From the IMG/VR virus record IMGVR_UViG_3300042881_003513, positions 1 to 63,153 of that record: DNA of 63,153 bases. The stretch is one strand, 5' to 3'. The notes below the pieces were generated by a model. It saw only the letters and a list, made by a program, of their open reading frames with translations. It was not told the origin of the DNA and did not search any database. The stretch comes from a virus (taxonomy: Duplodnaviria; Caudoviricetes). Position numbers and translations under genes: made by a program. This document shows, piece by piece, positions 1 through 63,153 of this stretch. Numbering within the stretch: position 1 is the first letter of the stretch; each line of letters opens with the position of its first letter.

Positions 1-177
1 GCCGAGCTGCACACCGTCCGCCTGCCTCGGTTCCCGATTCGACCTCGGCATCCACTCAGCATGTTCACGATTGCGTCGGCGACCACGGCCCACGGTGCCA
101 GCCGGGGCGGATGGGCAGACGCTCCAGGCCGCCCGCTCCCGCCCACGGGCGATCTCGGGTTCACTTAACTGCCCCTC
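1..177. repeat. Direct terminal repeat, left copy
   Basis: 1-177 matches 62977-63153 except G128 vs T63104. Confidence 0.95.
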
Positions 178-328
178 TCCCACTCGCAAAAATCTCCCGT
201 GTCGAAGCCCCCTTTTCCTCTGAAACATGAACGCGAAATTCCCTCATCTTTTTCGCCCAAAAATTTCCAGAAAAACGGCCCGTGTCGAAGGCCCAACAGG
301 GGGAGGCGAATTTTCCGCCATAAAAACA

Positions 329-356
329 GCTTGACGAAAGCCGTTAATTTGCGGAC
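329..356 (+). promoter_or_regulatory. Putative late promoter motif GCTTGAC-N17-GGAY
   Basis: Same motif and spacing at 329, 7803, 23505 and 26061, each ahead of packaging/virion genes. Confidence 0.55.
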
Positions 357-365
357 AACCGAGCC

Positions 366-833
366 ATGCCCGAGCCAAAGCCTGAGCCTCAGACCGTGAA
401 AGTGCCGCTGATTGCGGACCACGTTCAGCGTGCGCGCGAGTGGCGCGTGAAGGGTGGAAAGTCGCACTCGAAGGCGCACATGTCTGAGATGGGGAAAAAA
501 GGGTGGGAAGCGCGGAAGAAGAAGATGCACAGAGGGGTGCCGTTCAACCAGATTTGGCGGTATCGGAAGTGCTTTCAGGGGACGCCAAAGGGGCTGGACA
601 AGGGGACGTTGCCGGTGGTGCCGCCGTCGCCGACGAACCCTGAGATCAAGTGCCCGACGGAGCGGTGCAACTACTCGATGATCGCGAGCGACCGTGTGGC
701 GAGGGTGATGCACGAGTATCGGGCGTTTCGGTTTGAGTGCCCGAGGTGCGGGAAGAAGGCGATTGTTCGCCGTGGGAAAAAAAGCACGATCGGGGCGTTT
801 TTCGCGTGCCGAGTGGAGGCTGTGAAGGAATGA
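366..833 (+). CDS. Basic protein with C-terminal zinc ribbon
   Basis: CPTERC...CPRCGK; ATG 10 nt after the promoter motif. Confidence 0.65.
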   Translation: MPEPKPEPQTVKVPLIADHVQRAREWRVKGGKSHSKAHMSEMGKKGWEARKKKMHRGVPFNQIWRYRKCFQGTPKGLDKGTLPVVPPSPTNPEIKCPTERCNYSMIASDRVARVMHEYRAFRFECPRCGKKAIVRRGKKSTIGAFFACRVEAVKE

Positions 834-1087
834 ATATGCCCGCGCCCACACCTGAGACGGACGCAATGTTCACGGACAATGTGCCCGAGGACGCGCAAAT
901 CGTGGCCTTCTGCGAGCGGCTGGAGCGCGAGCGCAACGCAGCCCGCGCCGAGCGGGAGAAAATCCGCGAGTGGGCGGGGCGCTGTCAGCAGGAGATGGAG
1001 CACCAGGCGCGGATTGCGATGGATTTCAAATCCGAGCGGGACGCACTCCTTACCGAACTCGACGAAGCCGCAAAGGGGAACGCATGA
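830..1087 (+). CDS. Hypothetical coiled-coil protein
   Basis: ATGA overlap with both neighbours; FCERLERERNAARAE typical of small phage proteins. Confidence 0.65.
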   Translation: MNMPAPTPETDAMFTDNVPEDAQIVAFCERLERERNAARAEREKIREWAGRCQQEMEHQARIAMDFKSERDALLTELDEAAKGNA

Positions 1088-1803
1088 GCGGACGCCCGCG
1101 ATCGAGGCAGCGCGAGGAGGACGAATACGCGAACGTGGAGCCGCCGCCGGAAGTGCCCGGGCAGTCTTGGATTGACGACATGGTGCAGAAAACGCGGGAG
1201 CCGGAGCCGATGGAAACGGAACCGCTGATGCCGGGCGAGGTGGATGAGGAAGTGGAGTTGCATCCGGTGGCGGAGCCGAAGGAGCCGCGGAGCAAGTCGG
1301 CGGCGTTGCTGCGCCGGCTGCCGCCGGAGATCATGAAGTATCTCGGGGCGTTGCGTGCGTGCCCGGCGCCTGCGATGGCGCGGAAGGCGGCGGGTGTCAG
1401 TGGCGTGAAACTGGCATATTGGCGGCGCGTGCCTGGGTTTTCGGATTTGGAGCGGGAAGCGACGAGCGACGCGAAGGACACGCTGCTCGCCTCGGCCTAC
1501 AACCGGGCCGTGCACGGGGTGGTGAAGCCGGTGTTCCAGCTTGGGAATTTGGTGGGCTACGAGCGGGAGTATTCGGACAAGCTCATGGAAGTTCTGCTGA
1601 AAGGGATGCGGGAGGAGTTCAAGCCCGAGCCGCCGAAGGAGACCGGGACCACGACGAACATCGTCATCACGGATCCGGCGGCGATTGCGGACGTGGTGCG
1701 CCGGCTGAGTCCGACGAGCCAGCCAAAGCAGGCGCAGGCGATCGAGATTGAAGCGCCGAAGCCCATTGCGGCACCCACCCCTCCGCCGGGGAGTGAATTT
1801 TGA
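1084..1803 (+). CDS. Putative terminase small subunit
   Basis: HTH-like region then AYNRAVHGVVKPVFQLGNLVGYEREYSDKLMEVLLKG, a pattern seen in TerS-like proteins; upstream of TerL. Confidence 0.6.
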   Translation: MSGRPRSRQREEDEYANVEPPPEVPGQSWIDDMVQKTREPEPMETEPLMPGEVDEEVELHPVAEPKEPRSKSAALLRRLPPEIMKYLGALRACPAPAMARKAAGVSGVKLAYWRRVPGFSDLEREATSDAKDTLLASAYNRAVHGVVKPVFQLGNLVGYEREYSDKLMEVLLKGMREEFKPEPPKETGTTTNIVITDPAAIADVVRRLSPTSQPKQAQAIEIEAPKPIAAPTPPPGSEF

Positions 1804-1813
1804 AATCCGAACC

Positions 1814-2140
1814 ATGAACCGACTCCAACCGATTGAAACAGAGGGCCAAAACCACGACGAAGCGCGGAAGCTGGGGCGATTTGTCGCCTCGGTCGAAGTC
1901 ATCAACTCGAGCGTGGAGGATGCGCGCGCGGTGATGAGCGGGATCGTCGTGCTCGAGGCCGTGACGCGCGACGGCATTATTCATTACGTGGCGCTGTGCG
2001 AGCAGTTTGCCGCGTTGGAGAAGGGCGATGGCATTCCCGAGTATCGCGCGCTCATCGCCAAGCAGGACGGCAAGATCGTGTCGGTGCGGTGGGAGATGGT
2101 CGAAGCGCCGAGCACGCGCCGGCTGAATTGGGACAACTGA
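1814..2140 (+). CDS. Hypothetical protein
   Basis: ATG preceded by AAATCCGAACC leader; GC3-rich ORF. Confidence 0.6.
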   Translation: MNRLQPIETEGQNHDEARKLGRFVASVEVINSSVEDARAVMSGIVVLEAVTRDGIIHYVALCEQFAALEKGDGIPEYRALIAKQDGKIVSVRWEMVEAPSTRRLNWDN

Positions 2141-2148
2141 CAATCATC

Positions 2149-2475
2149 ATGGACCCAAGCATGACGAATTACATTCTTGTGAACGAAGCCATGCGGCTCG
2201 CCAGGGATGTTAAGAACCAGCCCGAACAGGAGCCAATGCCAACAGTGGAGCTGCATGGCGTAACCGACGCAAAGCAAGGAAGCCGCGTTCTTTTCAAAGT
2301 CACGCCATCCATCGCCGGGAAAACGATCACGCTCGACATCGAGAACAGCCTTGGTGCTACGGCAGGCTTTTCAGTCACGCTGACGCGCAAGTTTCTCGAC
2401 ACTGAGGACCGAGCGATCCGTGCCGCGCTCGTCACGCTCGGATGGACGCCGCCGCCGGAAAAATCCGAACCATGA
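2149..2475 (+). CDS. Hypothetical protein
   Basis: Fills operon gap; ATGA-coupled to next gene; ends IRAALVTLGWTPP. Confidence 0.55.
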   Translation: MDPSMTNYILVNEAMRLARDVKNQPEQEPMPTVELHGVTDAKQGSRVLFKVTPSIAGKTITLDIENSLGATAGFSVTLTRKFLDTEDRAIRAALVTLGWTPPPEKSEP

Positions 2476-2960
2476 CCGGACTCAAAATTGCGCAACGCAT
2501 GATTCGCCTTCTGCCCGGAGTCACCGCCGGGGTCGGAACGTGTGACTGGTACGAGCCGCGCATCCGGCATGTGCATTTGAGCCCGCGCACGGCGCGCGGA
2601 GAGGACATGCGCGCCCTTGCTTGCGCCGCGCACGAGGCCGCGCACGCGGTTCAGCACGTCCGGCTTCACGGGATCAGCTTCCGCGTGTGGCAATCGTGGC
2701 CGGTGCAGTCGCCGCTTGTTCCGCTCGGGCTTTTTTCCGCGACGCTCGCGGCGGTGGCGATGAAGTGGCATCCGTGGCCGGTGGCGATCTTCGCGGCGTG
2801 CGTGGCACTGGGGCGCGTGGCCGCAGTGATGCTCATGGAGTGGGAAGCGAGCACGATCGCGCTCGGCTGGCTGAAGCTCCACGGCTTCGAGCATCCTGAC
2901 TCCGCGCACTATCTGCGCCGACTGTGGCGCTCCTATCTCTGGATCGCGATTGGACTCTGA
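2472..2960 (+). CDS. Membrane neutral zinc metallopeptidase, YugP/Zn_peptidase_2-like
   Basis: DWYEP...LS...AAHEAAHAVQH (HExxH), hydrophobic segments, EWEAS third-ligand motif. Confidence 0.75.
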   Translation: MTGLKIAQRMIRLLPGVTAGVGTCDWYEPRIRHVHLSPRTARGEDMRALACAAHEAAHAVQHVRLHGISFRVWQSWPVQSPLVPLGLFSATLAAVAMKWHPWPVAIFAACVALGRVAAVMLMEWEASTIALGWLKLHGFEHPDSAHYLRRLWRSYLWIAIGL

Positions 2961-2964
2961 ACTT

Positions 2965-3315
2965 ATGAACAAGCAAAAAATGACACTCGGGGAACCTGTT
3001 CTTGAAAAGCTGGAATGGAGTTGGCGACTTTCCATCACCGCGACCGATGGTGAGAACGAGAAATGGTTCGGGGTTGCGGTGGAATCAGAGCCAGATCCCG
3101 TAGAAAGGGATTGCATGGATAAAATCGTCCGCAGCATGTTTGAGGACTACCGAAATCACGACACGCAGTTTGTCCGCTGTCGCGCGTGCGGGCACTTGTC
3201 TGAGATTCCTTGGTCGGAAAAGATTCCCGCGCGCTGCGGAAAATGCGCAGGAGAACATGAGGCCTACTACGAACCAACCCGAGACAGGTTCCAGGCACCG
3301 CGCCCGATCTCATAA
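2965..3315 (+). CDS. Hypothetical zinc-ribbon protein
   Basis: CRAC...CGKC. Confidence 0.55.
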   Translation: MNKQKMTLGEPVLEKLEWSWRLSITATDGENEKWFGVAVESEPDPVERDCMDKIVRSMFEDYRNHDTQFVRCRACGHLSEIPWSEKIPARCGKCAGEHEAYYEPTRDRFQAPRPIS

Positions 3316-3355
3316 CCCGGGAACTCACCATAATTACAGCACTTTAATCCCAAAC

Positions 3356-3703
3356 ATGAAAACCGTATTCTCAGAAAAATCCGACGTTGAAATCGCCGAG
3401 CTTCTTTTGAACGATGAAGTGAATAACAACGCCGTCTTTATCGCCGCGCTCATTCGCGAAGCACTTTCGCGGCTTTTGCTGTGTAAGGCAAGGGAGGTTA
3501 ATTTGCTTCATCATGAAACGCTTGAAAGAACGAATCACGGAACCGATTGGTGTCTCGGTCGCGAGTTCCTGCACAAAGGAAAGCGGGAATGGGTAGGATT
3601 TAGCTGGACCCAGGATTCCTCATCCACACAACTCGACAAGCTCATGCAGGCTAGGGCCGCGCTACCTGAGCTTATTCAAAAATTCATCGAAGAGCATCCG
3701 TGA
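3356..3703 (+). CDS. Hypothetical protein (lower GC)
   Basis: A/C-rich leader; stop overlaps the TerL GTG start. Confidence 0.55.
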   Translation: MKTVFSEKSDVEIAELLLNDEVNNNAVFIAALIREALSRLLLCKAREVNLLHHETLERTNHGTDWCLGREFLHKGKREWVGFSWTQDSSSTQLDKLMQARAALPELIQKFIEEHP

Positions 3704-5979
3704 CCCGCGAACTCATCAGTGGCAAGCTATCCGTCGGCGACCGGGCCGCGTGCAATGCGCCGCGCCTTCATTCCGCCGGGAAATCCGCGTGCATCGTGCA
3801 TGGATGCAAAACGTGCCACCAGGCCAAGGCGGGGAAGCTGTCACCAACGGACAAGCGGTATCTCAGTTTCGTGGAGCAGGGCGACCTTTACCTGAACCTG
3901 ATCGACGCGACGACAGCCTACTTCCAGACGCAGAGCTTCACAGCGTTCCTGCGATTCGCGCGCGACAACTGGCTCGACGATCGACCGATCACGATCCACT
4001 GCGACCAGGGCCGGAGCCGCGCGCCCATGTTGGCCGTGCTGTTCATGGCGAAGGTCTTGGAGATCATCCCGAACACGAGCCTCGACGACGCGATGGATGC
4101 TTTTGAGGCGCAGCACGGGAAGCTGGAGCCGAGCGAGGGCATCGAGACCTACCTGCGCAAGAACTGGCACGGCATCGAGTCTATGCCGGTGAACTACCGG
4201 GGGCCGAACCGTCGCAGCCAGCAATACCGGCCGCCGGACACGAGCCAGATCACGAACGACGAGGCCGTGGCGCTCATCCAAGGCAGCCCGATTGTCCACT
4301 TCGCGACGATGGTGGAGATCGAAGACAAGGATCACAACATGGTGACGCCCGTTCCGAACATCCTCCAGATGCGGATCAACGAGGCGTATGAGTGGTGCAT
4401 CGAGAACGGCATCGCGCCACGGTTGCAGGCGCTCAAGCCGCGACAAAAGGGATCGAGCACGTTCTTCGGCGAGCTTTTCTATCACCATGCGCGCCGCTTC
4501 CACACCGACGGGCTGATCATCGGGGACGAGAGCAGCCGCGTGATGAAGGTGTGGCAGATTTTCACGGAATACAGCATCCGCGACAAGTTTCCGTGGGACT
4601 CGAAGTTCGCCTACGACACAAAGAAGGCGAGCTTCACCTACGCCGACGGCACGAAGGGGCTTTGGGAGTATGACACCGCCAACGACCCGAAAGCCGGCAT
4701 CTCGGGCACGCGCCAGGCGATTTGGTACACTGAGGCCGCGCGCTACCCGAAGTCCGGATCTCGGACGGACGTGAAAGTTATCACGGCGTCGCTGGCGTCG
4801 CTCTCGAAAGGGCCGCGCTCGCTGGCCGCGATGGAGTCCACGGCGGAAGGCGCGAACGGCTTCTTCTACAACAACTGGCAGGGTGCCGTGTCGCTGGAGG
4901 ACATGAAGGCCGGGAAGTTCGGCAACGGCTGGATCAAGATTTTCGCGGCGTGGTTCGAGTTCGCCGACGGCGTGCTGCCGCGCGCGCCGCATTACGAGGA
5001 GCACTTTCACACGACCTACTCCTACCGGGAGAAGCGCGGACGCCAGCTTTACGGGTGGACCGCGGAACAAATCGCGTGGAGGCGCTACACGATCGCGAGC
5101 GAGTGCGACGGGGATGAATCGATCTTCGACCAGGATTACCCGGAGAACGATCGGGACTGCTTCCTCCAGTCAGGCCGCCCGCGCTTCGACGACGACGGCG
5201 TGACGAGGCTGGAAATCATGGCCGAGCGCGAGCACGACCTTGCCGAGCGCGGAATCCTCACCGGGAGCGAGGCGAACGTGATTTTCGTGCCGCAGAAGGA
5301 GGACGCATGGCTTTGGCTGAAGGAAAAACCGATCCGCGGGTGTGCCTACATCGTCGCGATCGATCCATGCCAGGGATCACAGAGCAATGGCGCGAAAAAT
5401 CCCGACGCGCACGCCTGCGTGGTGCTTCGCCAGCCCTACATTTGCGAGAAGAACGTGCTGCATCCGGTCGCAGTCGTCGCGGCGATCCATGTGGAGCCGA
5501 GCGGGTGTCGGTGGGATGATTCGATCATCGCGGAGCGCGCGGTGATGCTCGCGAACTTCTTTGGCAGCGTGATGATCGTGCCGGAGACTGGCAACGGACT
5601 CGGCGTGCTCGTGAAGCTGCGTGATTTTGGCGGGAACATCTACCAGCGGCAGAAACCGGACTCGTTCATCCCCGGCAAGATGCTCCCGACCGCCGGATGG
5701 GAAACGAACTCAGCCACGCGCGACATGTGGGTGGGCGCAATCGCCGATGCAATCCGCGAGGGGCTTTTTGACTGCGCGTTCAGGCCGGCGGTGGCAGAGT
5801 TCCGCACGTTCGTCATTGACGACCGAGGGAAAGCGCAGGCCGCGCCGAGCAAGCATGATGATTTCGTGGCCGCGATCGGCATCGGGCTCTACTGTTTGAA
5901 TTTCGCGGGCGTGTACAAGCCGATCCCGCCGCGCTCGATGTTCGCGGGCGACAAAAAGAGGTCTTCGATGTTCTCGTGA
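3700..5979 (+). CDS. terL: Terminase large subunit with N-terminal dual-specificity phosphatase-like domain
   Basis: LKPRQKGSST (Walker A), WYTEAARYP (Walker B), MESTAEG (motif III), AIDP...HDD nuclease; N-terminal IHCDQGRSRA = Cx5R loop. Confidence 0.85.
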   Translation: MTRELISGKLSVGDRAACNAPRLHSAGKSACIVHGCKTCHQAKAGKLSPTDKRYLSFVEQGDLYLNLIDATTAYFQTQSFTAFLRFARDNWLDDRPITIHCDQGRSRAPMLAVLFMAKVLEIIPNTSLDDAMDAFEAQHGKLEPSEGIETYLRKNWHGIESMPVNYRGPNRRSQQYRPPDTSQITNDEAVALIQGSPIVHFATMVEIEDKDHNMVTPVPNILQMRINEAYEWCIENGIAPRLQALKPRQKGSSTFFGELFYHHARRFHTDGLIIGDESSRVMKVWQIFTEYSIRDKFPWDSKFAYDTKKASFTYADGTKGLWEYDTANDPKAGISGTRQAIWYTEAARYPKSGSRTDVKVITASLASLSKGPRSLAAMESTAEGANGFFYNNWQGAVSLEDMKAGKFGNGWIKIFAAWFEFADGVLPRAPHYEEHFHTTYSYREKRGRQLYGWTAEQIAWRRYTIASECDGDESIFDQDYPENDRDCFLQSGRPRFDDDGVTRLEIMAEREHDLAERGILTGSEANVIFVPQKEDAWLWLKEKPIRGCAYIVAIDPCQGSQSNGAKNPDAHACVVLRQPYICEKNVLHPVAVVAAIHVEPSGCRWDDSIIAERAVMLANFFGSVMIVPETGNGLGVLVKLRDFGGNIYQRQKPDSFIPGKMLPTAGWETNSATRDMWVGAIADAIREGLFDCAFRPAVAEFRTFVIDDRGKAQAAPSKHDDFVAAIGIGLYCLNFAGVYKPIPPRSMFAGDKKRSSMFS

Positions 5980-6033
5980 GACTTTCCGCTTGACCGAACC
6001 GCGCCCGCTTGATATTTCCACCGCACTCTCACG

Positions 6034-6101
6034 AAGCGTTGACGCGCTTACACTCCCGGCGGCATTGGCCGAACCGTTCCGCGCGTCAACGCGGACGGAG
6101 G
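6034..6101 (+). promoter_or_regulatory. Structured leader: two hairpins with complementary loops overlapping a GGAGG
   Basis: AAGCG-TTGACG-CGCTT and CCGTTCCGCG-CGTCAA-CGCGGACGG; GGAGG at 6097-6101. Confidence 0.5.
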
Positions 6102-6110
6102 CTTTTCAAA

Positions 6111-7268
6111 ATGAAAATTCAATTTCAACACCTTCATGGTGCTGCGCGCCAGCCCGGTGTAAATGGCGTGAAATTGAGAGGCTATCAAACTTCCATTGTT
6201 AGTGAGACACTGACAGCCCTTGAGACGCATTCCCGCGTCGTTGTGGCATGCCCTACCGGGTCTGGGAAGACCGTGATCGCAATCCACGGACTACTGCCGA
6301 AACTGCGCGGCAAGACAGCATGGGTGACGCACCGGAAGGAACTGGCAAAACAAGCCCGCGAATACGGGCAATCTCTCGACGTATTCATGGCGCAGGGTGA
6401 AATCACTGGAGAATATGACACGATCATCATCGACGAAGGGCACCACGTCTGCGCCGCTCAGTATCGAAAAATCCTTACTGACTACCCCGTCGCGAAAATC
6501 ATCGCGCTGACCGCAACACCCTATCGGCTGGACGGCGTAGGGCTTGGATCGTGTGGCTTCTCTCGGATCGTTCATGGGCCGGATACCTATGACCTGACGG
6601 AAGACGGAACGCTCTGTCCTGTTCGTGTCTATATCCCGCGCTCGGAACACACGGCGGCATGGTCGCCGGATGCCGCCGCGGGCAGGATCATCCAAACGCC
6701 ATTCACGAAGGGAATCGTCTTCTGCCGATCCGTGCGCGAAGCGCAAAAACTAACGCAACTTCTGGCGGATGCCGGCATCAAAGCCGCAAGCATCGACAGC
6801 GCAACCGATCCGAAAAAGCGGGCAAAAATCTTCCGCAGCTTCGCTAAAGGGAAGCTCAAAATCATGTGCAATCACACCATCTTCACAGAAGGCGTGGACG
6901 TGCCGAATGTGGATATGGTGGTATTGAATCGCCACACACTCAGTCGATGCCTTTGGAAACAGATGATCGGGCGTGGAACGCGGAACGCTCCAGGCAAAAG
7001 AGAATGCACGGTGCTGGACCTCGCTGGAAACGGCGTGCTGCACGGCTCAATCTACGACAAGGAAATCTACGACCTCAACGGCAAGGTGGAATCCACCGAA
7101 TCCAGAACACTCACGAAAAGCGAAGCCTCAGATAAGGCAGAAGAATATGAACACAACCAAGGAGAGGAACTAAAAGAATGGAAGCCACAACCGAAACCAA
7201 TCAGGCTAATCGAGAGCTTACAACGACTGAAATCAAAATCTCCATTGCGCAGATTGAAGACCGCTTGA
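6111..7268 (+). CDS. Superfamily 2 DExH helicase (SSL2/ResIII-like)
   Basis: LRGYQ, PTGSGKT, DEGHH, TAT, TEGVDVP, QMIGRGTR; start codon uncertain. Confidence 0.9.
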   Translation: MKIQFQHLHGAARQPGVNGVKLRGYQTSIVSETLTALETHSRVVVACPTGSGKTVIAIHGLLPKLRGKTAWVTHRKELAKQAREYGQSLDVFMAQGEITGEYDTIIIDEGHHVCAAQYRKILTDYPVAKIIALTATPYRLDGVGLGSCGFSRIVHGPDTYDLTEDGTLCPVRVYIPRSEHTAAWSPDAAAGRIIQTPFTKGIVFCRSVREAQKLTQLLADAGIKAASIDSATDPKKRAKIFRSFAKGKLKIMCNHTIFTEGVDVPNVDMVVLNRHTLSRCLWKQMIGRGTRNAPGKRECTVLDLAGNGVLHGSIYDKEIYDLNGKVESTESRTLTKSEASDKAEEYEHNQGEELKEWKPQPKPIRLIESLQRLKSKSPLRRLKTA

Positions 7269-7717
7269 TGCGGGTCGCCAAAGCGCAGAGTGAGCTTTCA
7301 GAGATCGACGAAAGCGATGACGAAAGCGATGACGGACATGAGTTCCTTGCAAAAATAAATGAGTTCTCGGCAAAGCTGCGGGCGAAATACGACATCCCAG
7401 AAGGGGTGCATCTGTTTCATCCGTGCGAAAATTCCGCGCTGACAAAGAGCGACATTGCAACCTGCAAGCCCCACATCACCGCATTCGTAAGGGGAAAGAT
7501 GACGGAGAGTGGAATGTCGGATTTGCTGTTTTACTTCGAGGAGTGCGCCGAGTGCGATTACGGATGGGTGCTGGTTGATCGTCCAATGGGGTTCTACGAC
7601 CGAAAAAGATCCGGGGATGCAGGCGAGATACTGGCGGAGATTGTTTCGATCGGAACGCGCTCGCGCTCGAAAAGCACTAAACTACCACGAATAGCGGGCG
7701 TTTTTCCCAGCGAATGA
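7178..7717 (+). CDS. Hypothetical protein
   Basis: 179-aa ORF overlapping the helicase 3' end; lower GC. Confidence 0.5.
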   Translation: MEATTETNQANRELTTTEIKISIAQIEDRLMRVAKAQSELSEIDESDDESDDGHEFLAKINEFSAKLRAKYDIPEGVHLFHPCENSALTKSDIATCKPHITAFVRGKMTESGMSDLLFYFEECAECDYGWVLVDRPMGFYDRKRSGDAGEILAEIVSIGTRSRSKSTKLPRIAGVFPSE

Positions 7718-7765
7718 ACGCTTGCGCGATTTCGTCTCGCGGCTCGGCATGGCGAGGCAAACGCA

Positions 7766-7800
7766 AGGGCGGCACTGGAAACGGTGCCGCCCTCAGTTTT
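7766..7800 (+). terminator. Putative intrinsic terminator
   Basis: AGGGCGGCACTG-GAAA-CGGTGCCGCCCT followed by CAGTTTT. Confidence 0.6.
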
Positions 7801-7802
7801 CC

Positions 7803-7830
7803 GCTTGACCTCGCCGATCCGATGCAGGAT
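7803..7830 (+). promoter_or_regulatory. Putative late promoter motif
   Basis: GCTTGAC-N9-CCGATGCAGGAT; ATG 10 nt downstream. Confidence 0.55.
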
Positions 7831-7839
7831 GCGCGGAGT

Positions 7840-9348
7840 ATGGGCGACGAATATCCTTCCTCTCAGCATCGTATTCACTATCCAGGCCGACGCGATCCCG
7901 CACAGGAAGCCGAAGACAAGCGCCTCACAGAGAAGTCCAAGGTGGCGGCGGCGGACGGCGCAGCCCGCAATGAGCGCGCCGCATTTCTCAGGCACATCCA
8001 AGGAATGCCCGGCGATGGACTGTTGTGGAGGGAAGGGGCACCCGATGCGATGACCTACAAGAACAGCGCCGAGATGAGCGGGAACACCAAGATGACGGAC
8101 TGGATCAAGAAATTCAACGAGAAGCACCCGGAGCGCCCATTCAGGCCGGAAGTGTACACGCCGCAGGCAAGACAGGCCGCGCCCGCAGTGGCTCCCGCCG
8201 CGCCGCAGAGCCGCGTGATGCAGAACGCGCCCGCGGTCGGGGTGCAGGCGTCCGCGAGCAACCCGCAGGTGCGAACCGGGGCACCGGTGGATTTTCCGCA
8301 ACAGATCAAAGATCCGGGGACTGGGGCGTTCGGGCAGACAACGAACGCCATCCGTAACTCGGTTCTCAACGTTCCGAAGGCTGGAGCATCCCCGCTCGAC
8401 ACGCTTCGATCCGCGCCGGATGACACGGCGGCGCGGCAGCGTGTGCTGAACCGGGACTTTAGTGGCCCGAAGCCGGATGGTCGTCCCGACGTGGTGTACG
8501 GCTGGGCGGGCTACGGAGGAACCGGGCGGCAACTCGTCTCGGTTCCGAGGGATGAACGCAATGGTCAGGCCCACAGCGATGCGCGCAGAGAGTTCTATCG
8601 GAAGCATGAGCAGGACAGGGCCGATGCCTACGCGGGCACAATGCAGCGCGGACAGAAGCCTTCAGTCGAAGGATTAAGGGCATGGAACAAAGCGAACCCG
8701 TTCAATTCCGACATGTATGAAAGGGACGCGCGGGCGTACGCCGACGCAGCCGTGGCACCGCGCCCGGTGGCTTTCAATGCGCCTCCGACGGCACTGAATC
8801 AGGCTCAAGCCCGTGCGGCTGGAGCGCCGGTGGATGCGTACAACGCGCAGAGGATGCCGGATGGCAGCTTGGGCTACGCTCGTCCCGAAGGCTCACCCAC
8901 ACTCACGACTGGGCGATCCGCGTCCGTCACGATGCCAAACGGCAAAGTGGAGCGCAGGGCATTTTCAGACACGCCGCTCACGGACGCCGTGACCAACGCG
9001 AGCATCGGGCTGGATTCCCTCGGACTTGGTGGTGGCCCTGGGCTCGCGATGACCGCTGGCGCGATGGGTGCCGGGGCGACGAATACCCGAGGGGGCAGCA
9101 TGATCGCGCAAGCGGTAAAGCCGCCCGGGTCAGACACCGCGGACCCGAACAGCGTCGCGTCGCAGGCGAAAGCAGCCACATCATCGGTTGCGAACACCCC
9201 GATGCCGATCACCAGCGCGGTGAAGCAGGCCGCGACAGGAGCCGCGGGCGATCTTACGTTCGCCGGACTGGATCCGAATCTGAGCGAGGACGAAAAAGCC
9301 AAAAAGCGCGGCGAGATGCTCGCGGCGAAATACAAGCCGCAACTTTAA
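7840..9348 (+). CDS. Putative internal virion/ejection protein
   Basis: Ala/Gly/Pro-rich ORF directly before the giant virion protein; function inferred from position. Confidence 0.55.
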   Translation: MGDEYPSSQHRIHYPGRRDPAQEAEDKRLTEKSKVAAADGAARNERAAFLRHIQGMPGDGLLWREGAPDAMTYKNSAEMSGNTKMTDWIKKFNEKHPERPFRPEVYTPQARQAAPAVAPAAPQSRVMQNAPAVGVQASASNPQVRTGAPVDFPQQIKDPGTGAFGQTTNAIRNSVLNVPKAGASPLDTLRSAPDDTAARQRVLNRDFSGPKPDGRPDVVYGWAGYGGTGRQLVSVPRDERNGQAHSDARREFYRKHEQDRADAYAGTMQRGQKPSVEGLRAWNKANPFNSDMYERDARAYADAAVAPRPVAFNAPPTALNQAQARAAGAPVDAYNAQRMPDGSLGYARPEGSPTLTTGRSASVTMPNGKVERRAFSDTPLTDAVTNASIGLDSLGLGGGPGLAMTAGAMGAGATNTRGGSMIAQAVKPPGSDTADPNSVASQAKAATSSVANTPMPITSAVKQAATGAAGDLTFAGLDPNLSEDEKAKKRGEMLAAKYKPQL

Positions 9349-9357
9349 TTCACACAC

Positions 9358-12300
9358 ATGGGATTCGACGCATACGAACAGCTCGCAGTTGATCCGGGGG
9401 CGGTGGGCGATGTCGCCCGATCCATTCTCGAGACACCCTCACAGCCCGGCGAAAGCTACGCCGACACGCAATACCGCAGCGCGCAGCAGGCCGGAGCCAC
9501 CGCGCGCATCCAAGCGATCAAGGGCAAGCAGTGGGCCGCCCGCGGCGTGCCAAGCTACCAGGACATGCAGGGCAACACGAAGCCCGTCATGGACGACACC
9601 GGATCGCCGCTGAGCAAGCTCGATCCGAAGCACAACATCGCCTACGACTCCACCGGCTCGCCGAAGAAGATCGATTTCGACGTGGCTGGCGGATCGCCCG
9701 TGCTGAAAGATCCGTTTGAGGGGCTGGAAACCACCACCGACCCGAAGACGGGGCACCAATACAAGATCGCGCCCGGTCTCCCGTGGCGATGGGTGGGAAC
9801 GGACGCGCAGACCGCGCAGAAGGCGGAATTTGCGCGGCAGGACGCAAACCTTTCCAAAGCCAGCGCCGCGCTCGGCCGCAAGCTCACGCTCACTGAATAC
9901 GACGAGAAATTCCACCGTGACGCCATCAAGGACGTGCGCTCGCAGTTGAAGCAGCTCAGCGTAGCCGACACAAATTCCGTGACCGGCGATCCGCTCGACT
10001 ACGACAGCCTCGTGGCCGGCATCAACAGCCAGTTCGACGACCTGAAGAAGAACGACACGACGGCGAACGCGAAGGAATACTTCGGGATGGGCGGCTACAC
10101 ACCGGAGGCACTGAAGGCGCAGCAGGCACTCGACCTGTCCCGCACCGCCGCACTCCGCGCCGCGGCCAAGGGCCACGCGCACGCGCAGACGCTCGACGGA
10201 ATCCGGCAGCAGGCGGAAGCCGTGCGCGCGCAGCGGATGATGATCGAGCAGACGAAGCTCGATCACGAGACCGAGATTCTGAAAGCGCAGGGGATCGATA
10301 TTTCGCAGCCGCGGCAGCAATACGGCGACACGCCAGAGGATTCCGCGCAGAACGAACAGATCGCGCAGTCCGCCGGAGTGCATCCCGCAACCGCGCAGGC
10401 TTACAAGCAGGCAGTGGCCGGGCAGAAGCCGTATGCCATCGAGGGAGGAAAACCGAAGCCGATCGACGGAAAGTATGAGGAGGGACTGACCGCCGCCGCG
10501 CAGGACGGGCTGATCGCCCCGCCCGCGCCAGAAGTGCTCGAAGCCGCACGCACCGCGGACGCCAAGTATCAGGAACTCATAAAGCAGGCGGGAGGGAATC
10601 AGAAGCTCAAGGCATTCATCGCGAGTGGCGTGAAGTCCTACACCGCGTTGCAGGCGGGCATGGCGGCATCCGCGCTGGTTGCGCCATTCGACCCTGAACT
10701 TGCTGCCGGCGGCGCGGCACTGGGCGGCGTCGGCGCGGTAGTGGTTCCGATGCTGGCTCACGGCGTAGCGTTCCTTGCGGGCATGTTCGGCGCAAACAAG
10801 GCGCTCGACGCACTTAGCGAGAAGGCGGCGGAATACAGCGACGACATGGCGAGCATTCAGGCCGCCATCAAGCTGCAACCCGGCGCAGCGCAGCTTGGCA
10901 ACTTCGCAGGCATGGGGCCAGCGGCGATCAAGTCGGCGATGAATCTCAGCAAGGCCGCAGGCGTGGCGGCGGCGGAAGCAACCGGGGCCGGCGCATCCGG
11001 CGCAAAGGCCGCAGCGGGCTACCTCGGCAAGACCGCCGGCACTGGAGCGGTCGGCGGCGCAATCTTCGAGACGACGATCCGCCCTGGCTTCGATTGGATG
11101 GTAGATCAGATCGGCGGTGCGCTCGGTGGAGAGAAGGAGGGCGTGCAGGCTCCAACGGTTGGATCGGTGCTCGAAATGGCAGGCATCGGCGCGCTCCTTT
11201 CGGGGCTTCACCTAAAAATCAAGGACATTGGAACAGCGGAGGCGACCGACATCGTGAAGCGCGGGATGCAGGCGATGAGAGACGGAAAGTCGCTGGACCA
11301 GGTGTTGAGCCCGTCGGAGAACGATGCGTTCATGAGCATCGGCGAAAAGCTCGCGAAGATGAAGGAGAGCGGCGAGGCGCTGATCAAAGACCCGGAGAGG
11401 TTCAGCATCAACGTGCGCCAAGTGCTCACGGGCGAGGATCGCCCCGCTGGCGATTACGCAAAGGTTGCGCGCGATGCCGAGATTCGCCGCACGCCGCGGC
11501 AGAAGGAGATTCGCGACAAGGATACTTTCGAGTTCCAGAAGGACGGGCAGACCGACTGGGAAGCCATCGGGAATAAGCACGGGATCACCGCGGCGGAAGC
11601 GCAGGCGGAATACGCCCGAGCGACACAGATCGCCGGGCCGGTGCAGGCGCGCACCACGAATATCGAAGGCGTGGAGCCGATGAAGGCTGGACTACCGGAA
11701 CCCGAGGCGCAGCCTCCTGCGTCCGCAACAGCGAAGCCGGTCACGCCGAATCCGAAGCCCGCAGAACCCGGCACGACGAACATCGGGGAAAAACTTGGAA
11801 GCGAACTCGACAAGGTGGAGGTCACGCCGGAGCCGCCAGCGCCCACGGAACCCGCGCCTGCGGCGGTCGCGAAGGTATCACCGGAAATCCCGAGCGACCT
11901 AGATCAGCGCATCGCGCCGGTCATGGAAGATTTCACGCAGCGCCTCGCCGACGCCGACCGCAAGATCGCGATGGCGAAAGGGCAAGGGAACAGCGACGTG
12001 ATCGCCGAAGCGAAGGCGGAGAAGGATGCGATTTTCGAGGACATGAAGCAGCGTCTCGGCACGGACATTCCCGAGCAGGTGCCGCAGATCGTCCGCGACC
12101 GCCTCGAAAGCGGAACGCATGATTGGGAGGACGGGAGGGGGCTGCGGGAGAAAGAAGCCTACCGCTACGTCATTGACCAGCACGAAGGCGAGCAAGGAAT
12201 GGGAGAGCCGTCGTTCTACGTGATCCGAAACTTGGATACCGGAAAGGAATCCGATCCTTACGAGAAACGAGAGGATGCAGAGGCTTTCTTGCGCGCTCAT

Positions 12301-15300
12301 GGAAAAGGCGGAGTTGCGCCGGAAGGGTGGGTTGAACCAGAGAAACCATCGGTGCTTCCAGACGCGAAGCCTCCGCACGAAAAGATCATTGGCGAAAGCC
12401 AGTTTCATTCGGACAGGCGTGAACTTGGAAAGCCGACTACCTTTAAGACATGGGAGGCGTATGATAGTTGGCTGAAAACCAAGTCTGACAAGTTCCTGAC
12501 GGATGCGCTGGGAACCCAGGCGAAAAATCTAATTGATCAGATTAAGCAAGAGGCTTCCGGGATGCGTATTCCGAAGAGCGATCGGTCGAATCTGGAAACC
12601 AGAATCAACATCGGTGCGGTGTTCAAGGAGGCGTTGCGTCGTGGATTGCCGGTACCTGAATCCGAGGGGCTTTCGCAATACACGGGATCAAGACCGGCGC
12701 GAAAGGAAGCGCCTAGACAAAATGCATTACCAGAACCACCCGCACCCAATGAGCCAAAGCTACCCGCAAGCGAACGCAACGACCAAAGCCAACCTGAAGG
12801 CGCAAAGCCCGCAGGTGGAGCAAGCGAAGTGGCGAAAACCGAAGAAGGCAAACCCGGCGGCGAGCCCGCTGGACAGGCTGGCGGTAAGCCCGATGCGGAA
12901 ACGGTAGAGCGGCGGAAGAAGATCGTCGGCACGGTGAACGTCGCCATGCGCGGCCACGCGAAGGAGTTGAGCAATCTCGGCCACATCGCCCGCGCGCACG
13001 AGGCGGAGCTTCCCGAATCGAACAAGAGCGGAATCGCGCTCCACAATGGCAAGATCACCGTGGATGCCGAGAAGCTCGACGCGGCGACGGAGCAAATGAC
13101 GCCAAAGGAGCGCGAGACCTACATCAACGCGGCAATCGGCGAGGAGGTTCTTCATAAAGGATTCATGAACTTCGTCAATGAGTCACCCGCGAACCGCGCG
13201 CGCGCGCTGAAGCTCATCGAGGACGAGCCCGCCGCGGTGGAGTATCTGCAAAAACACTACAAGGGATTCGACGCCCTTGATCCGGAACACAAAGCGGCCG
13301 AGATCGCCCGCGTGATCATGCAAGGCAAGGCCGGAGTGACCACCGAGAGCACTTGGAAATTCATCGAGGACTTGATCGCGCACATCAAGCGCATCCTCGG
13401 CAACATGACCGACGCGACGCGCAAGCTGATCGCGGACATCGAGGCGCGGATGAAGGGCGCGGAGACGGAGAAGGCAGCGAAGAAGCCGAAGGCCGAGAAA
13501 CCCGCAACCCGTCCAGAGCGGCGCGATCTTAATCCTGACGAGCAGCGGAAGGTTGATGCCTTGCGCGCGGAGATCAAAAAGCTGAACCAAGGGCGTCCGG
13601 TCGCTGACGACATGGCGATGAACGACAAAGGCGCATCGCTTGCGCGTCTCGAAAAACAGATCGCAGAGAAGCAGGGTGAGATCGATGGGATTTACGACAA
13701 CGCGCGCAAGGCAGAAACGCCAGAGAAACCAAAGCCCAAGAGCAACAGCGTCGGAGTGAACGAGAGGGGGCAGCAGCTTTACGAGGACGAAAACGGCGTG
13801 CGCTACCGCATCGAGGACGGCGTGAAGATTTCCGCGCCCGTGTATATCGTGCCGACTCGCGCGGGCGTGAAAGCCCAGAAGCAGACACCGGAAGGCGAAT
13901 GGCGCACCGCGGAAGAAGCCGCCGCCGAGAAACCGAAACCCCCGCTCCCGAACTTAGAGTCCCAAAAGCCCGCCGTTCTTGAACCGCACGCCACATTTGC
14001 CGAACGCCGCGCGCTGTCCGAGAAGTGGCTGAATACGCTCTCGCCGGATGCGCTGCTGAAGAAGATGGCGGAATACGGCGTCCCGGCCACGCGCGCACAA
14101 AAGGTGTGGGACAAGGCACGCAACCGGAAGCCCGACGACACCAAGGACTACGCCGAGGACTTCCAGCTCGAAGCCGGAGACGATCTTTCATTCTGGGAGA
14201 AGTCCGCGAAATCCCCGCTCCCGAACCGGGGCAGCGTGCTGCCGGAGAAGAAGGCGGATGCGCCGAAGCTCTCGCCGGGCGCGCAGGCCATCAAGGACAA
14301 GCTGGGTGATCTGTTTTCAGCGGCGGCACCTGAGCCGCGTTACGACGCTCCGATCCCGCGCGAGAAGCGCGATGCACTGAACTCTCTGACGGCTGACCTG
14401 ATTGACAGCCACGGCGTTGACACTCCTGAGAAGCTGGCCGCCGCGCTGACGGAACTCGGCCCGAAGGCGTTGGCGTTCTCGCAAAACATTTGGTTCAAGA
14501 TGAAAAGCGAAGGGGCGCAAGGTTCGGCTGAACCAAACTGGAAATCCATCTACGCGCAGCTTGCGCCCGAACCGAAAACCGATATCGTAACACCAGATGA
14601 GCAACCAGCCACTACCCCCAAACTTGAAAGTCCTGCGGATGATAATGGCGATGGTGGAACAACGCCTGGAGGCGCAGAATCCGGGGCTGGTGGAAAAATT
14701 ACAGGAGGAGGGAAAGTGGAAGGCGCAACTGGCGGAACGGGCGAAGAACCTGTTTCAGACGGAGAGGGCGCTTCTTCAGGAGGGAAGATCAAAGCAGGAA
14801 GCGAGGGAGACAGCGATGAACGAGTGGGCGACATTTCCGCCGGACGCGGAAACCTCCGACTCGAACTCAGCGACGGCATCGGCGAAGGCGGACTGACCCG
14901 GAAGTTTCGCGACAACGTATCCGCGATCAAGACGCTTCGCGCGATCGAAGCGGAACGCCGGGACGCAACGCCAGAGGAACAGAAGACGCTCGCGCGGTAT
15001 GTCGGATGGGGTGGACTTGCTGAAAAGGCATTCCAGCCCGGCGGAGAGTTCTACGACGAGATGCAGGCACTCGGACTGAGCGACGACGAGATGGCGAGCG
15101 CGCGCCGCAGCACGACAAACGCGCACTTCACCGCCCCGGAGATGGTGCAGGGCATTTGGGGCGCGCTCGCCAAGATGGGATTCCAGAGCGGGCGCATCAC
15201 GGAGCCTTCAATGGGCATCGGGAGCTTCTACGGCTTCATGCCGGCGGAGATCGCGCGCTACTCCAGCTTGACCGGCATCGAGATGGACAATCTCACGTCT

Positions 15301-18300
15301 CGGATCGCCAAGGTGCTCTATCCTGAGTCAAAAGTATGGAACCGCCCGTTCGAGAAGCACGTCATGGCGGACAACTCACAGGATGTCATCGTGAGCAATT
15401 TCCCGTTCAGTGACGCCGATCACCCGAACGATCCGCGCTACAACAAGATCAACCCGAACCTGCACGATTATTTCTTCCTGAAATCGCTCGATAAGGTGCG
15501 ACCCGGCGGATTCGTGGTCGCCATCACTTCGATCGGCACGATGGACAAGATGGGATCGGCGGTGCGCGAGGTTCTTTCCGCCAAGGCGAATCTTGTCGCG
15601 GCATTCCGACTGCCGAACACGATGTTCAAGGGAAACGCAGCCACGGAAGTCACGACCGACCTGATCATCCTACAAAAACGGGGCCCCGGCGTTCCAATGG
15701 AGCACAAGGACTGGCTGAACCCTGTCCACATCACCACGAGGACCGGAGACGAGATCCGCATCAACCAGTATTTCCGAGACAACCCCTCAAATATGCTCGG
15801 GATCATGACGAGCGAAGGGAAGATGTATGGCAAGACGACCGCCGGAGAGGATGCGAAGAAAGTCGGAAGCAAGGCGCTTCTCTCGGATGGCCGAACCGTC
15901 GCCCAACTCATCGAGCAGATCAAAAAGACGCTCCCTGAAAACATCTTTGTTCCCGAAGACAAGCAGGCGGCGACCATTCGCAATGCCGACGAACTAGAAT
16001 TTGACCCGAACTCTGAAAAGGACGGATCGTTCGTTCTACATAAGAACGAAGTGAAGGTGTTCCGCGGCGGCGAGGTCGAGCGCCCGAGGAAGGAGATTTC
16101 ACCCACCACGAAGCGGCACACGCTGCTTTCCGGCTACATCGAGAGCGGTCACGTCGAGATTGACGACGACGGCACCGTGAAGCGCACCGGGGCGGCGTGG
16201 CCGGAATCGAAGAACCCGACCGACATCAAGCTGCGCGCCGAAATCGAGGCCGGCGACATCACGGGCGAGCAATACAAGGAGTTCCGCGAGGTCGAAGAAA
16301 AATACGAAGACCCGCTCACCGGATCGGAGCGAACCACCACCGTTGAGAGGCAGTTCAGCACGTATGCCTTCGATGGGGATTTCACCAAGGCGGACTATGA
16401 GCGGATCAAGCAGTTGATCCCGTTGAGAAAGTCGCTGAAGGCGGTTCTCCACGCCCAGGTCACGAATGCGGACGACGCCACGCTTGCGGCGATGCAAAAG
16501 GATCTGAACGTGTTTTATGATACCTACGTGAAGGAGAATGGATTCCTGCACGAAGGGAAGACGCGCGCGGCGTTTCAGGATGATCCGTTCTACCCGGCGC
16601 TGATGGCGCTCGAAGATTACGACGCCACGAACAACGAGACGACCAAGACGGACATTTTCAGCAAGCGGACGCGCCCGCGCAAGGAACCGCTCACCGGACT
16701 GACCGGGACCACTCGCGAGAACATGACAAAGATCATGGCGCAGACCGGCAAGGTGGACGTGGAGCTTCAGGCGAAGCTCTCCATGAGAGATCCCGATGAA
16801 CTCGGGGACGAGATGGTGCGCGAGGGGCTTGTGTTCCGGGATGCCGTCACCGGCAACTACGTCGAGCGCGAGGAGTATCTTTCCGGCAACATCTACGAGA
16901 AGCTGCACGCCGCAGAGGAAGCGGCGAAGTCGGACGAATCATTCCGCAAGAACATCGAGGAACTGACGAAGGCGATCCCTGAACTACGCCCCGTTGAGCG
17001 GATCGGATTCTCCTTGGGTGCTGCGTGGATCGATCCGCACACCTATTCCGAGTTCGTAAAGCACATCTACCGCGACCGGGGGCAGGCTTCGGAGTTCAAA
17101 TACAAGAACGGCAGATGGGAGGTCAATGTGCCCGTGCGCGGAAACGCCGAGGGATTTGGAACCGAAGACGTTTCCACCGAGGAACTGATCTCGCAGTCCA
17201 TGAATCTTTCGTCCCCGACGGTTCGCAAGCGATTCGATGACGGATCATCCGTCGTGCTCGAAAAGGAAACGAAGCTGGCGCGGATGGCTCAAAACCGACT
17301 GAAACAGGAGTTCAAGAACTTCATCCTCGACAACCCGGACATCCACGAGCCGCTGGTGAAGAAATTCAACGAACTGGCGAACGCAATCCGCCCGCGCACG
17401 TACGATGCGCCCTACTCCACGCTGGAGGGGATGAATCCTGAAATCTCGCTTCGGAAGCATCAGCTCGATTTCGTTTGGCGCGCGACCGTGGACGGTAAGG
17501 CGGTGGCGGCGCACGTAGTCGGCGGGGGGAAGACGTTCGCCTTCATCGGCGCGGGCATGGAGTGGAAGCGCATGGGGCTCGCGAGCAAGCCCATGTATAT
17601 CGTGCCGAACCATCTTCTGCGCAGTGGGCAGACCGCATCGGACTTCTACCGGATGTATCCGACCGCGAAGATTCTCACGGTGACGGAACGCGATTTCACG
17701 GCAAAGCGCCGACAGAGGCTCATGGCGCGGATTGCAACGGGGAATTGGGACGCCGTGCTGATCGGTCACAGCCAGATCGGATCGATCCCGGTGTCGCCGG
17801 ATCTCATGGCCGCGCACATCCAGGGCGAGCTTGCGGAACTTGAGGAAGCATTGCGCGCCACGAATGACGAGGTGGATCCAAACTCCAAGCAGGGGAAGAA
17901 GCGCATCAAGGCGCTAGAGGCGTCGCTTGCGGCAAAGCGGAGCAAGATGGAGAAGCTGCTCGATCCGCGGCGCGCGGACAAGGCGCTCTACTTCGAGGAG
18001 CTTGGCGTGGATGCCATCATTATTGACGAGGCCCACGAGTTCAAGAATCTGAACTTCTGGACGAAGCTGAACAACATCGGCGGCCTCGGGAGCGCGAACA
18101 CGGAGACGATCAAGACCGCGCAACTGAAGGTGAAGACCGACTACATCCTTCGGCAGAATAATGGCCGCAACCTACTGTTCGCCACTGGCACGCCGATCAC
18201 CAACACGATCGCCGAGGTCTATCTGCTTCAGAAGTACATCGCGCAGGATCTCCTAGACGCCGCCGGCATCAAATACTTTGACGAGTGGGCGCAGATGTTC

Positions 18301-21300
18301 GCGGACGTGCGCGAGGTTGCGGAAATCTCACCCGACGGGCAGACGTTCCAGAACAAGGCGAAATTCGTCGAGTTCAAGAACATGCAGAGCCTTATCACGA
18401 TGTTCCGACGGTATGTGGACATCCAGCGCCAGGAGCAACTGAACCTTCCGGTCCCGCCCCTCTTTGGCGGCAAGATTCAGAACATCGTGTTCCAGCCGAC
18501 TCAGGTTGTTCAGGACTACATGGCCGAGGTCGTCGAGCGCGCGGAGGCGCTGCGCGGCGGGAAAGTGGATCCGAGGGTGGACAACTGGCTCAAGCTGAAC
18601 ACGGACGCCCGAAAGATCAGCACGGACCCGCGGTTGATTGACGCGAATCTGCCGGACGATCCTGAATACAAATCCTCGCGCATCGCGAAGAACACCTACG
18701 AAATCTGGAAGGCGAACGACTACCGCAAGGGCACGCAGATCGTATTTTGTGACCTGTATTCCAACAAGGTCGAGCGCGCCAGGAAGAATGCCTTCGGGGA
18801 GCCGGAGCGTTACAAGCGCGGACCGAAACGCGGGCAGCCCATCGTCGAGAAAGTTGAACTGTTCAACGTGTTCACCGACATGAAGGACAAGCTGATCCGC
18901 ATGGGCGTGCCGGAGGACCAGATCGCCATCATCCACGATTACGAGAAGGATGAGGACAAGGAGGAACTGAAAAGCAACTTCAACGCCGGCAAGATTCGCG
19001 TGCTTCTCGGCACAACGATGAAGCTCGGCACCGGCATGAATCTTCAGCGGCGGATGGTCGCGGTTCACAGCATGGACGCCAATTATCGCCCTGACCAGAT
19101 GACGCAGCGCGAGGGCCGCGGCATCCGGCAGGGAAACCTTTTCCACGAGGCGACTATCGGCGGCAAGAAGGCGCCGGGACGGATGCCGCAGCAACCGAGC
19201 TACGAACTCAGCAAGGACGGCGCGCTCACGACCGGGCCGGGCGGAAAATTCGGCCCTTTCAACATCATCATCACGCGCAACGCGGTAGAGCGCACGCTGG
19301 ACAGCCGTATCTACCAGACGATCACGACGAAAACGAAGATCGTCGAGGATCTGCTGAACGGAGATTACAAGGGCGACACCGCTTCCGACATCAGCGACGC
19401 CGAACTGCGCGGGCAGGAAATGATTGCCGCGGCGAGCGGGAACCCGCTGGTCATGGAGCGCTTCACGCTCGAAAACGAAGTGCGCGATCTGAAGATCAGT
19501 CAGGAGGACTTTGACAGGCGACAGGCGCGAATCCGAAAGGAAATCCGCGAACTCACAAGCGGCATCGAGGAAAATGATCGCGCCATCCCGCATGTGGACG
19601 CGCTTCGGGATGCCCACCGCGCCGCCGACGCCGACATTGATCGCCGGGTCAAGGAGGGCGAGGAGGCCAAGCAAAAGGAACTTTCGGACAAGCATGTATT
19701 CGACCCGGAGACGCCTTTCGTCGTGACTCGGGACGTGAAGAAAAAGGGAAAGCAAACCGAGCTTGAGCTTGCGAAGGAAAAGATCGGAGAGGGCGAGAAG
19801 GAGGAAGTCCCGATGACGATTCTGGACATGCTCAAGGAGCCGCTGAAGAAGACGAAGAACAACCCGGACGGCGAACTCGAATTGCGCGCCTTCGGATTGA
19901 ATGGGCGACTCACGCGGAAATCCGAGCGCATTGAGGCGGCGCAAAGTCTCACGGGAGAATCACGCCTCCGCCACACGTTCAGTTGGAATTACACCGGGGC
20001 CAGCGCGTCGAAGTTTGAATTTGCGACGCAATACAACGACGAGGCGCCAGAGCTTTACAAATACTCAGGAGATAGCCCGCTGCCGAAGTTCAAGGAGCAG
20101 CGCGATTACCTCATCGAGCGCGCCGCGCATCAGTGGCTTTACGACAACGCGAGGCAGACCGATGTTGAAGTGGGCGGAACTCGCTTCACGACATTGCAGG
20201 AGGCAGTCAAGGCACTTGAGCCAAAGCTGAACGCGCTGAAGAAAGGCGAATCGCTTTCGTTCAAGGAGAACGGCGTGGATGTGAGCGTGAAGGCGGAGGA
20301 AAAGAAATCGCTCACCGAGGACGAGAAGAAGAACGCCGACATGCTCGGTGTTGTTCCGATGCTCTATCACGCCAATTTCCCGGCGCTGAAGGACGTTGGT
20401 GCGCAGGCTTACAATCCGCTCGCTTCAAGTGATGCCAGCCAACTGATTTGGCACATCGCCAATTCCCTGAAGTGGATCCCGTCGTCGGAGCAGATTCAAA
20501 AGAACGTCGCCGATCAGAAGAATCAGTTGAAGATGAAGCAGGACGCAGTTCAGACGGCGTTCCCGGAGGCGGATCAACTGGACGAGAAACAGGCGCGACT
20601 CGCGGAGGTGGTGCGTCTCACATCCGGCGATCCGCACGCGCGAACCGCGGATCCGAATGACGATGACGGGCAGATTGCTGACGACGGAAGCGGCGAAACC
20701 TTCTCCGCCGCCGCGCCGGAACGCCGCGCCACCGACGCCGTGGCAGCAGGCGCGAAGGGGCGCGAGGAGACGAAGGAAGACCGCAAGGCGGCGCAGGCCG
20801 CCACGTTCGCGACGAAGCCCCCGGGTGTCGCGTCGCAGATTTGGGATGCCGTCAAGACCGCTGGCAGCGCGACGAAAAGGTGGTGGGGCGAGATGCCAGC
20901 CTACGACACGATTGACAAGGCGATCGGCCAATGGCTCGGGGCAGGGGACAGCGCACCGCTCAAGGGCACCGACATCGTGATCCCCGGCAGACAGAAGGCC
21001 GCGCACGAATCCCGCAAGCTCGTGGAGACGATCGTGAAGCAATTCCCGAACGTGCTCACACGCCAGGCGATCAGCCGCTACATGGAGGCCGACGGCGACA
21101 AGGCCACGCTGCAAAAGTGGGCGGACAAGTCGAAGCCGGAAATGAAGGCGGTGTATGAGCGCGCGCTGAACCTGAACGCCGCGGAGAAGGCGATGGCGGA
21201 CACGGCCAAGACGTTCTTCAAGGAGAAGGGCGAGGAGGCGCAAAAGCTCGGGCTGCTCGGCAACCTGCTGGAGAACTACGTCACGCACTTTGTCGAGAAG

Positions 21301-23256
21301 GCGCCGGCCAACCAGCGCAGCGGGCTCATGGCGCGCATCCTCGGCGATCTCGCCAGCGACACGCCCGCGAGCAAACTGAAGACGAAATTTGACCACGCCA
21401 TCAAGCGCGTGTTCGCGAGCATGTTCGATCTGGAACAGGAAGGGCACTCGCTGCGCGGCGGCGGCGACATCGCAGGCACGCTCGGAGCCTACGCGCAGGC
21501 GGCGAACAACACGGTCGCGGATCGGGTGTTCGTGAAGTCGCTCACCGACATCATGGCGCGCGACGGCCGCCCGATGGCAGTGCCAAGCGGAGCAATCACC
21601 AGGACGGACGGATCGGCGGACTCCCCGCTGCTCATCAAGCCGCACACGCACCCGGCGGACACTTCCGACTACCGCCCGATCTCGCACCCGGCGCTTCGCA
21701 AGTGGAAGTGGCTCGGCAAAGAAGGCGAGAAGGACGTTCTTGTGGAAGGCGAACTACTCATCCACCCCGACCTCTACAAGCGGCTGAAAAACACGCTCGG
21801 CACCTCGGCGCTGAACAACGTGCCGATCATCAAGGCCGTCGGCGAGTTTCAGGCCATCGTGAAGCAGCTCATGCTTTCGTTCTCGCCGTTCCATTTCGTG
21901 CAGGAGGGCACGCACGCCATCGGCCACAAGGTCAACCCCTTCAAAGTGACGGAGATCGACATGGACGATCCGGCGACACGCGAACTAGTGAACGCCGGGC
22001 TCATGCTCGCGAACTGGAACGCCAAGGCGGAATTTGGCGAGGGACTGACGGCGAGCGGCATGGAAAAGCTGCTCTCTCACATCGGACTCGGGAAGCTCGG
22101 GAAGCTGAACGACACGATGAGCGCGTTCCTTTTCGAGAAGTACATCCCCGGTCTGAAAATCGCGATGGCGAAGGAGGCGATGGTGCGCAACATGGAGCGG
22201 TTCAAGAAGGATCTGGCCTCCGGCAAGATGACGCGCGAACAGGTCGCACAGAAGACCGCGCAGCAGGCCAACGACGCATTCGGCGAACAGAACAACCTCT
22301 ACGCGGGCAACAACCCGACGCGCCTGCACTTCGAGCGCCTGCTTTTCCTCGCCCCGGACTTCCTGAAGTCGCGCGCCAAGTTCTTCGCCGATGCGTTCCG
22401 CAAGCACGGCAAGGAGCAACGCAACGCGCTCATCCTGCTCGCCGTCGTCCTCGCAGTGACCGCGAAGCTCCTTGAGCGGATGCTGACCGGCAAGAACGAT
22501 TGGGAGAAGCCTTTCAGCGTGGTGACAGAGGGCCGCGAATACGAGCTGCGCAGCGTCCCCGGCGACGTGATCGCGCTGCTCAAGAACAGGCGGCAGTTCG
22601 TCATGGGGCGTATTTCCCCGCTCATCAGCCGCACCGCGCTCGAAGCGGCCACCGGGCGCGACTGGCGCGGCCAGCAGCGTTCCGGCGCGCAGCAGGTGAA
22701 GGATCTCGCCATGACGCCGCTCCCGCTTGCCCTGCGTGGCGTGATCGACCCGGAGGCACCGGACATCTCCGCGGCGGAGTCGCTGATCAGTTCCTCGGGA
22801 CTGCGCACAATCCGGCACAGCGAAATCACCAAGGCCCGCAAGCTCGGGCGCGAGTGGCAGAAGGCCAACGGAAGCGAGCATGTGGACGAAGTGCATCCGC
22901 CGTCGAAATACGTCGGGATCAAGAACGCGCTCGAAGACGGCGACAGCGCGCGGGCGATGAAGGAATACGGGAAGCTGCTCGCCACGATGCCGAAGGATAA
23001 GGCGGACACCGGATTCCGCTCGTCGCTCATGAAGCCGTTCAGCGGGAGTCTCGCAAACGAGAAGGCGTTCGTCGCCTCACTCGATGCCGACGACCGCGCC
23101 ACGTATCAGGCGGCGATGACGAAGCGCGGACGGATGCTGGCAGCCTTCACGCGCATGTCCGCGACGACGCGCGCGCCGGCCAATGCGCCGCGGGCCGCAG
23201 CGAAGGCCGCGCCGATCGGGAGCCGCAATCTCACGGTGAAGGAGTTCTTCAGGTAG
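9358..23256 (+). CDS. Giant polyvalent DarB-like virion protein (N6-adenine MTase + SNF2 helicase + accessory domains)
   Basis: ARYVGWGGL, AHFTAPE, EPSMGIGSF, VSNFPF (MTase); HVVGGGKT, IDEAHEFKN, ATGTP, QREGRGIRQGN (SNF2); hydrophobic N-terminal segments. Confidence 0.85.
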   Translation: MGFDAYEQLAVDPGAVGDVARSILETPSQPGESYADTQYRSAQQAGATARIQAIKGKQWAARGVPSYQDMQGNTKPVMDDTGSPLSKLDPKHNIAYDSTGSPKKIDFDVAGGSPVLKDPFEGLETTTDPKTGHQYKIAPGLPWRWVGTDAQTAQKAEFARQDANLSKASAALGRKLTLTEYDEKFHRDAIKDVRSQLKQLSVADTNSVTGDPLDYDSLVAGINSQFDDLKKNDTTANAKEYFGMGGYTPEALKAQQALDLSRTAALRAAAKGHAHAQTLDGIRQQAEAVRAQRMMIEQTKLDHETEILKAQGIDISQPRQQYGDTPEDSAQNEQIAQSAGVHPATAQAYKQAVAGQKPYAIEGGKPKPIDGKYEEGLTAAAQDGLIAPPAPEVLEAARTADAKYQELIKQAGGNQKLKAFIASGVKSYTALQAGMAASALVAPFDPELAAGGAALGGVGAVVVPMLAHGVAFLAGMFGANKALDALSEKAAEYSDDMASIQAAIKLQPGAAQLGNFAGMGPAAIKSAMNLSKAAGVAAAEATGAGASGAKAAAGYLGKTAGTGAVGGAIFETTIRPGFDWMVDQIGGALGGEKEGVQAPTVGSVLEMAGIGALLSGLHLKIKDIGTAEATDIVKRGMQAMRDGKSLDQVLSPSENDAFMSIGEKLAKMKESGEALIKDPERFSINVRQVLTGEDRPAGDYAKVARDAEIRRTPRQKEIRDKDTFEFQKDGQTDWEAIGNKHGITAAEAQAEYARATQIAGPVQARTTNIEGVEPMKAGLPEPEAQPPASATAKPVTPNPKPAEPGTTNIGEKLGSELDKVEVTPEPPAPTEPAPAAVAKVSPEIPSDLDQRIAPVMEDFTQRLADADRKIAMAKGQGNSDVIAEAKAEKDAIFEDMKQRLGTDIPEQVPQIVRDRLESGTHDWEDGRGLREKEAYRYVIDQHEGEQGMGEPSFYVIRNLDTGKESDPYEKREDAEAFLRAHGKGGVAPEGWVEPEKPSVLPDAKPPHEKIIGESQFHSDRRELGKPTTFKTWEAYDSWLKTKSDKFLTDALGTQAKNLIDQIKQEASGMRIPKSDRSNLETRINIGAVFKEALRRGLPVPESEGLSQYTGSRPARKEAPRQNALPEPPAPNEPKLPASERNDQSQPEGAKPAGGASEVAKTEEGKPGGEPAGQAGGKPDAETVERRKKIVGTVNVAMRGHAKELSNLGHIARAHEAELPESNKSGIALHNGKITVDAEKLDAATEQMTPKERETYINAAIGEEVLHKGFMNFVNESPANRARALKLIEDEPAAVEYLQKHYKGFDALDPEHKAAEIARVIMQGKAGVTTESTWKFIEDLIAHIKRILGNMTDATRKLIADIEARMKGAETEKAAKKPKAEKPATRPERRDLNPDEQRKVDALRAEIKKLNQGRPVADDMAMNDKGASLARLEKQIAEKQGEIDGIYDNARKAETPEKPKPKSNSVGVNERGQQLYEDENGVRYRIEDGVKISAPVYIVPTRAGVKAQKQTPEGEWRTAEEAAAEKPKPPLPNLESQKPAVLEPHATFAERRALSEKWLNTLSPDALLKKMAEYGVPATRAQKVWDKARNRKPDDTKDYAEDFQLEAGDDLSFWEKSAKSPLPNRGSVLPEKKADAPKLSPGAQAIKDKLGDLFSAAAPEPRYDAPIPREKRDALNSLTADLIDSHGVDTPEKLAAALTELGPKALAFSQNIWFKMKSEGAQGSAEPNWKSIYAQLAPEPKTDIVTPDEQPATTPKLESPADDNGDGGTTPGGAESGAGGKITGGGKVEGATGGTGEEPVSDGEGASSGGKIKAGSEGDSDERVGDISAGRGNLRLELSDGIGEGGLTRKFRDNVSAIKTLRAIEAERRDATPEEQKTLARYVGWGGLAEKAFQPGGEFYDEMQALGLSDDEMASARRSTTNAHFTAPEMVQGIWGALAKMGFQSGRITEPSMGIGSFYGFMPAEIARYSSLTGIEMDNLTSRIAKVLYPESKVWNRPFEKHVMADNSQDVIVSNFPFSDADHPNDPRYNKINPNLHDYFFLKSLDKVRPGGFVVAITSIGTMDKMGSAVREVLSAKANLVAAFRLPNTMFKGNAATEVTTDLIILQKRGPGVPMEHKDWLNPVHITTRTGDEIRINQYFRDNPSNMLGIMTSEGKMYGKTTAGEDAKKVGSKALLSDGRTVAQLIEQIKKTLPENIFVPEDKQAATIRNADELEFDPNSEKDGSFVLHKNEVKVFRGGEVERPRKEISPTTKRHTLLSGYIESGHVEIDDDGTVKRTGAAWPESKNPTDIKLRAEIEAGDITGEQYKEFREVEEKYEDPLTGSERTTTVERQFSTYAFDGDFTKADYERIKQLIPLRKSLKAVLHAQVTNADDATLAAMQKDLNVFYDTYVKENGFLHEGKTRAAFQDDPFYPALMALEDYDATNNETTKTDIFSKRTRPRKEPLTGLTGTTRENMTKIMAQTGKVDVELQAKLSMRDPDELGDEMVREGLVFRDAVTGNYVEREEYLSGNIYEKLHAAEEAAKSDESFRKNIEELTKAIPELRPVERIGFSLGAAWIDPHTYSEFVKHIYRDRGQASEFKYKNGRWEVNVPVRGNAEGFGTEDVSTEELISQSMNLSSPTVRKRFDDGSSVVLEKETKLARMAQNRLKQEFKNFILDNPDIHEPLVKKFNELANAIRPRTYDAPYSTLEGMNPEISLRKHQLDFVWRATVDGKAVAAHVVGGGKTFAFIGAGMEWKRMGLASKPMYIVPNHLLRSGQTASDFYRMYPTAKILTVTERDFTAKRRQRLMARIATGNWDAVLIGHSQIGSIPVSPDLMAAHIQGELAELEEALRATNDEVDPNSKQGKKRIKALEASLAAKRSKMEKLLDPRRADKALYFEELGVDAIIIDEAHEFKNLNFWTKLNNIGGLGSANTETIKTAQLKVKTDYILRQNNGRNLLFATGTPITNTIAEVYLLQKYIAQDLLDAAGIKYFDEWAQMFADVREVAEISPDGQTFQNKAKFVEFKNMQSLITMFRRYVDIQRQEQLNLPVPPLFGGKIQNIVFQPTQVVQDYMAEVVERAEALRGGKVDPRVDNWLKLNTDARKISTDPRLIDANLPDDPEYKSSRIAKNTYEIWKANDYRKGTQIVFCDLYSNKVERARKNAFGEPERYKRGPKRGQPIVEKVELFNVFTDMKDKLIRMGVPEDQIAIIHDYEKDEDKEELKSNFNAGKIRVLLGTTMKLGTGMNLQRRMVAVHSMDANYRPDQMTQREGRGIRQGNLFHEATIGGKKAPGRMPQQPSYELSKDGALTTGPGGKFGPFNIIITRNAVERTLDSRIYQTITTKTKIVEDLLNGDYKGDTASDISDAELRGQEMIAAASGNPLVMERFTLENEVRDLKISQEDFDRRQARIRKEIRELTSGIEENDRAIPHVDALRDAHRAADADIDRRVKEGEEAKQKELSDKHVFDPETPFVVTRDVKKKGKQTELELAKEKIGEGEKEEVPMTILDMLKEPLKKTKNNPDGELELRAFGLNGRLTRKSERIEAAQSLTGESRLRHTFSWNYTGASASKFEFATQYNDEAPELYKYSGDSPLPKFKEQRDYLIERAAHQWLYDNARQTDVEVGGTRFTTLQEAVKALEPKLNALKKGESLSFKENGVDVSVKAEEKKSLTEDEKKNADMLGVVPMLYHANFPALKDVGAQAYNPLASSDASQLIWHIANSLKWIPSSEQIQKNVADQKNQLKMKQDAVQTAFPEADQLDEKQARLAEVVRLTSGDPHARTADPNDDDGQIADDGSGETFSAAAPERRATDAVAAGAKGREETKEDRKAAQAATFATKPPGVASQIWDAVKTAGSATKRWWGEMPAYDTIDKAIGQWLGAGDSAPLKGTDIVIPGRQKAAHESRKLVETIVKQFPNVLTRQAISRYMEADGDKATLQKWADKSKPEMKAVYERALNLNAAEKAMADTAKTFFKEKGEEAQKLGLLGNLLENYVTHFVEKAPANQRSGLMARILGDLASDTPASKLKTKFDHAIKRVFASMFDLEQEGHSLRGGGDIAGTLGAYAQAANNTVADRVFVKSLTDIMARDGRPMAVPSGAITRTDGSADSPLLIKPHTHPADTSDYRPISHPALRKWKWLGKEGEKDVLVEGELLIHPDLYKRLKNTLGTSALNNVPIIKAVGEFQAIVKQLMLSFSPFHFVQEGTHAIGHKVNPFKVTEIDMDDPATRELVNAGLMLANWNAKAEFGEGLTASGMEKLLSHIGLGKLGKLNDTMSAFLFEKYIPGLKIAMAKEAMVRNMERFKKDLASGKMTREQVAQKTAQQANDAFGEQNNLYAGNNPTRLHFERLLFLAPDFLKSRAKFFADAFRKHGKEQRNALILLAVVLAVTAKLLERMLTGKNDWEKPFSVVTEGREYELRSVPGDVIALLKNRRQFVMGRISPLISRTALEAATGRDWRGQQRSGAQQVKDLAMTPLPLALRGVIDPEAPDISAAESLISSSGLRTIRHSEITKARKLGREWQKANGSEHVDEVHPPSKYVGIKNALEDGDSARAMKEYGKLLATMPKDKADTGFRSSLMKPFSGSLANEKAFVASLDADDRATYQAAMTKRGRMLAAFTRMSATTRAPANAPRAAAKAAPIGSRNLTVKEFFR

Positions 23257-23303
23257 GATTTTCCGCTTGCCAACGCGCGGGGAACATCCGAATCATGACC
23301 GCA

Positions 23304-23417
23304 GTTCTTTGAGTTGCGCGGGGAACCGGGGCAACACCTCGAAAGGGTGCCGGGTCCAGCCTAAGCGGTCCGCAAAACCGCGAAGCGGGTAGCAGCCGCC
23401 CGCGCATCTCAGAGAAC
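23304..23417 (+). ncRNA. Structured tRNA-like RNA (possible tRNA-Cys-derived element)
   Basis: Long closing stem GTTCTTTGAG-TGCGCGG / CCGCGCA-CTCAGAGAAC; 5-bp arm with 7-nt loop CC-GCA-AA; T-arm-like GCGG-GTAGCAG-CCGC. Confidence 0.5.
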
Positions 23418-23421
23418 AAAT

Positions 23422-23498
23422 CGCAGGATGGCGCAGTCCGGTAGCGCGCTTGGCTCATACCCAAGAGGACGCGGGTTCAAATCCCGCTCCTGCAACCA
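23422..23498 (+). tRNA. tRNA-Met(CAT), initiator-like
   Basis: Full cloverleaf, C1:A72 mismatch, anticodon CAT, TTCAAAT T-loop, encoded CCA. Confidence 0.92.
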
Positions 23499-23504
23499 AT
23501 TTCG

Positions 23505-23532
23505 GCTTGACTCCGCGAAACCGATGCAGGAC
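23505..23532 (+). promoter_or_regulatory. Putative late promoter motif
   Basis: GCTTGAC-N9-CCGATGCAGGAC upstream of the portal gene. Confidence 0.55.
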
Positions 23533-23545
23533 GCGGCGGACACTC

Positions 23546-25789
23546 ATGGAACTTCCCAAGCCACAGCCCGCGTTTGACGGGAACGATTTCACCGTTCTAC
23601 CCCCGGCCCCGGCGCCGACGCGGTTCAAGACGAACCTGCAACTCACGCCCGACCAACGCGAGGAACTGAAACACCGATGCCTGACGCGGATCACGGAGCT
23701 TCAGCGCGAGATGGGACTGAGCGGCGAGGGCGCGGTGGACGGCGGATCGTGGATGGACCGGCGCAAGCGGTATCAGGATCTCTTTGACAACGACAACTCC
23801 TGGCGCGCGGCGATGTATGGCGGCGTCTTCGACAAGAGCAACCTGACGCTCGGCACGGCACAGCGGTTCGTGCGCGAGATGCACAGCAAGGCCGCGGACG
23901 ATCTTCTCGGCACGCGCCCATTTTTCGCCGCGGTGAAATATCAGAACGTGGGCGACGACCAGACAGCGCGCGCGGTGGAGGAACTGGTGCAGCAGCGCGT
24001 GGACCAGAGCGACGTGCAGACGGAACTTCGATCCGCCCTTCGCAGCGCACTCATCCGCAACGAGTGCGTGGTGAAGATCCGCTGGATCAAGCGCAGCACG
24101 CCCTACGTCGGCCCCGCAGTGGTGCTCGTGGACGCGAACGGCGAGCCGATCAAGACACCGAACGGCCTCATGGTCTATGAGAACGACGACTTTCTGCCCG
24201 ACCCGAACGTAGAGGAGCAGGCGCGACTGGAGAAAGATCCGCTGTTCGTGATGCGGCAGGGAGAGTTTCAATACAAGCAGTTCGACCGGCTCCCGCAGGA
24301 GTTGATCCAATTTGAGGGCGTCGAGTGCCGTGAAGTGGACTACCGATCATTCCTCTGCCCGCTCCGGTGCCCGGACATTCACGAGGCGGACGCGGTGTTC
24401 CAGCTTTACGACGACACGCCGCAGCGCATCAAGGAGACCTACGGCGAATACGAGGGCTTCGACGAGTATTGGGCCGGCAGCGTGACGGACGAGGGCAGCG
24501 GCGAGATGCGCGCGAAGGAGACGCACGGCGAACAGCGCGATACCGTCGTGAGCCGCCTGAACATCTTCCGGCGCATGGCCGAGTGCTACGTGCGCTTCGA
24601 TGCCGACGGCGACGGATTCGAGGAGGAGATTTTCTGCGTGCTGGACCGGAGCTGTGAAGACCTCGTGTATTACGAATACCTCGCGAACGTGATGCACAAG
24701 CGCCCGTTTGAAGCGATCCCCGGCGTCGCGCGCGTTCCGAACCGCTGGTATGGCGAGGGCGTGATCCAGGCGGTGATCGATCAGGACACCTACATTGACG
24801 CGCAGTTTAACCGCTTCAACATCAAGGACAGCAAGGAGAACAGCGTCACGTTCCGAGACCCGATGGCGGTGCGCGAGTGGAAGAACGGCGCGCAGGTGGA
24901 ATTTGGCGGCGACAAGATTTACGACGTGGAGCCGGGCTACGACAAGGATCACCGCCCGCCGATGTGGAACGTGAACCTCACGGAGAAATCCGAGATCGGG
25001 CTGGAACTGCTCACGATGGCGCAGCAGCAGCTCAACCTGATGTTCGGCGTGATCGGCGCGAAGGACGCCAGCGCGAGCGACCTGAATAGCAGCCGGACGG
25101 CGACGGGCATCCTGAACATCGAGCGCACGAGCAACCTGCTCATCAAGAACAGCGAGATCCAGCACCAGAAGGCGATCATCGGGATCATGGGCCAGGTGGT
25201 GACAATCGTGCTGGAGAACATCCGCGACACCGAGCTTCTGCTTTCCAAGGACGGCAAGATGCTGCTCACGATCAACCGCGAGGAGGCGCGCACCATCGAG
25301 CGGGAAATCCGACTCCTGCTCACGCGCTCGCGTTCGTCCGAGATGCTTTCCACAAACCAGCAGGCGCTCGCAGTGGCGGAGAAATACCACATGACGCGCG
25401 CGCAGATGCCGGAAGTGGCGCGCACGCTGCGTCCGCTATTCCTCTCGCAACTCAAGGCGCTCGAAGTGGCCGATCCCGATGAGCTTTGCCCGAACATCTC
25501 CGACGAGGAGATCAAGGTGTGGCAGGAAAAGAGCCAGCAGTCCGCACAGGCGCAACTCCGCCGCGAGACGCGCGAAGCCATCGCCTACAAGGACTGCCCG
25601 CCGAGCGTGCAAGCGCAGTGGGAAACGGAGATGGGATTCCAGCCCGCGAGCCCCGAGGAGCGAGCGCAGAAGGCCAAGCAGGACTTCACGCTCAAAAATC
25701 CCGAGTTTGTCATGCCGGCGGTTCCGCAGCCCGGCGCGCACGGCGCGGAAGAAGCCGGCGAAACCGAAACCGGAGCACCCGCGCAGTGA
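23546..25789 (+). CDS. Portal protein (P22/podovirus-like)
   Basis: Size ~750 aa; PNRWYGEGVIQAVIDQ and SRTATGILNI patterns typical of podoviral portals. Confidence 0.7.
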   Translation: MELPKPQPAFDGNDFTVLPPAPAPTRFKTNLQLTPDQREELKHRCLTRITELQREMGLSGEGAVDGGSWMDRRKRYQDLFDNDNSWRAAMYGGVFDKSNLTLGTAQRFVREMHSKAADDLLGTRPFFAAVKYQNVGDDQTARAVEELVQQRVDQSDVQTELRSALRSALIRNECVVKIRWIKRSTPYVGPAVVLVDANGEPIKTPNGLMVYENDDFLPDPNVEEQARLEKDPLFVMRQGEFQYKQFDRLPQELIQFEGVECREVDYRSFLCPLRCPDIHEADAVFQLYDDTPQRIKETYGEYEGFDEYWAGSVTDEGSGEMRAKETHGEQRDTVVSRLNIFRRMAECYVRFDADGDGFEEEIFCVLDRSCEDLVYYEYLANVMHKRPFEAIPGVARVPNRWYGEGVIQAVIDQDTYIDAQFNRFNIKDSKENSVTFRDPMAVREWKNGAQVEFGGDKIYDVEPGYDKDHRPPMWNVNLTEKSEIGLELLTMAQQQLNLMFGVIGAKDASASDLNSSRTATGILNIERTSNLLIKNSEIQHQKAIIGIMGQVVTIVLENIRDTELLLSKDGKMLLTINREEARTIEREIRLLLTRSRSSEMLSTNQQALAVAEKYHMTRAQMPEVARTLRPLFLSQLKALEVADPDELCPNISDEEIKVWQEKSQQSAQAQLRRETREAIAYKDCPPSVQAQWETEMGFQPASPEERAQKAKQDFTLKNPEFVMPAVPQPGAHGAEEAGETETGAPAQ

Positions 25790-26118
25790 GCCCCGCCCAG
25801 GCGCACAACCACAAAATCGCCGCCGAAGGGCTCGGTCGCATCACCCGCCTGATCGCGCAACCGGACTTCATCTGGTTCCTGCGCGAAGCGGCCGGAAAGG
25901 AACTCACGAGGCTCGACAATCTCATCCATGACCGCAAAGAATCGAAGGAAGATCGCGAGGCCGCACTGTCCGAATGGCTCGCCGTGAAGCGGCTCGCCGA
26001 GTGGCCGGAAACCTTTGCGAATGACTGCGGGAAAACCCTCGGGCACGAGCACCGAATTACGCTTGACATCACCGAACCGAAACCGGACGCAGCCCGCGCC
26101 ACCGAAACCACCACCTAA
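25786..26118 (+). CDS. Hypothetical protein following the portal
   Basis: GTGA overlap with the portal stop; helical 110-aa ORF. Confidence 0.6.
   Translation: MSPAQAHNHKIAAEGLGRITRLIAQPDFIWFLREAAGKELTRLDNLIHDRKESKEDREAALSEWLAVKRLAEWPETFANDCGKTLGHEHRITLDITEPKPDAARATETTT
26061..26088 (+). promoter_or_regulatory. Putative late promoter motif
   Basis: GCTTGAC-N9-CCGA-N4-GGACGC. Confidence 0.5.
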
Positions 26119-26127
26119 AACACTCTC

Positions 26128-26739
26128 ATGAATCAAATCGAACCTCGTACCGCTGAAACCCTCAAAACCAATCTCGGCGTCTCAAACGCGGAGCCGCCTG
26201 CGGCCACGCTCGCGCGCGGCCTCGTGGATGTGAACGGAAACATCCGACTTCAGGCTCCGAACAACGCCATCTCGCCTCGCGGCATCAACACCGGAGAGCA
26301 CCCGGCGAAGGCCTCGACCGACGGCACCGATTCCACGCCGGTCATCACCGAAACCTATCTCAGTGAAATTCATGTGCCAGCAAACTGCACCATCACCGGA
26401 ATTGAGCTTTTCAACGGAAGCAACGTGACAGGGAACGTGACCGTCGGACTCGCGGACGCGCTCGGAAACCCTATCGCGGCGGCTCAGTCGGCCAGCACTG
26501 CCGGCAGCGGCACGGACGCCTACCAGCGCATTCCGTTCGCTGCGCCCTATGTCGCCAGTGGTCCGGCCACCTATTTCATTCAGGTCCAGTACAGCAGCGC
26601 GACCGCGCGCTATAATACGCACGCGGTCGGCAGGCACGCCACCGGAAAGCAGACCGGACAGACCTACGGAACCCTCACGGCATTCACTCCGCCGACCACT
26701 TTCACAACGGCCATTGGGAATATCGCCGGCCCTTACTAA
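26128..26739 (+). CDS. Putative virion structural protein
   Basis: Thr/Gly/Ala-rich beta-type composition within the structural module. Confidence 0.65.
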   Translation: MNQIEPRTAETLKTNLGVSNAEPPAATLARGLVDVNGNIRLQAPNNAISPRGINTGEHPAKASTDGTDSTPVITETYLSEIHVPANCTITGIELFNGSNVTGNVTVGLADALGNPIAAAQSASTAGSGTDAYQRIPFAAPYVASGPATYFIQVQYSSATARYNTHAVGRHATGKQTGQTYGTLTAFTPPTTFTTAIGNIAGPY

Positions 26740-26745
26740 ACCGAA

Positions 26746-27009
26746 ATGCGAACCCTCGACCTCAACTCGATCTACGACGCGAACGGCGGTGTGTATGTGA
26801 CCGGCACAAGCGCCAACACCGGTCCGTTCTCCGGCATCTTCGCCCACACCGACACCGTGATCGCGTCCCTGACGTGCGCCAAGTGGACGGGATCGCCCGC
26901 ATCCGTCACCGTGAAGGCGGGGACATTCCTGATGTTCCCCGGCGGCGCGACCGCCGTGACGCTCACCAGCGGAACCTGCACCTTGATGAATCGCCCCGCC
27001 TCACAATAA
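26746..27009 (+). CDS. Small virion protein
   Basis: 87-aa Thr/Gly-rich ORF. Confidence 0.6.
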   Translation: MRTLDLNSIYDANGGVYVTGTSANTGPFSGIFAHTDTVIASLTCAKWTGSPASVTVKAGTFLMFPGGATAVTLTSGTCTLMNRPASQ

Positions 27010-27069
27010 CCCCCGCGCCGGCTCGACCTCACCGGGCTTCACGACGTTTAGCGGAACAATACTTTTAAT

Positions 27070-28947
27070 ATGGGACTCACCTGCACGCTGACCGGAACCA
27101 TTTACCGCGACGACGGCGCGGTGGCAACAGGCGCGGTGGTGAGCTTCACGCTCTGCGCGCCTCGGAACACGCACTGGACATCGAACAACCGCGTCGTCCT
27201 GCGCGCGGTTCTTTCCGCGACCACCGACGGGAGCGGGAACTTCTCGCAGGTGGTCGCCCGGAACGATGAACTCACTCCGGCCGGAACGTATTGGAAGGTG
27301 GAATGCGCCGATGCCGCGCTGCTGAAGCACATCGCAGCGAACGCGGACACGCTGAATGTGATCGACGCGCCGGATCTGGATGCCTCCGCGCAGGTGTTCA
27401 GCGGATTGGACGACCCGGATGCGGATTGGGTGGCGCACGGGCACGCGCAGACGCTCACGGCGGCGAAAAAGCTGCAAGCCGCAACGAATCTCGGACTGAA
27501 CCTGTCCGCGTCGCAACTGCTCGGACAGGCTTCGAGCGGCGGCACCGGGCTTCCGGTTGCTGTCACGCTCGGCACCGGCCTGGCGATGAGCGGCACGACG
27601 CTGAATGCTACAAGCTCCGTGAGCGACGGCGACAAGGGCGATATAACAGTCAGCAACACCGGCGCGACGTGGACGATTGACAACGACACCATCACGCTCG
27701 CGAAACTGGCGCACATGTCAACGGCTCGCGTTGTGGGGCGCACAACAGCCGGGACGGGCACGCCGGAACTACTGACAATCAGCGGCACCGGCAGCGTGGC
27801 GATGACTACCTCGCCGAGCTTCACGACGCCCGCCCTCGGCACCCCGTCCGCAATCGTCCTAACGAACGCCACCGGCACGGCGAGCATTAACATCAACGGC
27901 ACGGTAGGCGCGACCACGCCGGATACTGTTGCGGGGACGACAATCACCGGCACCAGCAGCCTCACCCTCGGCACGAACGGCGGCACCGGCGGCAGCATCG
28001 TGCTGAACGGAGCGACCAGCGGAAGCTCGACGCTATCTGTGTCGGCGACTGGCGTGCTTGCGCTTCCATCATTCACTGCTGGCAGTATCACTGTTGGCAG
28101 CGGCATAGTGAGCGCAGCTATCCTAACTGCGCAGAATCCAAGCGTCGCCACGCTTGGAATAGATATAAATCCATACAACAGCGCGACTCAGGTGACGGCT
28201 GGTCATCCGTGGATGCGTCTCGGCGGGGGTTCATCCGAACGCCTGATGATCAACGCTGGCTTGACTGGCGGTTATGTGGATATTTGCACAGACCTTGGCT
28301 CCGGTTTGATCGTGCATGACGGCACCGGGGGGCATGAGACATTCCTCACAACGCCAGCCACGGGCACACTGCGAGTCACGACGGACGGCAGCACGCTCGG
28401 CACCGTTGAAGCGGCGACCGGCACATTCACCACGCTGACCGCAAGCGCGACCACCAGCCTCCTCCTCGGCACCGCAGGCAGCGCCGTGGGCACCATCGGC
28501 TTCCGCAACGCCACATCGGGCACCACGACGCTTGCGCCTGCGACGGGCGCGCTCGGCACGGGCACGGTTACGCTCCCACTGAGTGGCACGCTGGCGACGC
28601 TGGAGGGCACGGAGACGCTCACAAACAAGCGCATCACGCAGCGCAGCGGCACCGCTACATCCAGCGTGACGCCGACGATCAACACGGACAACGTGGACTT
28701 TTACAGCCTCACCGCGCAGGCGGCGGACATTACCAGTTTCACCACGAACCTTTCCGGCACCCCTACGGAGGGGCAGACGCTCTGGATAGCCATCACCGGC
28801 ACGGCGGCGCGGGCAATCACTTGGGGCGCGACGTTTGAAGCGGGGGCGGTTGCGCTACCGACCACGACCGTCTCGACTGACCGCCTTGACGTGGCATTCG
28901 TTTGGAACACCGTCACCTCGAAATGGCGCTGCATGGCCTCCGGCTAA
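27070..28947 (+). CDS. Tail/head fibre-like protein
   Basis: DGDKGDITVS, PALGTPS, GTETLTNKRIT and Thr/Gly-rich repeats typical of phage fibres. Confidence 0.7.
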   Translation: MGLTCTLTGTIYRDDGAVATGAVVSFTLCAPRNTHWTSNNRVVLRAVLSATTDGSGNFSQVVARNDELTPAGTYWKVECADAALLKHIAANADTLNVIDAPDLDASAQVFSGLDDPDADWVAHGHAQTLTAAKKLQAATNLGLNLSASQLLGQASSGGTGLPVAVTLGTGLAMSGTTLNATSSVSDGDKGDITVSNTGATWTIDNDTITLAKLAHMSTARVVGRTTAGTGTPELLTISGTGSVAMTTSPSFTTPALGTPSAIVLTNATGTASININGTVGATTPDTVAGTTITGTSSLTLGTNGGTGGSIVLNGATSGSSTLSVSATGVLALPSFTAGSITVGSGIVSAAILTAQNPSVATLGIDINPYNSATQVTAGHPWMRLGGGSSERLMINAGLTGGYVDICTDLGSGLIVHDGTGGHETFLTTPATGTLRVTTDGSTLGTVEAATGTFTTLTASATTSLLLGTAGSAVGTIGFRNATSGTTTLAPATGALGTGTVTLPLSGTLATLEGTETLTNKRITQRSGTATSSVTPTINTDNVDFYSLTAQAADITSFTTNLSGTPTEGQTLWIAITGTAARAITWGATFEAGAVALPTTTVSTDRLDVAFVWNTVTSKWRCMASG

Positions 28948-28955
28948 AACACACT

Positions 28956-29318
28956 ATGGACTACACCCTACTCAAATCCGAAGCCGCAAAAGATGCGGAC
29001 TTCACCCAACTCGTCCCGGCTCCGGCTGGACTCATCCCTCGGCGCAGCATCAAGATCGCGCTGCTCGGCCTCGGTAAGCTCGCCGCCGTTTCCGCAGCAA
29101 TCCCGGCTTACGTGTCCGACCCTGACTTCGATCAGATTGACGTGCTCGACCCGCTCACGCAGTCCGTATTCGGCCAGCTTGTGACAGGCGGGGTAATAAC
29201 CGCAGACGACCTCGCCGCAATCAACGCCCTCGGCACGAAGCAGATTCCCCGCTGGCATGCACTCGGCTTCGAGCGCGAGCCGGATTTCGCAGACATTGAC
29301 CGCGCAAACCAATCTTAA
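28956..29318 (+). CDS. Hypothetical fibre-associated protein
   Basis: A/C-rich leader; in operon. Confidence 0.55.
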   Translation: MDYTLLKSEAAKDADFTQLVPAPAGLIPRRSIKIALLGLGKLAAVSAAIPAYVSDPDFDQIDVLDPLTQSVFGQLVTGGVITADDLAAINALGTKQIPRWHALGFEREPDFADIDRANQS

Positions 29319-29321
29319 CCT

Positions 29322-29822
29322 ATGCCTACCACATTCAGCTACAACCTCGGCGCGGCGGTATCCACCGCGACAATCACCCTTAACTCGCTGGCGTCCTCCG
29401 CGACGGCGGGGAGGCAATCCACGGAAATTAGCCTGCTCGATGGCAACTACAACACGCCAGAGAGTGTGGACTTTTTGCTCACGGTGTCCCTCGCGACCGG
29501 CACCGTGGCGAACGACAAATCCGTCTATCTCTGGATCGCCGGAAGTCTAGACGGCACGAATTACGAGTTTGGCCCACCGACAGTCGGCGCGAGTGATGCG
29601 GCCTACACATTCAGCACGGCACCGGGCACCGTCGCGCCGCCGTGGATTGGCGCTGCGACGCCGCAATTCCAAGCGCAGAGCACTACGCAGACCTGCAAGC
29701 TCACCATCATCCGCCCGCCTCAGAAGATCGTCGCCGTGGTGCTGAATTACAGCGGCATCGCGCTTCATGCCAGCGCAGGCAACAGCCTGCAATATCGCAC
29801 CCGTTTCGGCGACCTCCGCTAA
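29322..29822 (+). CDS. Putative virion protein
   Basis: beta-rich, GSLDGTNY motif; TAATG overlap with next gene. Confidence 0.6.
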   Translation: MPTTFSYNLGAAVSTATITLNSLASSATAGRQSTEISLLDGNYNTPESVDFLLTVSLATGTVANDKSVYLWIAGSLDGTNYEFGPPTVGASDAAYTFSTAPGTVAPPWIGAATPQFQAQSTTQTCKLTIIRPPQKIVAVVLNYSGIALHASAGNSLQYRTRFGDLR

Positions 29823-30601
29823 TGGACGATTACGGATACAGCGCAGGCATCGCACGGAACGCCAGCGAATCGGAGTATCCCGATTTGTGGCGCAATCTCG
29901 TGGGCCTGTTTGTTCCAAGCGCGCAGCCGGGCTGGAGGCTTATGGATTTAAGCGGTGGCGAGACCAGTTACGCAATGAGCGGCACCAAGCGGACAAGCAC
30001 GAATCGTGGCAAAACTTTGAGTTTCACTTCGCCTGACTACGTGCATTTGCCATTGTCGCTGCGCAACAAAATCTCGGTGAACAATTTCACCGTGATGCTT
30101 TGGTTCCGCCCGACTGCAACAATGCCAGCCTTGTGCGGTCTGATTTCGTGCGACACCGGGTATTATGGCTACCCATTCTCGATCCGACTGCTGACAGGGT
30201 TGTCCTACCTGACCAACCTTTCTAACAACTTGGATTCCGGCTTCGTGCCGACCGTTGGACAATGGGCGCATGTGGCGGTGACTTTGAGCAATGCCGGAAA
30301 AAAAATCTACATCAACGGCACACTCAGGGCGACTAACGCGTATAATACGCCTCCATACACCGCGACCATTCCAGCAAATGACCCGCTGGCGCTGGGGTAT
30401 GATTACTCCAGCGCGTCTGGAAGAAGTTTCACCGGAGACATGGATGACATTCGCGTTTATCAGCGCACCCTCTCCGCCTCCGAAATCATGCGCTCCTACA
30501 TGGGCGCATCCCCGCTCGTCCCGCTGAACCGCCCGTATTTCAACTCCCCGTCCGCTCCACCCGCAGCGAATACCACCAACTTTTTCCGATTCTTCCGATG
30601 A
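29822..30601 (+). CDS. LamG/concanavalin A-like lectin domain protein
   Basis: FTVMLWF, GQWAHVAVT, IYING, FTGDMDDIRVYQRTLSASEI. Confidence 0.85.
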   Translation: MDDYGYSAGIARNASESEYPDLWRNLVGLFVPSAQPGWRLMDLSGGETSYAMSGTKRTSTNRGKTLSFTSPDYVHLPLSLRNKISVNNFTVMLWFRPTATMPALCGLISCDTGYYGYPFSIRLLTGLSYLTNLSNNLDSGFVPTVGQWAHVAVTLSNAGKKIYINGTLRATNAYNTPPYTATIPANDPLALGYDYSSASGRSFTGDMDDIRVYQRTLSASEIMRSYMGASPLVPLNRPYFNSPSAPPAANTTNFFRFFR

Positions 30602-30677
30602 CCATCCACGAACGAACCCAAGCCGCACGTTACATTTTTGGCATCATTGCGTGCGTCGCGCTTTTACTTGCACTGCA

Positions 30678-30971
30678 ATGAGCGACACCGAACAAGAGCA
30701 AAACAGAGCCGAGGCACGCCGCTGGAAATTCGACGGCACCGTGAACCTCGGGCACGTCCTCACTGCTGCCGTGATGCTCATTGGCGGACTTGGCGTGTGG
30801 ACACAGGGGCGAGAGGTGATGATTCGGCAAGACGCTCGTCTGGCATTGGTGGAAACCACGATGGCTGAGGTTAAATCCAACCTGTCCAAAATCTCCGAGT
30901 CGCAGCAACTCGCAATCCGCACGCAGGATAAGCTGGCGGCGACCTTAGATGCTATCAGCCGCAAGCCGTGA
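30678..30971 (+). CDS. Single-TM coiled-coil protein (holin/XhlA-like)
   Basis: One TM segment then coiled coil; start of the lysis cluster. Confidence 0.5.
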   Translation: MSDTEQEQNRAEARRWKFDGTVNLGHVLTAAVMLIGGLGVWTQGREVMIRQDARLALVETTMAEVKSNLSKISESQQLAIRTQDKLAATLDAISRKP

Positions 30972-31198
30972 ACCGAACCCTCTACATCATCCTCGCCGTT
31001 TTCGCGGCGCTCTGCATGTTCACCGGCTGTGCCACGCAACACCGCGGCAACGAGACGGCCCCACTCGTGCGGCATCTCACCACCGCCACGGCTGCCACTG
31101 CGCGGGCGCGCCGCGACGGCAAGGAAGTGAAGCGCATCCTCTCCCGCGTGGACTACAAGGCCGGAAGGATTCTCCGGCTGCTGGAGGACGAACCGTGA
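30968..31198 (+). CDS. Small lipoprotein (possible spanin component)
   Basis: Signal peptide with lipobox-like FTGC. Confidence 0.55.
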   Translation: MNRTLYIILAVFAALCMFTGCATQHRGNETAPLVRHLTTATAATARARRDGKEVKRILSRVDYKAGRILRLLEDEP

Positions 31199-31575
31199 GG
31201 CCGTGCCTGCCGTTGCTCATACTGTGGGTGTTGCTGGCGATGGCGAACTCGCAGACTGTCCCCACGGCACTCCCCGTTACTGACGGCAAGACGCGCACGG
31301 AGATCGTGAAGCTGGTGAAGCAGATGCAGGTGTTATTCCACGAAGCGCAGGCGCAGACGGACTCCGTTCTCGCACAACTCGCCATCCTCACGACCGCCCA
31401 CAATGCCGCGCTCGTGGAGACGCAGGCCGTGCAGGGCACGCTCGACACACGCACGCGGGAGCGGGACAAGGCGCGGCTGGATGCGGCGAATCAGGCGAAA
31501 GCGAAGTGGATGTGGTTCTCTGCATTCAGCCTGACGGCCATCGGGTTTGCAGCCTTTGCATATTTCAAACGATGA
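31195..31575 (+). CDS. Signal peptide + coiled coil + C-terminal TM protein (possible spanin component)
   Basis: Hydrophobic N- and C-termini, helical middle; GTGA overlap. Confidence 0.5.
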   Translation: MRPCLPLLILWVLLAMANSQTVPTALPVTDGKTRTEIVKLVKQMQVLFHEAQAQTDSVLAQLAILTTAHNAALVETQAVQGTLDTRTRERDKARLDAANQAKAKWMWFSAFSLTAIGFAAFAYFKR

Positions 31576-31988
31576 AAGCCTTCCTTACCCGACTACTTAA
31601 AACGCTGGCGATGAACTTCGCCTCGCGGAAATTCTTGATGACCCTGTTCGCCATCTGGACGGAATGGGGGCTGTATTGGGCGACCGTGAGAACCCTCTAC
31701 ACGTTCACCACGCCGGAGCAACTGACTGCATTCGTTTCGATCACTCAACACTTCCAGTGGGCGGTCACGACGATGTTGCTCGCCTATCTCGGAATCCAGA
31801 CGGCGGAGAATTTCTCCAACGCGGCGGCGGCGAAGTTCGAGAGTGTCGCGCAGAATGTCGCATCGAGCACCAAGAGCGAAGTGAAGACCGAGAACGTGCA
31901 ACGCATCGTCCATGAGTACGCCGAGCGATACAAGGACGACCCGAGCTACGCGCCGATCAAGAAAGACACCGAGGAGAAGTTCCGATGA
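31572..31988 (+). CDS. Putative holin
   Basis: SRKFLMTL followed by two TM segments; directly before the endolysin. Confidence 0.6.
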   Translation: MKAFLTRLLKTLAMNFASRKFLMTLFAIWTEWGLYWATVRTLYTFTTPEQLTAFVSITQHFQWAVTTMLLAYLGIQTAENFSNAAAAKFESVAQNVASSTKSEVKTENVQRIVHEYAERYKDDPSYAPIKKDTEEKFR

Positions 31989-32452
31989 ACTGGCCCACCG
32001 AAGCACAGTGCCCGAAGTTCTACGGGCCAAAGGGCGAGAACCAGACGCAGATCGTCCTGCCTTACCCGATGGTGTTGGACTGGGACAAGGCCACGCGCAT
32101 CACCGAGATGACGTGCCACGAGAAGGTCGCAGATGCGATGCTGCGAGTGTTCACGAAGCTGAAAGGCGAATACGGCGAGGAGAAGCTGCGCGAGCTTGGG
32201 ATCGATCAGTTTGGGGGCTGCCTGAACGTGCGGCTCAAGCGCGGGAGCAAAAGCGCGTGGTCAATCCATTCATGGGGGTGCGCCGTCGATCTTGATGCGG
32301 ACAGGAACATGCTCAAGGAGACGAAGCGCACTGCGCGGTTTGCCCGCCTCGAATACCTGCCGATGTGGAAAATCATCGAGGGCGAGGGCGCAGTCAGCTA
32401 TGGCCGCGCGAGGGACTTCGACTGGATGCACTGGCAGTTTGCCCGGCCATGA
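31985..32452 (+). CDS. Endolysin, M15 family peptidase
   Basis: R...SIHSWGCAVDLD...DWMHWQ (SxHxxGxAxD plus distal His). Confidence 0.85.
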   Translation: MNWPTEAQCPKFYGPKGENQTQIVLPYPMVLDWDKATRITEMTCHEKVADAMLRVFTKLKGEYGEEKLRELGIDQFGGCLNVRLKRGSKSAWSIHSWGCAVDLDADRNMLKETKRTARFARLEYLPMWKIIEGEGAVSYGRARDFDWMHWQFARP

Positions 32453-32535
32453 ACTTCGCCGCCACTGGCATCCTCGCGGTGTTCATCTTCGCTGGCATCG
32501 TCGTGCTCTGCGCCACGCTTGGCGGGAAAAAATAG
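32449..32535 (+). CDS. 28-aa transmembrane peptide
   Basis: MNFAATGILAVFIFAGIVVLCATLGGKK; ATGA overlap with the endolysin stop. Confidence 0.45.
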   Translation: MNFAATGILAVFIFAGIVVLCATLGGKK

Positions 32536-32546
32536 AAATCTGAACC

Positions 32547-32723
32547 ATGAACAAAACACTGCCGGCGGCATTCAACAGCGGGGGAGTCGAGGGAAATCAC
32601 TACTCCCTGAACAACAAGGAGACCCGGAGGAAGCTGCGCGAATGGGAGAAGCGCAGGCCGAACGGCAAGCCGCACACCGCCGGCGTCCCTCGCGGAAAAT
32701 TCGGATCGATCAACCCAGGGTAA
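32547..32723 (+). CDS. Small hypothetical protein (58 aa)
   Basis: ATG preceded by AAATCTGAACC leader motif. Confidence 0.45.
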   Translation: MNKTLPAAFNSGGVEGNHYSLNNKETRRKLREWEKRRPNGKPHTAGVPRGKFGSINPG

Positions 32724-32782
32724 CGACCGCGAAAGATTTTGCTTGCCATCCGCGAACGCGATGAAGCAGGCGGCGGATCGCA

Positions 32783-33877
32783 ATGGAAAACACAGCACCA
32801 GCGGAGGTCACAGATCCCGCAAGCGCAGCAGCGACAGCAACGCCCGCGGAAACGCAGGCGACTCCAACCGCGACCGGCGACCCCTTCGACGACGTTCTTG
32901 CACAGCAAGAGGCGGAGTTGGCGAGGATGCAGGCCGCGAACCAGCCAGAAACCGAAGCAGTTCCCGCAGCGATCACGACCGAACCGGAACCGCAGGCAGG
33001 CGAAACCACGCCGCCCGCGGACCCGAAATCGGATCGCATCCTGCCAAACCGCGTCTCCACCGCACAGTTCAGCGACACCGAGCAGCAAGCGATTGCGCTC
33101 GGCAAGGCGCTGAAGGATGCAGGGGAGACGGTGCCAAGCCTGAAGGAGCGCATCGAGATTGTCGAAGCGCGCCAGCAGAAGCAGGCGCCCGTAGCCACAC
33201 CAGACCCCGAACCCGAACCACAGCACGGCGACGCGCTGACGGAACTGGACGAGAAGCTGAATGCGGCGATGGACCGGCGAAAGGAACTCGCGAAGTCACT
33301 CGGCACCGAGGAACTGGAGGAGGCCAAGGACGAGATCGAGCAACTGAGGCAGCAGAAGGCGGCCGTTGAATCGCAGCAGGCGAAAGCCGCCGCGGAAAAA
33401 CAGGACGCATTCGCCACAGAACGCTCGAACTCAATCAAGGCCGCGAAGGGGCAATTCCCTTCATCCACTGATCCGAAGTCCGAACTGGCACAAGCCATCG
33501 CTGCACGCATCGAGTCGATCGCCAAAGATCCCGCTCGCAGTGTTCTCCTGAGTGATCCGAAGGCTCCCGAAGTCATCGCCGCCGAAGCCGCCATGCAACT
33601 GGCGAAACTGCGCGCCGCCGACAACGGAACCTCGGTCGCCAAGGAACTCGCCGCGCTCATGGAGTCGGACGCCCCCGCGCAAGCGGCAGCGACCGCAACC
33701 CAACCGACGCCGCAAGTCCGCAAGCCCACGACCGCAGGAGGGGCCGCGAGCATACCGCCCGCGACACCGCCCGCGCCAAAGGCTCTCTCGCTCGCAGAAG
33801 CCGCAAACATGAGTCTCGCAGACCTGGAGAAGCTATCACCCACTCCGGGGAACTCGGGATACGTGCTGCGCAGGTAG
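32783..33877 (+). CDS. Capsid scaffolding protein
   Basis: Acidic, Pro/Ala-rich, coiled coil; immediately upstream of the MCP. Confidence 0.7.
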   Translation: MENTAPAEVTDPASAAATATPAETQATPTATGDPFDDVLAQQEAELARMQAANQPETEAVPAAITTEPEPQAGETTPPADPKSDRILPNRVSTAQFSDTEQQAIALGKALKDAGETVPSLKERIEIVEARQQKQAPVATPDPEPEPQHGDALTELDEKLNAAMDRRKELAKSLGTEELEEAKDEIEQLRQQKAAVESQQAKAAAEKQDAFATERSNSIKAAKGQFPSSTDPKSELAQAIAARIESIAKDPARSVLLSDPKAPEVIAAEAAMQLAKLRAADNGTSVAKELAALMESDAPAQAAATATQPTPQVRKPTTAGGAASIPPATPPAPKALSLAEAANMSLADLEKLSPTPGNSGYVLRR

Positions 33878-33917
33878 TCCACCAACAACCCAACCCAAAT
33901 CTCACATCTCTAATCCA

Positions 33918-35504
33918 ATGAAAAATCGCAATATCTTCCGGCTGCTCTTCGTGGCCGCACTCGCATTCGTCTCCGGCCCGCTGGCTCTCGCCGCGCTGTT
34001 CGGATTCCTCACTGTCCCGGCGCTCGGCACGAGCTACCCGGTAGCCAACGCCACCACCAAGGGCGACCTCACCACGCAGAACGCCAATCTCGAACAGGAG
34101 ATTTGGGCGCTCAAGGTCGTGAAGGGCGCGGACGCCGCATACCAGGACAATCCGCTCGCGGATGGATTCATGGGTGAAGGCGACGCAGGCAAGGCCATCG
34201 TCAAAATCACCGACACCGAGAAGGTGTCCGGCTCCACCGTGCATGTCACGACCTACGGCGGCTTCGGCGGCCCCGGCGTGCAGGGCGCGGGCGTCCGCAC
34301 CGGTTCGGCCAACAAGATTCAGGCCGGCTCGTTCGACGTGAAGATCGGTCGCCAGTGGTTCGGCGTGGGCTACCAGAGCGTCGCCCGCGATGAAACGATG
34401 GTCGGCGGTCGTCTCGACGGCATGATCAAGCAGGGCCTGAGCCAGCAGCACGCCATCAAGAACAACGACGATATGCTTCGCCTCATGATCGCGAAGTCTG
34501 AGGCGTCCAGCCGGAACAAGATGTTCACGGTGGGCGGCCCTTCGACCATCGCGACGATCAAGACGGCGCACTACATGGACACCGCGACGATCGGCAACAC
34601 GCGGAACATCCTCACCAGCAACGGCGCGCTTCCGATGGCGACCGGCGCGATGGACTCCGGCGGCAGCCGCGTGAAGAACTACATGGTCTTCGGCACGCAC
34701 TACGCCCTGAGCCACCTCAAGAGCGAAAGCGACTACCTCGCCGGCATCCGCCTGGCGGGTGAGCGCGGGGACAAGAACCCGCAGTTCAAGGGCAACTTCG
34801 TGGATTGGGACGGCGTGGGAATCTACCGCTGGGACCAGCTCGATCACGGGAACTGGGGACCGATTGGATCCCTGCTCGCCCCGCGCCTCTACCTCGGAGC
34901 GGCACTCGCCCCGACGTTCAGCGGCACCACGGTCAATGGCGGCACCATCGCCGTGAAGGGCGGCGGCAGCGCGGCGGCGGCAGCAGTCACGCCCGCCCCT
35001 GAGTACACCCGCTACTTCAGCAACGCCCCGTGGACCTACCACTGGGGCGCCACCATCGCCGCGGACACCGCCACGCTGCGCTACATCCTCGTCATCAACC
35101 CCTCGACGGGCGTGTGGGGCGTGTTCGGCTTCAAGGTCAACACCGGCCTCGAAATCACCCTGTTCAGCAAGGTCGTGCTCGGCCTCACCGGGGAAACCAC
35201 TGATTGGGCATTCCCGATCGGCTCCCTCGTGGTCGAGTGCAACATCCTCGGCACCCCGTTCGGTCGCTCGCTCGGCCTCGGCGCGGAAGCCCTTATCTGC
35301 GGCGTCGGCACGATCAACGGCTCGAAAGTGAGCCCGCAGTTCGGCAAGCGCACCGAGGAGCACCTGAATCATGACATGGATCATGAAATCGGTGCGGAGA
35401 AGGTGTGGGGCGCGGCCCTTGTGGAGCGTTCTGACGGTGTGTGCCCCGGCTTCGTGGTCTCGTGCCACGCACTGCCTGTGCCCGGCGCTCCCGTCATCGC
35501 CTAG
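33918..35504 (+). CDS. Major capsid protein (N4-gp56/DUF4043-like) with hydrophobic N-terminal extension
   Basis: Follows scaffold; DTEKVSGSTVHV, NPQFKG, LGAEAL and EE..DH.IG patterns; strong codon bias; terminator downstream. Confidence 0.7.
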   Translation: MKNRNIFRLLFVAALAFVSGPLALAALFGFLTVPALGTSYPVANATTKGDLTTQNANLEQEIWALKVVKGADAAYQDNPLADGFMGEGDAGKAIVKITDTEKVSGSTVHVTTYGGFGGPGVQGAGVRTGSANKIQAGSFDVKIGRQWFGVGYQSVARDETMVGGRLDGMIKQGLSQQHAIKNNDDMLRLMIAKSEASSRNKMFTVGGPSTIATIKTAHYMDTATIGNTRNILTSNGALPMATGAMDSGGSRVKNYMVFGTHYALSHLKSESDYLAGIRLAGERGDKNPQFKGNFVDWDGVGIYRWDQLDHGNWGPIGSLLAPRLYLGAALAPTFSGTTVNGGTIAVKGGGSAAAAAVTPAPEYTRYFSNAPWTYHWGATIAADTATLRYILVINPSTGVWGVFGFKVNTGLEITLFSKVVLGLTGETTDWAFPIGSLVVECNILGTPFGRSLGLGAEALICGVGTINGSKVSPQFGKRTEEHLNHDMDHEIGAEKVWGAALVERSDGVCPGFVVSCHALPVPGAPVIA

Positions 35505-35523
35505 TTTGTGTGGTTCATAGCCG

Positions 35524-35570
35524 GCCCCGGCGGAGCGTCATGTCTCCGCCGGGGCGCAGTCTTTCAATTT
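35524..35570 (+). terminator. Putative terminator after the MCP
   Basis: 12-bp stem GCCCCGGCGGAG/CTCCGCCGGGGC followed by a T-rich tract. Confidence 0.6.
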
Positions 35571-35580
35571 TCAATCCTCT

Positions 35581-36135
35581 ATGTCTGCCAAAATCAAACT
35601 CGTCACCTACGGAACCGCACGCAACGTCATGCCCTCTTTGCAGGGAAGGAGCGGCAGGGTCTATGACCGCGCCCACTTCCACGAGAAGGACATGCGACAC
35701 CAGACGGCAGAGTTCGACCTGGACGAGTTCCAGAATACGATCCTGCCCGACATCGCGAAGCATCCGAACGTGATCAAGTGGTGGCCGGTGGTCGCGGTGG
35801 CCGAATCCGGCGACGACGTGAAGCGGCTGACGGAGGAACTTGCGGCGGCGAAAGCGGAGATCGCGCGCCTGAAATCGGAGATCGCGCGCCTGAAATCCGA
35901 GCAGACAAACACCCGGACGCCGGATGCCTTTACCGGACTCGTGAACGCGACCGGAGCCAACGAGCCCGCCGCGCAAGCCGCGCGTCCGCTGGCCGAACTC
36001 GGACACCGCGAGCTTCGCGCGATGATGAAGGAGCGCGGAATCCCGCTGATCGGAAACCCGAACAAGGACGACATGATCGCCCTTCTCAGCGCGCCGAAAC
36101 CCGATGCCGCGCCCGCTGACGACATCGAGACGTAG
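35581..36135 (+). CDS. Hypothetical protein with C-terminal Rho-N/HeH-like motif
   Basis: ELRAMMKERGI...NKDDMIALL; 21-bp tandem repeat (EIARLKS)x2. Confidence 0.6.
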   Translation: MSAKIKLVTYGTARNVMPSLQGRSGRVYDRAHFHEKDMRHQTAEFDLDEFQNTILPDIAKHPNVIKWWPVVAVAESGDDVKRLTEELAAAKAEIARLKSEIARLKSEQTNTRTPDAFTGLVNATGANEPAAQAARPLAELGHRELRAMMKERGIPLIGNPNKDDMIALLSAPKPDAAPADDIET

Positions 36136-36155
36136 CAACCCCCCGGATCACCCCG

Positions 36156-37163
36156 ATGACGATCCACACGCTCGCCAAGCAACTGATGCGGGATCTCGGC
36201 CTGCGCACGCTCACCCCGGCTGGCGCGACCGACAACAGCGACACCCGCGGGCCTTCGCCGGGCGACCTAGACTCCATCTGCGCGGCCATCAACGGCGCGT
36301 ATGTCGAGCTTTGGGACCGGAGCCCGAGCGCCATGTTCGAGCGGCGCACCGGTGCCGTTCTGCGGGCGCCCACGGCAGTCACCGTGAGCTGCACGCAATA
36401 CTCGAACACGATCAGCATCACATCCGGCTACGCCTCATGGATGCTCGGCTGCACCATCGTCTTCGCGAGCGGCGACACGCAGGACAACGAAATCCTCGAA
36501 TCCAGCACGCAGCTTCTCCGCCCGTTCCTCGGCGCGACCGGCAGCTACTCGGCCACGGTCTATTGCGACGCCATCCAGCTTCCGAGCACGGACATGGTGA
36601 TCCTCGACCCGGTGGAGATCCGCGGGCAGCGCGTGCTCTTGCCGGCATCGAGCTGGGAGGAGCTTCAGAGATATGCCGGCGTGATCCGAACCATGCACGG
36701 CTGGAACAGCGTCGGCTACGGCAGCGCGGCGATGAACAAACTGAGCGGACAGCCAGTTTCCTACTTTGTGGACACCCGGTATGAGCAGACCGGCACGGCG
36801 ACGCGCACGACCTACCTGCGAATCGGGCCGATGCCGTCGGCGGACTACCCGCTCGACTACCGGCTGCTGGCGACACCGCCCGTCGTCACGGCGGACGACA
36901 TTGACAACGGGGATCACACGACCGACCCGGGCACGGATACCGTAGTCTGGTTCCCTGAACTCACGATTTACGCGGTGGCGCGGCAGCATCTCAGCGGCGA
37001 CCCTCTTTTCACGAACATCGCCGGGCGCGCGGAGATTTTCCGGCAGTATGAACTCGCGATCAAGTCGCTCCAGAATGCCAAACCGCAGGGAGCAAGCCAA
37101 CAGGCGGCGAACTACACGCCGCCGTTCCGGGGGCGGCGTCGCGGCGCCGGATACCTCTATTGA
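36156..37163 (+). CDS. Putative head-tail adaptor
   Basis: Position after the MCP; N-terminal MT...L...RDLG...AINGA helix pattern. Confidence 0.5.
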   Translation: MTIHTLAKQLMRDLGLRTLTPAGATDNSDTRGPSPGDLDSICAAINGAYVELWDRSPSAMFERRTGAVLRAPTAVTVSCTQYSNTISITSGYASWMLGCTIVFASGDTQDNEILESSTQLLRPFLGATGSYSATVYCDAIQLPSTDMVILDPVEIRGQRVLLPASSWEELQRYAGVIRTMHGWNSVGYGSAAMNKLSGQPVSYFVDTRYEQTGTATRTTYLRIGPMPSADYPLDYRLLATPPVVTADDIDNGDHTTDPGTDTVVWFPELTIYAVARQHLSGDPLFTNIAGRAEIFRQYELAIKSLQNAKPQGASQQAANYTPPFRGRRRGAGYLY

Positions 37164-38557
37164 GCCTCGGGGCGCGCAGGGACTACGGACTTTCGCAGGC
37201 GCAGAATCGGCTGCTTGAGCCATCCACGATCTACCCGACGGCCAACGTCCGGGATCTCGTGCTCGTGGAGGACGTGCTGCTCGACGCCGGTTACACCCCG
37301 GTTCTCATTGGTACGCCACGGAAGGGCGCGAGCAACTACCGCCTCGTCTCGCAGAAAGAGGCGGATGGCGACGGAGACAAGCAATACATGCGGCGGGTGT
37401 GGGCCACGTCGCAGAACGCGCAGGAGGCGCACAACCTTTCCCTGAAGTATCTGGAGGGCGGCCACGCCGCGCCGACATACATCCGCAAGTACACGATCCT
37501 CAAGAGCGCCTACGCCGCGCTCACGGCCGGCACGCCGCTCACGGCGGTCATCGGCATCGCGCTCACCGCGGGCGGCAGCGGCTACCTGACAGCCCCCACG
37601 GTGACATTCAGCGGGGGATCGGGCACCGGGGCGGCGGCGATCGCGCAGATTCGCGACGGGGCCGTGGTCGCGCTTTTGCTCACGGCGGAGGGCACCGGAT
37701 ACGTCACGACGCCCACGGTCGCATTCAGTGGCGGCGGCGGCACGGGCGCGACGGCAACGGCATCCATCCAGGACCAGACCGCGATCCTGATCGACCAAGA
37801 GGCAGTGCCCGAGCAGGGCGAGATGGGGAACCTTTTCTACTCAGTCACGCGCGTATGGCAGACGCTACCGGGGCCGGCGACGATCCGCTACGAGATCGAC
37901 GGAGAGACGCAGACCGACGTTTCCGTGACGAAGCAGATGGTGGCGAAGCCGTCCGCGCCCTACACGCAAGTCGCCGGATCGGACATCATCTATCAGCCGA
38001 TTTCCTCGGTTCACGGATGGAAAATCACGAGCACGCTGCTGAACTTCGCTGGCATCTCCATCACGAAGACAGGGACGATTCAAATCCGCTATCCGTCCGT
38101 GGTGACTGGATCGCCGACGCTTTCCAGCTTCCAAGGCAAAGACGGATCGGTGATCGTGGATCTGAATTGGCCGATTGTCGCGGGAGGCTCGCGGCAGGCG
38201 ATTTCCACCACCACATTCACCTACGGCGATTCGGCGACGATCGTGACGGCGGATTCCTACTTCACCCCACCGTTGACAGACATGGTGTACAACGGCCTGT
38301 TCTACAACGTCAATTTGCGCGGTGTGGCGGTGGTAGGTGATGTAGTCGGCCCTCCCAATTACATAAAGGTGCCGGATTTCAACACCGCAAGCAATAACAA
38401 GAAGTGGGGCTACGTCGCCGTCGCCGGCCCGATATGGACAGGGACGAGCGGCGCGAGCGCGTTCCTGTCCGCGGTGTCCAATATCATCTACTCCTGCGAC
38501 GCCGCCCGCTGGAAATATAACCTCGTACGGCTGGCAGTCACAAGAGTCACCGGATAA
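37160..38557 (+). CDS. Tail protein
   Basis: Two GSGY.T.PTV.FSGG.GTGA.A repeats; structural module. Confidence 0.6.
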   Translation: MSLGARRDYGLSQAQNRLLEPSTIYPTANVRDLVLVEDVLLDAGYTPVLIGTPRKGASNYRLVSQKEADGDGDKQYMRRVWATSQNAQEAHNLSLKYLEGGHAAPTYIRKYTILKSAYAALTAGTPLTAVIGIALTAGGSGYLTAPTVTFSGGSGTGAAAIAQIRDGAVVALLLTAEGTGYVTTPTVAFSGGGGTGATATASIQDQTAILIDQEAVPEQGEMGNLFYSVTRVWQTLPGPATIRYEIDGETQTDVSVTKQMVAKPSAPYTQVAGSDIIYQPISSVHGWKITSTLLNFAGISITKTGTIQIRYPSVVTGSPTLSSFQGKDGSVIVDLNWPIVAGGSRQAISTTTFTYGDSATIVTADSYFTPPLTDMVYNGLFYNVNLRGVAVVGDVVGPPNYIKVPDFNTASNNKKWGYVAVAGPIWTGTSGASAFLSAVSNIIYSCDAARWKYNLVRLAVTRVTG

Positions 38558-40794
38558 TGCCTGAATCGCCCGACATTCCAGAGGAGGTCATCGCGAGAAT
38601 CCGCGAAGTCATGCCGCATTCCCTCCCGGTGCATCAACCGGAACCCGACCGGAACGAGCCGATGCCGTATCAGCGCCCGGACGGAAAGGATCTGATAGAC
38701 GGCGAGGACGAGCGCGGCTTTGCCGTGACGCCCGTTCCAAAGAGCACTTCCGGCACCATCGGCAGCTTCGTCGGACAGGTCTCGGTGTCCCCGGACACGC
38801 TGCTGAACGACTTCCCGGACGACATGGACGGGCAGACGCCGAAGATTCTCAGCGTCAGCGACGCGACTGAGATTTACGCACACGCCACGGTGGACGGGGC
38901 CGGAGTGGTGACTGCGAGGGTCGTCGCCGCGGGTGCCTCGGTGCCGGACGACGATCCGGAGTCGGGGGATTTCTATTGGCACTTGGCGAGCGTGACGATG
39001 GCGACCGATGGCGCGGATAACGTGCCCGTGATCACCGTGGATCAACACCGATGGGGGCCGATTGAGGAATTGCAGCGATACTTCCGGGAGTTCCACATTC
39101 AGCCATCCGGCGCATATCGCGCGGTGGTGTACAACGGCACGCTGTTCGGGCAACTGCCGACCGGGTTCTCGGTGGACAATAACCCGTTCTTCGAGCTGAC
39201 CGGACTCGCGAGCGGGGATAAAATCTATGCGGCGATCACGTGGGATAGGCGCGTGCTGGCGAATGGAAATATCGTCGGCACGATCACCTCGCGCACCATC
39301 GCGAAGGCGGCAGCAGTGCCGTCGAATAACGAGCTGACTGCGACGCGATACTACCTGCTTGCGACCGTCACTCTCGGTGCTGGAAACATTCCCGTCATTG
39401 CGCAAAGCCGATGGGGGCCGATTGACGATCTGCCGGGGACTGCATCGAACCCCTATCTCATGCCGCCGTCGCCGGGGACGCAAACCACCGCGCAAACAGA
39501 CTATTGGAATTTGACTGAGACGGGAAAGGGCAAGGACACAGGAGCGGCAAATCTCGCGCCGACTTACGACTCTGTGCAGTTGAACAAAACGGGCTTTGTG
39601 CGGTTTGTCACCGACGACGGCGATCTGAAAGCATTCGTCCGCCCGGCCACAATCAACTCCATCGGGCAGATAACACTCGCAGGCCCGGAAGACCTTGCCG
39701 TGGACTTCCCGTCGCTGACGCTGGAGTTCGGAACGCTCGGCTACACCGGAGGCACTCCCGGCGGCACCATCACCGGCACATGGAACGATGGCTTCACCTT
39801 AGACCTCCTGCTGCCCTACACGGTTTTCGGAACCCCGGTGACACTCTCGCCGGGATCGTCGGTCAGCGTGAGCGGACAGGGAATCACAGGCGACCCGCTG
39901 ATATTCAGCATCCCAAGGGGTGACGTAGGGGAGACTGGGCCGACTGGGCCGACCGGGGCCACCGGAGCGACGGGGCCGACTGGGCCGGCAGGTGGGCCGC
40001 TCTCGATGCACACCATCGGCGGCTCCAACTTCGACGGGACTCAGGATGTGACCAGCTTCCCGGTGCCGGGGCCAATCGGCGGGACGACGCCGGACACGAT
40101 TGCGGGGACGACGGGGACGTTTGATTCCACGCTGACAGTTGGTGCCCACAGCAGCGCAGGCACGATCAACGTCAAGAACTCCAGTGGCACCACCACAGCG
40201 TCCATTGACGGCAGCGACGGCTCTGCCCAGTTCGGATATAACGGCGGGAATATAGGGTTGATGATTGACCAATCCGGCAACATCACCACTAACAATAATG
40301 CCGACGCAACCTTACACGCCTTCATCGCGGAGGACAGTGTCAGCGCCGCTAATGGTGCAGTTACCCTCGGAGCTAACACAGGCACCGACGCATGGATTCA
40401 CAGCGATGGCACCGCCTCGTTCGCGAGTGGTGGCTTGGAGATCGACCAATACGGCAACATCACTACCAACAACAACGCCTCGGCGGACTTGTACGATCTC
40501 ACTGCATCCAACACAATCAACTCTGCTGAAGGAGGCACGCTTGGTAGTGCAGGGGTGAGCTTCAAGAGCCTCCGACACGGCACAACCGGCGCAATGGTGG
40601 CGGGCGTGGTGACCGTGACCGACGGTGCCTGCACCGCAAACACGCGTTACTTCTTCACCGTCCACACCATCGGCACCGTGGCGAATCCATCAACATACCG
40701 CGTGACGACGCGCACCACAAACACGTCGTTCGTCGTCACGGCATCTGACTTGACAGACACGAGCACGCTGGACTGGTTTGCCATCGAACCTTGA
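38557..40794 (+). CDS. Tail fibre with collagen-like stretch
   Basis: (Gxx)n GPTGATG run; internal repeats RWGPI and GNITTNNNA. Confidence 0.7.
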   Translation: MPESPDIPEEVIARIREVMPHSLPVHQPEPDRNEPMPYQRPDGKDLIDGEDERGFAVTPVPKSTSGTIGSFVGQVSVSPDTLLNDFPDDMDGQTPKILSVSDATEIYAHATVDGAGVVTARVVAAGASVPDDDPESGDFYWHLASVTMATDGADNVPVITVDQHRWGPIEELQRYFREFHIQPSGAYRAVVYNGTLFGQLPTGFSVDNNPFFELTGLASGDKIYAAITWDRRVLANGNIVGTITSRTIAKAAAVPSNNELTATRYYLLATVTLGAGNIPVIAQSRWGPIDDLPGTASNPYLMPPSPGTQTTAQTDYWNLTETGKGKDTGAANLAPTYDSVQLNKTGFVRFVTDDGDLKAFVRPATINSIGQITLAGPEDLAVDFPSLTLEFGTLGYTGGTPGGTITGTWNDGFTLDLLLPYTVFGTPVTLSPGSSVSVSGQGITGDPLIFSIPRGDVGETGPTGPTGATGATGPTGPAGGPLSMHTIGGSNFDGTQDVTSFPVPGPIGGTTPDTIAGTTGTFDSTLTVGAHSSAGTINVKNSSGTTTASIDGSDGSAQFGYNGGNIGLMIDQSGNITTNNNADATLHAFIAEDSVSAANGAVTLGANTGTDAWIHSDGTASFASGGLEIDQYGNITTNNNASADLYDLTASNTINSAEGGTLGSAGVSFKSLRHGTTGAMVAGVVTVTDGACTANTRYFFTVHTIGTVANPSTYRVTTRTTNTSFVVTASDLTDTSTLDWFAIEP

Positions 40795-40866
40795 TCAACC
40801 CGTAGTGACATCCGCCCGCCCCGAATCGTCTTGCACCGAACCGCGCCCGGCCATAAAACGGCAGCA

Positions 40867-41337
40867 ATGTCACCGGACGACCTCAGATCATTGACCGCGA
40901 AGGGCTACGTCCGCGGGGAGGACGGCGTGTGGAGCAGACCGGATTCCGAGCGTCGGCCGGGCGCGCCGGCAGTGTCCGAAGTGGAAAAGCTTGCAAAGGC
41001 GTGCGGCCCGAAGGTGAGCCCGCTCGTGCGGAAGTTCGAGGAAATCTGGCGCAGGCTGCAAGGCCCGCACCTGACGCCCGAGCACCGATTCATGAAGGAG
41101 CGGAAGTTTCGCTTCGACTTCGCGCACCTGGTCGCGCACGTCGCCGTCGAATTAGAGGGCGGCATCCACTCAGGCGGACGGCACAATCGGGCGAGCGGCT
41201 TCAAGAAGGACTGCGAGAAATACAACTTTGCCGCGCGCGACGGCTGGATCCTTTTCCGGCTCTGCACAGGAATGGTCACGGACGCGAACGTGATCCCGAT
41301 CATCGCGGTCATCCGCCGCAAACTTTCCGAATCATGA
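40867..41337 (+). CDS. PD-(D/E)XK endonuclease (DUF559/Vsr-like)
   Basis: EHRF...RFDFA...AVELEGG...H...DCEKYN...GW. Confidence 0.8.
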   Translation: MSPDDLRSLTAKGYVRGEDGVWSRPDSERRPGAPAVSEVEKLAKACGPKVSPLVRKFEEIWRRLQGPHLTPEHRFMKERKFRFDFAHLVAHVAVELEGGIHSGGRHNRASGFKKDCEKYNFAARDGWILFRLCTGMVTDANVIPIIAVIRRKLSES

Positions 41338-41648
41338 ACAAACCATCCAAGATCAAGATCGACGTCTCGAAAATCCTAAAGGAGCACCTTTTCAAAGGAC
41401 AGAAGGGCACCTACCTCGACTGCGCCATCTGGCCCAACAAGAACGGCACGGGCGAATACGGCGACACGCACTACATCACGCAGGAGATTTCCAAGGAGGC
41501 GCGCGACCGCGGCGAGAGGGGCGCGATCATCGGGAGCCTCACATGGATCGAGGAACCGAAAGCCGCGCCCGCCCCGAGGCCGTCGCAGCCGCAGCGTCCG
41601 ACGCCGCCCGACGATCCCGATGCGCGGGGTGATGATGTGCCGTTCTAA
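41334..41648 (+). CDS. Putative single-stranded DNA-binding protein
   Basis: KIDVSKI...GTYLD; Pro-rich linker; acidic C-terminus DDVPF. Confidence 0.65.
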   Translation: MNKPSKIKIDVSKILKEHLFKGQKGTYLDCAIWPNKNGTGEYGDTHYITQEISKEARDRGERGAIIGSLTWIEEPKAAPAPRPSQPQRPTPPDDPDARGDDVPF

Positions 41649-41784
41649 AAAAGCGCCACCAAAAAATAATTTCACCCGCGATTTCCGCGCAGCACGCAGG
41701 GAACAAACAACTTACGAGGTCAAGCAGAATCTCAAAAAAAGATTTCTGTTGCCAGATTGGGACATTTGGGGCCAAGTGTGCGGC

Positions 41785-41916
41785 ATGACAAAAGCAGACG
41801 ATTACAGGGCGCGCATTCCGAAAAGGCTGCTCGCCAAGATCAAAAGAAAGGCACGCGAGGCCCGAAGAACCATCCCGAGCGAAATCATTCTCGCCATCGA
41901 GAAGCACGTCGCCTGA
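41785..41916 (+). CDS. Arc-like ribbon-helix-helix regulator
   Basis: YRARIPKRLLAKIKRKAREARRTIPSEII; promoter-like sequence abutting the ATG. Confidence 0.7.
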   Translation: MTKADDYRARIPKRLLAKIKRKAREARRTIPSEIILAIEKHVA

Positions 41917-41950
41917 AAAAAATAACTGCCATGTTCACGAAAGGAACCAA

Positions 41951-42205
41951 ATGACCACCGCGCCCATCTGGAAGCAGTTCAATGACTGCAAAACAATCGC
42001 TGACGCCGTGCGCGTGTCACACGCAATCTTTCAGGCCGTGGCCGACAACGGATTCTTCCGCGGTGAACCACTCGCTACTGTGCCGCGCCCGATTCGTCGC
42101 CCCGATGATTTGAAGGGGTGGAAGAAGAAAGTGCTGAAATGGACGCGCACGCTGCCCGCCTCCCTCCTCGCTCACTTCAAGCAAATCCACACACTCACAA
42201 AATGA
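41951..42205 (+). CDS. Hypothetical protein
   Basis: ORF with A/C-rich leader. Confidence 0.5.
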   Translation: MTTAPIWKQFNDCKTIADAVRVSHAIFQAVADNGFFRGEPLATVPRPIRRPDDLKGWKKKVLKWTRTLPASLLAHFKQIHTLTK

Positions 42206-42306
42206 ACCCGCTATCACCACTCTGGAACCGCGCCCGAATCGCCATCGCGCTCGGTGCCGTCCTCGCCATCGTCGTCGCAACTCAAATCCTCGTGAACCGC
42301 AAATGA
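42202..42306 (+). CDS. Small TM peptide
   Basis: ATGA overlaps on both sides; one TM helix. Confidence 0.45.
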   Translation: MNPLSPLWNRARIAIALGAVLAIVVATQILVNRK

Positions 42307-42587
42307 CTCTCGCCGACGCCGAAATCAAAACCGGACTCCAAGGCCGCGAAGTGCCGAGGATCGACCGGGAGAAGTTTAGCATGGGGCCAGCGCAGGCCGA
42401 CCGCTTCAACTCCGTCGGCGATCCGCACCGATGCCAGCTTGGGAAGTGGGTGCTGGAGAAGGGCGTCGTGACGCTCAAGGATAACGACGGCACCTATTAC
42501 AAGGCGTGGTGGCAGGATCACATTTTCCACCTTGTCGGCTACGGCCCGACGTTCGCCGACGCCTGCGAAATGGCGCTCGGCAAGTAA
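42303..42587 (+). CDS. Hypothetical protein
   Basis: Coupled ORF, GC3-rich. Confidence 0.55.
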   Translation: MTLADAEIKTGLQGREVPRIDREKFSMGPAQADRFNSVGDPHRCQLGKWVLEKGVVTLKDNDGTYYKAWWQDHIFHLVGYGPTFADACEMALGK

Positions 42588-42616
42588 CTCAACAACCAAC
42601 CAACCACACAACCACA

Positions 42617-43531
42617 ATGTCAGACCAACAACTCGCAGCTACCACCAACAAACCGAGCGCCCTCGCAGTCATGGCCGCGCGCTTCTCGCTTGAACCGAGC
42701 AAGCTCCTCTCCACGCTCAAGGCGACCGTATTCAAGGGCGCGTCGGACGACGAGATGTGCGCGCTCGTCGTCGTCGCCAATGAATATGGGCTGAACCCGC
42801 TCACGAAGGAAATCTACGCCTTCCCCGCCAAGGGCGGCGGCATCGTGCCCGTCGTCTCGATTGACGGCTGGATCAACCGCATGAACTCGCATCCGCAGTT
42901 CGACGGCATCGAGTTCGCCGACAGCTTCGACGCCGCCGGAAAGCCGGTGAGCGTCACAGCGTCCATCTTCCGAAAGGATCGCACGCGCCCGACCATCGTG
43001 ACCGAATACTACGGGGAGTGCTACCGCAGCTCCGATCCGTGGAATAAGTGCCCGGCGCGGATGCTCCGGCATAAGGCGCTCATGCAGTGCGTGCGCGTGG
43101 CGTTTGGCTTTGCTGGCGTGCATGACGAGGACGACGCAGCCGCGATCACTTCATCTGTGACGATCTCCGAAATCCCGCGCGCCCAACTCACTGACACGCG
43201 CGCAGTCGAGGCAGAAGTGATCCCGCCGGACAAGCGTCCCGATCCGCGCCCGAAGGCAGAGAAGCCCAAGGCGAAGCCCGAACCCGCGCCCGAAAAGACG
43301 CCGGCACCCGCGAGTGATCCCGCTCCCGCTCCCGAAACTCCCCTCGGAAAGCTGCGCGCGATGCTCGCGGAAGGCGGATGGACCGATGACGAATGCGTGA
43401 AACTCGCGATCTCGGTGTTCCCGGCTCTCAAGCACATCAAGACCGTGGACGAGATCCCGGCCTCGAGGATCGCTGACATCATCGAGGACTGGGCCACCGC
43501 CGAGGGCGCGATGAAGACGATCAGGGGGTAG
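42617..43531 (+). CDS. bet: RecT/Red-beta family ssDNA-annealing recombinase
   Basis: YGLNPLTKEIYAFP.KGGGIVPVVSIDGW, HPQFDG, PW...P.RMLRHKA.MQC.R.AFG. Confidence 0.9.
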   Translation: MSDQQLAATTNKPSALAVMAARFSLEPSKLLSTLKATVFKGASDDEMCALVVVANEYGLNPLTKEIYAFPAKGGGIVPVVSIDGWINRMNSHPQFDGIEFADSFDAAGKPVSVTASIFRKDRTRPTIVTEYYGECYRSSDPWNKCPARMLRHKALMQCVRVAFGFAGVHDEDDAAAITSSVTISEIPRAQLTDTRAVEAEVIPPDKRPDPRPKAEKPKAKPEPAPEKTPAPASDPAPAPETPLGKLRAMLAEGGWTDDECVKLAISVFPALKHIKTVDEIPASRIADIIEDWATAEGAMKTIRG

Positions 43532-43533
43532 CC

Positions 43534-43734
43534 ATGCCCGAAGGCAAAAGGATCACCACGCTGGAGCAACTCGCCGCGGCGAGCGCGGCGAAGAAGGCGA
43601 TTGTCACACGCACTCAGTTCTTCACCAACCGGCACATGCCCGCTGCCTTTATCCTCAATATGTCCGGCAGCGTGCTCCACTGCATGATGAGGCAAGGAAT
43701 GTTCATCTACACCCCGAAAAAATCCGAACCATGA
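43534..43734 (+). CDS. Hypothetical protein
   Basis: Coupled small ORF. Confidence 0.5.
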   Translation: MPEGKRITTLEQLAAASAAKKAIVTRTQFFTNRHMPAAFILNMSGSVLHCMMRQGMFIYTPKKSEP

Positions 43735-44864
43735 TCAGATCATCCACATCCCCATCCAATTTGCACAGGCGCGTGCGCTGCCCTGGCTCGCACGCGGCTG
43801 AATTGGGCCTGCCCGAGCAGAACAGCGAATACGCCGAGGAAGGCACCCGCCTGCACGCCGCGCTGGAAGACAGCGCGGGATGCGAAGGACTCGACGAAAA
43901 GCAGATCGAACTCGTGCTTTCGACACGGGAAATCTTCGCCGAGGTCATCGAGCGCACGGTCGCTGCGATGGCGATTCCGCCGGATGCACCGTTCACAGAG
44001 GGCTACGAGCGCGAGCTTCGCGTGCGGAGCAAGCTGCGCACGGTGATGATCGGCCATTGCGACCATTGGCGCTACTACCCCGATCAGAAGGTGCTGGTGA
44101 TCACGGACGCCAAGTTCGGATTCATCGAAGTCACGCCGGCCCCGCTTAACCTTCAACTGCGCGCATACGCGGTGATGGGCTCACAGGAGTGGGATGTTGA
44201 ACATGCCGTCGTCGCCATCGCGCAGCCTCGCGCCGGCATGATCGACGACGCCGAGAAACTGACGATCGCGCAGTATGACCGCGCCGACCTCGCCCTAGCT
44301 CACGCGCAGATTCTTGAATGGGAGTGCGAATGGTTGAAGCCGTTCGCGCCGCGCGTGCCTTCCGAGGATGCGTGCAGGTATTGCAAGGCCAAGCTGCTTT
44401 GCAATCAGTACGCCGAGCGGATGGGATCGCTGAAGGGTGATGTCGTCGCCGGGATTGCTGATCTGCCGGAGGATCGGTTTGCCCTGCTTTTCGAGGCGCT
44501 GAAAATCGCGGCGAAAGCCGACACGCAAAAAGCAATCTTGGCCGAGGCCCGCGTGCGCGTCGCCGAGGGGCGGCTACCCGGCTACCGACTCAAGCCGAAC
44601 GCAGCGCGACGGTCGATCACCGACAACGCGAAGGCGTCGGCGATCCTTCGGGACGGGCTTGCGTTCACGCAGGATGAGATCGCGGAAGCGAGTTCGCTTT
44701 CACTCGGCGAGGCCGTGACCGTGCTTCGCCGCAAAGTGAAGTTCAAAAACGAGGCCGAGGCGACCAAGTGCCTGCGCGACACGCTGGCGTCGGTGATCGA
44801 ACTCAAAACGCCGGAACCGAGCGTGGTTCCGGTTTCATCGCATGATGCTGCGAGGACTGTGTAG
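43731..44864 (+). CDS. PD-(D/E)XK exonuclease, DUF2800/Cas4-like
   Basis: SPS...CPGS, AEEGTRLH, GHCD, DAKFG, QLRAYA, CRYCKAK..C. Confidence 0.85.
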   Translation: MIRSSTSPSNLHRRVRCPGSHAAELGLPEQNSEYAEEGTRLHAALEDSAGCEGLDEKQIELVLSTREIFAEVIERTVAAMAIPPDAPFTEGYERELRVRSKLRTVMIGHCDHWRYYPDQKVLVITDAKFGFIEVTPAPLNLQLRAYAVMGSQEWDVEHAVVAIAQPRAGMIDDAEKLTIAQYDRADLALAHAQILEWECEWLKPFAPRVPSEDACRYCKAKLLCNQYAERMGSLKGDVVAGIADLPEDRFALLFEALKIAAKADTQKAILAEARVRVAEGRLPGYRLKPNAARRSITDNAKASAILRDGLAFTQDEIAEASSLSLGEAVTVLRRKVKFKNEAEATKCLRDTLASVIELKTPEPSVVPVSSHDAARTV

Positions 44865-44982
44865 CGATGAAGCTCAAGGGATGCACCGGGAACGCGCTCC
44901 GAAACGGGACTGACTTCATGACTACCAACACGCCTCCTCAACTGAACGCCAGGGTGCCGTCCGTATCATCCGCTGGTTCGGA
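44859..44982 (-). other. attC-1 (degenerate, distal)
   Basis: AGC-N6-GCTCAAG-GGATG-CACC ... GGTG-C-CGTCC ... N5-GTTCGG; L-box pairing decayed. Confidence 0.5.
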
Positions 44983-45934
44983 GCCGGATTTAGTCGGCGC
45001 GAGCACACGATGCGATGGGAGCCGTGGCGGTGCGCGTGGTGTGCGGTCGGATTCAGATTTGGCACCGGACAAGAGGCCCAATGGAGTCAGCGTGGCGCTT
45101 GCTTCCGCGCAAGGTAGTCCGGTGCCATTCACTTTGCTGGCTGGCGACTGCCGCGAGACTTTGCGCGGGCTGCCGGCCGCGTGCGCGCAATGCTGCGTGA
45201 CCTCGCCGCCATACTGGAATCTCCGCGACTACGGGCACGCCGACCAAATCGGGCAGGAGGCGACGCCAGAGGAATACGTTGCCAGTCTCGTGAAGGTGTT
45301 TCGCGAAGTCCGGCGGGTGCTCGCGCCCGATGGGACACTGTGGCTGAACCTCGGAGATACCTACTGGAAGAAGCAACTCGTCGGCATCCCGTGGCGCGTG
45401 GCGCTTGCTTTGCAGGCGGATTCGTGGTGGCTGCGCTCGGAAATCATCTGGCATAAAGAAAACGCGATGCCGGAGAGCACGACGGACCGGCCAAGTCGTA
45501 GCCACGAAACAATCTTTCTGTTCGGTGCCTCCGAGAGCTACCGTTACGACGCAGAAGCAATCAAAGAGCCGATCCAGTCAGACCGCGCGCCGAGCCGAAA
45601 GGCGAAGGCCACTGGCGCGGGGCACTCCGAACTTCGAGGAGGCACACCCTACGACGGGAGCGGGACGCATCGCAACCGCCGCACGGTCTGGACGGTGCCA
45701 ACGGCACCGTATCCGAATGCTCACTTCGCCGTTTATCCGGCGACTCTCATCGCGCCTTGTATCCTCGCCGGGAGTCAGCCCGGCGAGGTGGTGCTCGATC
45801 CTTTCGGCGGGAGTGGAACGACGGGAGCCACCGCGCTGACTCTCGGGAGAAAAACGATCCTGTGCGAACTCAACCCGGAATACGCGAAGCTCATCGAGCA
45901 ACGCACGACAACCACCTTTGGATTGCCTCTATGA
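44918..45934 (+). CDS. DNA methyltransferase, N4-C/N6-A family (beta class)
   Basis: GDC, VTSPPYW, HFAVYP, VLDPFGGSGTT; alternative ATG at 44867. Confidence 0.9.
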   Translation: MTTNTPPQLNARVPSVSSAGSEPDLVGASTRCDGSRGGARGVRSDSDLAPDKRPNGVSVALASAQGSPVPFTLLAGDCRETLRGLPAACAQCCVTSPPYWNLRDYGHADQIGQEATPEEYVASLVKVFREVRRVLAPDGTLWLNLGDTYWKKQLVGIPWRVALALQADSWWLRSEIIWHKENAMPESTTDRPSRSHETIFLFGASESYRYDAEAIKEPIQSDRAPSRKAKATGAGHSELRGGTPYDGSGTHRNRRTVWTVPTAPYPNAHFAVYPATLIAPCILAGSQPGEVVLDPFGGSGTTGATALTLGRKTILCELNPEYAKLIEQRTTTTFGLPL

Positions 45935-46152
45935 ACCGTCCAAATTACGACAACGTAGCTGACGCAATACGCGGCGCAATGGCTAGGCTGTGCCGGGCTG
46001 TATCACGTCGAATGATGCCGGATGAACCAACGCCGGAAGATAGGATCGAGATGCTGGAGGCATACGCGGCGGCGTGCGCCTTGCTGGAGTCATGCCAGCC
46101 GAACGACAAGCTCTGCCGCGAGCAGGGCGGAAAGGACTCCGATGGCAGGTGA
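45931..46152 (+). CDS. Hypothetical cassette protein
   Basis: ATGA-coupled; ends inside attC-2. Confidence 0.55.
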   Translation: MNRPNYDNVADAIRGAMARLCRAVSRRMMPDEPTPEDRIEMLEAYAAACALLESCQPNDKLCREQGGKDSDGR

Positions 46153-46191
46153 ACCGCGGCGACATGGAGACGGCGCAGCGCATGGTTCGCT
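46098..46191 (-). other. attC-2
   Basis: GCCGAAC-N5-GCT-CTGCCG ... CGGCG-C-AGC-N5-GTTCGCT. Confidence 0.7.
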
Positions 46192-46375
46192 TCCTCGCCT
46201 ACCCGCAAGACCTTGGGTTGCGAGTCAGCAATACTCCATGCGCTTCATCCTCTCACGAGACAACGAAATACTGTGGCGGTGTGACTTCGTGCCGATGCCG
46301 GTACTCAAGGCGATGGTGGACGCCGCCAATGCAGCAATGGAAGCGAACGAAAAGCTCACCGACGCGCCGGGATAG
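46142..46375 (+). CDS. Hypothetical cassette protein
   Basis: Starts in attC-2, ends in attC-3 (ANEKLTDAPG). Confidence 0.5.
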   Translation: MAGEPRRHGDGAAHGSLPRLPARPWVASQQYSMRFILSRDNEILWRCDFVPMPVLKAMVDAANAAMEANEKLTDAPG

Positions 46376-46461
46376 CGCGTCAAAAACACACTGACTCTTA
46401 TGAAAAAGATACCCATCAAAAACACGAAGAAGGCGCGTTCGAGTGCAGCGCATGGTTCGGC
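46342..46461 (-). other. attC-3
   Basis: AGCGAAC-N5-GCT-CAC-CGA-CGCGCC ... GGCGCG-T-TCG-A-GTG-C-AGC-N5-GTTCGGC. Confidence 0.9.
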
Positions 46462-46663
46462 GCACTCGTTGGCTGCAACTATTGCCGCCGCCCTGTTCAC
46501 GAGCGGGGACGGCAAGAGGGCGTCCAGACTACATTTCATCCTCGAAAGCGGGGACGTGTGGGGCGGCTGGAGTGAAGCGGCAGTCGCAGCACAGATCGAG
46601 AAGCTGCTCAGTGCGCCGAACGATGGAACTTACGGACAGACCCCTCACAACCCGACCACATGA
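46400..46663 (+). CDS. Hypothetical cassette protein
   Basis: Starts in the attC-3 loop, ends in attC-4. Confidence 0.6.
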   Translation: MKKIPIKNTKKARSSAAHGSAHSLAATIAAALFTSGDGKRASRLHFILESGDVWGGWSEAAVAAQIEKLLSAPNDGTYGQTPHNPTT

Positions 46664-46800
46664 GCACGCCAAGAATCTGCCCAAGCTGCAATAACTACCT
46701 GTTTGACGACGAAGCGCCGAAATGCGTCTGCGCAAATAACTGCGCGCCCGAACCGGAGCGTTCGAGTGAGGGGGCTGTTACGTGCAGTGACTTGATCTGC
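46615..46800 (-). other. attC-4 (GAT/ATC core)
   Basis: GCCGAAC-N6-ACT-TACG-GACAG-A-CCCCTCAC ... GTGAGGGG-G-CTGTT-A-CGTG-C-AGT-N5-GATCTGC. Confidence 0.8.
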
Positions 46801-46977
46801 GAATGGGAAGCCGCGCTCTCGACGGCAGAGAAGATGATGAAGGAGACCGAACGCAAGGAAGGCTCCACATACTACTACTGGCAGGGGCGATACGATGAGG
46901 CCGAAAGCGCGTTGGATCGGGCGCGGAGACATTCGCAGATCGGTGAGCACAGCAACACGCCGACACCACACCAATGA
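46660..46977 (+). CDS. Hypothetical cassette protein with Cys cluster
   Basis: CPSC...CVC encoded in the attC-4 loop; ATGA-coupled at both ends. Confidence 0.6.
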   Translation: MSTPRICPSCNNYLFDDEAPKCVCANNCAPEPERSSEGAVTCSDLICEWEAALSTAEKMMKETERKEGSTYYYWQGRYDEAESALDRARRHSQIGEHSNTPTPHQ

Positions 46978-47050
46978 GCACTCCACCTGACCTACTCACT
47001 CCGCACGGCAGCACGACAACAGGCGTGTTTGCTGCTGCGGCTGGTTATCT
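46935..47050 (-). other. attC-5
   Basis: GCAGATC-N5-GCA-CAGCA-ACACGCC ... GGCGTGT-T-TGCTG-C-TGC-N5-GTTATCT. Confidence 0.88.
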
Positions 47051-47951
47051 TTCCGCCGTTGAAGTTCACGACCCTGCCACGAAGCAGAGTGCATCTTGGA
47101 GCGGGGGGACTTCTAAAACACAAGCCGAAGGCCCAATCCACATCATCTCGCTCGGCGCGGGCGTGCAAAGCTCTACGATGGCGCTGATGGCGGCGCACGG
47201 CGAGATCACGCCGATGCCCACGGCGGCGGTGTTCGCGGACACACACGCGGAACCGGAAAGCGTGTATCGCTGGCTCGAATGGCTGGAAACGAAACTGCCG
47301 TTTCCGGTGCATCGCGTGAGCAAAGGCGACCTCGCCCGCGTGTCGCTGACTGTGCGCGACAAGAAAGACGGCACCGGAAAATGGGTGAAGTCCCTAATCC
47401 CGGCGTTCATCCAGAATCCAGACGGAAGCCGTGGAATCATGGGGCGTGCCTGCACGTTCGATTACAAGGTGATGCAGTTGGAAGCTGCGGCGAAACGAAT
47501 CGGCGAGATCAAGCGGAACCAAAAGACGGTCGGCGTGATCCAGTGGATCGGAATCAGCCTCGACGAAGCGCATCGCATGAAGCCTGCACGCAAGGCGTGG
47601 GTGGAGCATCGCTGGCCGCTGATAGACGCGGGCATGAAGCGGCACGATTGCTTGCGGTGGATGGAGCGGATGGGCTACCCGAAGCCTCCGCGCTCGGCCT
47701 GCATCTACTGCCCGTTTCACAGCGACGCTGAATGGCGAAGATTGAAGGACGAGGAGCCGAAAGAGTTTGCTCGCGCGGTGCAATTCGAGCGCGACCTGCA
47801 ACACGCGAAATCTCAGACGGACAACCAGCGTGGAAAGCCGTTCCTGCACAACTCACTGAAACCGCTCGACCAGGTGGATCTGAGCACGGACATCGAACGC
47901 GGACAGGGCGAGATGTTCGGAAACGACTGCACGGGGCTTTGCGGCGTATGA
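46974..47951 (+). CDS. PP-loop / PAPS-reductase-like phage protein
   Basis: ISLGAGVQSS, FADT..EP, WIGISLDE, RWPL, PPRSACIYCPF, terminal CTGLC. Confidence 0.8.
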   Translation: MSTPPDLLTPHGSTTTGVFAAAAGYLSAVEVHDPATKQSASWSGGTSKTQAEGPIHIISLGAGVQSSTMALMAAHGEITPMPTAAVFADTHAEPESVYRWLEWLETKLPFPVHRVSKGDLARVSLTVRDKKDGTGKWVKSLIPAFIQNPDGSRGIMGRACTFDYKVMQLEAAAKRIGEIKRNQKTVGVIQWIGISLDEAHRMKPARKAWVEHRWPLIDAGMKRHDCLRWMERMGYPKPPRSACIYCPFHSDAEWRRLKDEEPKEFARAVQFERDLQHAKSQTDNQRGKPFLHNSLKPLDQVDLSTDIERGQGEMFGNDCTGLCGV

Positions 47952-48109
47952 CTCGTGCAACCGCCAGCGTCCGCTTTCGAGGAATGCGTGTGGGGCTTCC
48001 GAAGGGTAGCGCCGACCCTCGGCACTCTGAGTCGGGGAACAATCAAGCTCAGAGACCGCGAGCCGGGAGCGGGGCATCTGAAACAATACCGGCATCCAAA
48101 ATACCATGA
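47948..48109 (+). CDS. Short coupled ORF running into attC-6
   Basis: ATGA overlaps at both ends; may be a cassette remnant. Confidence 0.35.
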   Translation: MTRATASVRFRGMRVGLPKGSADPRHSESGNNQAQRPRAGSGASETIPASKIP

Positions 48110-48162
48110 AACACCGAATCCAAACCGCCAAGCTCGCGGTTCTCTGCAGCGCCTTGTTAGCC
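48034..48162 (-). other. attC-6
   Basis: GGGGAAC-N6-GCT-CAGAG-ACCGCGAGC ... GCTCGCGGT-T-CTCTG-C-AGC-N5-GTTAGCC. Confidence 0.92.
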
Positions 48163-48378
48163 CTTGGCGCTTGCTCGAAAGACCCAATCAGCAAGGCCGG
48201 AACGAACAATCCTGAAATCACCGTTGAACTCCTATTCGAGAAGGACGGCGTGAAGGTCTATCGCTTCACGGACTCGGGTAGAAGCATCTACTACACCGAT
48301 GCGCGTGGGCGCACGGACTGGTCAGTGAACCAAGGCAAGAACGGCGTCCGTCACTTCGGCGTGGAGACAGCGCAATGA
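48106..48378 (+). CDS. Lipoprotein, DUF4884-like
   Basis: LGAC lipobox; VELLFEKDGVKVYRFTD.GRSIYYT. Confidence 0.7.
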   Translation: MKHRIQTAKLAVLCSALLALGACSKDPISKAGTNNPEITVELLFEKDGVKVYRFTDSGRSIYYTDARGRTDWSVNQGKNGVRHFGVETAQ

Positions 48379-48382
48379 AAAG

Positions 48383-48472
48383 GGCTAACGAATAAGCTCA
48401 TGGACACGCCTCACTTCGCTCTCGAATTACAGGAACCGCTCAAGGCGTGTTCCATGCAGCGCATGGGTCTGC
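48383..48472 (-). other. attC-7 (GGT/ACC core)
   Basis: GGCTAAC-N6-GCT-CATGG-ACACGCCT ... AGGCGTGT-T-CCATG-C-AGC-N5-GGTCTGC. Confidence 0.9.
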
Positions 48473-49239
48473 GAACGCCCGGACAAGAGCCGCGCGTGGC
48501 ACGCACGAAAGATGCGGTGCGGAGCGGAGTGGGCGGAGTTCTGCGCTCCGTGTATGAGGACCAGCACGACATCCTCGAAGCCATCCGGCAACTGCACTGC
48601 CCCGAAGGCTACGAAGCAGATTTGACGTTTGGAAATGGTAGCTTCTGGAAGCGCCTGCCGCGCCCGAAATACTGCTTCGACGTGACGCCGCTGCATGAGG
48701 GCGTGGTGCAAGCGGACTCGCGGATGCTGCCGCTCGCGCCAGCGAGCCTCGGCAACGCCGTGTTCGATCCGCCGTTCCTGACCTACGTGCAAGCCGGACG
48801 CGCCCACAAAGAGGGCAAGGTGGCGATGACTGCGCGCTTCGGTGGATACTACCGCTACGACGAACTGGAAGACCACTACCGGGACACAATCAGCGAGTGC
48901 TACCGAGTCCTGCGCCCGAAGGGCAAACTGGTCTTCAAGTGCCAAGACATCATCCACAATCACCGGATGCACTGCACGCACGTCAACGTCATCCAGATGG
49001 CCGAAATCGAAGGCTTCCGGCTCGCGGATTTGTTCGTGCTTCCGGCCCGCCATCGGATGCCGTCGCCGCAACGCGGCACCCAACGGCACGCACGAATCTT
49101 CCACAGTTACTTTTTGGTGTTCGAGCGCGATGCCTCTGCGGGCGGCGGGGGTGCGGAGCTGGGGGCAAATAAGAGCAAGCGTGGAACGAAGAGCGGCGCG
49201 CGTTCGCAGACCGAAAAGCTCACCGACGCGCCGAGATAG
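48400..49239 (+). CDS. Putative amino DNA methyltransferase
   Basis: DLTFGNGSFW (SAM-binding), VFDPPF (catalytic), ECYRVLRPKG.LVFKCQD. Confidence 0.75.
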   Translation: MDTPHFALELQEPLKACSMQRMGLRTPGQEPRVARTKDAVRSGVGGVLRSVYEDQHDILEAIRQLHCPEGYEADLTFGNGSFWKRLPRPKYCFDVTPLHEGVVQADSRMLPLAPASLGNAVFDPPFLTYVQAGRAHKEGKVAMTARFGGYYRYDELEDHYRDTISECYRVLRPKGKLVFKCQDIIHNHRMHCTHVNVIQMAEIEGFRLADLFVLPARHRMPSPQRGTQRHARIFHSYFLVFERDASAGGGGAELGANKSKRGTKSGARSQTEKLTDAPR

Positions 49240-49324
49240 CGCCTCGCAAACACACTGACTTTATGAAAAAGAAAACCGTCAAAAACACGAAGAAGGCGCG
49301 TTCGAGTGCAGCGCATGGTTCGGC
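49206..49324 (-). other. attC-8 (near copy of attC-3)
   Basis: Stems identical to attC-3; differences only in the loop. Confidence 0.9.
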
Positions 49325-49511
49325 GATTCCCGCGTCGAAGCTACTACGAGCCGAAGCAACCCGCCTCGACGTGCTGAAACACGCGATGCCAGATGCAGCC
49401 GAGGACATGATAGCGGCTCAGGTGTGGGCCTACAACATGGCGGCGGCATACCTCGACGCTCTAGGCGCGCCGGAGAAACTGGTGCGCTACGTGCCTTCGC
49501 CGAACAGATGA
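49263..49511 (+). CDS. Hypothetical cassette protein
   Basis: Starts in the attC-8 loop; stop lies in attI. Confidence 0.6.
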   Translation: MKKKTVKNTKKARSSAAHGSAIPASKLLRAEATRLDVLKHAMPDAAEDMIAAQVWAYNMAAAYLDALGAPEKLVRYVPSPNR

Positions 49512-49536
49512 TTCCGCAGAAAAAAATCCGCATATC
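49499..49536 (-). other. Putative attI site
   Basis: Minus strand GCGGAAT-catct-GTTCGGC (imperfect inverse core, 5-bp spacer, core) with repeated TGCGGA; no attC hairpin. Confidence 0.65.
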
Positions 49537-49617
49537 ATGAAAAAGACAGAACTGATCGAACAGCTACAAATCGCGATTCGGCGCAAGCACTACAACTACG
49601 CGACCGTGAACCAATGA
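49537..49617 (+). pseudogene. intI: Truncated integron integrase N-terminus
   Basis: MKKTELIEQLQIAIRRKHYNYATVNQ* resembles the IntI start LLDQ.R..IR..HYS..T; canonical position next to attI. Confidence 0.7.
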
Positions 49618-51170
49618 TCGCCCGCCCTTACCAATCCGCCTCCGTCGAGAGCGTAGAGCAGGCATTTCGCGAGTTTTCCAAAGTGCTCGGCGTGGCTGCG
49701 ACCGGGGCCGGAAAGACGATCGTGTTCTCGATGTTCACGCAGCGGCACCTTGCGGAATCGGACACGAACCGCGTGCTCATCATCGCGCACCGCGAGGAAC
49801 TGCTGACTCAGGCGGCGCAGAAACTCATGCGCGCGACGGGTATCAACTCCGAACTGGAGCGCGCGGATGCGCGCGCAAGCCTCGACGCCCGCGTGGTGGT
49901 CGCGAGCATTCAGACACTCTGCCGACGCTTCGAGCGGTTCCCGGCGAACCATTTCACGCGGATCATCGTGGATGAATGCCATCACGCACTGGCGGACAGC
50001 TACCAGCCGGCGCTCCAGTATTTCCTCGGCGGCAGCGCGAAAGTCTTGGGCGTGACTGCAACGCCGGGAACGAAGGGCAAGAAGGCGCTCGGGAATTTCT
50101 TCGAGACGATCGCTTTCGAGGTCGGGCTGATTGAGTTGATCCGCGCGGGCTACCTATCCCCGATCAGCGTCAAGAGCTTCCCGCTCATCGGCGGGGGCGC
50201 GGAACCGATCTCGTTTGCGGTCAAGAATGGCGACTACGATCAGGAGCAGGTGGATCACGCCCTCGATCCCTACCTTGAGAGCATCGTTGCGCGGCTCGGC
50301 GCGGAGATTGGCGACCGTAAGACGCTCGTTTTTCTGCCGCTCATCAAGACGGTGGAGCGGTTCGTGGCGCTGTGCAATGCGGCGGGACTGAAGGCCGCGG
50401 GCGTGAGCGGCGTGAGCGAGGAACGGGCAGACATCCTTTCCGCGCACGGCACGGACTTTCAGATCCTCGCGAACTCGATGTTGCTGACCGAGGGCTATGA
50501 CGACCCGGCGATCTCGGCGATGATGATCCTGCGGCCGACGCGCTCAGAGATTCTTTTCTCGCAAATGGTGGGGCGCGGCACGCGAGTCTATTGCCCGTGG
50601 GGATGCACCGAACGATGCACGCACGGATCGCGGAAGCGCAACCTGCTGTTGTTGGATCCGCTTTGGCTCCACGAGGACATGAACCTGGTGCGACCGGCGA
50701 ACCTTGTGACCGGACGAGACGAGGACCGCAGGAGCATGAGCGAGCGCGTGGCGGCGAAGCAGGAGGAACTCGATCTTCTGAACATGCTCGCCGACGCGGA
50801 GCATGACCGGGAAAAATCACTCGCCGAGAAGCTGGCGCGCATGGAGAAGCGAAAGACGAAGACGATCAGCGTGGAGGAGTGGGCGGTGCTCGCGCACGCG
50901 CCGAACATTGCGGATTTTGAACCGACGATGCGGTGGCACGAATCGCCGATCTCGCCAAAGCAGGCGGAAATGCTGGTGCGCTTCGGCTTCGACGCCGGGA
51001 GCGTCCGGGGCCGCGGGCACGCATCGGCGCTGCTAGACGTGTTCTTTTCCCGCCGGAAGCAGGGACTCGCGACCGTGGCGCAGGTGCGGCTGATGACGAG
51101 GATGAAGCACCCGAACCCTGAGACGGAGACTTTCGCCGGCGCGAAGGCGTGGCTCGACCAACGATTTTAA
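49614..51170 (+). CDS. Superfamily 2 DExH helicase
   Basis: RPYQ, ATGAGKT, DECHH, TAT, TEGYDDP, QMVGRGTR. Confidence 0.92.
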   Translation: MIARPYQSASVESVEQAFREFSKVLGVAATGAGKTIVFSMFTQRHLAESDTNRVLIIAHREELLTQAAQKLMRATGINSELERADARASLDARVVVASIQTLCRRFERFPANHFTRIIVDECHHALADSYQPALQYFLGGSAKVLGVTATPGTKGKKALGNFFETIAFEVGLIELIRAGYLSPISVKSFPLIGGGAEPISFAVKNGDYDQEQVDHALDPYLESIVARLGAEIGDRKTLVFLPLIKTVERFVALCNAAGLKAAGVSGVSEERADILSAHGTDFQILANSMLLTEGYDDPAISAMMILRPTRSEILFSQMVGRGTRVYCPWGCTERCTHGSRKRNLLLLDPLWLHEDMNLVRPANLVTGRDEDRRSMSERVAAKQEELDLLNMLADAEHDREKSLAEKLARMEKRKTKTISVEEWAVLAHAPNIADFEPTMRWHESPISPKQAEMLVRFGFDAGSVRGRGHASALLDVFFSRRKQGLATVAQVRLMTRMKHPNPETETFAGAKAWLDQRF

Positions 51171-51182
51171 GAAAACCACAAA

Positions 51183-51371
51183 ATGAACCTGCCAACCTAC
51201 AAGGAATACTCGTACGACGAGCCGATCCAGAAACAGACCGCGATCCACATGAACCACCTGCTCGATTTCATCCACAACGCCAACCCGCCTTTGAAGGTGA
51301 AGGAAGCGGCGAAATTCATCGCTGACGAAATGGCGATGCACCGCGAGCTGCGCGAGGAGGACGAGGTATGA
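51183..51371 (+). CDS. Hypothetical protein
   Basis: A/C-rich leader; coupled to the next gene. Confidence 0.55.
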   Translation: MNLPTYKEYSYDEPIQKQTAIHMNHLLDFIHNANPPLKVKEAAKFIADEMAMHRELREEDEV

Positions 51372-51877
51372 GCGATCTTTTTGGCGGAAAAAAAGACGAC
51401 TGGGCGACCCCGCAGTGGTTGTTCGACGCGCTCGATGATGAGTTTGATTTCGGGCTGGACCCGTGCTGCTACGCGCACACGGCGAAGTGCGATCTGTTCT
51501 TCACCGAGGCGGACGACGGGCTGGCGCAGTCATGGCATGGCCGGAGCGTGTACGTGAATCCGCCCTATTCCGAGATGAACGACTGGATGAGGAAGTGCGC
51601 GGACGAGTCGCGCAAGGGCGCGAAGGTGATCGTGGCGCTCGTGCCGGCGCGCACGGACACGAAGGCGTGGCAGGATACCGTGCTCCGAACCGCGGACGAG
51701 ATCCGATTCATCCGCGGGCGCGTGCAATTTGTCGGCGCGGAGGCAGGGGCGAAATTCCCGAGCGCACTGGTGATCTGGCGGCACCGGCTGAACCTGCTCG
51801 ACCGGAACCCGTCGCGGCATTCGCTGAAGGTGGGCGGTTTCGACATTCGCGCGCTGAAGCCGAAGGGGGCAAAATGA
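51368..51877 (+). CDS. Phage N6-adenine DNA methyltransferase (Dam-like)
   Basis: DWATPQWLF, LDPC, DDGL, VNPPYS, LVPARTDT, IRFIRGR. Confidence 0.9.
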   Translation: MSDLFGGKKDDWATPQWLFDALDDEFDFGLDPCCYAHTAKCDLFFTEADDGLAQSWHGRSVYVNPPYSEMNDWMRKCADESRKGAKVIVALVPARTDTKAWQDTVLRTADEIRFIRGRVQFVGAEAGAKFPSALVIWRHRLNLLDRNPSRHSLKVGGFDIRALKPKGAK

Positions 51878-52086
51878 GCGAGGCCGAGATCCACGCCGTC
51901 GCGAACCAGATCGCGACCGAAACGGCAACGAGGCTGTGCGCCGTGCTGCGGGACGGCGGCGCGCTGCCGCTTCTTGATTCTCAGGAGCCCGTAGTGCTCC
52001 TGTCACTGAAGCTGGCGGCGACGCAGGGCTTCGAGCAGGGATTCGCGGCGTGTGCCGCGATGACCGAGAGAACCCCAAAAGCATGA
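51874..52086 (+). CDS. Hypothetical protein
   Basis: ATGA-coupled small ORF. Confidence 0.5.
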   Translation: MSEAEIHAVANQIATETATRLCAVLRDGGALPLLDSQEPVVLLSLKLAATQGFEQGFAACAAMTERTPKA

Positions 52087-52123
52087 GTAACCACGCAATC
52101 CACCGCAGCCAGAAATCCGAAGC

Positions 52124-54421
52124 ATGAACCTCGACGAAATCAAAGAATCCCTGCGCGAGCGCGCGGCAGAACTCGCAACCTTCCTTTTTCCCACCGGCAA
52201 GATGGCCGGCAGAGAGTGGCAGATCGGCGACGTGAGCGGATCGCCGGGATCGTCGCTTTCGATCTGCACGAGCGGCTTGAAGGCTGGCGTGTGGAAGGAC
52301 TGGAGCACGGGGGAGACCGGCACCTTGCTCGACCTCTGGGCGATGCGGCACGGCTACCACGGCGGCGACGGATGGGTGGCGAAGGCGGGCGAAGAGTGCG
52401 CGTCGTGGCTCGGCGGGCAATTTGAGAAGCGCCAGAAAGACGGCACGACGGCACCCGCGGCAACCAATGGGAGCCATCCGGCACCCGCTCGCCCGCGCGT
52501 GGCAACACCCCCGCCGCGTCCGACGCCGAGGGTGAAGCCAGCGGCGCTCCCGGCGCTGCCAAGCTACGCCGACGAGTGGCAGAAGTGCGTGGAGGCGATG
52601 ACGAGCAAGGCGCTGGCGCAACTCTGCGAGCAACGCGGCTTTTCGCTGTCGTTCGGTGGCTGGCTCGTGGCGCAAGGGCTCATCGGCCTGCATGAGACTC
52701 GGCACGGACTGGCACTCGCGCTGCCGGTGCATGACGAGAGCGGCGCGGTGATCGCGGCGCACGTTCGCAACCGACAGAAGGACGCGGCGGGCAACCCGCT
52801 CGATCCGCCGCCTCCGAAATGGCAGTATCGCTATCACGGCGAGCAATCGCCTGGCACGCGGCCGCTCATCATCGGCGACATCGCCAAGGCATCGAAACTC
52901 TACACGTTCGAGAGCCAGTGGGACGCCTTCGCGGTGATCGACCGGCTCGGGCTGCACCGCGGCGAGGCTGAATGGCCGCCGATTGCGTTTTTCATCACGC
53001 GCGGTGCCAGCAACGCGGCGATCCTCGCCCGCTACATCACCGAGGGGCGCGCGCTCATCCTCTGGCCGCAGAACGACCAGCCGACCGAGGCGGGGAAGAT
53101 TCCGGCGGAGGAGTGGGTGAAAAGCATCGTGTCGCTCGCTGGAAGTGTGCCGTGCAGGCGCGTGGCGACGCCGAAAGAATACGAGGATCCAAACGACTGG
53201 CTGAACAAGGACCGAGAGGCTGGCGCGATCCAGCTTTTTGAGGCGATCTCCCAAGCTGTGCCAGCGCGCACGACGAAGCTGCCGCCGATGCGGGACATGG
53301 CTTTCGCCATCCGGCCCGAGAATCGTTCGCCGGTTCCGCCGGAGGTGATCAAGGGCATCCTCCACCGCGGATCGAAGATGGTGATCGGCGGGACGAGCAA
53401 GGGGCGGAAATCGTTTTCCCTGCTCGATCTCGCTGTTGCTGTGGCGACCGGCGGCAAGTGGTGGGGCTTCGATTGCAATCAGGGGCGCGTGCTCTACCTC
53501 AACTTCGAGATCCAGCAGCCGTTCCTCGAGGCGCGCGTGTTCGACATCACGCAGGCGAGGGAGACGACGGTGATGCCGGGATATTTCCAAAGCATCTCGC
53601 TCCGCGGTTCGATCGAGACGGTGGAAGACCTGGCAAAAGACCTGATCGCCTACATCCTCGATTTGGAGCCATTCGCCATGATCATCTTCGATCCGGTGTA
53701 CAAGCTCATGGCTGGCAAGGACGAGAACAAGGCGGGTGACGTGGGCACGATCATGGCGCACCTTGAGCGCGTGAGCGTGGAGACCGGCGCGGCGATCGTC
53801 TTCGGCGCGCATTACTCCAAGGGGAACCAGTCGGCGAAGGAGAGCATTGACCGCATCGGCGGCTCCGGCGTGTTCGCCCGCGATCCTGACGCGATCCTGA
53901 CGATGACCGGGCACGAAGTGGAGAACGCTTTCACCGTGGAGGCGACGCTTCGCAACTACAAGCCGATCGATCCTTTCGTCGTCGGCTGGCAGTATCCGCT
54001 TTTCTCGCGTGATGACTCGGGGCTGGATCCCGCGGCGCTGAAGATGCCGCCGGGGAAGAAGGGCGAGAAGGAGAAGGGCGGCGACCGGTGGGAGGGCGGG
54101 CGCAACCTTCGGAAGAACGACCGGCTTTTGCCCGCGCTCGAACTGCTGCGACTCTGCTACACCGAGGTTCCGCGTGCCGTGCGGATGTACGACGCGACGC
54201 GGAAGGCGGTGGCGACGATGTTCGACGGTCTCGGCAACCCGCTGAAGGAGGACACGGCGAAGAAGTATTTCTACAAGCTGAAGGACGACGGTTACATCGT
54301 GAAGGATTCCGGTTCATCCAACTGGATCACCACGAAGCTCGGCGACGATTACCTCGACGCGCGGGCCGCAAAAGATTCCGCAGAACCAACAACTGAACCA
54401 ACAACTGAACCAACAACATGA
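52124..54421 (+). CDS. Primase-helicase (Toprim-like + RepA/AAA_25 helicase)
   Basis: LFP.GK..G.EW..GD..G.PG.SL N-terminus; ESQWD, PQND, EDPNDW; GGTSKGRKS, FDP, AHYSKG, GGSG.FARDPD. Confidence 0.85.
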   Translation: MNLDEIKESLRERAAELATFLFPTGKMAGREWQIGDVSGSPGSSLSICTSGLKAGVWKDWSTGETGTLLDLWAMRHGYHGGDGWVAKAGEECASWLGGQFEKRQKDGTTAPAATNGSHPAPARPRVATPPPRPTPRVKPAALPALPSYADEWQKCVEAMTSKALAQLCEQRGFSLSFGGWLVAQGLIGLHETRHGLALALPVHDESGAVIAAHVRNRQKDAAGNPLDPPPPKWQYRYHGEQSPGTRPLIIGDIAKASKLYTFESQWDAFAVIDRLGLHRGEAEWPPIAFFITRGASNAAILARYITEGRALILWPQNDQPTEAGKIPAEEWVKSIVSLAGSVPCRRVATPKEYEDPNDWLNKDREAGAIQLFEAISQAVPARTTKLPPMRDMAFAIRPENRSPVPPEVIKGILHRGSKMVIGGTSKGRKSFSLLDLAVAVATGGKWWGFDCNQGRVLYLNFEIQQPFLEARVFDITQARETTVMPGYFQSISLRGSIETVEDLAKDLIAYILDLEPFAMIIFDPVYKLMAGKDENKAGDVGTIMAHLERVSVETGAAIVFGAHYSKGNQSAKESIDRIGGSGVFARDPDAILTMTGHEVENAFTVEATLRNYKPIDPFVVGWQYPLFSRDDSGLDPAALKMPPGKKGEKEKGGDRWEGGRNLRKNDRLLPALELLRLCYTEVPRAVRMYDATRKAVATMFDGLGNPLKEDTAKKYFYKLKDDGYIVKDSGSSNWITTKLGDDYLDARAAKDSAEPTTEPTTEPTT

Positions 54422-55731
54422 CCACACCAAACAACACCCCGCTCCACATCGTCTCACTTGAGATCGAGAACGTAAAACGCCTGTCCGCCGTGCAGATCAC
54501 GCCGGACGGGTCCACCGTCGTCATCGGCGGCGACAATGCCCAAGGCAAAAGCTCCGTGCTCGACGCCATCACGCTCGCCCTCGAAGGTCTCGGCGGCGCC
54601 ACCGGAAAAAACACCACGCGGCCCGTCCACGGCGGCGCGGCGAAAGGCAGGGTGGTGCTCGACCTTGGCGAGATCATCGTCACGCGCACATTCACTCAGG
54701 CCGGAGGCGGCACGCTGACTGTCACCACGGCGGAGGGCGTGAAATTCTCCAGCCCGCAGGCGATGCTCGACACGATGCTCGGGAAGATCAGTTTCGACCC
54801 GCTCGCTTTCACTCGGCAGAAGCCGGCGGACCAGCTCACGACGCTGCGCGAGCTGTGCGGGATCTCCACGGCGCTGCTCGACTCAGCGCGCGCGGCGACG
54901 TTTGAGGAGCGCACGGGAGTCAATCGCGCGGTGAAGGACAAGGAGGCGCTGATCGCCGGGATGCCGCACCATGACGACGCACCCGCGGAGCCGGTGAGCG
55001 CGGCGGCAATCACCGAGGAATTGAAGGCGGCGAACGCAGCGAACGCAGGGCGCAGTGCTTTCATTGCGGCCGGCAAGGAAAAAGCGAGCGAGCACGTCGC
55101 GCAGACCGAGCGGATCGCGAAGCAGAAGGCGGAGATCGCCCGGATGGAGGCCGCGCTCAACGCGGAAAAAACGCGGCTCGCCGACATGGAACGGGGCGAA
55201 AAGCTGCTCGCAAGCGATCTGAGCGAGATGCGGATCAAGGCCGCGGAGATGCAGGAGACCGACACGGCGGCGCTGACCGCGAAGCTGGACCAGGTGGGCG
55301 CGCTGAATCAAAAGCTGCGCGAGAACCAGCAGGCAGAGGAGGCGAACGCGGCGTTGACCGCGCTGCGAGACAAGGCCGAGGCACTGACGGCGAAGCTGGC
55401 GGAAATTGACGCGAAGAAGCGGGCGAAGCTCGATGGCGCGACGTATCCAGTGCAGGGGCTGGCGCTCGGTGACGACGGGATCCTGTTCAACGGGCTTCCG
55501 TTCTCGCAGGCTTCGAGCGCGGAGCAACTGCGCGTGTCCGTGGGCATCGGGCTGGCGAGCAATCCCCGGCTGCGCGTGCTGCTTGTGCGCGATGGCAGTC
55601 TCCTCGACCCTGCCAGCCTCGCCATGATGCGCGAAATGGCGGAGAGCGCGGAGGCTCAGGTGTGGATCGAGCGCGTTTCAAAGGGCGACGAATGCACGGT
55701 GATCATCCAGGACGGGAGGATCGAGCCGTGA
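54418..55731 (+). CDS. SMC/SbcC-like ABC ATPase
   Basis: ENVKR, GDNAQGKSS, long coiled coil, ASSAEQ signature, VRDGSLLD. Confidence 0.85.
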   Translation: MTTPNNTPLHIVSLEIENVKRLSAVQITPDGSTVVIGGDNAQGKSSVLDAITLALEGLGGATGKNTTRPVHGGAAKGRVVLDLGEIIVTRTFTQAGGGTLTVTTAEGVKFSSPQAMLDTMLGKISFDPLAFTRQKPADQLTTLRELCGISTALLDSARAATFEERTGVNRAVKDKEALIAGMPHHDDAPAEPVSAAAITEELKAANAANAGRSAFIAAGKEKASEHVAQTERIAKQKAEIARMEAALNAEKTRLADMERGEKLLASDLSEMRIKAAEMQETDTAALTAKLDQVGALNQKLRENQQAEEANAALTALRDKAEALTAKLAEIDAKKRAKLDGATYPVQGLALGDDGILFNGLPFSQASSAEQLRVSVGIGLASNPRLRVLLVRDGSLLDPASLAMMREMAESAEAQVWIERVSKGDECTVIIQDGRIEP

Positions 55732-55970
55732 TCACCTTCAAAAACGCGACCGACAAGCACATCACCGCGGTAACCGGCACCGATTGGAGGGGCGGCTACA
55801 TCGTGCTCGACGCGCTGCCAAGCTGCTTTGCTGGCAGCGACAAGATCACGCTCGACGACGCGCGCGAGCTGGCGCGGATCATCCGGCGGCGTGGCTTCAC
55901 CGTGGAGGAGGATGCGGGCAAAGGCGTGGACTTCTCGATAGACTTCACCTTCTCGGAGGCGAAACCGTGA
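55728..55970 (+). CDS. Hypothetical protein
   Basis: GTGA-coupled. Confidence 0.55.
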   Translation: MITFKNATDKHITAVTGTDWRGGYIVLDALPSCFAGSDKITLDDARELARIIRRRGFTVEEDAGKGVDFSIDFTFSEAKP

Positions 55971-56221
55971 TCGCGCACCCGCGCACATCGGAATTGCTCG
56001 AGCGGATCCGCCGGCGGGATGGGCAGGTGGGCGTCGCACTCGGCAACGCACCCGAGGAGTGGGTGAAGCTGGCGCGCGAGTTGGAGGCCGAGCTGGACGA
56101 GGCGCGGCGCAGGCTGGCGATCTACGCTGCCGAGCGTGAGCATAACGCAATGAAGGCGCTGGAATACAAGGCCGAGCTGGATCATTACGTGAAGATGGGC
56201 CTGATCGTCCGGCGGGAGTGA
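55967..56221 (+). CDS. Hypothetical coiled-coil protein
   Basis: GTGA-coupled; last gene before the convergent terminator. Confidence 0.55.
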   Translation: MIAHPRTSELLERIRRRDGQVGVALGNAPEEWVKLARELEAELDEARRRLAIYAAEREHNAMKALEYKAELDHYVKMGLIVRRE

Positions 56222-56226
56222 TCACG

Positions 56227-56264
56227 AAAAAGCCCGCGCCCTCATGACGAGGAGCGCGGGCTTT
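56227..56264. terminator. Bidirectional terminator between convergent operons
   Basis: AAAAAGCCCGCGC...GCGCGGGCTTT. Confidence 0.75.
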
Positions 56265-56283
56265 GGACGGGCGCGGTTCAGTG

Positions 56284-56472
56284 CTACGGGCTGATCCGAT
56301 CGGCGAGCGCGCGGGCTTGTTCCGCGCGGATGCGGTCTATTTCCCGGCGGCGGCGGTTATTCTGGCGCACGAAGGCCCCGCGGCGTCCGAGTTCCCGGCG
56401 CGCTTCGGCGAAGGTGATGCCGCGCGCGGATGCCGTGGCGAGGGTGAGGGTGTTTAGGTCGTGGCTTTTCAT
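56284..56472 (-). CDS. Small basic early protein, paralog A
   Basis: Near-identical to 59300-59488. Confidence 0.75.
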   Translation of the reverse strand: MKSHDLNTLTLATASARGITFAEARRELGRRGAFVRQNNRRRREIDRIRAEQARALADRISP

Positions 56473-56711
56473 TTGGTGGCGAGGTGCAGGTCGCTGATTG
56501 CGTTCCTGACTTTGGCGAGGTCGGTGAGGATGCCGAGGAGCGCGTTATGCGCGAGGTATTCGGCGACGGTGCCATTTCCATCTATGGTGAGGGCGGCGCG
56601 GAGTATCGCGAGTTCTTCAGAGAGGGCTCTTACGGCGTGTCGCGACCTCTTGATTCGGAGGATCGCGTGTTCGGTGATCGCGGGTTTCAGTTTCGGTGCT
56701 GGCTTTTTCAT
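56469..56711 (-). CDS. Hypothetical early protein
   Basis: ATGA-coupled. Confidence 0.55.
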   Translation of the reverse strand: MKKPAPKLKPAITEHAILRIKRSRHAVRALSEELAILRAALTIDGNGTVAEYLAHNALLGILTDLAKVRNAISDLHLATK

Positions 56712-56854
56712 TTGGTGGTGGTGTTGGGTTCGGTTTGGGTGAGTGCTTCGAGAAATCCAAGGATCGTCTCGGTCGGAGAGATCCCCGGCTGTTGGAGCAT
56801 TTCCGCGAGCTGCGCGGCTTTCTGCCAGAGGTCGGTGTCGTGGGGCTTGTTCAT
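56708..56854 (-). CDS. Hypothetical early protein
   Basis: TCCGAACC leader; coupled. Confidence 0.5.
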   Translation of the reverse strand: MNKPHDTDLWQKAAQLAEMLQQPGISPTETILGFLEALTQTEPNTTTK

Positions 56855-56867
56855 GGTTCGGAGTGGG

Positions 56868-57665
56868 TTAGGCGATGAGCGCGCGAAACTCGCGCACGGT
56901 GACGGGCCGGGAATAGACGAAAAACTCCCCGTGCAGTTCGCGGTGCGCTTGATAGCGTGCTTCCCCGGTGCCTGCGTTGTGATCCATCGGCTCGCCGACG
57001 AGGAAAGCGCCGCGCTGTTGGATGCGCGGCGGGAGCACTTCCAGCATTTCCCAATGCCGATCCTTTGTGCATTCCTGCCACTCGCCCGGGGTGTTCTGTT
57101 TGGCGGCTTTTGCTGCAATCCATTCGTCCATGAAGACGATCTGCGCGCCGGGGTATCGGATCTGAACCTGTGCGAGATTTTCCCCGCTCCAATGGCCGAG
57201 GCGCGTGACCGGGTCGGCGGTGTCAATGATGCTGCTTTCCCCTGGGACCGCAAAAGCGATCTCGCGCTTCGTGGACTGGCATAGCGCGCCTTCCGTTTCG
57301 TGGACCGCTGCGCTTCCGTCGTTCACGACTTCCAGCGCGGTAAATGAGCAGCGCAGATTTTCGTTCACCCACGCGAGCAGGCCCGCGGCGGTGTAGTTGA
57401 AGGGCTTTCCCTCTAGCCTTTTCCATTCAGATGACTCGTTACAGTCGGCGGCGTAGCAGTGCAAGACGTAGCCTGTGAAATCGAACGGGCGCGCGGTGTA
57501 TTTCGTCCGCTCGCAGCCGTGTATCTCAAGGTAGATCATCACGCCGTCGTCATTCGCAAGGCGCGTGCGGATCCTGCAATTTCCAACGTCTGAGGATGGT
57601 GCTTTTTCCCAGCCTGCGCCCTCAAAGATGAGTGCGGATGTTTCGTTTTTTGTCGCGGTTTTCAT
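56868..57665 (-). CDS. Early protein with C-terminal DUF1419-like domain
   Basis: WEMLEVLPP...FLVGEP motif. Confidence 0.6.
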   Translation of the reverse strand: MKTATKNETSALIFEGAGWEKAPSSDVGNCRIRTRLANDDGVMIYLEIHGCERTKYTARPFDFTGYVLHCYAADCNESSEWKRLEGKPFNYTAAGLLAWVNENLRCSFTALEVVNDGSAAVHETEGALCQSTKREIAFAVPGESSIIDTADPVTRLGHWSGENLAQVQIRYPGAQIVFMDEWIAAKAAKQNTPGEWQECTKDRHWEMLEVLPPRIQQRGAFLVGEPMDHNAGTGEARYQAHRELHGEFFVYSRPVTVREFRALIA

Positions 57666-57692
57666 GGGTCGGTTTTGTGTGTGGTTTGTGAT

Positions 57693-57743
57693 GGACTCGT
57701 CAGCGCGGGGCATTACCCGCGGACGCCTTTCGGCGTTTCGTCC
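57693..57743 (-). ncRNA. Type II hammerhead ribozyme
   Basis: GGAC-GAAA-CGCC-gaaa-GGCG-UC^-CGCGGG-uaaugc-CCCGCG-CUGACGA-GUCC: full core and three perfect stems. Confidence 0.93.
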
Positions 57744-57744
57744 T

Positions 57745-58509
57745 TTAGGAGAGGCGGAGCGATGAGCCGAGGGCACCGCGGGCACCGATGCTGATCTGTC
57801 CGCCGGCGATGCGACCCTGCGCGCGGGCGTTGCTATCAAAGCGCGAGCCGGAGCGCGAGCGCGAGCGGAGGCGGAGAACCTTCTTCCCGTAGTCCTCGAC
57901 CTCCTGCGTCTGCTTTTCAATCGTCGCGAGGCTCTTTTCGACGAGCGCAAGCGCCAGCGTGTTTCCGGCGGCGGTGCTGGCCGCGGCTGCTTCGACCTTC
58001 ACCGATGCGACCGTTTCGCGGGCCGCTGCGGAGAGGCGGGCGGTCACGGTTTCCACGGCACCGAGACGGAAGTTGTTCCAGTAGGTTCGACCGCAGCCCG
58101 CGCATCCTTTCGCGGCGAGGCGATCAATCTCCTTCGTGAGCCATGCGTAGAGGTAGCGCACGGCGTTCATGTCGCTCGGGCGACCGATCAGGCAGTAACC
58201 GTCAGGCCCCGCGTAGAGTTTGCATTGGTTCAACTTGGCGATCACCATTCCGAGTTGGCCCTTCCAGCGGGCGGAGCCGTCGCGATCGAGCGGATCTTGC
58301 GGGCAGTGGATCACGTTCTCGGCGGGCTCGCTTCCGTCCAGCGCGATGTCGGCGCCGCTCAACTTAAAGCGGTCCATGATGTCTTGAGCCTTGGCAGCGG
58401 CGAGCGCGGCCTCGTGCGGATTGGCGGACTGGGCGAGGCGGAGCAACTTCGCCGCTTTCGCGAGTGCTTCGTTGTGGGTCATAGGGGCGGATGATTCAGT
58501 AGTGGTCAT
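57745..58509 (-). CDS. DUF2786-domain protein
   Basis: KLLRLAQSANPHEAALAAAKAQDIM; NNFRLGAV; AQGRIAG. Confidence 0.8.
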   Translation of the reverse strand: MTTTESSAPMTHNEALAKAAKLLRLAQSANPHEAALAAAKAQDIMDRFKLSGADIALDGSEPAENVIHCPQDPLDRDGSARWKGQLGMVIAKLNQCKLYAGPDGYCLIGRPSDMNAVRYLYAWLTKEIDRLAAKGCAGCGRTYWNNFRLGAVETVTARLSAAARETVASVKVEAAAASTAAGNTLALALVEKSLATIEKQTQEVEDYGKKVLRLRSRSRSGSRFDSNARAQGRIAGGQISIGARGALGSSLRLS

Positions 58510-58593
58510 GTTTTTGGTTTGTGTGTGGTTTCGGTTCGGCGGACTGCCTCCCCGCTTGCGCGCCCCACCGAGGCGAGGCGCGCAGCGGAGAGG

Positions 58594-58872
58594 CTAGCGG
58601 CAGAGTTCCGCGATCTGCGCGCGGCAGTCGGCGATTGCGCGATGGAGATTCGGGCGGTGCAGCGATTCCCCGCCGGTTGCGCGGGGCATCATCATATCCA
58701 GATATTCCCGGCCCTTTGACGATTCGAGGATCGAGAGAGTTTCGCTCAGTTGCTTCGCGCGGAGAGCGCGCGCTTCCGGCCCAGTGATCCACTTTTGTGC
58801 GGCGTAGTCGTAGGCGCTGCACTCGACCGGATCGAGCGGGCGAGGAATGCGGGCTTGCGTGGCGGCGCTCAC
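58594..58872 (-). CDS. Hypothetical early protein
   Basis: GTGA-coupled. Confidence 0.5.
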   Translation of the reverse strand: MSAATQARIPRPLDPVECSAYDYAAQKWITGPEARALRAKQLSETLSILESSKGREYLDMMMPRATGGESLHRPNLHRAIADCRAQIAELCR

Positions 58873-59264
58873 TTGGCACCTCCTGTCGCGATGGCGATGG
58901 CGGCGCGGGCGTTGATCGCCGCGTCGTCCAGTTCGATCAGTGCTGCGGTGGTGATGGCGCGGCAATGGGAATCAACGGCGTTCGCCAGTCGCTCCAACGC
59001 GGAGAGCAGGCAAGGACTCGCGGCGATGAGGCGGGCGTTGGCCGGCTCGCCGTCGCGCATTTCACAAATTAGCGATCCGGTTTCGCAGCGCCAGTCTTCC
59101 GGTGTCGCTCCAAATTCAATCTGTGTCTCAGCGGTGGCGATCCATCGCTGATCGTGGAGCGGATGCCTTCCGCCATGTACCGGACAGGGCATGACTTTCC
59201 ACGGTCCGGGCGTGTGCGCCGTCTGCGTGTCAACGGGGGCGTTGGTGGTGGTGATGTTTTTCAT
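58869..59264 (-). CDS. Phage HTPGPW...ANARLIAAAP-type protein
   Basis: HTPGPW, ANARLIAASP.LL.AL, ARAAIA.ATG. Confidence 0.8.
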   Translation of the reverse strand: MKNITTTNAPVDTQTAHTPGPWKVMPCPVHGGRHPLHDQRWIATAETQIEFGATPEDWRCETGSLICEMRDGEPANARLIAASPCLLSALERLANAVDSHCRAITTAALIELDDAAINARAAIAIATGGAK

Positions 59265-59299
59265 GGTTTTGTCGGGTTTTGTTGGGTTGCTGTGTCGTG

Positions 59300-59488
59300 C
59301 TAGGGGCTGATCCTGTCCGCCGTTGCGCGGGCTTGCTCGGCGCGGATTCTGTCAATCTCCCGGCGGCGGCGGTTATTCTGGCGCACGAATGCGCCTCGGC
59401 GTGACAGTTCGCGGCGGGCTTCGGCAAACGTGATGTTGCTGGCGTTCGCGATGGATAGTGTAAGGGAGTTCAGATCGTGGGATTTCAT
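59300..59488 (-). CDS. Small basic early protein, paralog B
   Basis: Near-identical to 56284-56472. Confidence 0.75.
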   Translation of the reverse strand: MKSHDLNSLTLSIANASNITFAEARRELSRRGAFVRQNNRRRREIDRIRAEQARATADRISP

Positions 59489-59579
59489 GGTTTTGTCGGG
59501 TTGTTGGTTCAGCGGTGCCGGGAATGGCCCCGCACGTCCGCCCCCTGCGCGCGGCAAGGGGCGGGTTGTGCGGGGTCTT

Positions 59580-59774
59580 TTAGAGCGTGGCGCGTTCTGC
59601 TACGCGGTCGGTGATTTCGCAATTTGAGCGCGCGGCCTCGATGAAGTCGCACCACGTCACTCGGACATCGGTGGGATAGTCGTTCTGCGTTTTGCGCGAG
59701 CGTTTGAGTGACACGAATTGAGGGAACGCCCGCCAGAAGGCAGCGCGGAGTTGTGTGAGGTTCATGGTTTTCAT
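59580..59774 (-). CDS. Hypothetical early protein
   Basis: QLRAAFW...QNDYPTDVRVTWCDF. Confidence 0.65.
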   Translation of the reverse strand: MKTMNLTQLRAAFWRAFPQFVSLKRSRKTQNDYPTDVRVTWCDFIEAARSNCEITDRVAERATL

Positions 59775-59792
59775 GGGTTGGAGTGGTGAAGG

Positions 59793-60143
59793 TTAACCGA
59801 CGGTCAACTCTGCTTTGATTCGGCGCAGAGCAGTCGCGATGTGAGAATCGTTAAGGCCAGCGTTGTAAAGATGGCAGTAGTCGCGTCCGGTGAATGGCAG
59901 CACGCGCTTCCATGCGCCGCCCGCAAAGCCTGGGTGTGCGTCGTCATAGGCGCGATTGCGATCAACGACCGTGTGCAGGCCGTGCATCGTGAGCAGGCCA
60001 GTCTTTCCGCCATCCGCAGCGGCGATATTGACGCCAAGCGCCTTCGCGGCAGTGGCGATGTCGGTTTTCAGTTGCGCGAAGTCGGCGGGTGTAATTTTCA
60101 TCGTGTGGAGCGGTTTCTCGATGTGTGGTGTGATGTTTTTCAT
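59793..60143 (-). CDS. Hypothetical early protein
   Basis: MKITPADF..LK and LY..GLNDSHIATALR patterns. Confidence 0.65.
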   Translation of the reverse strand: MKNITPHIEKPLHTMKITPADFAQLKTDIATAAKALGVNIAAADGGKTGLLTMHGLHTVVDRNRAYDDAHPGFAGGAWKRVLPFTGRDYCHLYNAGLNDSHIATALRRIKAELTVG

Positions 60144-60165
60144 GGATTGGGTTTGGTTGAGAGGG

Positions 60166-60330
60166 TTAGCGGGCGCCGCACTTGCAGCAGTGGGATTCAC
60201 CGCGGAGAACGGTGTGCAGGCCGTGAGTGGCCGCGACGCATTCGCCGACGGACTGAGCGAGGGCGACCGATGCGCTGCGATCGATGCGGCTGATCAGGAT
60301 GGTCGGGCGGGGCTTTTGCGTGGTGTTCAT
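60166..60330 (-). CDS. Small Cys/His protein, first leftward gene
   Basis: ATG 7 nt after TTGCGC-N16-CATACT. Confidence 0.5.
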   Translation of the reverse strand: MNTTQKPRPTILISRIDRSASVALAQSVGECVAATHGLHTVLRGESHCCKCGAR

Positions 60331-60337
60331 GGATGGG

Positions 60338-60459
60338 AGTATGCAACAAAGTGAAAACCGCGCAAGGATTATTTTCGCAAAGTGCAATTTTACCTATGAA
60401 AAAAAGATTCACGAAAAACGAAACGAGCACTTGCCAGCGTTGCGAATTTGTGAAATCGT
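60338..60459. promoter_or_regulatory. AT-rich divergent promoter region
   Basis: Leftward TTGCGC-N16-CATACT; rightward TTGCCA-N17-AATCGT. Confidence 0.6.
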
Positions 60460-60464
60460 GCGGA

Positions 60465-60755
60465 ATGAATAAACCCGAAAAACCGCCGTCCTTCGCCGAT
60501 GAACTCAAGACCGAACGCCTCCGTGCTGGCCTCACGCAGACCGATTGCGCCAGGCTCCTCGATGTGAGCCTGCACACGATTTGCAAGTGGGAGAAGGGAG
60601 CGAGCGCGCTGTCGCTCACGCAAGAAGCGGCACTCGGCAGACTGCGCGCAGCGAAGCCCGCGGTGCCCTCGCTCCAGCAGCAGTTGAGCGCGATGCCGCG
60701 GGCGAAGCTGGAGCGGCTCGCGGCCTCGTTGGTGAAGGGCGGAAATAAAAAGTGA
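60465..60755 (+). CDS. XRE/Cro-CI HTH regulator
   Basis: LKTERLRAGLTQTDCARLLDVSLHTICKWEKG. Confidence 0.88.
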   Translation: MNKPEKPPSFADELKTERLRAGLTQTDCARLLDVSLHTICKWEKGASALSLTQEAALGRLRAAKPAVPSLQQQLSAMPRAKLERLAASLVKGGNKK

Positions 60756-60798
60756 AAATCGTTCTTGCGATCGTTTCCATATTGTGAAATCGTGCGGC

Positions 60799-61263
60799 AT
60801 GAACAAGACCACAAACCAAGCATCCACCCTCGTAAAACTCACCGATGAACTGCGCGCGCTCGGCGTTGATACGGCATTCGAGGACATCACCGGAGCCGTG
60901 AGCTTCGACGCGAAAGACGGGCGTCATTTCGTCGTCGGAAACGTCAACAGCATCGTCGGCGCCGACATCTACGCCAGCCGCGCCAGCTTCGAGCGCGGGG
61001 ACCTTCCTCAAGGCGATTGGGAAACCGCCAGCGAGGATCCCGCCAGCATCGCGAAGGAATTGCACGCGCTCGCCTTTCCGCTCACCAAGGCGCAGCTTCG
61101 GAAGGAAATCACCAAAGTGAAGTTCGCGATTCGCTACGCCGAGATTCACCACGGTTACAACAGCCCGCAGCGCGCCGAGGTGATCAAGCGACACACGGCC
61201 CTGCAAGTGGCTCTCGGCGCGATCGAGCTCCGTGAACTCGGAATTGAACCCGTGAAATCGTAG
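60799..61263 (+). CDS. Hypothetical protein
   Basis: Same promoter/ATG context as the HTH gene. Confidence 0.65.
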   Translation: MNKTTNQASTLVKLTDELRALGVDTAFEDITGAVSFDAKDGRHFVVGNVNSIVGADIYASRASFERGDLPQGDWETASEDPASIAKELHALAFPLTKAQLRKEITKVKFAIRYAEIHHGYNSPQRAEVIKRHTALQVALGAIELRELGIEPVKS

Positions 61264-61311
61264 TGCGGACACAACTCAACGCCGAGCGCAAAAAAAAGAA
61301 GGAAACAGCCA

Positions 61312-61914
61312 ATGAGCCGACACGCTGACACATTCTTTCGGCGGGAGCCGATCTACCGCGCGATGGCAGACATGCCGGCACTCACCCACTGGCGCGACCG
61401 CGGGCGACCGTGGACGCCGGAGCAGTCGGACGTGCTCCCTTGGATCGTCGCCCTTGGCGTGACGCTGGCCGACGCACAGAGGATTCTCCCGGCGGCTCGA
61501 GTCAAGGGCGTGGTGGAGTTTCTCCCGGCGCGCAACCTCTGGCGCGGCACTGAGGACACGCGACGGCTGGAGGACGTGGCCGATCTCCTGACGCGGAGGA
61601 AGCGCGCGAAGCGCACTCCCAAGCAGCGAGCGGCGAAGCCCGCGCAGCGCAGCACGGCACCGGCTCCCGGCCCGCGAGTCCGATGCAACGACCGCATGGC
61701 CGCGGCGCTCGTCGTGTTCGAGCGATGGAGGAAGGCGAGCAAGGTGCCAGCGTGGACCTTCGCGGACCTCGTTCGCTCGTTCGTGATCCACTCGGGCGAC
61801 GGGAAAGCCGATACCATGCGACGCTACATCCGAGCCCTGCACGCGGCCGGATGGCTCGTCAAGGATGCGGATGGAATGCTCTCAGCCTCATCACCGACGA
61901 CGCCGGCACCGTAG
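61312..61914 (+). CDS. Hypothetical basic protein, possible C-terminal wHTH
   Basis: TMRRYIRALHAAGWLVK; terminator follows. Confidence 0.55.
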   Translation: MSRHADTFFRREPIYRAMADMPALTHWRDRGRPWTPEQSDVLPWIVALGVTLADAQRILPAARVKGVVEFLPARNLWRGTEDTRRLEDVADLLTRRKRAKRTPKQRAAKPAQRSTAPAPGPRVRCNDRMAAALVVFERWRKASKVPAWTFADLVRSFVIHSGDGKADTMRRYIRALHAAGWLVKDADGMLSASSPTTPAP

Positions 61915-61930
61915 CCAGCCACTCCAAGCA

Positions 61931-61965
61931 AGCCCGGCCTGCACTCCAGCTCGCCGGGCTTTTTG
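61931..61965 (+). terminator. Intrinsic terminator
   Basis: AGCCCGGC...GCCGGGCT-TTTT. Confidence 0.7.
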
Positions 61966-61998
61966 CTGCCTGTTTTTAATGGTTAAGGTATGTAAGAA

Positions 61999-62202
61999 GG
62001 GACGATTCGGGATGAATTTAGGGACGAATTACAAACCGTCCCGCGGGGGGCTCACACGACGGGATAGTTCTAGGGATGTTTTGTTGTGTGGACACACTAG
62101 TGGTCCACAACAACCATCCCTAGACACATCCCGGCAGTGAGCGGCGACTTTTCGGGGGGCTCGGAAAACTCAAAAACAAAACCGTCCCGAAATCCGTCCC
62201 GC
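61999..62202. repeat. Cluster of GGGAYG repeats and a long imperfect palindrome (origin-like)
   Basis: GGGAYG/CRTCCC about nine times; palindrome 62069-62124 centred on CACTAGTG. Confidence 0.55.
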
Positions 62203-62976
62203 CGATTTGAGGCGGAAATCAGACGCTCAAAACCTGCACGCCGGAAAGCAGGGGCTGGGACAAGCCGGGGATCGGATTCCACCAGACCGCGCACGCCTTC
62301 GCGAGCTTTGCCGCCGCCTTGCCAGCGCGGGGATTCCACCAAGGGCAGGACAGCGGACGACTCAACAGAAGGGCACCACGGGGCGTACAGCGCGTCGGAT
62401 TTTTGGCGAAATGGGCGAAATCGGGCGTTTCGGGGCTTTTTGCGGGTTCGGGCCGGTTTCATGGACTTCGGGCCAAGACGAGGACGGGGTGCCAATATCA
62501 CACCTCGACCCCCGAGCTGCGATACAGCACGGAAGATTCACGCACCTTTATTACGGAAGAAGCGTAAAAAGGTCAACAAACGACAGACAGACCGTGATCG
62601 GGAAATCGGAAACTCCACACGGAGGCCAACCCTGCGCGCGTGGCCGAACGTGCATGGCCGGCGAACATCGGGTCGGCGGAAGGCCAGGTGCCGGAGCGTG
62701 GTCACGGGCGGTCACACCGGAAGCCGGAAGCTTGACTGCGGCATCGCCGCTCGTCCACGATGCCGGCCGAACCGGATACGGTGATCGAGCGAATCGCGAC
62801 CGAAATCCTGTAATTACCATAACGAAAAGACCGCCGGAAGTTATGGAAATTAGAGCGAATGCCGTAAGTGTCTCGGAATCAGCAACTTAGCAAAAGTGAT
62901 AACATCCCACAATAGACAAAAAATCAAATTGAAACCGAAAAGCGAAAACCACCGACCGACGACCGCGGCCTCGACC

Positions 62977-63153
62977 GCCGAGCTGCACACCGTCCGCCTG
63001 CCTCGGTTCCCGATTCGACCTCGGCATCCACTCAGCATGTTCACGATTGCGTCGGCGACCACGGCCCACGGTGCCAGCCGGGGCGGATGGGCAGACGCTC
63101 CAGTCCGCCCGCTCCCGCCCACGGGCGATCTCGGGTTCACTTAACTGCCCCTC
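62977..63153. repeat. Direct terminal repeat, right copy
   Basis: Matches 1-177 with one mismatch. Confidence 0.95.

What the first reader, a model, noticed from the sequence alone, without database searches (positions are those of the whole stretch)
44859..49617. A phage-encoded integron cassette array in the replication/recombination operon
Seen in the sequence: eight imperfect palindromes (44859, 46098, 46342, 46615, 46935, 48034, 48383, 49206) with attC anatomy, i.e. R box, 5-6 nt unpaired spacer, L-box stem with extrahelical bases on one arm and a variable loop, all oriented on the minus strand. Each site's right core is the reverse complement of the NEXT site's left core, as expected for cassettes inserted as circles: GTTCGCTTCC/GGAAGCGAAC (10 bp), GTTCGGCGCACT/AGTGCGCCGAAC (12), GATCTGCGAATG/CATTCGCAGATC (12), GTTAGCCCTT/AAGGGCTAAC (10), GGTCTGCGAACGC/GCGTTCGCAGACC (13), GTTCGGCGA/TCGCCGAAC (9). 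The array ends in an attI-like site and an intI stub. Integrons are established as chromosomal and plasmid elements and are rarely reported in phages; here one appears domesticated as a shuffling system for phage accessory genes.
Basis: partly seen in the sequence, partly recalled or inferred. Interest (0 to 1): 0.97.

Follow-up and report, generated by a model that had tools for sequence, protein, structure and literature searches.

The report
Integron cassette array in lake phage
A complete uncultured lake phage carries a genuine integron-type array of swappable gene cassettes, mostly DNA-modification genes, that has lost its integrase and whose genes face the opposite way to those of bacterial integrons.

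Summary
After the last core come an attI-like remnant and a 26-codon intI stub (49537-49617). The phage has no integrase, so this is a CALIN.

Sibling arrays in other viral contigs end the same way, but in a full integron integrase (TIGR02249, up to 347 bits). The stem covaries across 57 distinct sites.

Near-identical phages (98-99.9% flanks) carry three different cassette sets, with breakpoints at the AAC core. One cassette is 99.55% identical to the attI-proximal cassette of a different, intI-bearing viral contig that encodes a distantly related head protein.

Site orientation relative to intI is canonical, checked against a class 3 integron. The cassette genes, however, lie on the recombining (bottom) strand. 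They start in the attC loop, cross the crossover with AAC as a codon, and stop in the next site.

Integrons and CALINs in phages are published (Qi 2023, PMC9892861). My searches found no description of the inverted, frame-locked layout. This scan has noted reversed phage cassettes on other DNA (e1-5971010, e1-6146848).

Verdict: new variant of a known kind.

The parts
42506..43531 (+). RecT/Bet-like single-strand annealing protein (upstream context)
   Evidence: PF03837 2.3e-25; phrog_252 2.2e-66
43731..44864 (+). DUF2800 / PD-(D/E)XK nuclease (upstream context)
   Evidence: PF10926 1.8e-25, PF12705 7.1e-11
44867..45934 (+). N6/N4 DNA methyltransferase, left of the array.
   Evidence: PF01555 4.7e-51; R1 best nearby match 11.8 bits, E 0.45
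45931..46152 (+). 73-aa ORF that runs through the left core of site 1 in the AAC frame and stops in its loop
   Evidence: read; frame test
46095..46194 (+). attC site 1 (weak stem, probably decaying); left core ends 46104, right core starts 46185
   Evidence: R1 23.8 bits, E 1.5e-4, held out of the model
46142..46375 (+). cassette ORF, 77 aa, unknown function; start lies in the loop of site 1
   Evidence: no Pfam family
46339..46464 (+). attC site 2
   Evidence: R1 118.4 bits, in the model; circle fold closes a 12-bp R helix
46400..46663 (+). cassette ORF, 87 aa, unknown; its N-terminus is encoded by site 2 and shared with the 82-aa ORF
   Evidence: repeats D1, D2
46610..46805 (+). attC site 3, long 115-nt loop, non-canonical GAT core
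   Evidence: by eye; circle fold gives a 12-bp R helix plus a bulged stem; missed by R1
46660..46977 (+). cassette ORF, 105 aa, Cys-rich N-terminus encoded in the loop of site 3
   Evidence: only a weak TPR_12 match
46930..47053 (+). attC site 4
   Evidence: R1 115.7 bits, in the model
46974..47951 (+). PAPS-reductase-like gene. The cassette ends do not match (GTTATC.. versus ..GGGGAAC). Its last ~100 nt are homologous to the end of the MT-A70 cassette of L001, so it is probably two cassettes fused by a deletion.
   Evidence: phrog_424 2.3e-50
48029..48165 (+). attC site 5
   Evidence: R1 21.8 bits, E 6e-4, held out
48106..48378 (+). cassette ORF, 90-aa DUF4884 lipoprotein; its signal peptide is encoded by the loop and 3' arm of site 5
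   Evidence: PF16225 1.2e-7
48380..48478 (+). attC site 6, non-canonical GGT core with a 13-nt partner
   Evidence: R1 37.2 bits, E 2e-8, held out; circle fold 13-bp R helix, dG -31.7 versus -16.4 in the array
48400..49239 (+). cassette ORF, 279-aa DNA methyltransferase. Absent from L001/L002, and replaced by another methyltransferase in L275.
   Evidence: phrog_24333 5.7e-71; contig joint 48388->49212 in run X12
49200..49327 (+). attC site 7, about 90% identical to site 2
   Evidence: R1 114.9 bits, in the model
49263..49511 (+). cassette ORF, 82 aa, the attI-proximal cassette
49497..49536 (+). last left core (ends 49505) plus a 31-nt attI-like remnant (AAC-AGATGATTCC..)
   Evidence: same position, and the AAC-A.(G/A)TGATT motif, as in 3 intI-bearing arrays (L094, L199, L205)
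49537..49617 (+). 26-codon intI N-terminal stub; its TGA overlaps the helicase ATG
   Evidence: ranks 1 of 2349 against an HMM of 6 viral IntI, 7.8 bits versus 3.9 for the next, aligned to HMM positions 1-25; no match in curated libraries
49614..51170 (+). SF2 helicase (right flank)
   Evidence: PF04851 1.8e-26

Best explanation
This is an integron cassette array of a phage-adapted kind that has lost its integrase: a CALIN with an attI remnant and an intI stub. Seven attC sites delimit seven cassettes inside the early replication/recombination operon of a complete lake-water phage.

Shown: the sites belong to the same family as sites next to true integron integrases. Their stem is kept by compensatory changes. 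Each cassette's two ends are complementary. Whole cassettes differ between near-identical phages, with breakpoints at the AAC core. One cassette is shared at 99.55% identity with an intI-bearing viral contig that encodes a distantly related head protein.

Inferred mechanism: the + (coding) strand folds as the recombinogenic bottom strand. An integron integrase supplied in trans, by a co-infecting intI-bearing phage or by the host, cuts between AA and C. Cassettes then leave as circles and enter at attI or at another attC.

Unlike bacterial integrons, each cassette gene lies on the bottom strand. Its ribosome site and start codon sit in the attC loop. It reads out of its own attC and crosses the crossover with AAC as a codon, so any pair of cassettes stays in frame. 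It stops inside the next attC, often at an ATGA overlap with the next start. The array is therefore read as part of the phage operon from upstream, not from a promoter at attI.

The cargo (N6/N4 and MT-A70 methyltransferases, a PAPS-reductase-like enzyme, a GNAT enzyme, a lipoprotein) points to swappable counter-restriction and host-interaction genes.
For: Site family: R1 found 44 matches (E<=0.1) in 16 of 79 viral loci fetched by a 15-mer. In 79 viral loci fetched independently through IntI it found 40 matches (E<=0.01); 39 were on the intI strand and 38 were upstream of intI. In 66 bacterial IntI loci, 11 of its 15 matches lie on the intI strand, all of those upstream of the IntI match.

Integrases: array-adjacent ORFs score 341, 347.4, 312.4, 266.6 and 283.2 bits on TIGR02249 (cut-off 265); one scores 255.5, just under.

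Structure: over 57 distinct sites, 96.0% of cells are paired. There are 194 double-sided changes against 44.1 in shuffles (0 of 500 shuffles reach it). Slid controls give 26.9-44.1% paired. All 13 pairs of the L stem covary. Two extra bases are conserved on the 3' arm: C in 51 of 57 and T in 51 of 57.

Canonical control: in plasmid pUL3AT, turned so that intI3 is on +, the annotated cassette genes are on the minus strand. By eye, the attC has its extra G on the 3' arm of the + strand, 3 bp before a 5-nt spacer and GTTAGCC. This is the same geometry as here.

Cassette ends: 6 of 7 window cassettes have 9-13 nt of complementarity, and 6 of 7 fold a 9-13 bp closing helix once circularised.

Turnover: the window, L001/L002 and L275 share 98-99.9% identical flanks and the same stub, but hold three different cassette sets. 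Their junctions lie at AAC|spacer. Contigs of other lake runs show the 48388->49212 joint, and loose ends at 46357, 46941, 47046 and 48405.

Shared cassette: L001 6596-7266 is 99.55% identical to L137/L200, where it abuts attI and an intact IntI-type integrase gene (255.5 bits on TIGR02249, just under the 265 cut-off).

Inverted, frame-locked genes: Pfam or PHROG hits fall on the + strand for 6 cassette genes. With AAC read as a codon, the next stop lies inside the site in 53 of 57 sites (28 and 24 in the other frames), and the frame is open for at least 120 nt upstream in 41 of 57 (14 and 10). An independent viral set gives 23 of 25 (8, 12) and 20 of 25 (7, 6). Bacterial sites give 5, 7, 3 of 11 and 3, 1, 2 of 11.

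Phage nature: terminase, portal and major head protein PHROG hits; CheckV completeness 100%.
Against: The window has no tyrosine recombinase (0 matches to PF00589 or TIGR02249), and no IntI-dependent event has been observed directly.

The stub matches no curated family; its support is a 7.8-bit match to my own 6-sequence HMM plus its position.

R1 was built from these same sites, and the covariation alignment is fitted to it. R1 does not detect the clinical attC sites of pUL3AT at significance (5.6 and 4.1 bits). The field's standard attC model could not be run.

One cassette (PAPS) has unmatched ends, site 1 has a poor stem and site 3 is missed by the model.

The L275 junction lies between two left cores that agree at 12 of 14 positions. 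A RecT-type short-homology deletion could therefore have made it, and RecT plus a nuclease are encoded just upstream.

The runs were held as contigs only, so circles could not be sought.
Confidence: 0.8

Rival explanations
1. Fossil array. The sites are integron-derived but are no longer recombined in this lineage. The differences between the window, L001 and L275 arose by homologous or short-homology recombination (RecT plus nuclease) with related phages, using the conserved attC sequences and similar cores as patches of homology.
For: There is no integrase in the phage. RecT and a PD-(D/E)XK nuclease lie directly upstream. Sites 2 and 7 are about 90% identical over 132 nt. The two left cores joined in L275 agree at 12 of 14 positions. 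Site 1 and the PAPS cassette look decayed.
Against: The loss or gain of the 279-aa methyltransferase cassette joins partners that share only about 5 nt (AC GAA), exactly at the core/spacer border. The cassette shared with an intI-bearing viral contig is 99.55% identical and is bounded at the cores. All three variants carry the same stub, so turnover came after the loss of intI.
Confidence: 0.2
2. RNA-level element. The hairpins exist mainly to structure the polycistronic mRNA, for translational coupling, occlusion of start codons, or processing. The cassette-like pattern would then be secondary.
For: Start codons and ribosome sites lie in the loops. Stops often overlap the next start as ATGA. 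The + strand, which is the transcript sense, is the strand that carries the extra bases. No promoter-like site was found, and terminator-like sites are no more frequent than in shuffles across 42000-51500.
Against: An RNA role does not explain why each gene's two ends are complementary over 9-13 nt. It does not explain why the same sites sit beside integron integrases, or why whole cassettes are swapped at the AAC core. No Rfam family matches. An RNA role may well exist in addition.
Confidence: 0.05
3. Chance palindromes in GC-rich coding DNA.
For: Many inverted repeats are listed in this region: 243 pairs at a low threshold.
Against: See the controls.
Confidence: 0.01

Closest known systems
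Integrons and CALINs in bacteriophage genomes (Qi, Rajabal, Ghaly, Tetu, Gillings 2023, PMC9892861; I read the abstract, section 3.4 and searched passages)
   Same: attC clusters without an integrase in virulent and temperate phages. Cassettes that carry orphan DNA methyltransferases, including N6_N4_Mtase. Sites of the G|TTRRRY type.
   Different: That work covers 21 isolated phages, mostly with 2 or more sites each. Here the family is large: 318 IntI-encoding stretches in IMG/VR. The genes are inverted, and cassette turnover is seen between near-identical genomes.
Sedentary chromosomal integrons (Vibrio-type arrays with homogeneous attC sites); description recalled, not checked in a call
   Same: Long arrays of similar attC sites. 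Cassettes of mostly unknown or defence-related function. The right core belongs to the next cassette.
   Different: There the genes lie on the top strand, end before or in their attC, and are read from a promoter at the attI end; intI is divergent, with a long attI/promoter region (270 nt in the pUL3AT control). Here attI is about 23-53 nt long, and intI is the last gene of the same operon.
Inverted integron-integrase group (Treponema and others; Cury 2016, PMC4889954, passages only)
   Same: A departure from the standard relative orientation within an integron.
   Different: In that group the integrase gene is turned relative to the attC sites. Here attC versus intI is canonical, and it is the cassette genes that are turned.
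Earlier notes of this scan on other DNA (e1-5971010, e1-6146848, e1-5769736 and others; unchecked AI notes)
   Same: Phage-borne arrays of attC-like hairpins with cassette-end complementarity. Two of the notes report genes facing backwards.
   Different: Several of those systems are said to use short Xer-like recombinases. Here the sibling arrays carry true IntI (TIGR02249 above its cut-off).

Membership tests
Integron (complete) | Adjacent integron integrase (tyrosine recombinase with the IntI-specific region; TIGR02249) | tested here: not met
   0 matches to PF00589 or TIGR02249 in the whole 63-kb record. Only a 26-codon N-terminal stub remains. The feature is met in sibling arrays: 5 of 6 integrases score above the cut-off.
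Integron / CALIN | attC sites: imperfect palindrome with AAC/GTT cores, unpaired spacers, a bulged L stem and a variable loop | tested here: met
   7 sites. R1 recovers the held-out sites. Covariation gives 96% paired cells, and 0 of 500 shuffles reach the observed value. The geometry equals that of an annotated class 3 integron attC. The cores are looser than GTTRRRY in the window (GTTCGGC, GATCTGC, GGTCTGC) and closer to it in sibling arrays.
Integron / CALIN | Sites pass the field's standard attC model (IntegronFinder covariance model or HattCI) | not testable with these tools
   Rfam holds no attC family; there were 5 chance-level matches only.
Integron / CALIN | Cassette rule: the right core of a site is complementary to the left core of the next site | tested here: met
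   6 of 7 window cassettes have 9-13 nt. 25 of 39 consecutive pairs reach at least 8 nt, against 53 of 3254 other pairings.
CALIN (Cury 2016) | At least two attC sites with no integron integrase nearby | tested here: met
Integron (complete) | attI site next to intI | tested here: inconclusive
   A 31-nt stretch after the last AAC shares position and an AAC-A.(G/A)TGATT motif with 3 intI-bearing arrays. Its function was not tested.
Integron (complete) | Cassette genes on the top strand, expressed from a Pc promoter at the attI/intI end | tested here: not met
   Genes with Pfam or PHROG hits are on the bottom strand. See the frame test. There are 0 promoter-like sites in 42000-51500. In the pUL3AT control the genes are on the other strand.
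Integron (complete) | Cassettes move as units by IntI-mediated recombination at G|TT (AA|C on the bottom strand) | tested here: inconclusive
   Comparative evidence only: three array variants, a shared cassette, and junctions at AAC|. There is no enzymatic test.
Inverted integron-integrase group | [quoted passage not shown] | tested here: not met
   The model strand (bottom strand) equals the intI coding strand in 39 of 40 viral matches, as in pUL3AT.

The most novel reading that the evidence does not exclude
Lake phages run their own lineage of integrons, built for operon life. Genes sit on the recombining strand. The attC loop supplies the ribosome site, the start codon and the N-terminus. 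The crossover falls inside a fixed AAC codon, so any cassette can follow any other in frame. intI is the last gene of the operon. Integrase-less phages such as this one keep exchanging cassettes through IntI supplied by co-infecting phages. Together this forms a community-wide pool of counter-restriction genes. Because here the gene and its attC overlap, these cassettes may also show how cassettes are born.
Probability: 0.5. Interest if true: 0.85.

Novelty: new variant of a known kind. Interest (0 to 1): 0.74.

Why it matters
Integrons are known as bacterial gene-capture devices, and their presence in phages was reported only recently and as rare. This case adds four things.

- Uncultured phages hold many IntI genes (318 stretches in IMG/VR), with arrays of a consistent layout not described in the papers I could search.
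- Cassette turnover is visible in nature between genomes that are otherwise 98-99.9% identical.
- One identical cassette sits in a different viral contig, next to an intact integrase.
- The cargo is largely DNA-modification enzymes, so the array is a plausible fast-swap toolkit against host restriction.

The overlap of gene and attC, and the frame-locked crossover, make two questions directly testable. One is how cassettes are expressed without a Pc promoter. The other is the long-open question of how a gene acquires an attC.

Tried and rejected
Rfam scan of 43500-51000 at E<=10: 5 matches, all far below their gathering scores. Rfam has no attC family, so this says nothing about membership.

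Helicase relatives L003-L080: 0 R1 matches in 78 loci; only L002, the same lineage, has them. The array is therefore not a feature of the wider helicase-defined group.

The DUF2800 scan of viral contigs returned only the contig of L001.

Most of its 116 stretches are chance matches; 16 of the 79 loci searched held R1 sites.

R1 on pUL3AT: no significant match. The best (10.1 bits) lies inside intI3, and the two true attC positions score 5.6 and 4.1 bits. R1 is thus a model of this site family and not a general attC detector. I read the canonical geometry by eye.

Virus Rctr41k (KX853513.1): it has an IntI-like gene but only weak R1 matches, on the other strand and downstream (E 0.008 and 0.08). 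I did not pursue it.

Stub against the curated libraries: 0 families.

Major head protein against isolated phages: no match. The closest bacterial IntI are only 37-48% identical. The host remains unknown.

IntI tree (92 distinct sequences, FastTree, midpoint root): the 32 viral IntI that include all six array-linked ones group together, but with support of only 0.289. The bacterial set was fetched through similarity to one viral IntI, so sampling is biased. I draw no claim of monophyly.

No RNA holder was listed among the 24 runs. All four laid runs are contigs, so circles, strand and expression could not be examined. Parts without cover are not evidence.

No structure or complex prediction was attempted, and no use was made of the search for homologous proteins.

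Literature: searches found Qi 2023 as the only paper on phage integrons. A search of its text for orientation, opposite, antisense, reverse and start codon gave nothing on inverted genes. Its supplementary tables, which list the 21 phages, were closed and may bear on that claim. Papers seen only as search listings are not used.

Full report
WHAT IS THERE. The window is a whole IMG/VR virus record of 63,153 nt (CheckV completeness 100%, no end repeats), with 61.6% G+C. Most long ORFs lie on the + strand. It encodes terminase, portal and major head protein homologues. It occurs in lake-water metagenomes of 24 studies. Its head protein has no match among 50,697 isolated phage records.

The finding lies in the early replication/recombination block. 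In order this holds RecT (42506-43531), a DUF2800 PD-(D/E)XK nuclease (43731-44864), an N6/N4 methyltransferase (44867-45934), the array, and then an SF2 helicase (49614-51170).

THE OBSERVATION. All six quoted core pairs are exact. On the + strand each junction between genes reads as follows:
- a left core ending in AAC (twice ATC or ACC);
- a 5-6 nt spacer;
- a 5' arm, mostly GCTCA...;
- a loop of 33-115 nt that holds the stop of the gene before and the ribosome site and ATG of the gene after;
- a 3' arm with two or three extra bases;
- a 5-nt spacer, mostly GCATG;
- a right core, GTT....

I built a covariance model, R1, from five sites. It recovered every held-out site except the long-looped one at 46615, and it found nothing else in the window below E 0.07. 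So there are seven sites, not eight.

The conserved 3' half is read in three different frames in different genes (AAHGS, QRMG, CSAL). It is therefore conserved as nucleic acid and not as protein.

IT IS AN INTEGRON SITE FAMILY. A scan of IMG/VR for a 15-nt motif brought in 79 loci. R1 found 44 sites in 16 of them, in arrays of up to 12 sites.

In contig L094 the last left core is followed 32 nt later by a 342-aa ORF. That ORF scores 341 bits on TIGR02249, integron integrase (cut-off 265). Five further array-linked integrases score 347.4, 312.4, 283.2, 266.6 and 255.5 bits.

An independent search with an alignment of these integrases found 318 IMG/VR stretches that encode relatives. In the best 79 new loci, R1 found 40 sites. 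Of these, 39 were on the integrase strand and 38 were upstream of the integrase gene.

R1 also finds sites beside IntI in Desulfobacterota, Nitrospirota and anammox genomes: 11 of its 15 matches lie on the IntI strand, all 11 upstream of the IntI match. Some of these sites are nearly the same in sequence as the phage sites.

Across 57 distinct sites, 96.0% of stem cells are paired. There are 194 double-sided changes against 44.1 in shuffles (0 of 500 shuffles reach it), and slid controls give 26.9-44.1% paired. This alignment is fitted to the model, which flatters the figure. Two extra bases are conserved on the 3' arm: a C three pairs from the spacer (51 of 57) and a T about six pairs further in (51 of 57).

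THE CASSETTE RULE. The right core of a site is complementary to the left core of the next site. This holds over 9-13 nt for six of the seven window cassettes. Across all arrays it reaches at least 8 nt for 25 of 39 distinct consecutive pairs, against 3 of 58 same-site pairs and 53 of 3254 other pairings.

I joined each cassette's own end to its own site, as in an excised circle. The + strand then folds into a closing helix of 9-13 bp, an internal loop and a bulged stem in six of seven cases. It gains 3 to 15 kcal/mol over the array context.

The exception is the PAPS-reductase cassette. Its last ~100 nt are homologous to the end of the MT-A70 cassette of L001 (85% identity). It looks like two cassettes fused by a deletion.

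THE END OF THE ARRAY. After the last core (ending at 49505) come 31 nt and then a 26-codon ORF at 49537-49617. Its TGA overlaps the helicase ATG. Against an HMM of six viral IntI it ranks first of 2349 sequences (2000 shuffles plus 348 other small ORFs of the window). It scores 7.8 bits against 3.9 for the next, and it aligns to HMM positions 1-25. Curated libraries do not see it.

The 31-nt stretch shares its position and an AAC-A.(G/A)TGATT motif with the stretch between the last core and the intI start codon in L094, L199 and L205. Across the six arrays those spacings are 23-53 nt. The window has no tyrosine recombinase at all.

CASSETTES MOVE. L001 and L002 are 99.2-99.7% identical to the window on both sides but differ in between. 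Identity ends at 46357 and resumes at 49212, the core/spacer borders of sites 2 and 7. A metagenome contig, L275, is a third variant. After the non-cassette 73-aa ORF (45931-46152), which all three share, the arrays read:
- Window: 77 | 87 | 105 | PAPS | lipoprotein | MTase-279 | 82 | stub.
- L001: 77 | MT-A70 | 203 | 220 | 69+GNAT | PAPS | lipoprotein | 82 | stub.
- L275: 77 | MT-A70 | 203 | 220 | lipoprotein | another N6/N4 MTase | 82 | stub (for the domains).

The junctions are exact. The sequence ..GGGCTAAC is followed by GAATAAGC (window), GAAAAGC (L001) or GCATAAGC (L275). The sequence ..GGCGGAGAAC is followed by GTCGCGG (L001) or AATCAAGC (L275).

Contigs of other lake runs show a joint from 48388 to 49212 that skips exactly the MTase-279 cassette (run X12, 255 nt on the shorter side). 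They also show loose ends at 46357, 46941, 47046 and 48405 that lead into other cassettes.

Most telling is L001 6596-7266, one site plus the 220-aa gene up to its left core. It is 99.55% identical to a stretch of another viral contig (L137/L200), whose head protein is only 29% identical to the window's. Homology stops at both ends of the cassette. In that contig the cassette is the last before attI and an intact IntI-type integrase gene (255.5 bits, just under the 265 cut-off).

All three variants share the same stub, so turnover came after the integrase gene was lost. I infer from this that IntI acts in trans, or that array segments come in from intI-bearing relatives.

ORIENTATION. As a canonical control I turned plasmid pUL3AT (class 3 integron) so that intI3 is on the + strand. 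Its annotated cassette genes, blaOXA-256 and aac(6')-Ib, then lie on the minus strand. Its attC carries the extra G on the 3' arm of the + strand, three pairs before a 5-nt spacer and GTTAGCC (read by eye).

The phage sites have the same geometry on the intI strand. Site versus integrase is therefore canonical. The + strand is the bottom strand, which established work holds to be the recombined one, cut at G|TT on the top strand (PMC9892861, section 3.4), that is AA|C on the bottom strand.

The genes, however, are on the + strand. This is shown by Pfam or PHROG hits for six cassette genes of the window, L001 and L275. In the window, 6 of 8 ORFs cross the next left core with AAC (or ATC or ACC) as a codon.

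Across 57 sites, that frame has its next stop inside the site in 53 (28 and 24 in the other two frames). It is open for at least 120 nt upstream in 41 (14 and 10). Many of the stops are ATGA overlaps. An independent set of 25 viral sites gives 23 (8, 12) and 20 (7, 6). Eleven bacterial IntI-linked sites found with the same model show no preference: 5, 7, 3 and 3, 1, 2.

There are no promoter-like sites in 42000-51500, and terminator-like sites are no more frequent than in shuffles. The array thus reads as part of the phage operon, with intI (where present) as its last gene.

COMPARISON AND NOVELTY. Integrons and CALINs in phages are in print. Qi et al. 2023 report 21 isolated phages and 17 CALINs, methyltransferase cassettes, and five of six tested sites recombined by IntI1 (PMC9892861; I read the abstract and section 3.4).

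The 'inverted integron-integrase group' is a different departure from the standard layout (PMC4889954, passages only). My searches found no description of cassette genes on the bottom strand, of a frame-locked crossover, or of a large phage IntI set.

This scan has noted phage arrays with backward-facing genes on other DNA (e1-5971010, e1-6146848). Those are unchecked notes, not support.

I file the window's feature as a CALIN of integron origin. I do not file it as a complete integron, because it has no integrase and no Pc-type layout. I rate it a new variant of a known kind.

LIMITS. There is no enzymatic evidence. The model and the covariation alignment derive from the sites themselves. The standard attC model was not available. 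The stub's statistical support is modest. One junction (L275) could be a short-homology deletion. The host is unknown. The IntI tree does not settle whether the phage integrases form one clade (support 0.289).

Noticed in passing
L004:744-1400 (relative with 87% helicase identity); also loose ends at window 49613 and 49658 in run X9: In this relative the helicase gene start is followed, after about 15 codons, by a ~560-nt insert that encodes an HNH-type endonuclease-like ORF. After it comes a second, divergent helicase N-terminus. The stub and array are absent upstream, so the helicase start is another mosaic breakpoint.
   Followed up: partly
window 9358-23256: A single 4632-aa ORF on the + strand, between the packaging genes and the portal gene. 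I did not analyse it.
   Followed up: no
window 46400-46460 and 49263-49323; L094:6247-6320: The attC loop and 3' arm encode a lysine-rich N-terminal peptide (MKK..KNTKKARSSAAHGS). Unrelated cassette proteins share it, and it recurs in a different contig (MKSKKKIERKKRGGSSRAAHGSA). It may be a by-product of the site, or it may have a function.
   Followed up: partly
L337 (KX853513.1, Virus Rctr41k) 4680-5678: A deposited phage record annotates as xerD a protein that is 40% identical to the phage IntI. It is preceded by a run of small co-directional ORFs. R1 gives only weak matches there, on the other strand and downstream.
   Followed up: partly
loci L377-L413 (18 viral contigs): A second, well supported (0.982) viral-only IntI clade sits nearer to IntI3 in the tree. 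Only 1 of its 18 members holds an R1 site, so its arrays, if any, use another attC type.
   Followed up: no
window 51368-51877 and 44867-45934: Besides the cassette methyltransferase, the backbone carries a Dam-like methyltransferase (PF05869, 1.8e-33) and an N6/N4 methyltransferase. This phage therefore has at least three DNA methyltransferases.
   Followed up: no

What the first reader, a model, noticed from the sequence alone, without database searches (positions are those of the whole stretch)
46098..49511. Inverted cassette ORFs cross the crossover point in one conserved frame and borrow their stop from the next att site
All cassette genes lie on the plus strand, opposite to the usual cassette orientation, so they are co-transcribed with the phage operon. 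Seven ORFs run across the recombination point with the core triplet as an in-frame codon: P-N-DKL, A-N-EKL, P-N-DGT, Q-I-GEH, G-N-NQA, Q-T-EKL, P-N-R*. Stops lie inside the neighbouring site and often overlap the next start (ATGA at 46660, 46974, 48106). The attC therefore doubles as a portable translational-coupling joint, so new cassette orders could stay expressed and C-terminal tails would be swapped.
Basis: partly seen in the sequence, partly recalled or inferred. Interest (0 to 1): 0.88.

Follow-up and report, generated by a model that had tools for sequence, protein, structure and literature searches.

The report
Phage integron cassettes read through attC
A lake phage carries a real integron-type array of swappable DNA-modification genes in which every gene runs the "wrong" way, reads across the recombination point in one fixed frame, and ends inside the next recombination site, so any gene order stays correctly translated.

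Summary
Window 46.1-49.5 kb holds seven attC-like sites on the + strand. Five have the fine geometry of integron attC bottom strands: AAC/GTT R box, 5-6 nt spacers, and bulged bases at positions 16/20/24 or 16/23. The aadA1 attC of plasmid R100, used as a control, gives the same geometry, but on the strand opposite its gene.

Each gene body is flanked by its own 8-13 nt inverted repeat. Near-identical phages (98-99.7% identical flanks) and lake metagenome contigs carry reshuffled, missing or extra cassettes, with breakpoints at AA|C. Each site travels with the gene downstream of it.

In 22 of 22 array sites with a long upstream ORF, that ORF crosses the crossover with AAC (or ACC/ATC) as a codon. 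A frame-0 stop lies inside the next site in 22 of 23 site types, usually in the hairpin loop and often as ATGA with the next start.

This phage has no integrase. Other phages with such arrays encode true integron integrases, two of them directly beside the array. One cassette is 99.6% identical between unrelated backbones.

Phage attC arrays are already published. The inverted, in-frame, translationally joined design is a new variant. Expression itself is untested.

The parts
44865..44979 (+). Decayed attC-like junction in front of the N6_N4 DNA methylase gene (44867-45934). It is probably the fixed left end of the array.
   Evidence: 85% identical over 115 nt to an intact attC-like site of L176. 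Its R' is not AAC and its 3' arm no longer pairs. Pfam N6_N4_Mtase.
45931..46152 (+). ORF 'unit 0' (73 aa, no family). It crosses the first crossover as P-N-D and stops at 46150.
46098..46191 (+). attC-like site 1 (degenerate hairpin): R' GCCGAAC, R'' GTTCGCT.
   Evidence: the R box and a 3-bp L stem are kept, the rest is irregular.
46143..46375 (+). Cassette A ORF (77 aa). The body is flanked by a 10-nt inverted repeat (46185-46194 / 46339-46348).
46342..46461 (+). attC-like site 2 (belongs to cassette B): 15-bp L stem, bulges at 16/20/24, stop TAG at 46373 and start ATG at 46400 in the loop.
46400..46663 (+). Cassette B ORF (87 aa), 12-nt flanking inverted repeat (46455-46466 / 46610-46621).
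46615..46800 (+). attC-like site 3 (belongs to cassette C): long, weak hairpin with ATGA at 46660.
46660..46977 (+). Cassette C ORF (105 aa, Cys-rich), 12-nt flanking inverted repeat (46794-46805 / 46930-46941). The core triplet is ATC/GAT.
46935..47050 (+). attC-like site 4 (belongs to the PAPS cassette): 15-bp L stem, bulges at 16/23, ATGA at 46974 in the loop.
46974..47951 (+). PAPS-reductase-like gene (phrog_424). The cassette is fused: its 3' end (47964-48040) is the tail and R' of an MT-A70 cassette, so its own ends do not match.
   Evidence: The matching R' for its 5' end is seen in L091.
48034..48162 (+). attC-like site 5 (belongs to the lipoprotein cassette): 17-bp L stem, ATGA at 48106.
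48106..48378 (+). Lipoprotein-like ORF (DUF4884), 10-nt flanking repeat (48156-48165 / 48380-48389). It stops 11 nt before the crossover.
48383..48473 (+). attC-like site 6 (belongs to cassette D): 16-bp L stem, frame-0 stop TAA at +3, start at 48400.
48400..49239 (+). Cassette D, a DNA methyltransferase (phrog_24333), 13-nt flanking repeat (48466-48478 / 49200-49212). The core triplet is ACC/GGT. The whole 823-nt unit 48390-49212 is cleanly absent in contigs of two other lake runs.
49206..49324 (+). attC-like site 7 (belongs to cassette E), about 90% identical to site 2.
49263..49511 (+). Cassette E ORF (82 aa), 9-nt flanking repeat (49318-49326 / 49497-49505). The crossing is P-N-R-stop.
49497..49505 (+). 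Terminal half-site (..GAAC|) at the right end of the array, on the side where relatives carry attI and intI. No hairpin follows it here.
   Evidence: A contig of run X20 joins another cassette to the flank at 49502.

Best explanation
The region is an integron-type cassette array without its own integrase (a CALIN), sitting in the early/replication operon of a lake phage. Each mobile unit is, from left to right on the + strand: an attC-like hairpin site, the gene body, and the left half of the next R box. The + strand corresponds to the recombining bottom strand of classical attC sites. Recombination cuts between A and C of the 5'-AAC-3' at the left edge of each site. An integron integrase does this. 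It is not encoded here but is encoded by other phages that carry the same kind of array, and possibly by the host. The genes lie on the bottom-strand side, so they are inverted relative to classical cassettes. They are therefore read in the direction of the phage operon, towards the place where attI and intI sit in the complete versions. The hairpin is protein-coding. Its 5' arm encodes the last residues of the upstream protein. Its loop holds that protein's stop and the next gene's start, often overlapping as ATGA. Its 3' arm and the R'' box encode the leader of the next protein. All cassettes cross the AA|C point in the same frame, and every site offers a stop in that frame. Any cassette order therefore yields terminated proteins whose ribosomes unzip the hairpin and end at or near the next start codon. 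Shown: the site geometry, the unit boundaries, the reshuffling, the frame rule, the stop placement, and integron integrases in related arrays. Inferred: that translational coupling is the selected function, that the array is one transcript, and which integrase serves this phage. The cargo (four DNA methyltransferases, a Mom-like protein, a PAPS-reductase-like protein and a GNAT) points to a swappable kit for DNA modification and anti-restriction.
For: (1) Geometry. Nine of 12 sites of the window and L005 have an AAC/GTT-type R box, 5-6 nt unpaired spacers, 3 bp, one bulged base on the 3' arm, then a stem with a second or third 3'-arm bulge. The pair strings correspond to bulges at 16/20/24 or 16/23. 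These are the positions given for VCR2/attCoxa2 and attCaadA7 in PMC5027507 (passages read).

(2) Control. The same descriptor finds the aadA1 attC of R100 once, with the same string as phage sites 4-6, on the strand opposite aadA1 and with intI1 to its right.

(3) Specificity. There are 5 hits in the array, 0 elsewhere on the + strand and 0 on the - strand at 15 or more bp. Shuffles average 0.17.

(4) Cassette signature. Sixteen of 20 distinct units have their own 7-13 nt perfect inverted repeat at the two aligned boundaries. Complementarity across the site in the array is only 1-6 nt.

(5) Mobility. Relatives with 98.4-99.7% identical flanks carry the orders A-B-C-PAPS-lipo-D-E (window), A-MTA70-Zn-Mom-GNAT-PAPS-lipo-E (L005) and A-MTA70-Zn-Mom-lipo-D'-E (L089). 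Every site stays with its downstream body while the upstream partner changes. Contigs of runs X10 and X13 skip exactly the 823-nt D unit, with a 4-nt ambiguity.

(6) The Mom-like cassette is 99.55% identical over 671 nt between L005 and the otherwise unrelated L176. It ends exactly at AAC and is followed there by 53 nt and an integrase gene.

(7) Integrases. Three of 5 other array-bearing phage contigs encode proteins matching TIGR02249 (integron integrase) at 255-272 bits, E 1e-76 to 1e-81. The best PDB match is VchIntIA 2a3v at E 7e-45, aligned ungapped through the stretch I recall as the IntI-specific segment. In two of them (G005, G007) the gene lies directly right of the array on the + strand, as intI1 does in R100.

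(8) Frame. Twenty-two of 22 array sites with a long upstream ORF are crossed in frame 0. A frame-0 stop lies inside the site in 22 of 23 types, against 13 and 11 of 23 in the other frames. The stop is in the loop in 18 of 23, and an ATGA overlap occurs in 9 of 23.

(9) In L176 the frame-0 stop after attI overlaps the integrase start as ATGA.
Against: This phage and its close relatives have no tyrosine recombinase: PF00589 six-frame search found 0 hits in G000, G001, G002 and G004. The acting enzyme is therefore inferred. The R box departs from the classical consensus: only 2 of 27 R' heptamers listed fit RYYYAAC, most read ..GAAC, and 3 have ATC or ACC. The first bulged base is mostly C, not the G of classical sites (against 30 and 47). 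Three of 12 sites fold poorly. The PAPS cassette and 3 other long units lack matching ends. The lipoprotein and PAPS genes do not cross the crossover. IntegronFinder's attC model could not be run. No circular cassette, transcript or protein was observed. In G006 the integrase lies about 11 kb from the single detected site. A global count of GTT...AAC inverted repeats in the window is not above chance (11 against 9.6). The signal lies only in position and context.
Confidence: 0.85

Rival explanations
1. The array is a true attC cassette array, but the fixed frame and borrowed stops are inherited scaffolding rather than an adaptation for translational coupling. On this view, new cassettes arise when a gene body is swapped into an existing cassette, keeping the old leader and tail. 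Frame and stop placement are then copied along by descent.
For: Homologues of methylase D in 69 viral loci match only about residues 47-243 of 279, and those of the Mom-like protein match about 18-212 of 220. The leaders and tails are therefore not part of the gene families. The MT-A70 tail recurs behind the PAPS reductase and, in part, behind a Dcm-like gene in L091. The GNAT cassette carries pieces 75-80% identical to D's leader and tail. Sites 2 and 7 are about 90% identical but serve different bodies.
Against: The flanking repeats are unique to each cassette while the frame is kept in 22 of 22. Frame-0 stops are enriched over the other frames (22 against 13 and 11 of 23). The same frame rule holds at the attI-intI joint of an unrelated backbone. 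The two readings do not exclude each other.
Confidence: 0.3
2. The cassettes are exchanged by homologous or annealing-type recombination at short conserved junction sequences, using the phage's RecT and PD-(D/E)XK nuclease (42506-44864), in the way of modular phage mosaicism. No site-specific integrase takes part.
For: RecT and a DUF2800 nuclease lie just upstream. The junctions share short motifs on either side of the hairpin. No integrase is found in this phage. The PAPS cassette's mismatched ends look like a homologous exchange within shared tails.
Against: Mean column identity of the junctions is only 40%, yet every breakpoint falls within the 4 nt at AA|C. Homologous exchange does not create a cassette-specific inverted repeat at the two ends of each unit. 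It also does not explain the strand-asymmetric bulge geometry shared with R100's attC. Integron integrases sit beside such arrays in other phages.
Confidence: 0.07
3. The hairpins are primarily RNA elements (attenuators, processing sites or translational operators) of the phage operon, and their likeness to attC is convergent.
For: The junction transcripts would fold strongly (-28 to -55 kcal/mol), and the starts lie in or near the loops.
Against: No Rfam family matches (2 hits with E about 0.5, far below gathering scores). RNA function does not explain the unit-wise reshuffling, the flanking repeats or the adjacent integron integrases. An RNA-level role alongside recombination is part of the best explanation, not a rival to it.
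Confidence: 0.03

Closest known systems
Clusters of attC sites lacking an integrase (CALINs) and integrons in bacteriophage genomes (Qi et al. 2023, PMC9892861; abstract and section 3.4 read)
   Same: attC arrays occur in phages, mostly without an integrase. The cassettes include DNA methyltransferases (that paper counts five, including N6_N4_Mtase). Phage attCs were shown to be recombined by IntI1.
   Different: That paper describes cassettes oriented as in bacterial arrays, or divergent sites. The parts I read do not mention genes uniformly on the bottom-strand side, coding hairpin arms, a fixed crossing frame or stop/start joints. Its supplementary tables could not be opened. The present array also comes with population evidence of ongoing reshuffling and with phage-encoded integron integrases beside sister arrays.
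ORF-11 / ORF-18 of attI1 in class 1 integrons (as reviewed in PMC8876359, passages read)
   Same: A short ORF spans the recombination crossover, takes its in-phase stop from the incoming cassette, and couples translation to the next gene.
   Different: That case involves one tiny leader peptide at attI, read from Pc into the array. Here every real cassette gene crosses an attC crossover, the direction is towards attI and intI, and in L176 the integrase start itself overlaps the borrowed stop.
Classical integron attC sites (Nivina et al. 2016, PMC5027507, passages read; R100 aadA1 attC as control)
   Same: Imperfect hairpin, R and L boxes, unpaired central spacer, bulged bases on the arm opposite AAC at 16/20/24 or 16/23, a variable loop, and a crossover between A and C.
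   Different: The R box reads mostly ..GAAC/GTTC.. instead of RYYYAAC/GTTRRRY. The first bulge is mostly C. The loops are long (about 30-110 nt) and hold a stop and a start codon. The genes lie on the other strand.
Synthetic attC sites embedded in coding sequence (Nivina et al. 2020, PMC7439510; only the search listing and the start of the abstract were seen)
   Same: attC structure can coexist with an arbitrary, even protein-coding, sequence.
   Different: That is an engineered design. Here it appears as the natural rule of a whole cassette pool.
PeSL promoter/stem-loop cassettes of T4-type phages, and integrons with an inverted integrase gene such as that of Treponema (both recalled from memory, not checked in any call)
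   Same: PeSLs are repeated structured joints that flank shuffled accessory genes in phages. Inverted-integrase integrons have the integrase and the cassette genes on one strand.
   Different: PeSLs carry promoters and are thought to act by homologous exchange; no promoter-like site was found here. In inverted-integrase integrons it is the integrase that is flipped and it lies upstream. Here the platform is canonical and the genes inside the cassettes are flipped, so intI lies downstream.

Membership tests
integron attC recombination site | Imperfect hairpin with an R box, unpaired central spacer, L box and variable terminal loop | tested here: met
   Met by 9 of 12 sites of the window and L005. 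Five window sites have 15 or more L-stem pairs.
integron attC recombination site | [quoted passage not shown] | tested here: met
   The pair strings match the positions given in PMC5027507 and the R100 control. The identity of the first bulged base differs (mostly C).
integron attC recombination site | Core consensus RYYYAAC / GTTRRRY | tested here: inconclusive
   The AAC triplet is present in 24 of 27 listed R' heptamers. The full RYYYAAC pattern fits only 2 of 27; most read ..GAAC.
integron attC recombination site | Crossover between A and C of AAC, so that each cassette starts with the complement of its own inverse core | tested here: met
   Breakpoints in four arrangements and in contigs resolve to the 4 nt at AA|C. 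Cassette-specific flanking repeats occur in 16 of 20 units.
integron attC recombination site | Detected by the curated attC covariance model (IntegronFinder) or by HattCI | not testable with these tools
   The model is not in Rfam (one search found nothing). MAFFT alignments were too poor to build a model of my own.
integron attC recombination site | Recombined by an integron integrase | not testable with these tools
   Indirect evidence only: IntI genes lie beside sister arrays, and one shared cassette sits next to attI.
complete integron | intI gene and attI adjacent to the array | tested here: not met
   No PF00589 hit in the window's contig, which CheckV rates 100% complete, nor in G001, G002 and G004. 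The feature is met in other phages: G005 and G007 have a TIGR02249-type gene directly right of the array.
CALIN (cluster of attC sites lacking an integrase) | Two or more attC sites in tandem on one strand with no integrase nearby | tested here: met
   Seven sites in 3.3 kb, all on the + strand, and no integrase.
classical cassette organisation | The gene lies on the top strand with its attC downstream of it | tested here: not met
   Genes with Pfam or PHROG support lie on the bottom-strand-like strand, with their site upstream. R100 shows the classical case.
integron integrase (IntI), for the proteins of G005, G006 and G007 | Full-length match to TIGR02249 and the extra IntI-specific segment (that this segment defines IntI is recalled) | tested here: met
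   Scores are 255.5, 260 and 272.2 bits against a cut-off of 265, so two fall just under it, and all far exceed XerC/D. The ungapped alignment to VchIntIA runs through the stretch I take to be that segment.

The most novel reading that the evidence does not exclude
A lineage of phage integrons has turned the integron inside out. The platform (attC bottom strand, attI, intI) is canonical, but every cassette gene is flipped so that the array is read as part of a phage operon running towards intI. The attC hairpin arms have become coding sequence. A universal crossing frame with a stop/start joint in the hairpin loop makes any cassette order, and even the integrase gene behind attI, translationally linked. 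Integrase-bearing phages would act as helpers for integrase-less ones such as this, forming a shared, fast-shuffling pool of DNA-modification genes among unrelated lake phages.
Probability: 0.55. Interest if true: 0.88.

Novelty: new variant of a known kind. Interest (0 to 1): 0.8.

Why it matters
Integrons are known as bacterial devices in which promoterless cassettes are read from one promoter, and expression fades with distance and with attC hairpins in the mRNA. Here the same recombination chemistry seems to have been refitted by phages. The genes are inverted, the recombination site is translated, and one frame rule guarantees that shuffling never breaks translation. Three things follow. 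First, this is a natural example of recombination sites embedded in coding sequence, which has been an engineering goal. Second, it offers a direct way to test how attC structure and translation interact. Third, it is evidence that phages trade anti-restriction DNA-modification genes as integron cassettes, with some phages carrying the integrase and others only the array. It also warns that standard integron annotation, which expects genes upstream of their attC on the other strand, will mis-assign such cassettes.

Tried and rejected
Searches and scans that gave nothing or were unusable:
- A megablast/blastn search of the phage GenBank collection with 45900-49650 found nothing.
- An unconstrained scan for 9-mer inverted repeats and a chain-of-repeats scan over all loci were swamped by chance matches and were dropped.
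- The global count of GTT...AAC repeats is not significant.
- Two MAFFT alignments of the 12 sites aligned the arms poorly because the loops differ in length. I therefore built no covariance model and wrote a descriptor scan instead.
- The first descriptor version demanded a complementary R box and found only 1 site. In an array the R box is a hybrid of two cassettes, so I relaxed that rule.
- At 12 or more pairs the descriptor has a background of about 4-5 hits per strand of a shuffled window, so only hits with 15 or more pairs were counted as specific. Counts at 13 or more used the extra AAC/GTT filter. In one search the strands of the 26 non-canonical hits were not printed.

Host and integrase leads:
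- Relative G003, classed as a provirus, has only a weak, non-IntI recombinase (18.5 bits). I found no tRNA and no NCBIfam-recognisable host gene in its last 19 kb. The host remains unknown.
- I did not use the genome-contig scan, because no query promised a specific answer.

Other tools:
- No RNA holder was listed among the sequencing runs, so expression could not be examined.
- Rfam gave no credible match.
- The promoter/terminator scan found no promoter-like site, and no + strand terminator-like site between 45.9 and 49.6 kb. This is weak support at best.

Literature on the inverted, in-frame design: searches found only Qi et al. 2023 and general integron papers. PMC13108822 (passages) concerns inversion of a whole array relative to replication, not gene orientation.

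Full report
WHAT THE WINDOW IS. The window is a whole 63,153-bp viral contig: one contig, rated 100% complete by CheckV, with no terminal repeat found. It has a portal, capsid, terminase-like and tail genes, a 4,632-codon ORF, and a replication/recombination block on the + strand: RecT 42506-43531, a DUF2800 PD-(D/E)XK nuclease 43731-44864, and helicases. The finding lies between an N6_N4 DNA methylase (44867-45934) and a helicase (49614-51170). Runs that hold the stretch are lake-water metagenomes.

THE OBSERVATION. The ORF at the fifth crossing (48036) is, in this window, only the remnant tail of an MT-A70 cassette that lies behind the PAPS-reductase stop. In relative L089 a real gene crosses the same site.

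ANATOMY.
- A 15-nt motif just left of each gene body occurs exactly three times, only inside the array.
- Each gene body is bracketed by a perfect inverted repeat that differs from cassette to cassette but starts at the same aligned position. The lengths are A 10, B 12, C 12, lipoprotein 10, D 13 and E 9 nt in the window, and MT-A70 12, Zn-ribbon protein 9, Mom-like 10, GNAT 13 and D' 8 nt in relatives.
- Over 20 distinct units from five arrays, 16 have their own repeat of 7 or more nt. The complementarity across the intervening site is only 1-6 nt.
- The four failures are the fused PAPS cassette and three long stretches that may hold undetected sites.
- Between the right repeat of one unit and the left repeat of the next lies a 72-172 nt junction. 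It folds as an imperfect hairpin of -28 to -55 kcal/mol.

LIKENESS TO attC, WITH A CONTROL. Nivina et al. 2016 (PMC5027507, passages read) state four things about the recombining bottom strand. It carries 5'-RYYYAAC-3' in R' and is cut between A and C. R'' reads GTTRRRY. Extrahelical bases lie near L'' on the arm opposite AAC. They sit at G16/T20/T24, G16/A20/T24 or G16/T23 in three model sites.

I wrote a descriptor for this: an R' ending in C, a 5-6 nt spacer, 3 bp, a one-base bulge on the 3' arm, then a further stem that allows only 3'-arm bulges.
- Nine of the 12 sites of the window and L005 fit it.
- At 15 or more pairs the window gives five hits, all in the array and all on the + strand, and none on the - strand. 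Sixty shuffles gave a mean of 0.17.
- The pair strings are 3-bulge-3-bulge-3-bulge-6 or 3-bulge-6-bulge-6. With a 7-nt R'' and a 5-nt spacer, these put the bulges at 16/20/24 or 16/23.
- As a positive control I fetched plasmid R100. The descriptor finds the aadA1 attC once, with the string 3-bulge-6-bulge-6, on the strand opposite aadA1, and with intI1 to its right on that same strand.
- So the phage + strand corresponds to the bottom strand, and the phage genes, unlike aadA1, lie on it.
- Departures from the classical site: the R box is mostly ..GAAC/GTTC.. (RYYYAAC fits 2 of 27 listed heptamers, and three have ATC or ACC), and the first bulged base is mostly C.

MOBILITY AND WHERE THE CROSSOVER IS. 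Relatives found through the PAPS reductase, the helicase and a DNA pattern are 98.4-99.7% identical to the window up to 46357 and from 49209/49212 on, but differ in between. The cassette orders are:
- Window: A-B-C-PAPS-lipo-D-E.
- L005/L004: A-MTA70-Zn-Mom-GNAT-PAPS-lipo-E.
- L089/L090: A-MTA70-Zn-Mom-lipo-D'-E.
- L003/L173: a further cassette in front of Mom-GNAT-PAPS.

In every comparison a junction stays with the body to its right while its left neighbour changes:
- The E junction follows D, lipo or D'.
- The lipo junction follows the MT-A70 remnant or Mom.
- The Mom junction follows three different partners.
- Cassette A is followed by two different junctions.

The unit is therefore site + body + left half of the next R box, and the crossover lies at the left edge of the site, at the + strand AAC.

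Contigs from other lake runs add independent cases. X10 and X13 skip exactly 823 nt from 48388 to 49212, with a 4-nt ambiguity; this is the D unit 48390-49212. X20 replaces everything from 47046 to 49502 by 1,279 other letters. Several loose ends show further partners.

INTEGRASES. The window and its close relatives have no tyrosine recombinase. Searching with two cassette proteins brought in more distant phage contigs. The descriptor then found 29 canonical AAC...GTT sites in them, all on the strand of the query gene.

Four of five such contigs have a tyrosine recombinase. Three of these match TIGR02249, integron integrase, over their full length: 255.5, 260 and 272.2 bits against a cut-off of 265, with XerC/D at 138 bits or less. 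The G005 protein's best solved relative is VchIntIA (2a3v, E 7e-45), aligned ungapped through what I recall as the IntI-specific segment.

In G005 (L176) and G007 (L179, a complete genome with terminal repeats) the gene lies immediately right of the array on the + strand. This is the same platform layout as in R100, except that the cassette genes point the other way. In G006 the integrase is about 11 kb from the single detected site.

The Mom-like cassette of L005 recurs in L176 at 99.55% identity over 671 nt. The two backbones otherwise share only a 115-nt attC-like piece. The identity ends exactly at AAC and is followed by 53 nt and the integrase start. This is the expected picture of a cassette inserted at attI, and it shows exchange between unrelated phages.

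THE FRAME RULE. Over 30 distinct descriptor hits, 24 have 40 or more open codons upstream. Of these, 22 have AAC (or ACC/ATC) as a codon. The two exceptions are an isolated hit inside the giant gene and one in L226, neither in an array.

Because the cut falls between the second and third base of that codon, and the third base is always C, the codon survives any exchange.

Among 23 distinct junction types:
- A frame-0 stop lies inside the junction in 22, against 13 and 11 in frames 1 and 2.
- The stop is in the hairpin loop in 18.
- The next start is in the loop in at least 14. The automatic start calls are imperfect for a few; for example, B's true ATG at 46400 was missed.
- Stop and start overlap as ATGA in 9.
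- Seventeen of 23 starts have no Shine-Dalgarno-like motif.

The 5' arm thus encodes the tail of the upstream protein, and the 3' arm plus R'' encodes the leader of the next. Tails change with the neighbour. In L176 the frame-0 stop behind attI overlaps the integrase start.

FUNCTION OF THE CARGO. The cassettes encode N6_N4 and other DNA methyltransferases (D, D', and the fixed one at 44867), an MT-A70 methylase, a Mom-like modification protein, a PAPS-reductase-like protein, a GNAT, a small lipoprotein and several unknowns. This fits a DNA-modification or anti-restriction kit. It also matches the remark of Qi et al. 2023 that phage cassettes carry methyltransferases.

HOW IT MOST LIKELY WORKS. 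Shown: attC-type sites, their strand, the unit boundaries, ongoing exchange, the frame rule, and integron integrases next to sister arrays.

Inferred:
- An IntI supplied in trans, by a co-infecting phage of the integrase-bearing kind or by the host, excises and inserts the units through folded + strand hairpins.
- The array is transcribed with the surrounding + strand operon. No promoter-like site, and no + strand terminator-like site between 45.9 and 49.6 kb, was found, which is weak evidence.
- Ribosomes of the upstream ORF melt the 5' arm and terminate in the loop at or near the next start. This overcomes the block that attC hairpins otherwise pose. The review PMC8876359 (passages) describes that block and the ORF-11 precedent.
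- The array may have been seeded by insertion outside att sites, a route reported in bioRxiv 10.1101/2022.09.11.507474 (abstract seen in the listing only).

COMPARISON AND NOVELTY. Phage CALINs and phage integrons are published (Qi et al. 2023). So are ORFs that borrow a stop across attI1 (ORF-11). Four things are new here:
- Uniform inversion of the cassette genes on a canonical platform.
- Translation of both hairpin arms.
- A universal crossing frame with loop-borne stop/start joints.
- Population evidence for shuffling on one phage backbone, and for sharing of a cassette between backbones.

My literature searches found no description of this design, but supplements were closed. I rate it a new variant of a known kind, of high interest to people who work on integrons and phage genomes.

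VERDICT. Confidence is about 0.85 that this is an IntI-type cassette array with a selected or inherited frame rule, and about 0.55 for the full inside-out phage integron reading, including functional translational coupling and helper integrases.

Noticed in passing
L012:790-1347 (relative of window 49614-51170): In a relative with 87-89% identical helicase, about 560 nt are inserted just after the helicase start. The insert encodes a lysine-rich ORF with a Cys/His-rich, HNH-like end, and looks like a homing-endonuclease insertion.
   Followed up: no
window 47964-48040; L091:960-1047: A shared tail module (..FEECV.G..KG..) ends three different cassettes: MT-A70, PAPS reductase, and a Dcm-like methylase in L091. 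L091's copy ends in the exact complement of the PAPS cassette's left repeat. This suggests that homologous exchange within tails creates cassettes with mismatched ends.
   Followed up: partly
window 44865-44979: The start of the N6_N4 methylase gene is 85% identical to an intact attC-like site of the unrelated phage contig L176. This 'backbone' methylase is therefore probably an old, now fixed cassette.
   Followed up: partly
window 9358-23256: A single 4,632-codon ORF on the + strand. I did not examine it.
   Followed up: no
window 49937-49946 / 50062-50071: A 10-nt GTTC.../...GAAC inverted repeat lies 115 nt apart inside the helicase gene. It has the same core as the cassette ends but no hairpin site beside it, and is probably chance.
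   Followed up: no
window 46155-46186 (read laying): In all four lake runs, several contigs match only this 30-nt 3' arm/R'' piece and then diverge on both sides. The motif is therefore shared by many other sequences in these lakes, possibly a much larger cassette pool.
   Followed up: no
L179:5951-6991 and L176:4675-5700: Phage-encoded integron integrases lie downstream of the cassette genes and are co-directional with them. In L176 the integrase start overlaps the stop of whichever cassette ORF sits at attI, so integrase translation may be coupled to the first cassette.
   Followed up: partly
L171 (G003:56000-75363): A 75-kb relative classed as a provirus has a 363-aa tyrosine recombinase that scores below Pfam's cut-off (18.5 bits) and matches no NCBIfam model.
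   Followed up: partly

Follow-up and report, generated by a model that had tools for sequence, protein, structure and literature searches.

What kind of element is the row of genes between 44.86 and 49.5 kb of this lake-water phage, and what is to be made of two of its inverted repeats that open on GAT and GGT where others open on GTT? The window, a stretch of 63,153 nt, is a complete phage record in which eight cassette units stand in a row, one gene bracketed by each inverted repeat. Integrons are known bacterial devices; phage integrons are, to our knowledge, rare in print. The array lies in the early/replication module of the phage, and just upstream of it are genes for RecT (42506-43531) and a DUF2800/PD-(D/E)XK nuclease. 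For comparison we used near-identical phages and contigs from lake metagenomes; among GenBank phages, no relative of the window phage was found.

A first-pass annotation of this DNA had proposed noncanonical triplets with compensatory partners, and its coordinates are all correct: GAT at 46794-46796 with ATC at 46939-46941, and GGT at 48466-48468 with ACC at 49210-49212. Indeed, both couples keep pairing and open perfect inverted repeats of 12 and 13 nt. GAT and ATC are the outer bases of a repeat at 46794-46805 and 46930-46941 (12 nt, 100% complementary), and GGT and ACC those of a repeat at 48466-48481 and 49197-49212 (16 nt, 94%, the first 13 nt perfect). Four units of like build carry GTT/AAC (46185-46194/46339-46348, 46455-46466/46610-46621, 48156-48165/48380-48389, and 49318-49326/49497-49505). 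In the relative L001, a homologous cassette end reads GTTCTGGGAACCC / GGGTTCCCAGAAC where window cassette 7 reads GGTCTGCGAACGC / GCGTTCGCAGACC; three positions, the middle base of the triplet included, are changed on both arms, and pairing is kept. Homologs with GTT/AAC cores had been named in advance as counting against the proposal; one exists in L001, and we read it as a compensated change rather than a refutation.

A conserved motif precedes each left arm. The sequence GCAGCGCATGG has exactly four copies in the window, all on the plus strand and between 46175 and 49318, and in the contig L080 the motif falls in each of the three reading frames and is therefore a nucleic-acid signal. As a chance background, a perfect inverted partner of at least 9 nt within 60-1400 nt is found at 52 of 3445 G-N-T positions (1.5%); where the motif precedes the position (match of at least 8/10), five of six have such a partner. 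The remaining position, 13552, is outside the array and lacks one, and the GAT unit, whose motif is weaker (6/10), is not counted among the six.

Hand curation of 12 sources (the window plus 11 fetched loci) gave 42 distinct cassettes, with 39 GTT/AAC, one GAT/ATC, one GGT/ACC, and one GGT/AGC triplet pair, the last in L209 (8939) with its middle base unpaired. Left out of this census, their arms being unpaired beyond the triplet, are window cassette 5 (47044 GTT... / ...AAC 48040), window cassette 1 (6 bp of pairing only), and L209 10339 (GTT versus ATC). The four cases other than GTT/AAC thus comprise two compensated ones, both in the window, and two uncompensated ones, both in L209. More widely, at least one strict cassette occurs in 28 of 116 IMG/VR loci matched by a 15-mer, and these loci hold 50 strict cassettes versus 4 in reversed-sequence controls. 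The same architecture is found in L080 and L066, contigs unrelated to the window by blastn.

The stretch from each ...AAC to the following GTT... is predicted to form an imperfect hairpin, in which the two triplets pair, with the features of an attC site: an R box, about five bases left unpaired, a loop that varies, and, on the arm facing AAC, single bulged bases. On the plus strand, a site would open with R' (...xAAC), about 5 unpaired bases, and an unbroken 5' arm, pass through a variable loop in which one gene stops and the following gene starts, and return to R'' (GTTx...) along a 3' arm interrupted by two or three single bulges and then by 5 unpaired bases; the gene body would follow and close in the R' cognate to that R''. 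On the 3' side the spacer consists of 5 unpaired bases, GCATG, GCCTT, or GCGTG, and on the 5' side of 4-7; linkers of 49-172 nt hold loops of unrelated sequence. In predicted folds, 12 of 19 sites cleanly show an unbroken 5' arm of 14-18 bp facing a 3' arm with 2-3 single bulges, the bottom-strand geometry of extrahelical bases; four more have an extra interior loop and three are misfits. The same bulge pattern is predicted for the integrase-linked arrays L066, L003, and L041. PMC5027507 names G16/T20/T24 and G16/T23; if R'' is taken as bases 1-7 and the spacer as 8-12, the predicted bulges fall near these, at 16 and 20/24 or at 16 and 22/23, except that base 16, the first bulge, is C here and G in the sites quoted there.

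By arm-pairing energies computed with RNA parameters, cognate 5' and 3' arms outpair all 18 noncognate combinations in 11 of 19 sites. In three of the 19 (w1, a8, and d19) they pair no better than the noncognate average, and w1 is anchored 3 nt off. Folding energy is ordinary, with z at or below -2 against shuffles in only 3 of 13 sites and positive in two, and an Rfam scan at E ≤ 10 returned nothing relevant to the sites. On structural criteria the array is a CALIN (at least two attC sites close by, with no IntI near), with seven intercassette sites and one terminal half-site inside 4.7 kb of a genome without an integrase.

The features of the array all lie on the plus strand. The GCT that the first-pass annotation had read at the distal end is present, as AGC at 44863-44865 (GCT on the minus strand), but it sits in an R'-like terminal half-site (44857-44865) that is degenerate, the weakest part of the array, and overlaps the TAG stop of the nuclease gene (43731-44864; Pfam DUF2800). 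The half-site is followed by GATGAAGCTCAAGG, resembling the 5' arm of other sites (compare L209 9987-). Cassette 1 (44866-46104) has its site at 44866-44975, R'' GTTCGGAGCCGG at 44976-44987, and R' ...CAGCCGAAC at 46096-46104; its arms pair over 6 bp only, and its boundary is therefore drawn from the motif and not from a strong repeat. It carries an N6/N4 DNA methyltransferase (44867-45934; Pfam N6_N4_Mtase, E 4.7e-51; phrog_67) and a small open reading frame (ORF; 45931-46152). Cassette 2 (46105-46348), with a perfect 10-nt pair of R'' GTTCGCTTCC (46185-46194) and R' GGAAGCGAAC (46339-46348), has a small ORF ending at 46375; L001, L207, and L208 are 98-98.6% identical to the window up to 46357, at the end of this cassette, and diverge after it. 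Cassette 3 (46349-46621; hairpin site 46349-46454, R'' GTTCGGCGCACT 46455-46466, R' AGTGCGCCGAAC 46610-46621) encodes 87 amino acids of no family (46400-46663), and the sites of cassettes 3 and 8 are about 90% identical, the bodies being unrelated. Cassette 4, the GAT/ATC unit (46622-46941), has its site at 46622-46793, R'' GATCTGCGAATG at 46794-46805, and R' CATTCGCAGATC at 46930-46941, with an ORF of 105 amino acids (46660-46977) and an inner hairpin (46636-46648/46766-46778; 13 nt, 92%); its cognate arms pair at -30.5, versus -17.1 for the best noncognate pair.

Cassette 5 (46942-48040; site 46942-47043) encodes a PAPS-reductase-like protein (46974-47951; phrog_424, E 2.3e-50) between R'' GTTATCTTTCC (47044-47054) and R' GAGTCGGGGAAC (48029-48040). 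These arms are not cognate, and the unit is therefore chimeric: its 3' part is a remnant of about 80 nt of another cassette's 3' end, carrying that R'. The end of L001 cassette b shares 85% identity with positions 47964-48065, and the R'' of that L001 cassette, GTTCCCCGACTC, pairs with the R' of window cassette 5. Between the window and L001, cassette 5 is 86% identical and its flanks 98-99%. Cassette 6 (48041-48389; site 48041-48155, R'' GTTAGCCCTT 48156-48165, R' AAGGGCTAAC 48380-48389) carries a lipoprotein-like ORF (48106-48378; DUF4884) and a noncoding R', and its cognate arms pair at -38.4, versus -28.1 for the best noncognate pair. In L207 this cassette is 98.9% identical behind a different neighbor, with the joint at ...GGCGGAGAAC|. 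Cassette 7, the GGT/ACC unit (48390-49212), has its site at 48390-48465, its R'' at 48466-48478, its R' at 49200-49212, and a DNA methyltransferase ORF (48400-49239; phrog_24333, E 5.7e-71). Cassette 8 (49213-49505; site 49213-49317, R'' GTTCGGCGA 49318-49326, R' TCGCCGAAC 49497-49505) encodes 82 amino acids (49263-49511); its left neighbor differs in the window, L001, and L207, which are 98.7-99.8% identical from 49209/49212 onward. Beside it, within 49506-49617, lie an attI-like remnant (AGATGATTCC..., 49506-49536) and a 26-codon intI stub (49537-49617) that overlaps the start of a helicase gene (49614-51170).

The near-identical phages and the lake contigs differ in whole cassettes, divided at A|C. 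Sequence switches among the window, L001, L207, and L209 fall at 46357, 46931/2, 47046, 48027, 48405/10, and 49209/12, and both variant cassettes end exactly at such switches. Around cassette 4 the relatives switch at 46931/46932, and in contigs of X9 and X11 another cassette end (...GGGAA) is joined to C46941. Cassette 7 is missing from its place in L001, and L207 has another methyltransferase cassette in the slot. In the lake runs, which are assembled contigs and not reads, the cassette 7-bearing form is found in X9 and X10, and a joint from 48388 to 49212 (skipping 823 nt, 4 nt ambiguous) is found in X10, X11, and X13. Cassette 7 is thus precisely absent in contigs of three of four runs, and the outcome on which the first-pass annotation would have been abandoned, cassettes that are never mobile, is not seen. 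A second joint, from 48039 to 49212, occurs in one lake run with 1 nt of ambiguity. The cassette 7 indel between the window and L001 is consistent with cutting at the R' triplet but not at R'', and the contig junctions place the cassette boundary inside that triplet (A|C), where the cut itself would presumably fall. The cassette 7 joint has a 4-nt microhomology, compatible with homologous or replication-slippage deletion; shared segments sometimes start inside the R' arm and not at it (L209 10531 versus window 46931), and cassettes share end segments around different middles. Judged from sequence, these shared-segment patterns look like homologous recombination too.

No match to PF00589, PF00239, TIGR02249, or PF01797 was found in the complete window record. 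Seven other contigs with the same type of site carry a full integron integrase at the place equivalent to the stub. When all 294 loci were searched by tblastn with the L197 integrase, homologs turned up in L041, L003, L040, L014, L054, and L066, each of these six genes sharing the strand of the motif and lying downstream of it. Against TIGR02249 (cutoff 265) the six homologs score 266.6-347.4 and L197 scores 248.6 (XerC, 95), so that six of seven exceed the cutoff. The best PDB match is the integron integrase 2a3v (E 2.2e-43), and the block LP..L..K.P.....W.W is invariant in all seven. After the last ...AAC of L197, L003, and L014 come letters like AGTGATTAG and, 2-75 nt on, the full integrase gene; in L080 the like letters also follow the last ...AAC, with no integrase gene in the stretch examined. 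The 26-codon stub aligns from its Met with the N termini of the L197, L003, and L014 integrases and is the best of 1673 six-frame window peptides against a profile of five integrase N termini (E 0.012). The stub region is common to the window, L001, and L207, although their cassettes differ, and for the exchanges there is therefore no known enzyme in cis. The first-pass interpretation as a whole stands in part. On an integrase tolerating GNT cores, passages of PMC2811028 put middle-base tolerance in print for IntI1; this genome has no integrase, and the window therefore says nothing on the triplets that an integrase tolerates.

The recombining strand, which has bottom-strand geometry, is the sense strand of the cassette genes, and they are read toward attI/intI, codirectional with intI. 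Each gene starts in a hairpin, its first 20-90 codons lying inside the site, and stops mostly fall inside the next cassette's site; the last gene's stop lies in the attI-like letters, and the cassette 6 gene is an exception, stopping before its own R'. This is not the classical cassette, a promoterless gene upstream of attC on the top strand and read away from intI. The cargo comprises two DNA methyltransferases, a PAPS-reductase-like enzyme, a lipoprotein, and four small proteins, which are plausible candidates for anti-restriction or host-takeover genes.

The integron-type cassette array first proposed from the letters is thus borne out, with pairing retained at both variant triplets, and 44857-49617 probably represents a phage-borne integron whose cassette array persists after loss of the integrase gene, a CALIN retaining a delta-intI stub. 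In favor of this reading are the pair-specific repeats behind the motif, far above the chance background, the hairpins, the integrase link, the junctions, the compensated R-box changes, and the count of strict cassettes. As the junctions suggest, an integron integrase would cut between the second and third bases of the R' triplet, excising and inserting cassettes; it might be supplied in trans by a coinfecting relative or the host, or the exchanges may predate the loss of intI. In the excised circle a cassette's own R' would be joined to its own site, and each gene would be bracketed by its own pair-specific repeat because of selection on the circle's R box. GAT/ATC and GGT/ACC would be matched because of the same selection, since the middle base stays on the cassette side of the cut and has to match no base but its own partner. 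Points against this reading are the lack of a cis integrase, the ordinary folding energies, the three sites with no cognate advantage, the C at the first bulge, the reversed polarity, the chimeric cassette 5, the 6-bp pairing of cassette 1, the two uncompensated L209 triplets, the shared-segment patterns, and the microhomology at the cassette 7 joint.

Several of these facts would also fit a fossil array, in which real attC relics have decayed since the loss of intI, GAT and GGT are neutral drift in dead sites, uninformative as to the triplets an integrase accepts, and swaps run through linker homology with the phage RecT and nuclease. We regard this as unlikely, if the most serious of the alternatives. 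It accommodates an intI reduced to 26 codons, the RecT and nuclease genes just upstream, the chimeric cassette 5, and the two uncompensated L209 cases; all three non-GTT triplets belong to the window/L209 lineage, with none in 23 cassettes of integrase-bearing loci, and the cassette 7 joint has 7 more shared bases near its 4-nt microhomology. However, both variant triplets of the window are matched, and cassette 7 and its L001 counterpart (L001-e) differ by three pairing-preserving double changes, whereas drift in dead sites would not keep pairing. Homologous exchange would be expected to scatter over the conserved stretches of 20-30 nt, yet the joint from 48039 to 49212 is ambiguous by 1 nt only and several neighbor swaps fall at the same phosphodiester.

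The hairpins could instead act in mRNA, with the end of the upstream gene pairing with the early codons of the next to hide its start and couple translation, long-range repeats closing each cistron, and the attC likeness being secondary. All genes do lie on one strand with stop and start codons overlapping or abutting in the loop, and RNA could form these structures too, the arm energies being RNA parameters, but no Rfam family matches, the three long-range-arm mismatches are A.G, T.C, and C.C and not G.U, and the conserved AAC/GTT, the one-sided bulges, the A|C switch points, and the integron integrase at the array end in seven contigs are left unexplained. We think this account very improbable, and an mRNA role may be a side effect of the sites. 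Chance repeats in GC-rich coding sequence have a negligible probability and are ruled out by the motif-anchor and reversed-sequence controls: inverted repeats of at least 9 nt are not rare and loose scans give many matches, but perfect partners at 5/6 motif-anchored positions against 1.5%, 50 cassettes against 4, and the recurrence in L080 and L066 exceed what chance provides.

Beyond the phage-borne array itself, we give even chances to a wider claim, that an uncultured phage family has a true mirror-image integron in which GAT/ATC and GGT/ACC cassettes are still recombined and lineages without intI go on exchanging them by means of an integrase supplied in trans. Of the 116 IMG/VR loci matched by one 15-mer, such a family would take in at least 28, some with an IntI over the curated threshold. 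The gene would lie on the recombining strand, with the ribosome start and first 20-90 codons encoded within the attC hairpin and the last codons and stop usually lent by the next cassette's site, and hairpin edges would double as joints between protein "fronts" and "bodies." If this is true, phages are integron users that shuffle counter-defense genes and not occasional carriers of host fragments, and nature shows that the "universal" GTT is not required. A phage lineage owning the array would place integron-type shuffling of methyltransferases and accessory genes on the phage side of the arms race. The reversed polarity, with genes running through the hairpin, bears on cassette genesis and on the limits of attC within coding sequence, and such arrays may be underreported if search models demand intergenic sites after genes.

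Among known systems, classical integrons (class 1 and the Vibrio superintegron) share with this array the AAC/GTT R-box hairpin, the unpaired spacer, bulges opposite AAC, and a variable loop (PMC5027507), as well as cassettes that end at the R' triplet and whose first bases pair with their own R'; the relatives' IntI, over the TIGR02249 cutoff, lies at the attI end and is sense on the bottom-type strand. Unlike classical integrons, the window genome has no IntI, the genes lie on the recombining strand toward intI with starts in the hairpin and most stops in the neighbor's site, and in relatives intI starts only 2-75 nt from the last AAC. The R boxes here are perfect over 9-14 bp, versus the 7-nt consensus box quoted in PMC5027507, and the fourth base is mostly C (GTTC), versus GTTRRRY of classical sites.

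For the middle base itself, passages of Frumerie et al. 2010 (PMC2811028) describe T2 of GTT as "quite tolerant" with IntI1 when its complement is also changed, report that T2→A raises recombination frequency, cite GAT as a preferred secondary site, and say that all characterized integrons keep GTT. Middle-base tolerance is thus already published for IntI1 in those passages, and the natural compensated GAT and GGT are a field example of that mutant-based prediction. They equal the engineered T2 mutants described there, which recombine at near wild-type frequency (GAT higher); those are laboratory mutants of attCaadA7 and VCRd, whereas the window variants are natural and presumptively active.

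Treponema "reverse" integrons, as set out in parts of PMC3607928, likewise have intI and cassette genes in the same direction, with intI transcribed toward attI and upstream of the cassettes. Unlike in those accounts, intI in the relatives comes after the cassette genes and points away from the array, the usual integron arrangement, so that the turned element here is the cassette genes and the array is not of the Treponema type. Also close are the phage CALINs of Qi et al. 2023 (PMC9892861), whose survey sections describe a search of cultured or NCBI phages with IntegronFinder and HattCI that yielded 17 CALINs and five methyltransferases among 10,705 NCBI phage genomes, together with three complete phage integrons, all in temperate phages and one a captured fragment of a host chromosomal integron. 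Like the CALINs in those sections, the window has an IntI-less attC array with DNA methyltransferase cassettes in a probably virulent phage; unlike them, it is one of a family of contigs from uncultured phages, some of which carry an IntI of their own, and in this family the polarity of the genes is reversed.

The phage genome, a linear IMG/VR record of 63,153 bp rated complete (CheckV 100%), carries nearly all of its long ORFs on the + strand, and a single ORF of 4632 aa (9358-23256, +) takes up one fifth of the genome. The array lies downstream of a RecT gene (42506-43531) and directly behind a DUF2800/PD-(D/E)XK nuclease gene (43731-44864); its eight short cassette units extend from the nuclease gene to 49505 and are followed by helicase, Dam methylase, and primase-helicase genes. 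Each unit starts with a conserved motif (~GGCGYGTTYG.TGCAGCGCATG) and a left arm (R'') opening with GTT (GAT once, GGT once) and ends, after the gene body, with a right arm (R') that is the exact reverse complement of the left arm and closes with AAC (ATC, ACC), often followed by GAAAAGCTCACCGACGCGCC. Within the window, a perfect partner of at least 9 nt exists for 1.5% of all G-N-T positions versus five of six motif-anchored positions. The inverted repeats of the array are far above chance, and the feature is real. Two of the three DNA methyltransferase genes of the window (44867-45934, 48400-49239, and 51368-51877) sit in cassettes, and relatives carry further, different methyltransferases: an MT-A70-type enzyme in L001 and L207 and another in L207 (8130-8900) and L209 (from 10700 on). 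No relative of the window was found among GenBank phages, of which 57 records match the methyltransferase only, at a coverage of at most 7%, and the more distant viral relatives of the nuclease (L118 to L122, 30-39% identity) have no such arrays.

The motif is a nucleic-acid signal. Its 16-nt core ..CAGCGCATGGTTCGG also occurs in L080, an unrelated viral contig of lower GC that blastn does not match to the window; three consecutive genes there read the core in all three frames between them. The right arm of window cassette 6 lies behind the stop codon. Predicted folds running from ...AAC to the next GTT... show an AAC/GTT helix, then unpaired bases (4-7 on the 5' side, 5 on the 3' side), then an unbroken 5' arm (GCTCAC...) opposite a 3' arm (...GTG-C-AGC) with 2-3 single bulged bases. 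The site loop of 20-120 nt contains one gene's stop together with the start of the following gene, and in these predicted folds the helix sequence varies between sites with pairing retained. RNAalifold returned 0 pairs on a MAFFT alignment of 18 sites because the variable loops were misaligned, and a comparison of cognate with non-cognate arms took its place. With RNA parameters, 11 of 19 sites had cognate arms that outscored each of the 18 non-cognate combinations, and in three sites (w1, a8, and d19) the cognate arms were not outstanding, w1 being anchored 3 nt off. Folding energy was mostly ordinary relative to shuffles (z <= -2 in 3 of 13 sites) and was dropped as a criterion. Among other element types, invertible segments, Xer/dif modules, origin iterons, and promoters were considered for the array and dropped; ribozymes or introns were rejected because the unit lengths of 167, 148, and 747 nt are not in frame and an Rfam scan of 43000-52000 (E <= 10) gave nothing relevant, with five weak unrelated matches; and MITE or transposon ends were rejected because the arms differ from unit to unit.

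In the part of Nivina et al. 2016 (PMC5027507) drawn on here, the recombining bottom strand of attC is defined by these very features: an R' (...AAC) cleaved between its A and its C, an R'' (GTT...), a central spacer left unpaired, a terminal structure that varies, and extrahelical bases on the arm facing AAC (G16/T20/T24 in VCR2, G16/T23 in attCaadA7). On a numbering that assumes R'' = 1-7 and spacer = 8-12, the bulges fall at 16/20/24 in the cassette 3 and 8 sites and at 16 plus 22 or 23 in cassettes 6 and 7, L207, and the locus L066. The attC sites in that part of the paper have G at bulge 16, whereas window-type sites have C. By geometry, the + strand is the bottom-type strand of the window sites. 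Summed contig depth is very high in all four lake-water metagenome runs for a 32-nt stretch at 46155-46186 (3' arm, spacer, and the opening two bases of R''), which is flanked by other sequences on both sides (loose ends at 46155 and 46186), so this site type seems common in other genomes of these lakes.

Cassette content differs among close relatives. Up to 46357, L001, L207, and L208 are 98-98.6% identical to the window (L001 and L207 from ~41.9 kb, L208 from 41552), and from 49209/12 on, L001 and L207 are again 98.7-99.8% identical; between these points, both carry other cassettes than the window. Every switch point (46357, 46931/2, 47046, 48027, 48405/10, and 49209/12) lies at arms. Cassette 7 (GGT/ACC) is absent from L001, which reads ...GGGCTAAC|GAAAAGCTCACC where the window reads ...GGGCTAAC|GAATAAGCTCATGG...GCAGACC|GAAAAGCTCACC; the segment gained or lost thus consists of a site with its body, and the cuts fall at the R' triplets rather than at GTT. 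The same slot in L207 holds a different methyltransferase cassette. Cassette 6 has different left neighbors in the window and L207, and L001 cassette d has different right neighbors in L001 and L207, each with the join at ...AAC|.

Four lake-water runs (X9, X10, X11, and X13), all other than the possible source run of the window, served as independent cases. The joint 48388->49212 (823 nt out, 4 nt ambiguous) is present in X10, X11, and X13 contigs, and the form bearing cassette 7 is present in X9 and X10 contigs. X9 also has the joint 48039->49212 (cassettes 6 and 7 out), whose 1-nt ambiguity places the cut at AA|C or AAC|. Further, a foreign cassette end ...GGGAA adjoins C46941 in X9 and X11, where the window has AT|C. 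An enzyme is presumably behind these joints, which, being drawn from assemblies, show presence and not frequency; bins lacking contig cover (e.g., 44964-45783 in X9 and X13) were left out of the evidence. Homologous recombination has also left signs: cassette 5 is a chimera, cassettes with unlike middles have end segments in common, and the R' of cassette 4 occurs with another body in L209. The cassette 5 tail (47964-48040) is the 3' end of a methyltransferase cassette of the MT-A70 type, which L001 and L207 carry intact (85% identical), and is a scar left by internal deletion or fusion. Several unrelated cassettes have conserved G-rich stretches (GGAGCGGAGTGGGCGGAG, GGGCGGCGGGGGTGCGGAGC, and CTTGGAGCGGGGGG) ~45-60 nt in from each end (window 48513-48540, 49142-49161, and 47098-47112; L001 14822-14850, 15505-15524, and 12748-12762); they lack mutual complementarity and mark the change from homologous cassette ends to different middles.

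The window encodes no tyrosine or serine recombinase, integron integrase, or Y1 transposase, and IntI is absent from the four records searched (L120, L121, L118, and L001). L197, a Verrucomicrobiia MAG contig that has two such cassettes and a nuclease gene of 40% identity, carries an integrase gene. Its last cassette ends ...TGTCGAAC|AGTGATTAGAC, and a 334-aa ORF begins two bases on. Along its full length, this ORF scores 248.6 bits against TIGR02249 (integron integrase; cut-off 265), versus 95 for XerC, and among solved structures it is closest to IntI4 of Vibrio (2a3v, E 2e-43). A tblastn search with the L197 integrase against 294 loci identified six further homologs, all in IMG/VR contigs collected solely for containing the 15-mer GCAGCGCATGGTTCG. 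These six genes lie downstream of the motif on the same strand, directly past the last ...AAC, and score 266.6-347.4 bits against TIGR02249; the IntI-specific insert is present, and the integrases share the block LP..L..K.P.....W.W. In L066, ten or more cassettes have perfect arms of 9-14 nt; their genes lie on the + strand with stops and starts that overlap, and intI comes after them.

The last ...CCGAAC of the window (49505) precedes AGATGATTCC and, at 49537, a 26-codon ORF, which aligns from its Met with the N termini of L197-type integrases and runs into the helicase start. Against a profile of five N termini, it is the best of 1673 six-frame window peptides, with a modest E of 0.012. We read this ORF as a putative remnant of a deleted intI. 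Across the stub region, L001 and L207 match the window at 98.7-99.8% identity, so the loss would be common to all three. One X9 contig enters the helicase start (49613) from a different upstream sequence, possibly representing a relative in which the intI-stub region is otherwise filled.

The first-pass annotation had described cassette 4 as bounded by GAT (46794) and ATC (46939) and cassette 7 by GGT (48466) and ACC (49210), with a distal array end reading GCT on the minus strand (44863-44865). All of its coordinates are correct, and the non-canonical triplets with compensated partners are confirmed in the window sequence. GTT/AAC bounds 39 of 42 curated cassettes, and the other three have these two variants and a GGT/AGC pair in L209, with the middle base unpaired. 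A fourth variant, GTT against ATC in L209, was set aside on pairing. A triplet-free arm search behind the motif in the 294 loci gave GTT/AAC as the commonest pair (19-33, every other at most 10); it was too noisy (617-3659 candidates), and none of its counts was used. The two window variants have related R boxes (G[A/G]TCTGCGAA...), and both variants sit at observed exchange points. Cassette 7 and L001 cassette e have homologous ends (85% identity in a left-end alignment covering the 3' portion of the site, R'', and the body start). The R box of cassette e is GTTCTGGGAACCC/GGGTTCCCAGAAC, differing from that of cassette 7 at three positions on both sides with pairing retained, as expected if the excised circle's R box is under selection. 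Relative to the A|C cut, the middle base of the triplet stays with its own cassette. For IntI1, the portion of Frumerie et al. 2010 (PMC2811028) used here reports that partners need to match at the first base only and that T2 changes with their complement are tolerated, GAT exceeding wild type. The earlier proposal of an integrase tolerating GNT cores is therefore sound and, in principle, not new; the new element is a natural instance of variant triplets in a lineage without its own integrase. PMC12901181 contains no occurrence of GNT, GWT, GAT, GTT, or "secondary site."

We consider the array likely to be an integrase-less integron array of a phage family. Its structure, its junctions, and the association with integrases in contigs sharing the site would place it with attC/CALIN elements; the window array does not have the classical gene polarity. 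Searches of the literature on phage attC/CALIN, viral-contig integrases, and Verrucomicrobiota and Treponema integrons found no paper on this family or polarity. The only phage integrons found there were those of Qi et al. 2023 (PMC9892861, consulted in part), whose supplementary 17 CALINs might include a similar case.

Classical integrons have the same site/intI geometry, with the bottom-type strand being the intI sense strand and attI lying between array and intI. In class 1 integrons, intI is divergent from the cassette genes (compare PMC3607928). Unlike in classical integrons, window-type cassette genes are sense on the bottom-type strand and read toward intI. They begin inside the variable loop, and family matches of the enzyme genes start only at residue 32, 49, or 88. 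Most stop in the neighbor's site or in the attI-like AGTGATTAG, where two frames contain stops; that of cassette 6 ends ahead of its own R'. The cassette 3 and 8 sites are ~90% identical and encode the same first 19-20 residues, followed by unrelated bodies. A Verrucomicrobiota MAG contig (L287; G002:C50:1-2311) encodes an integron integrase (267.1 bits, above the TIGR02249 cut-off) with GTTAGG.../...CCTAAC repeats and an antisense ORF (acetyltransferase-like by eye) upstream, an arrangement of classical polarity, so ordinary integrons exist in possible hosts. The Treponema "reverse" integrons, as described in the part of PMC3607928 consulted, differ from the window type in that their intI points toward attI.
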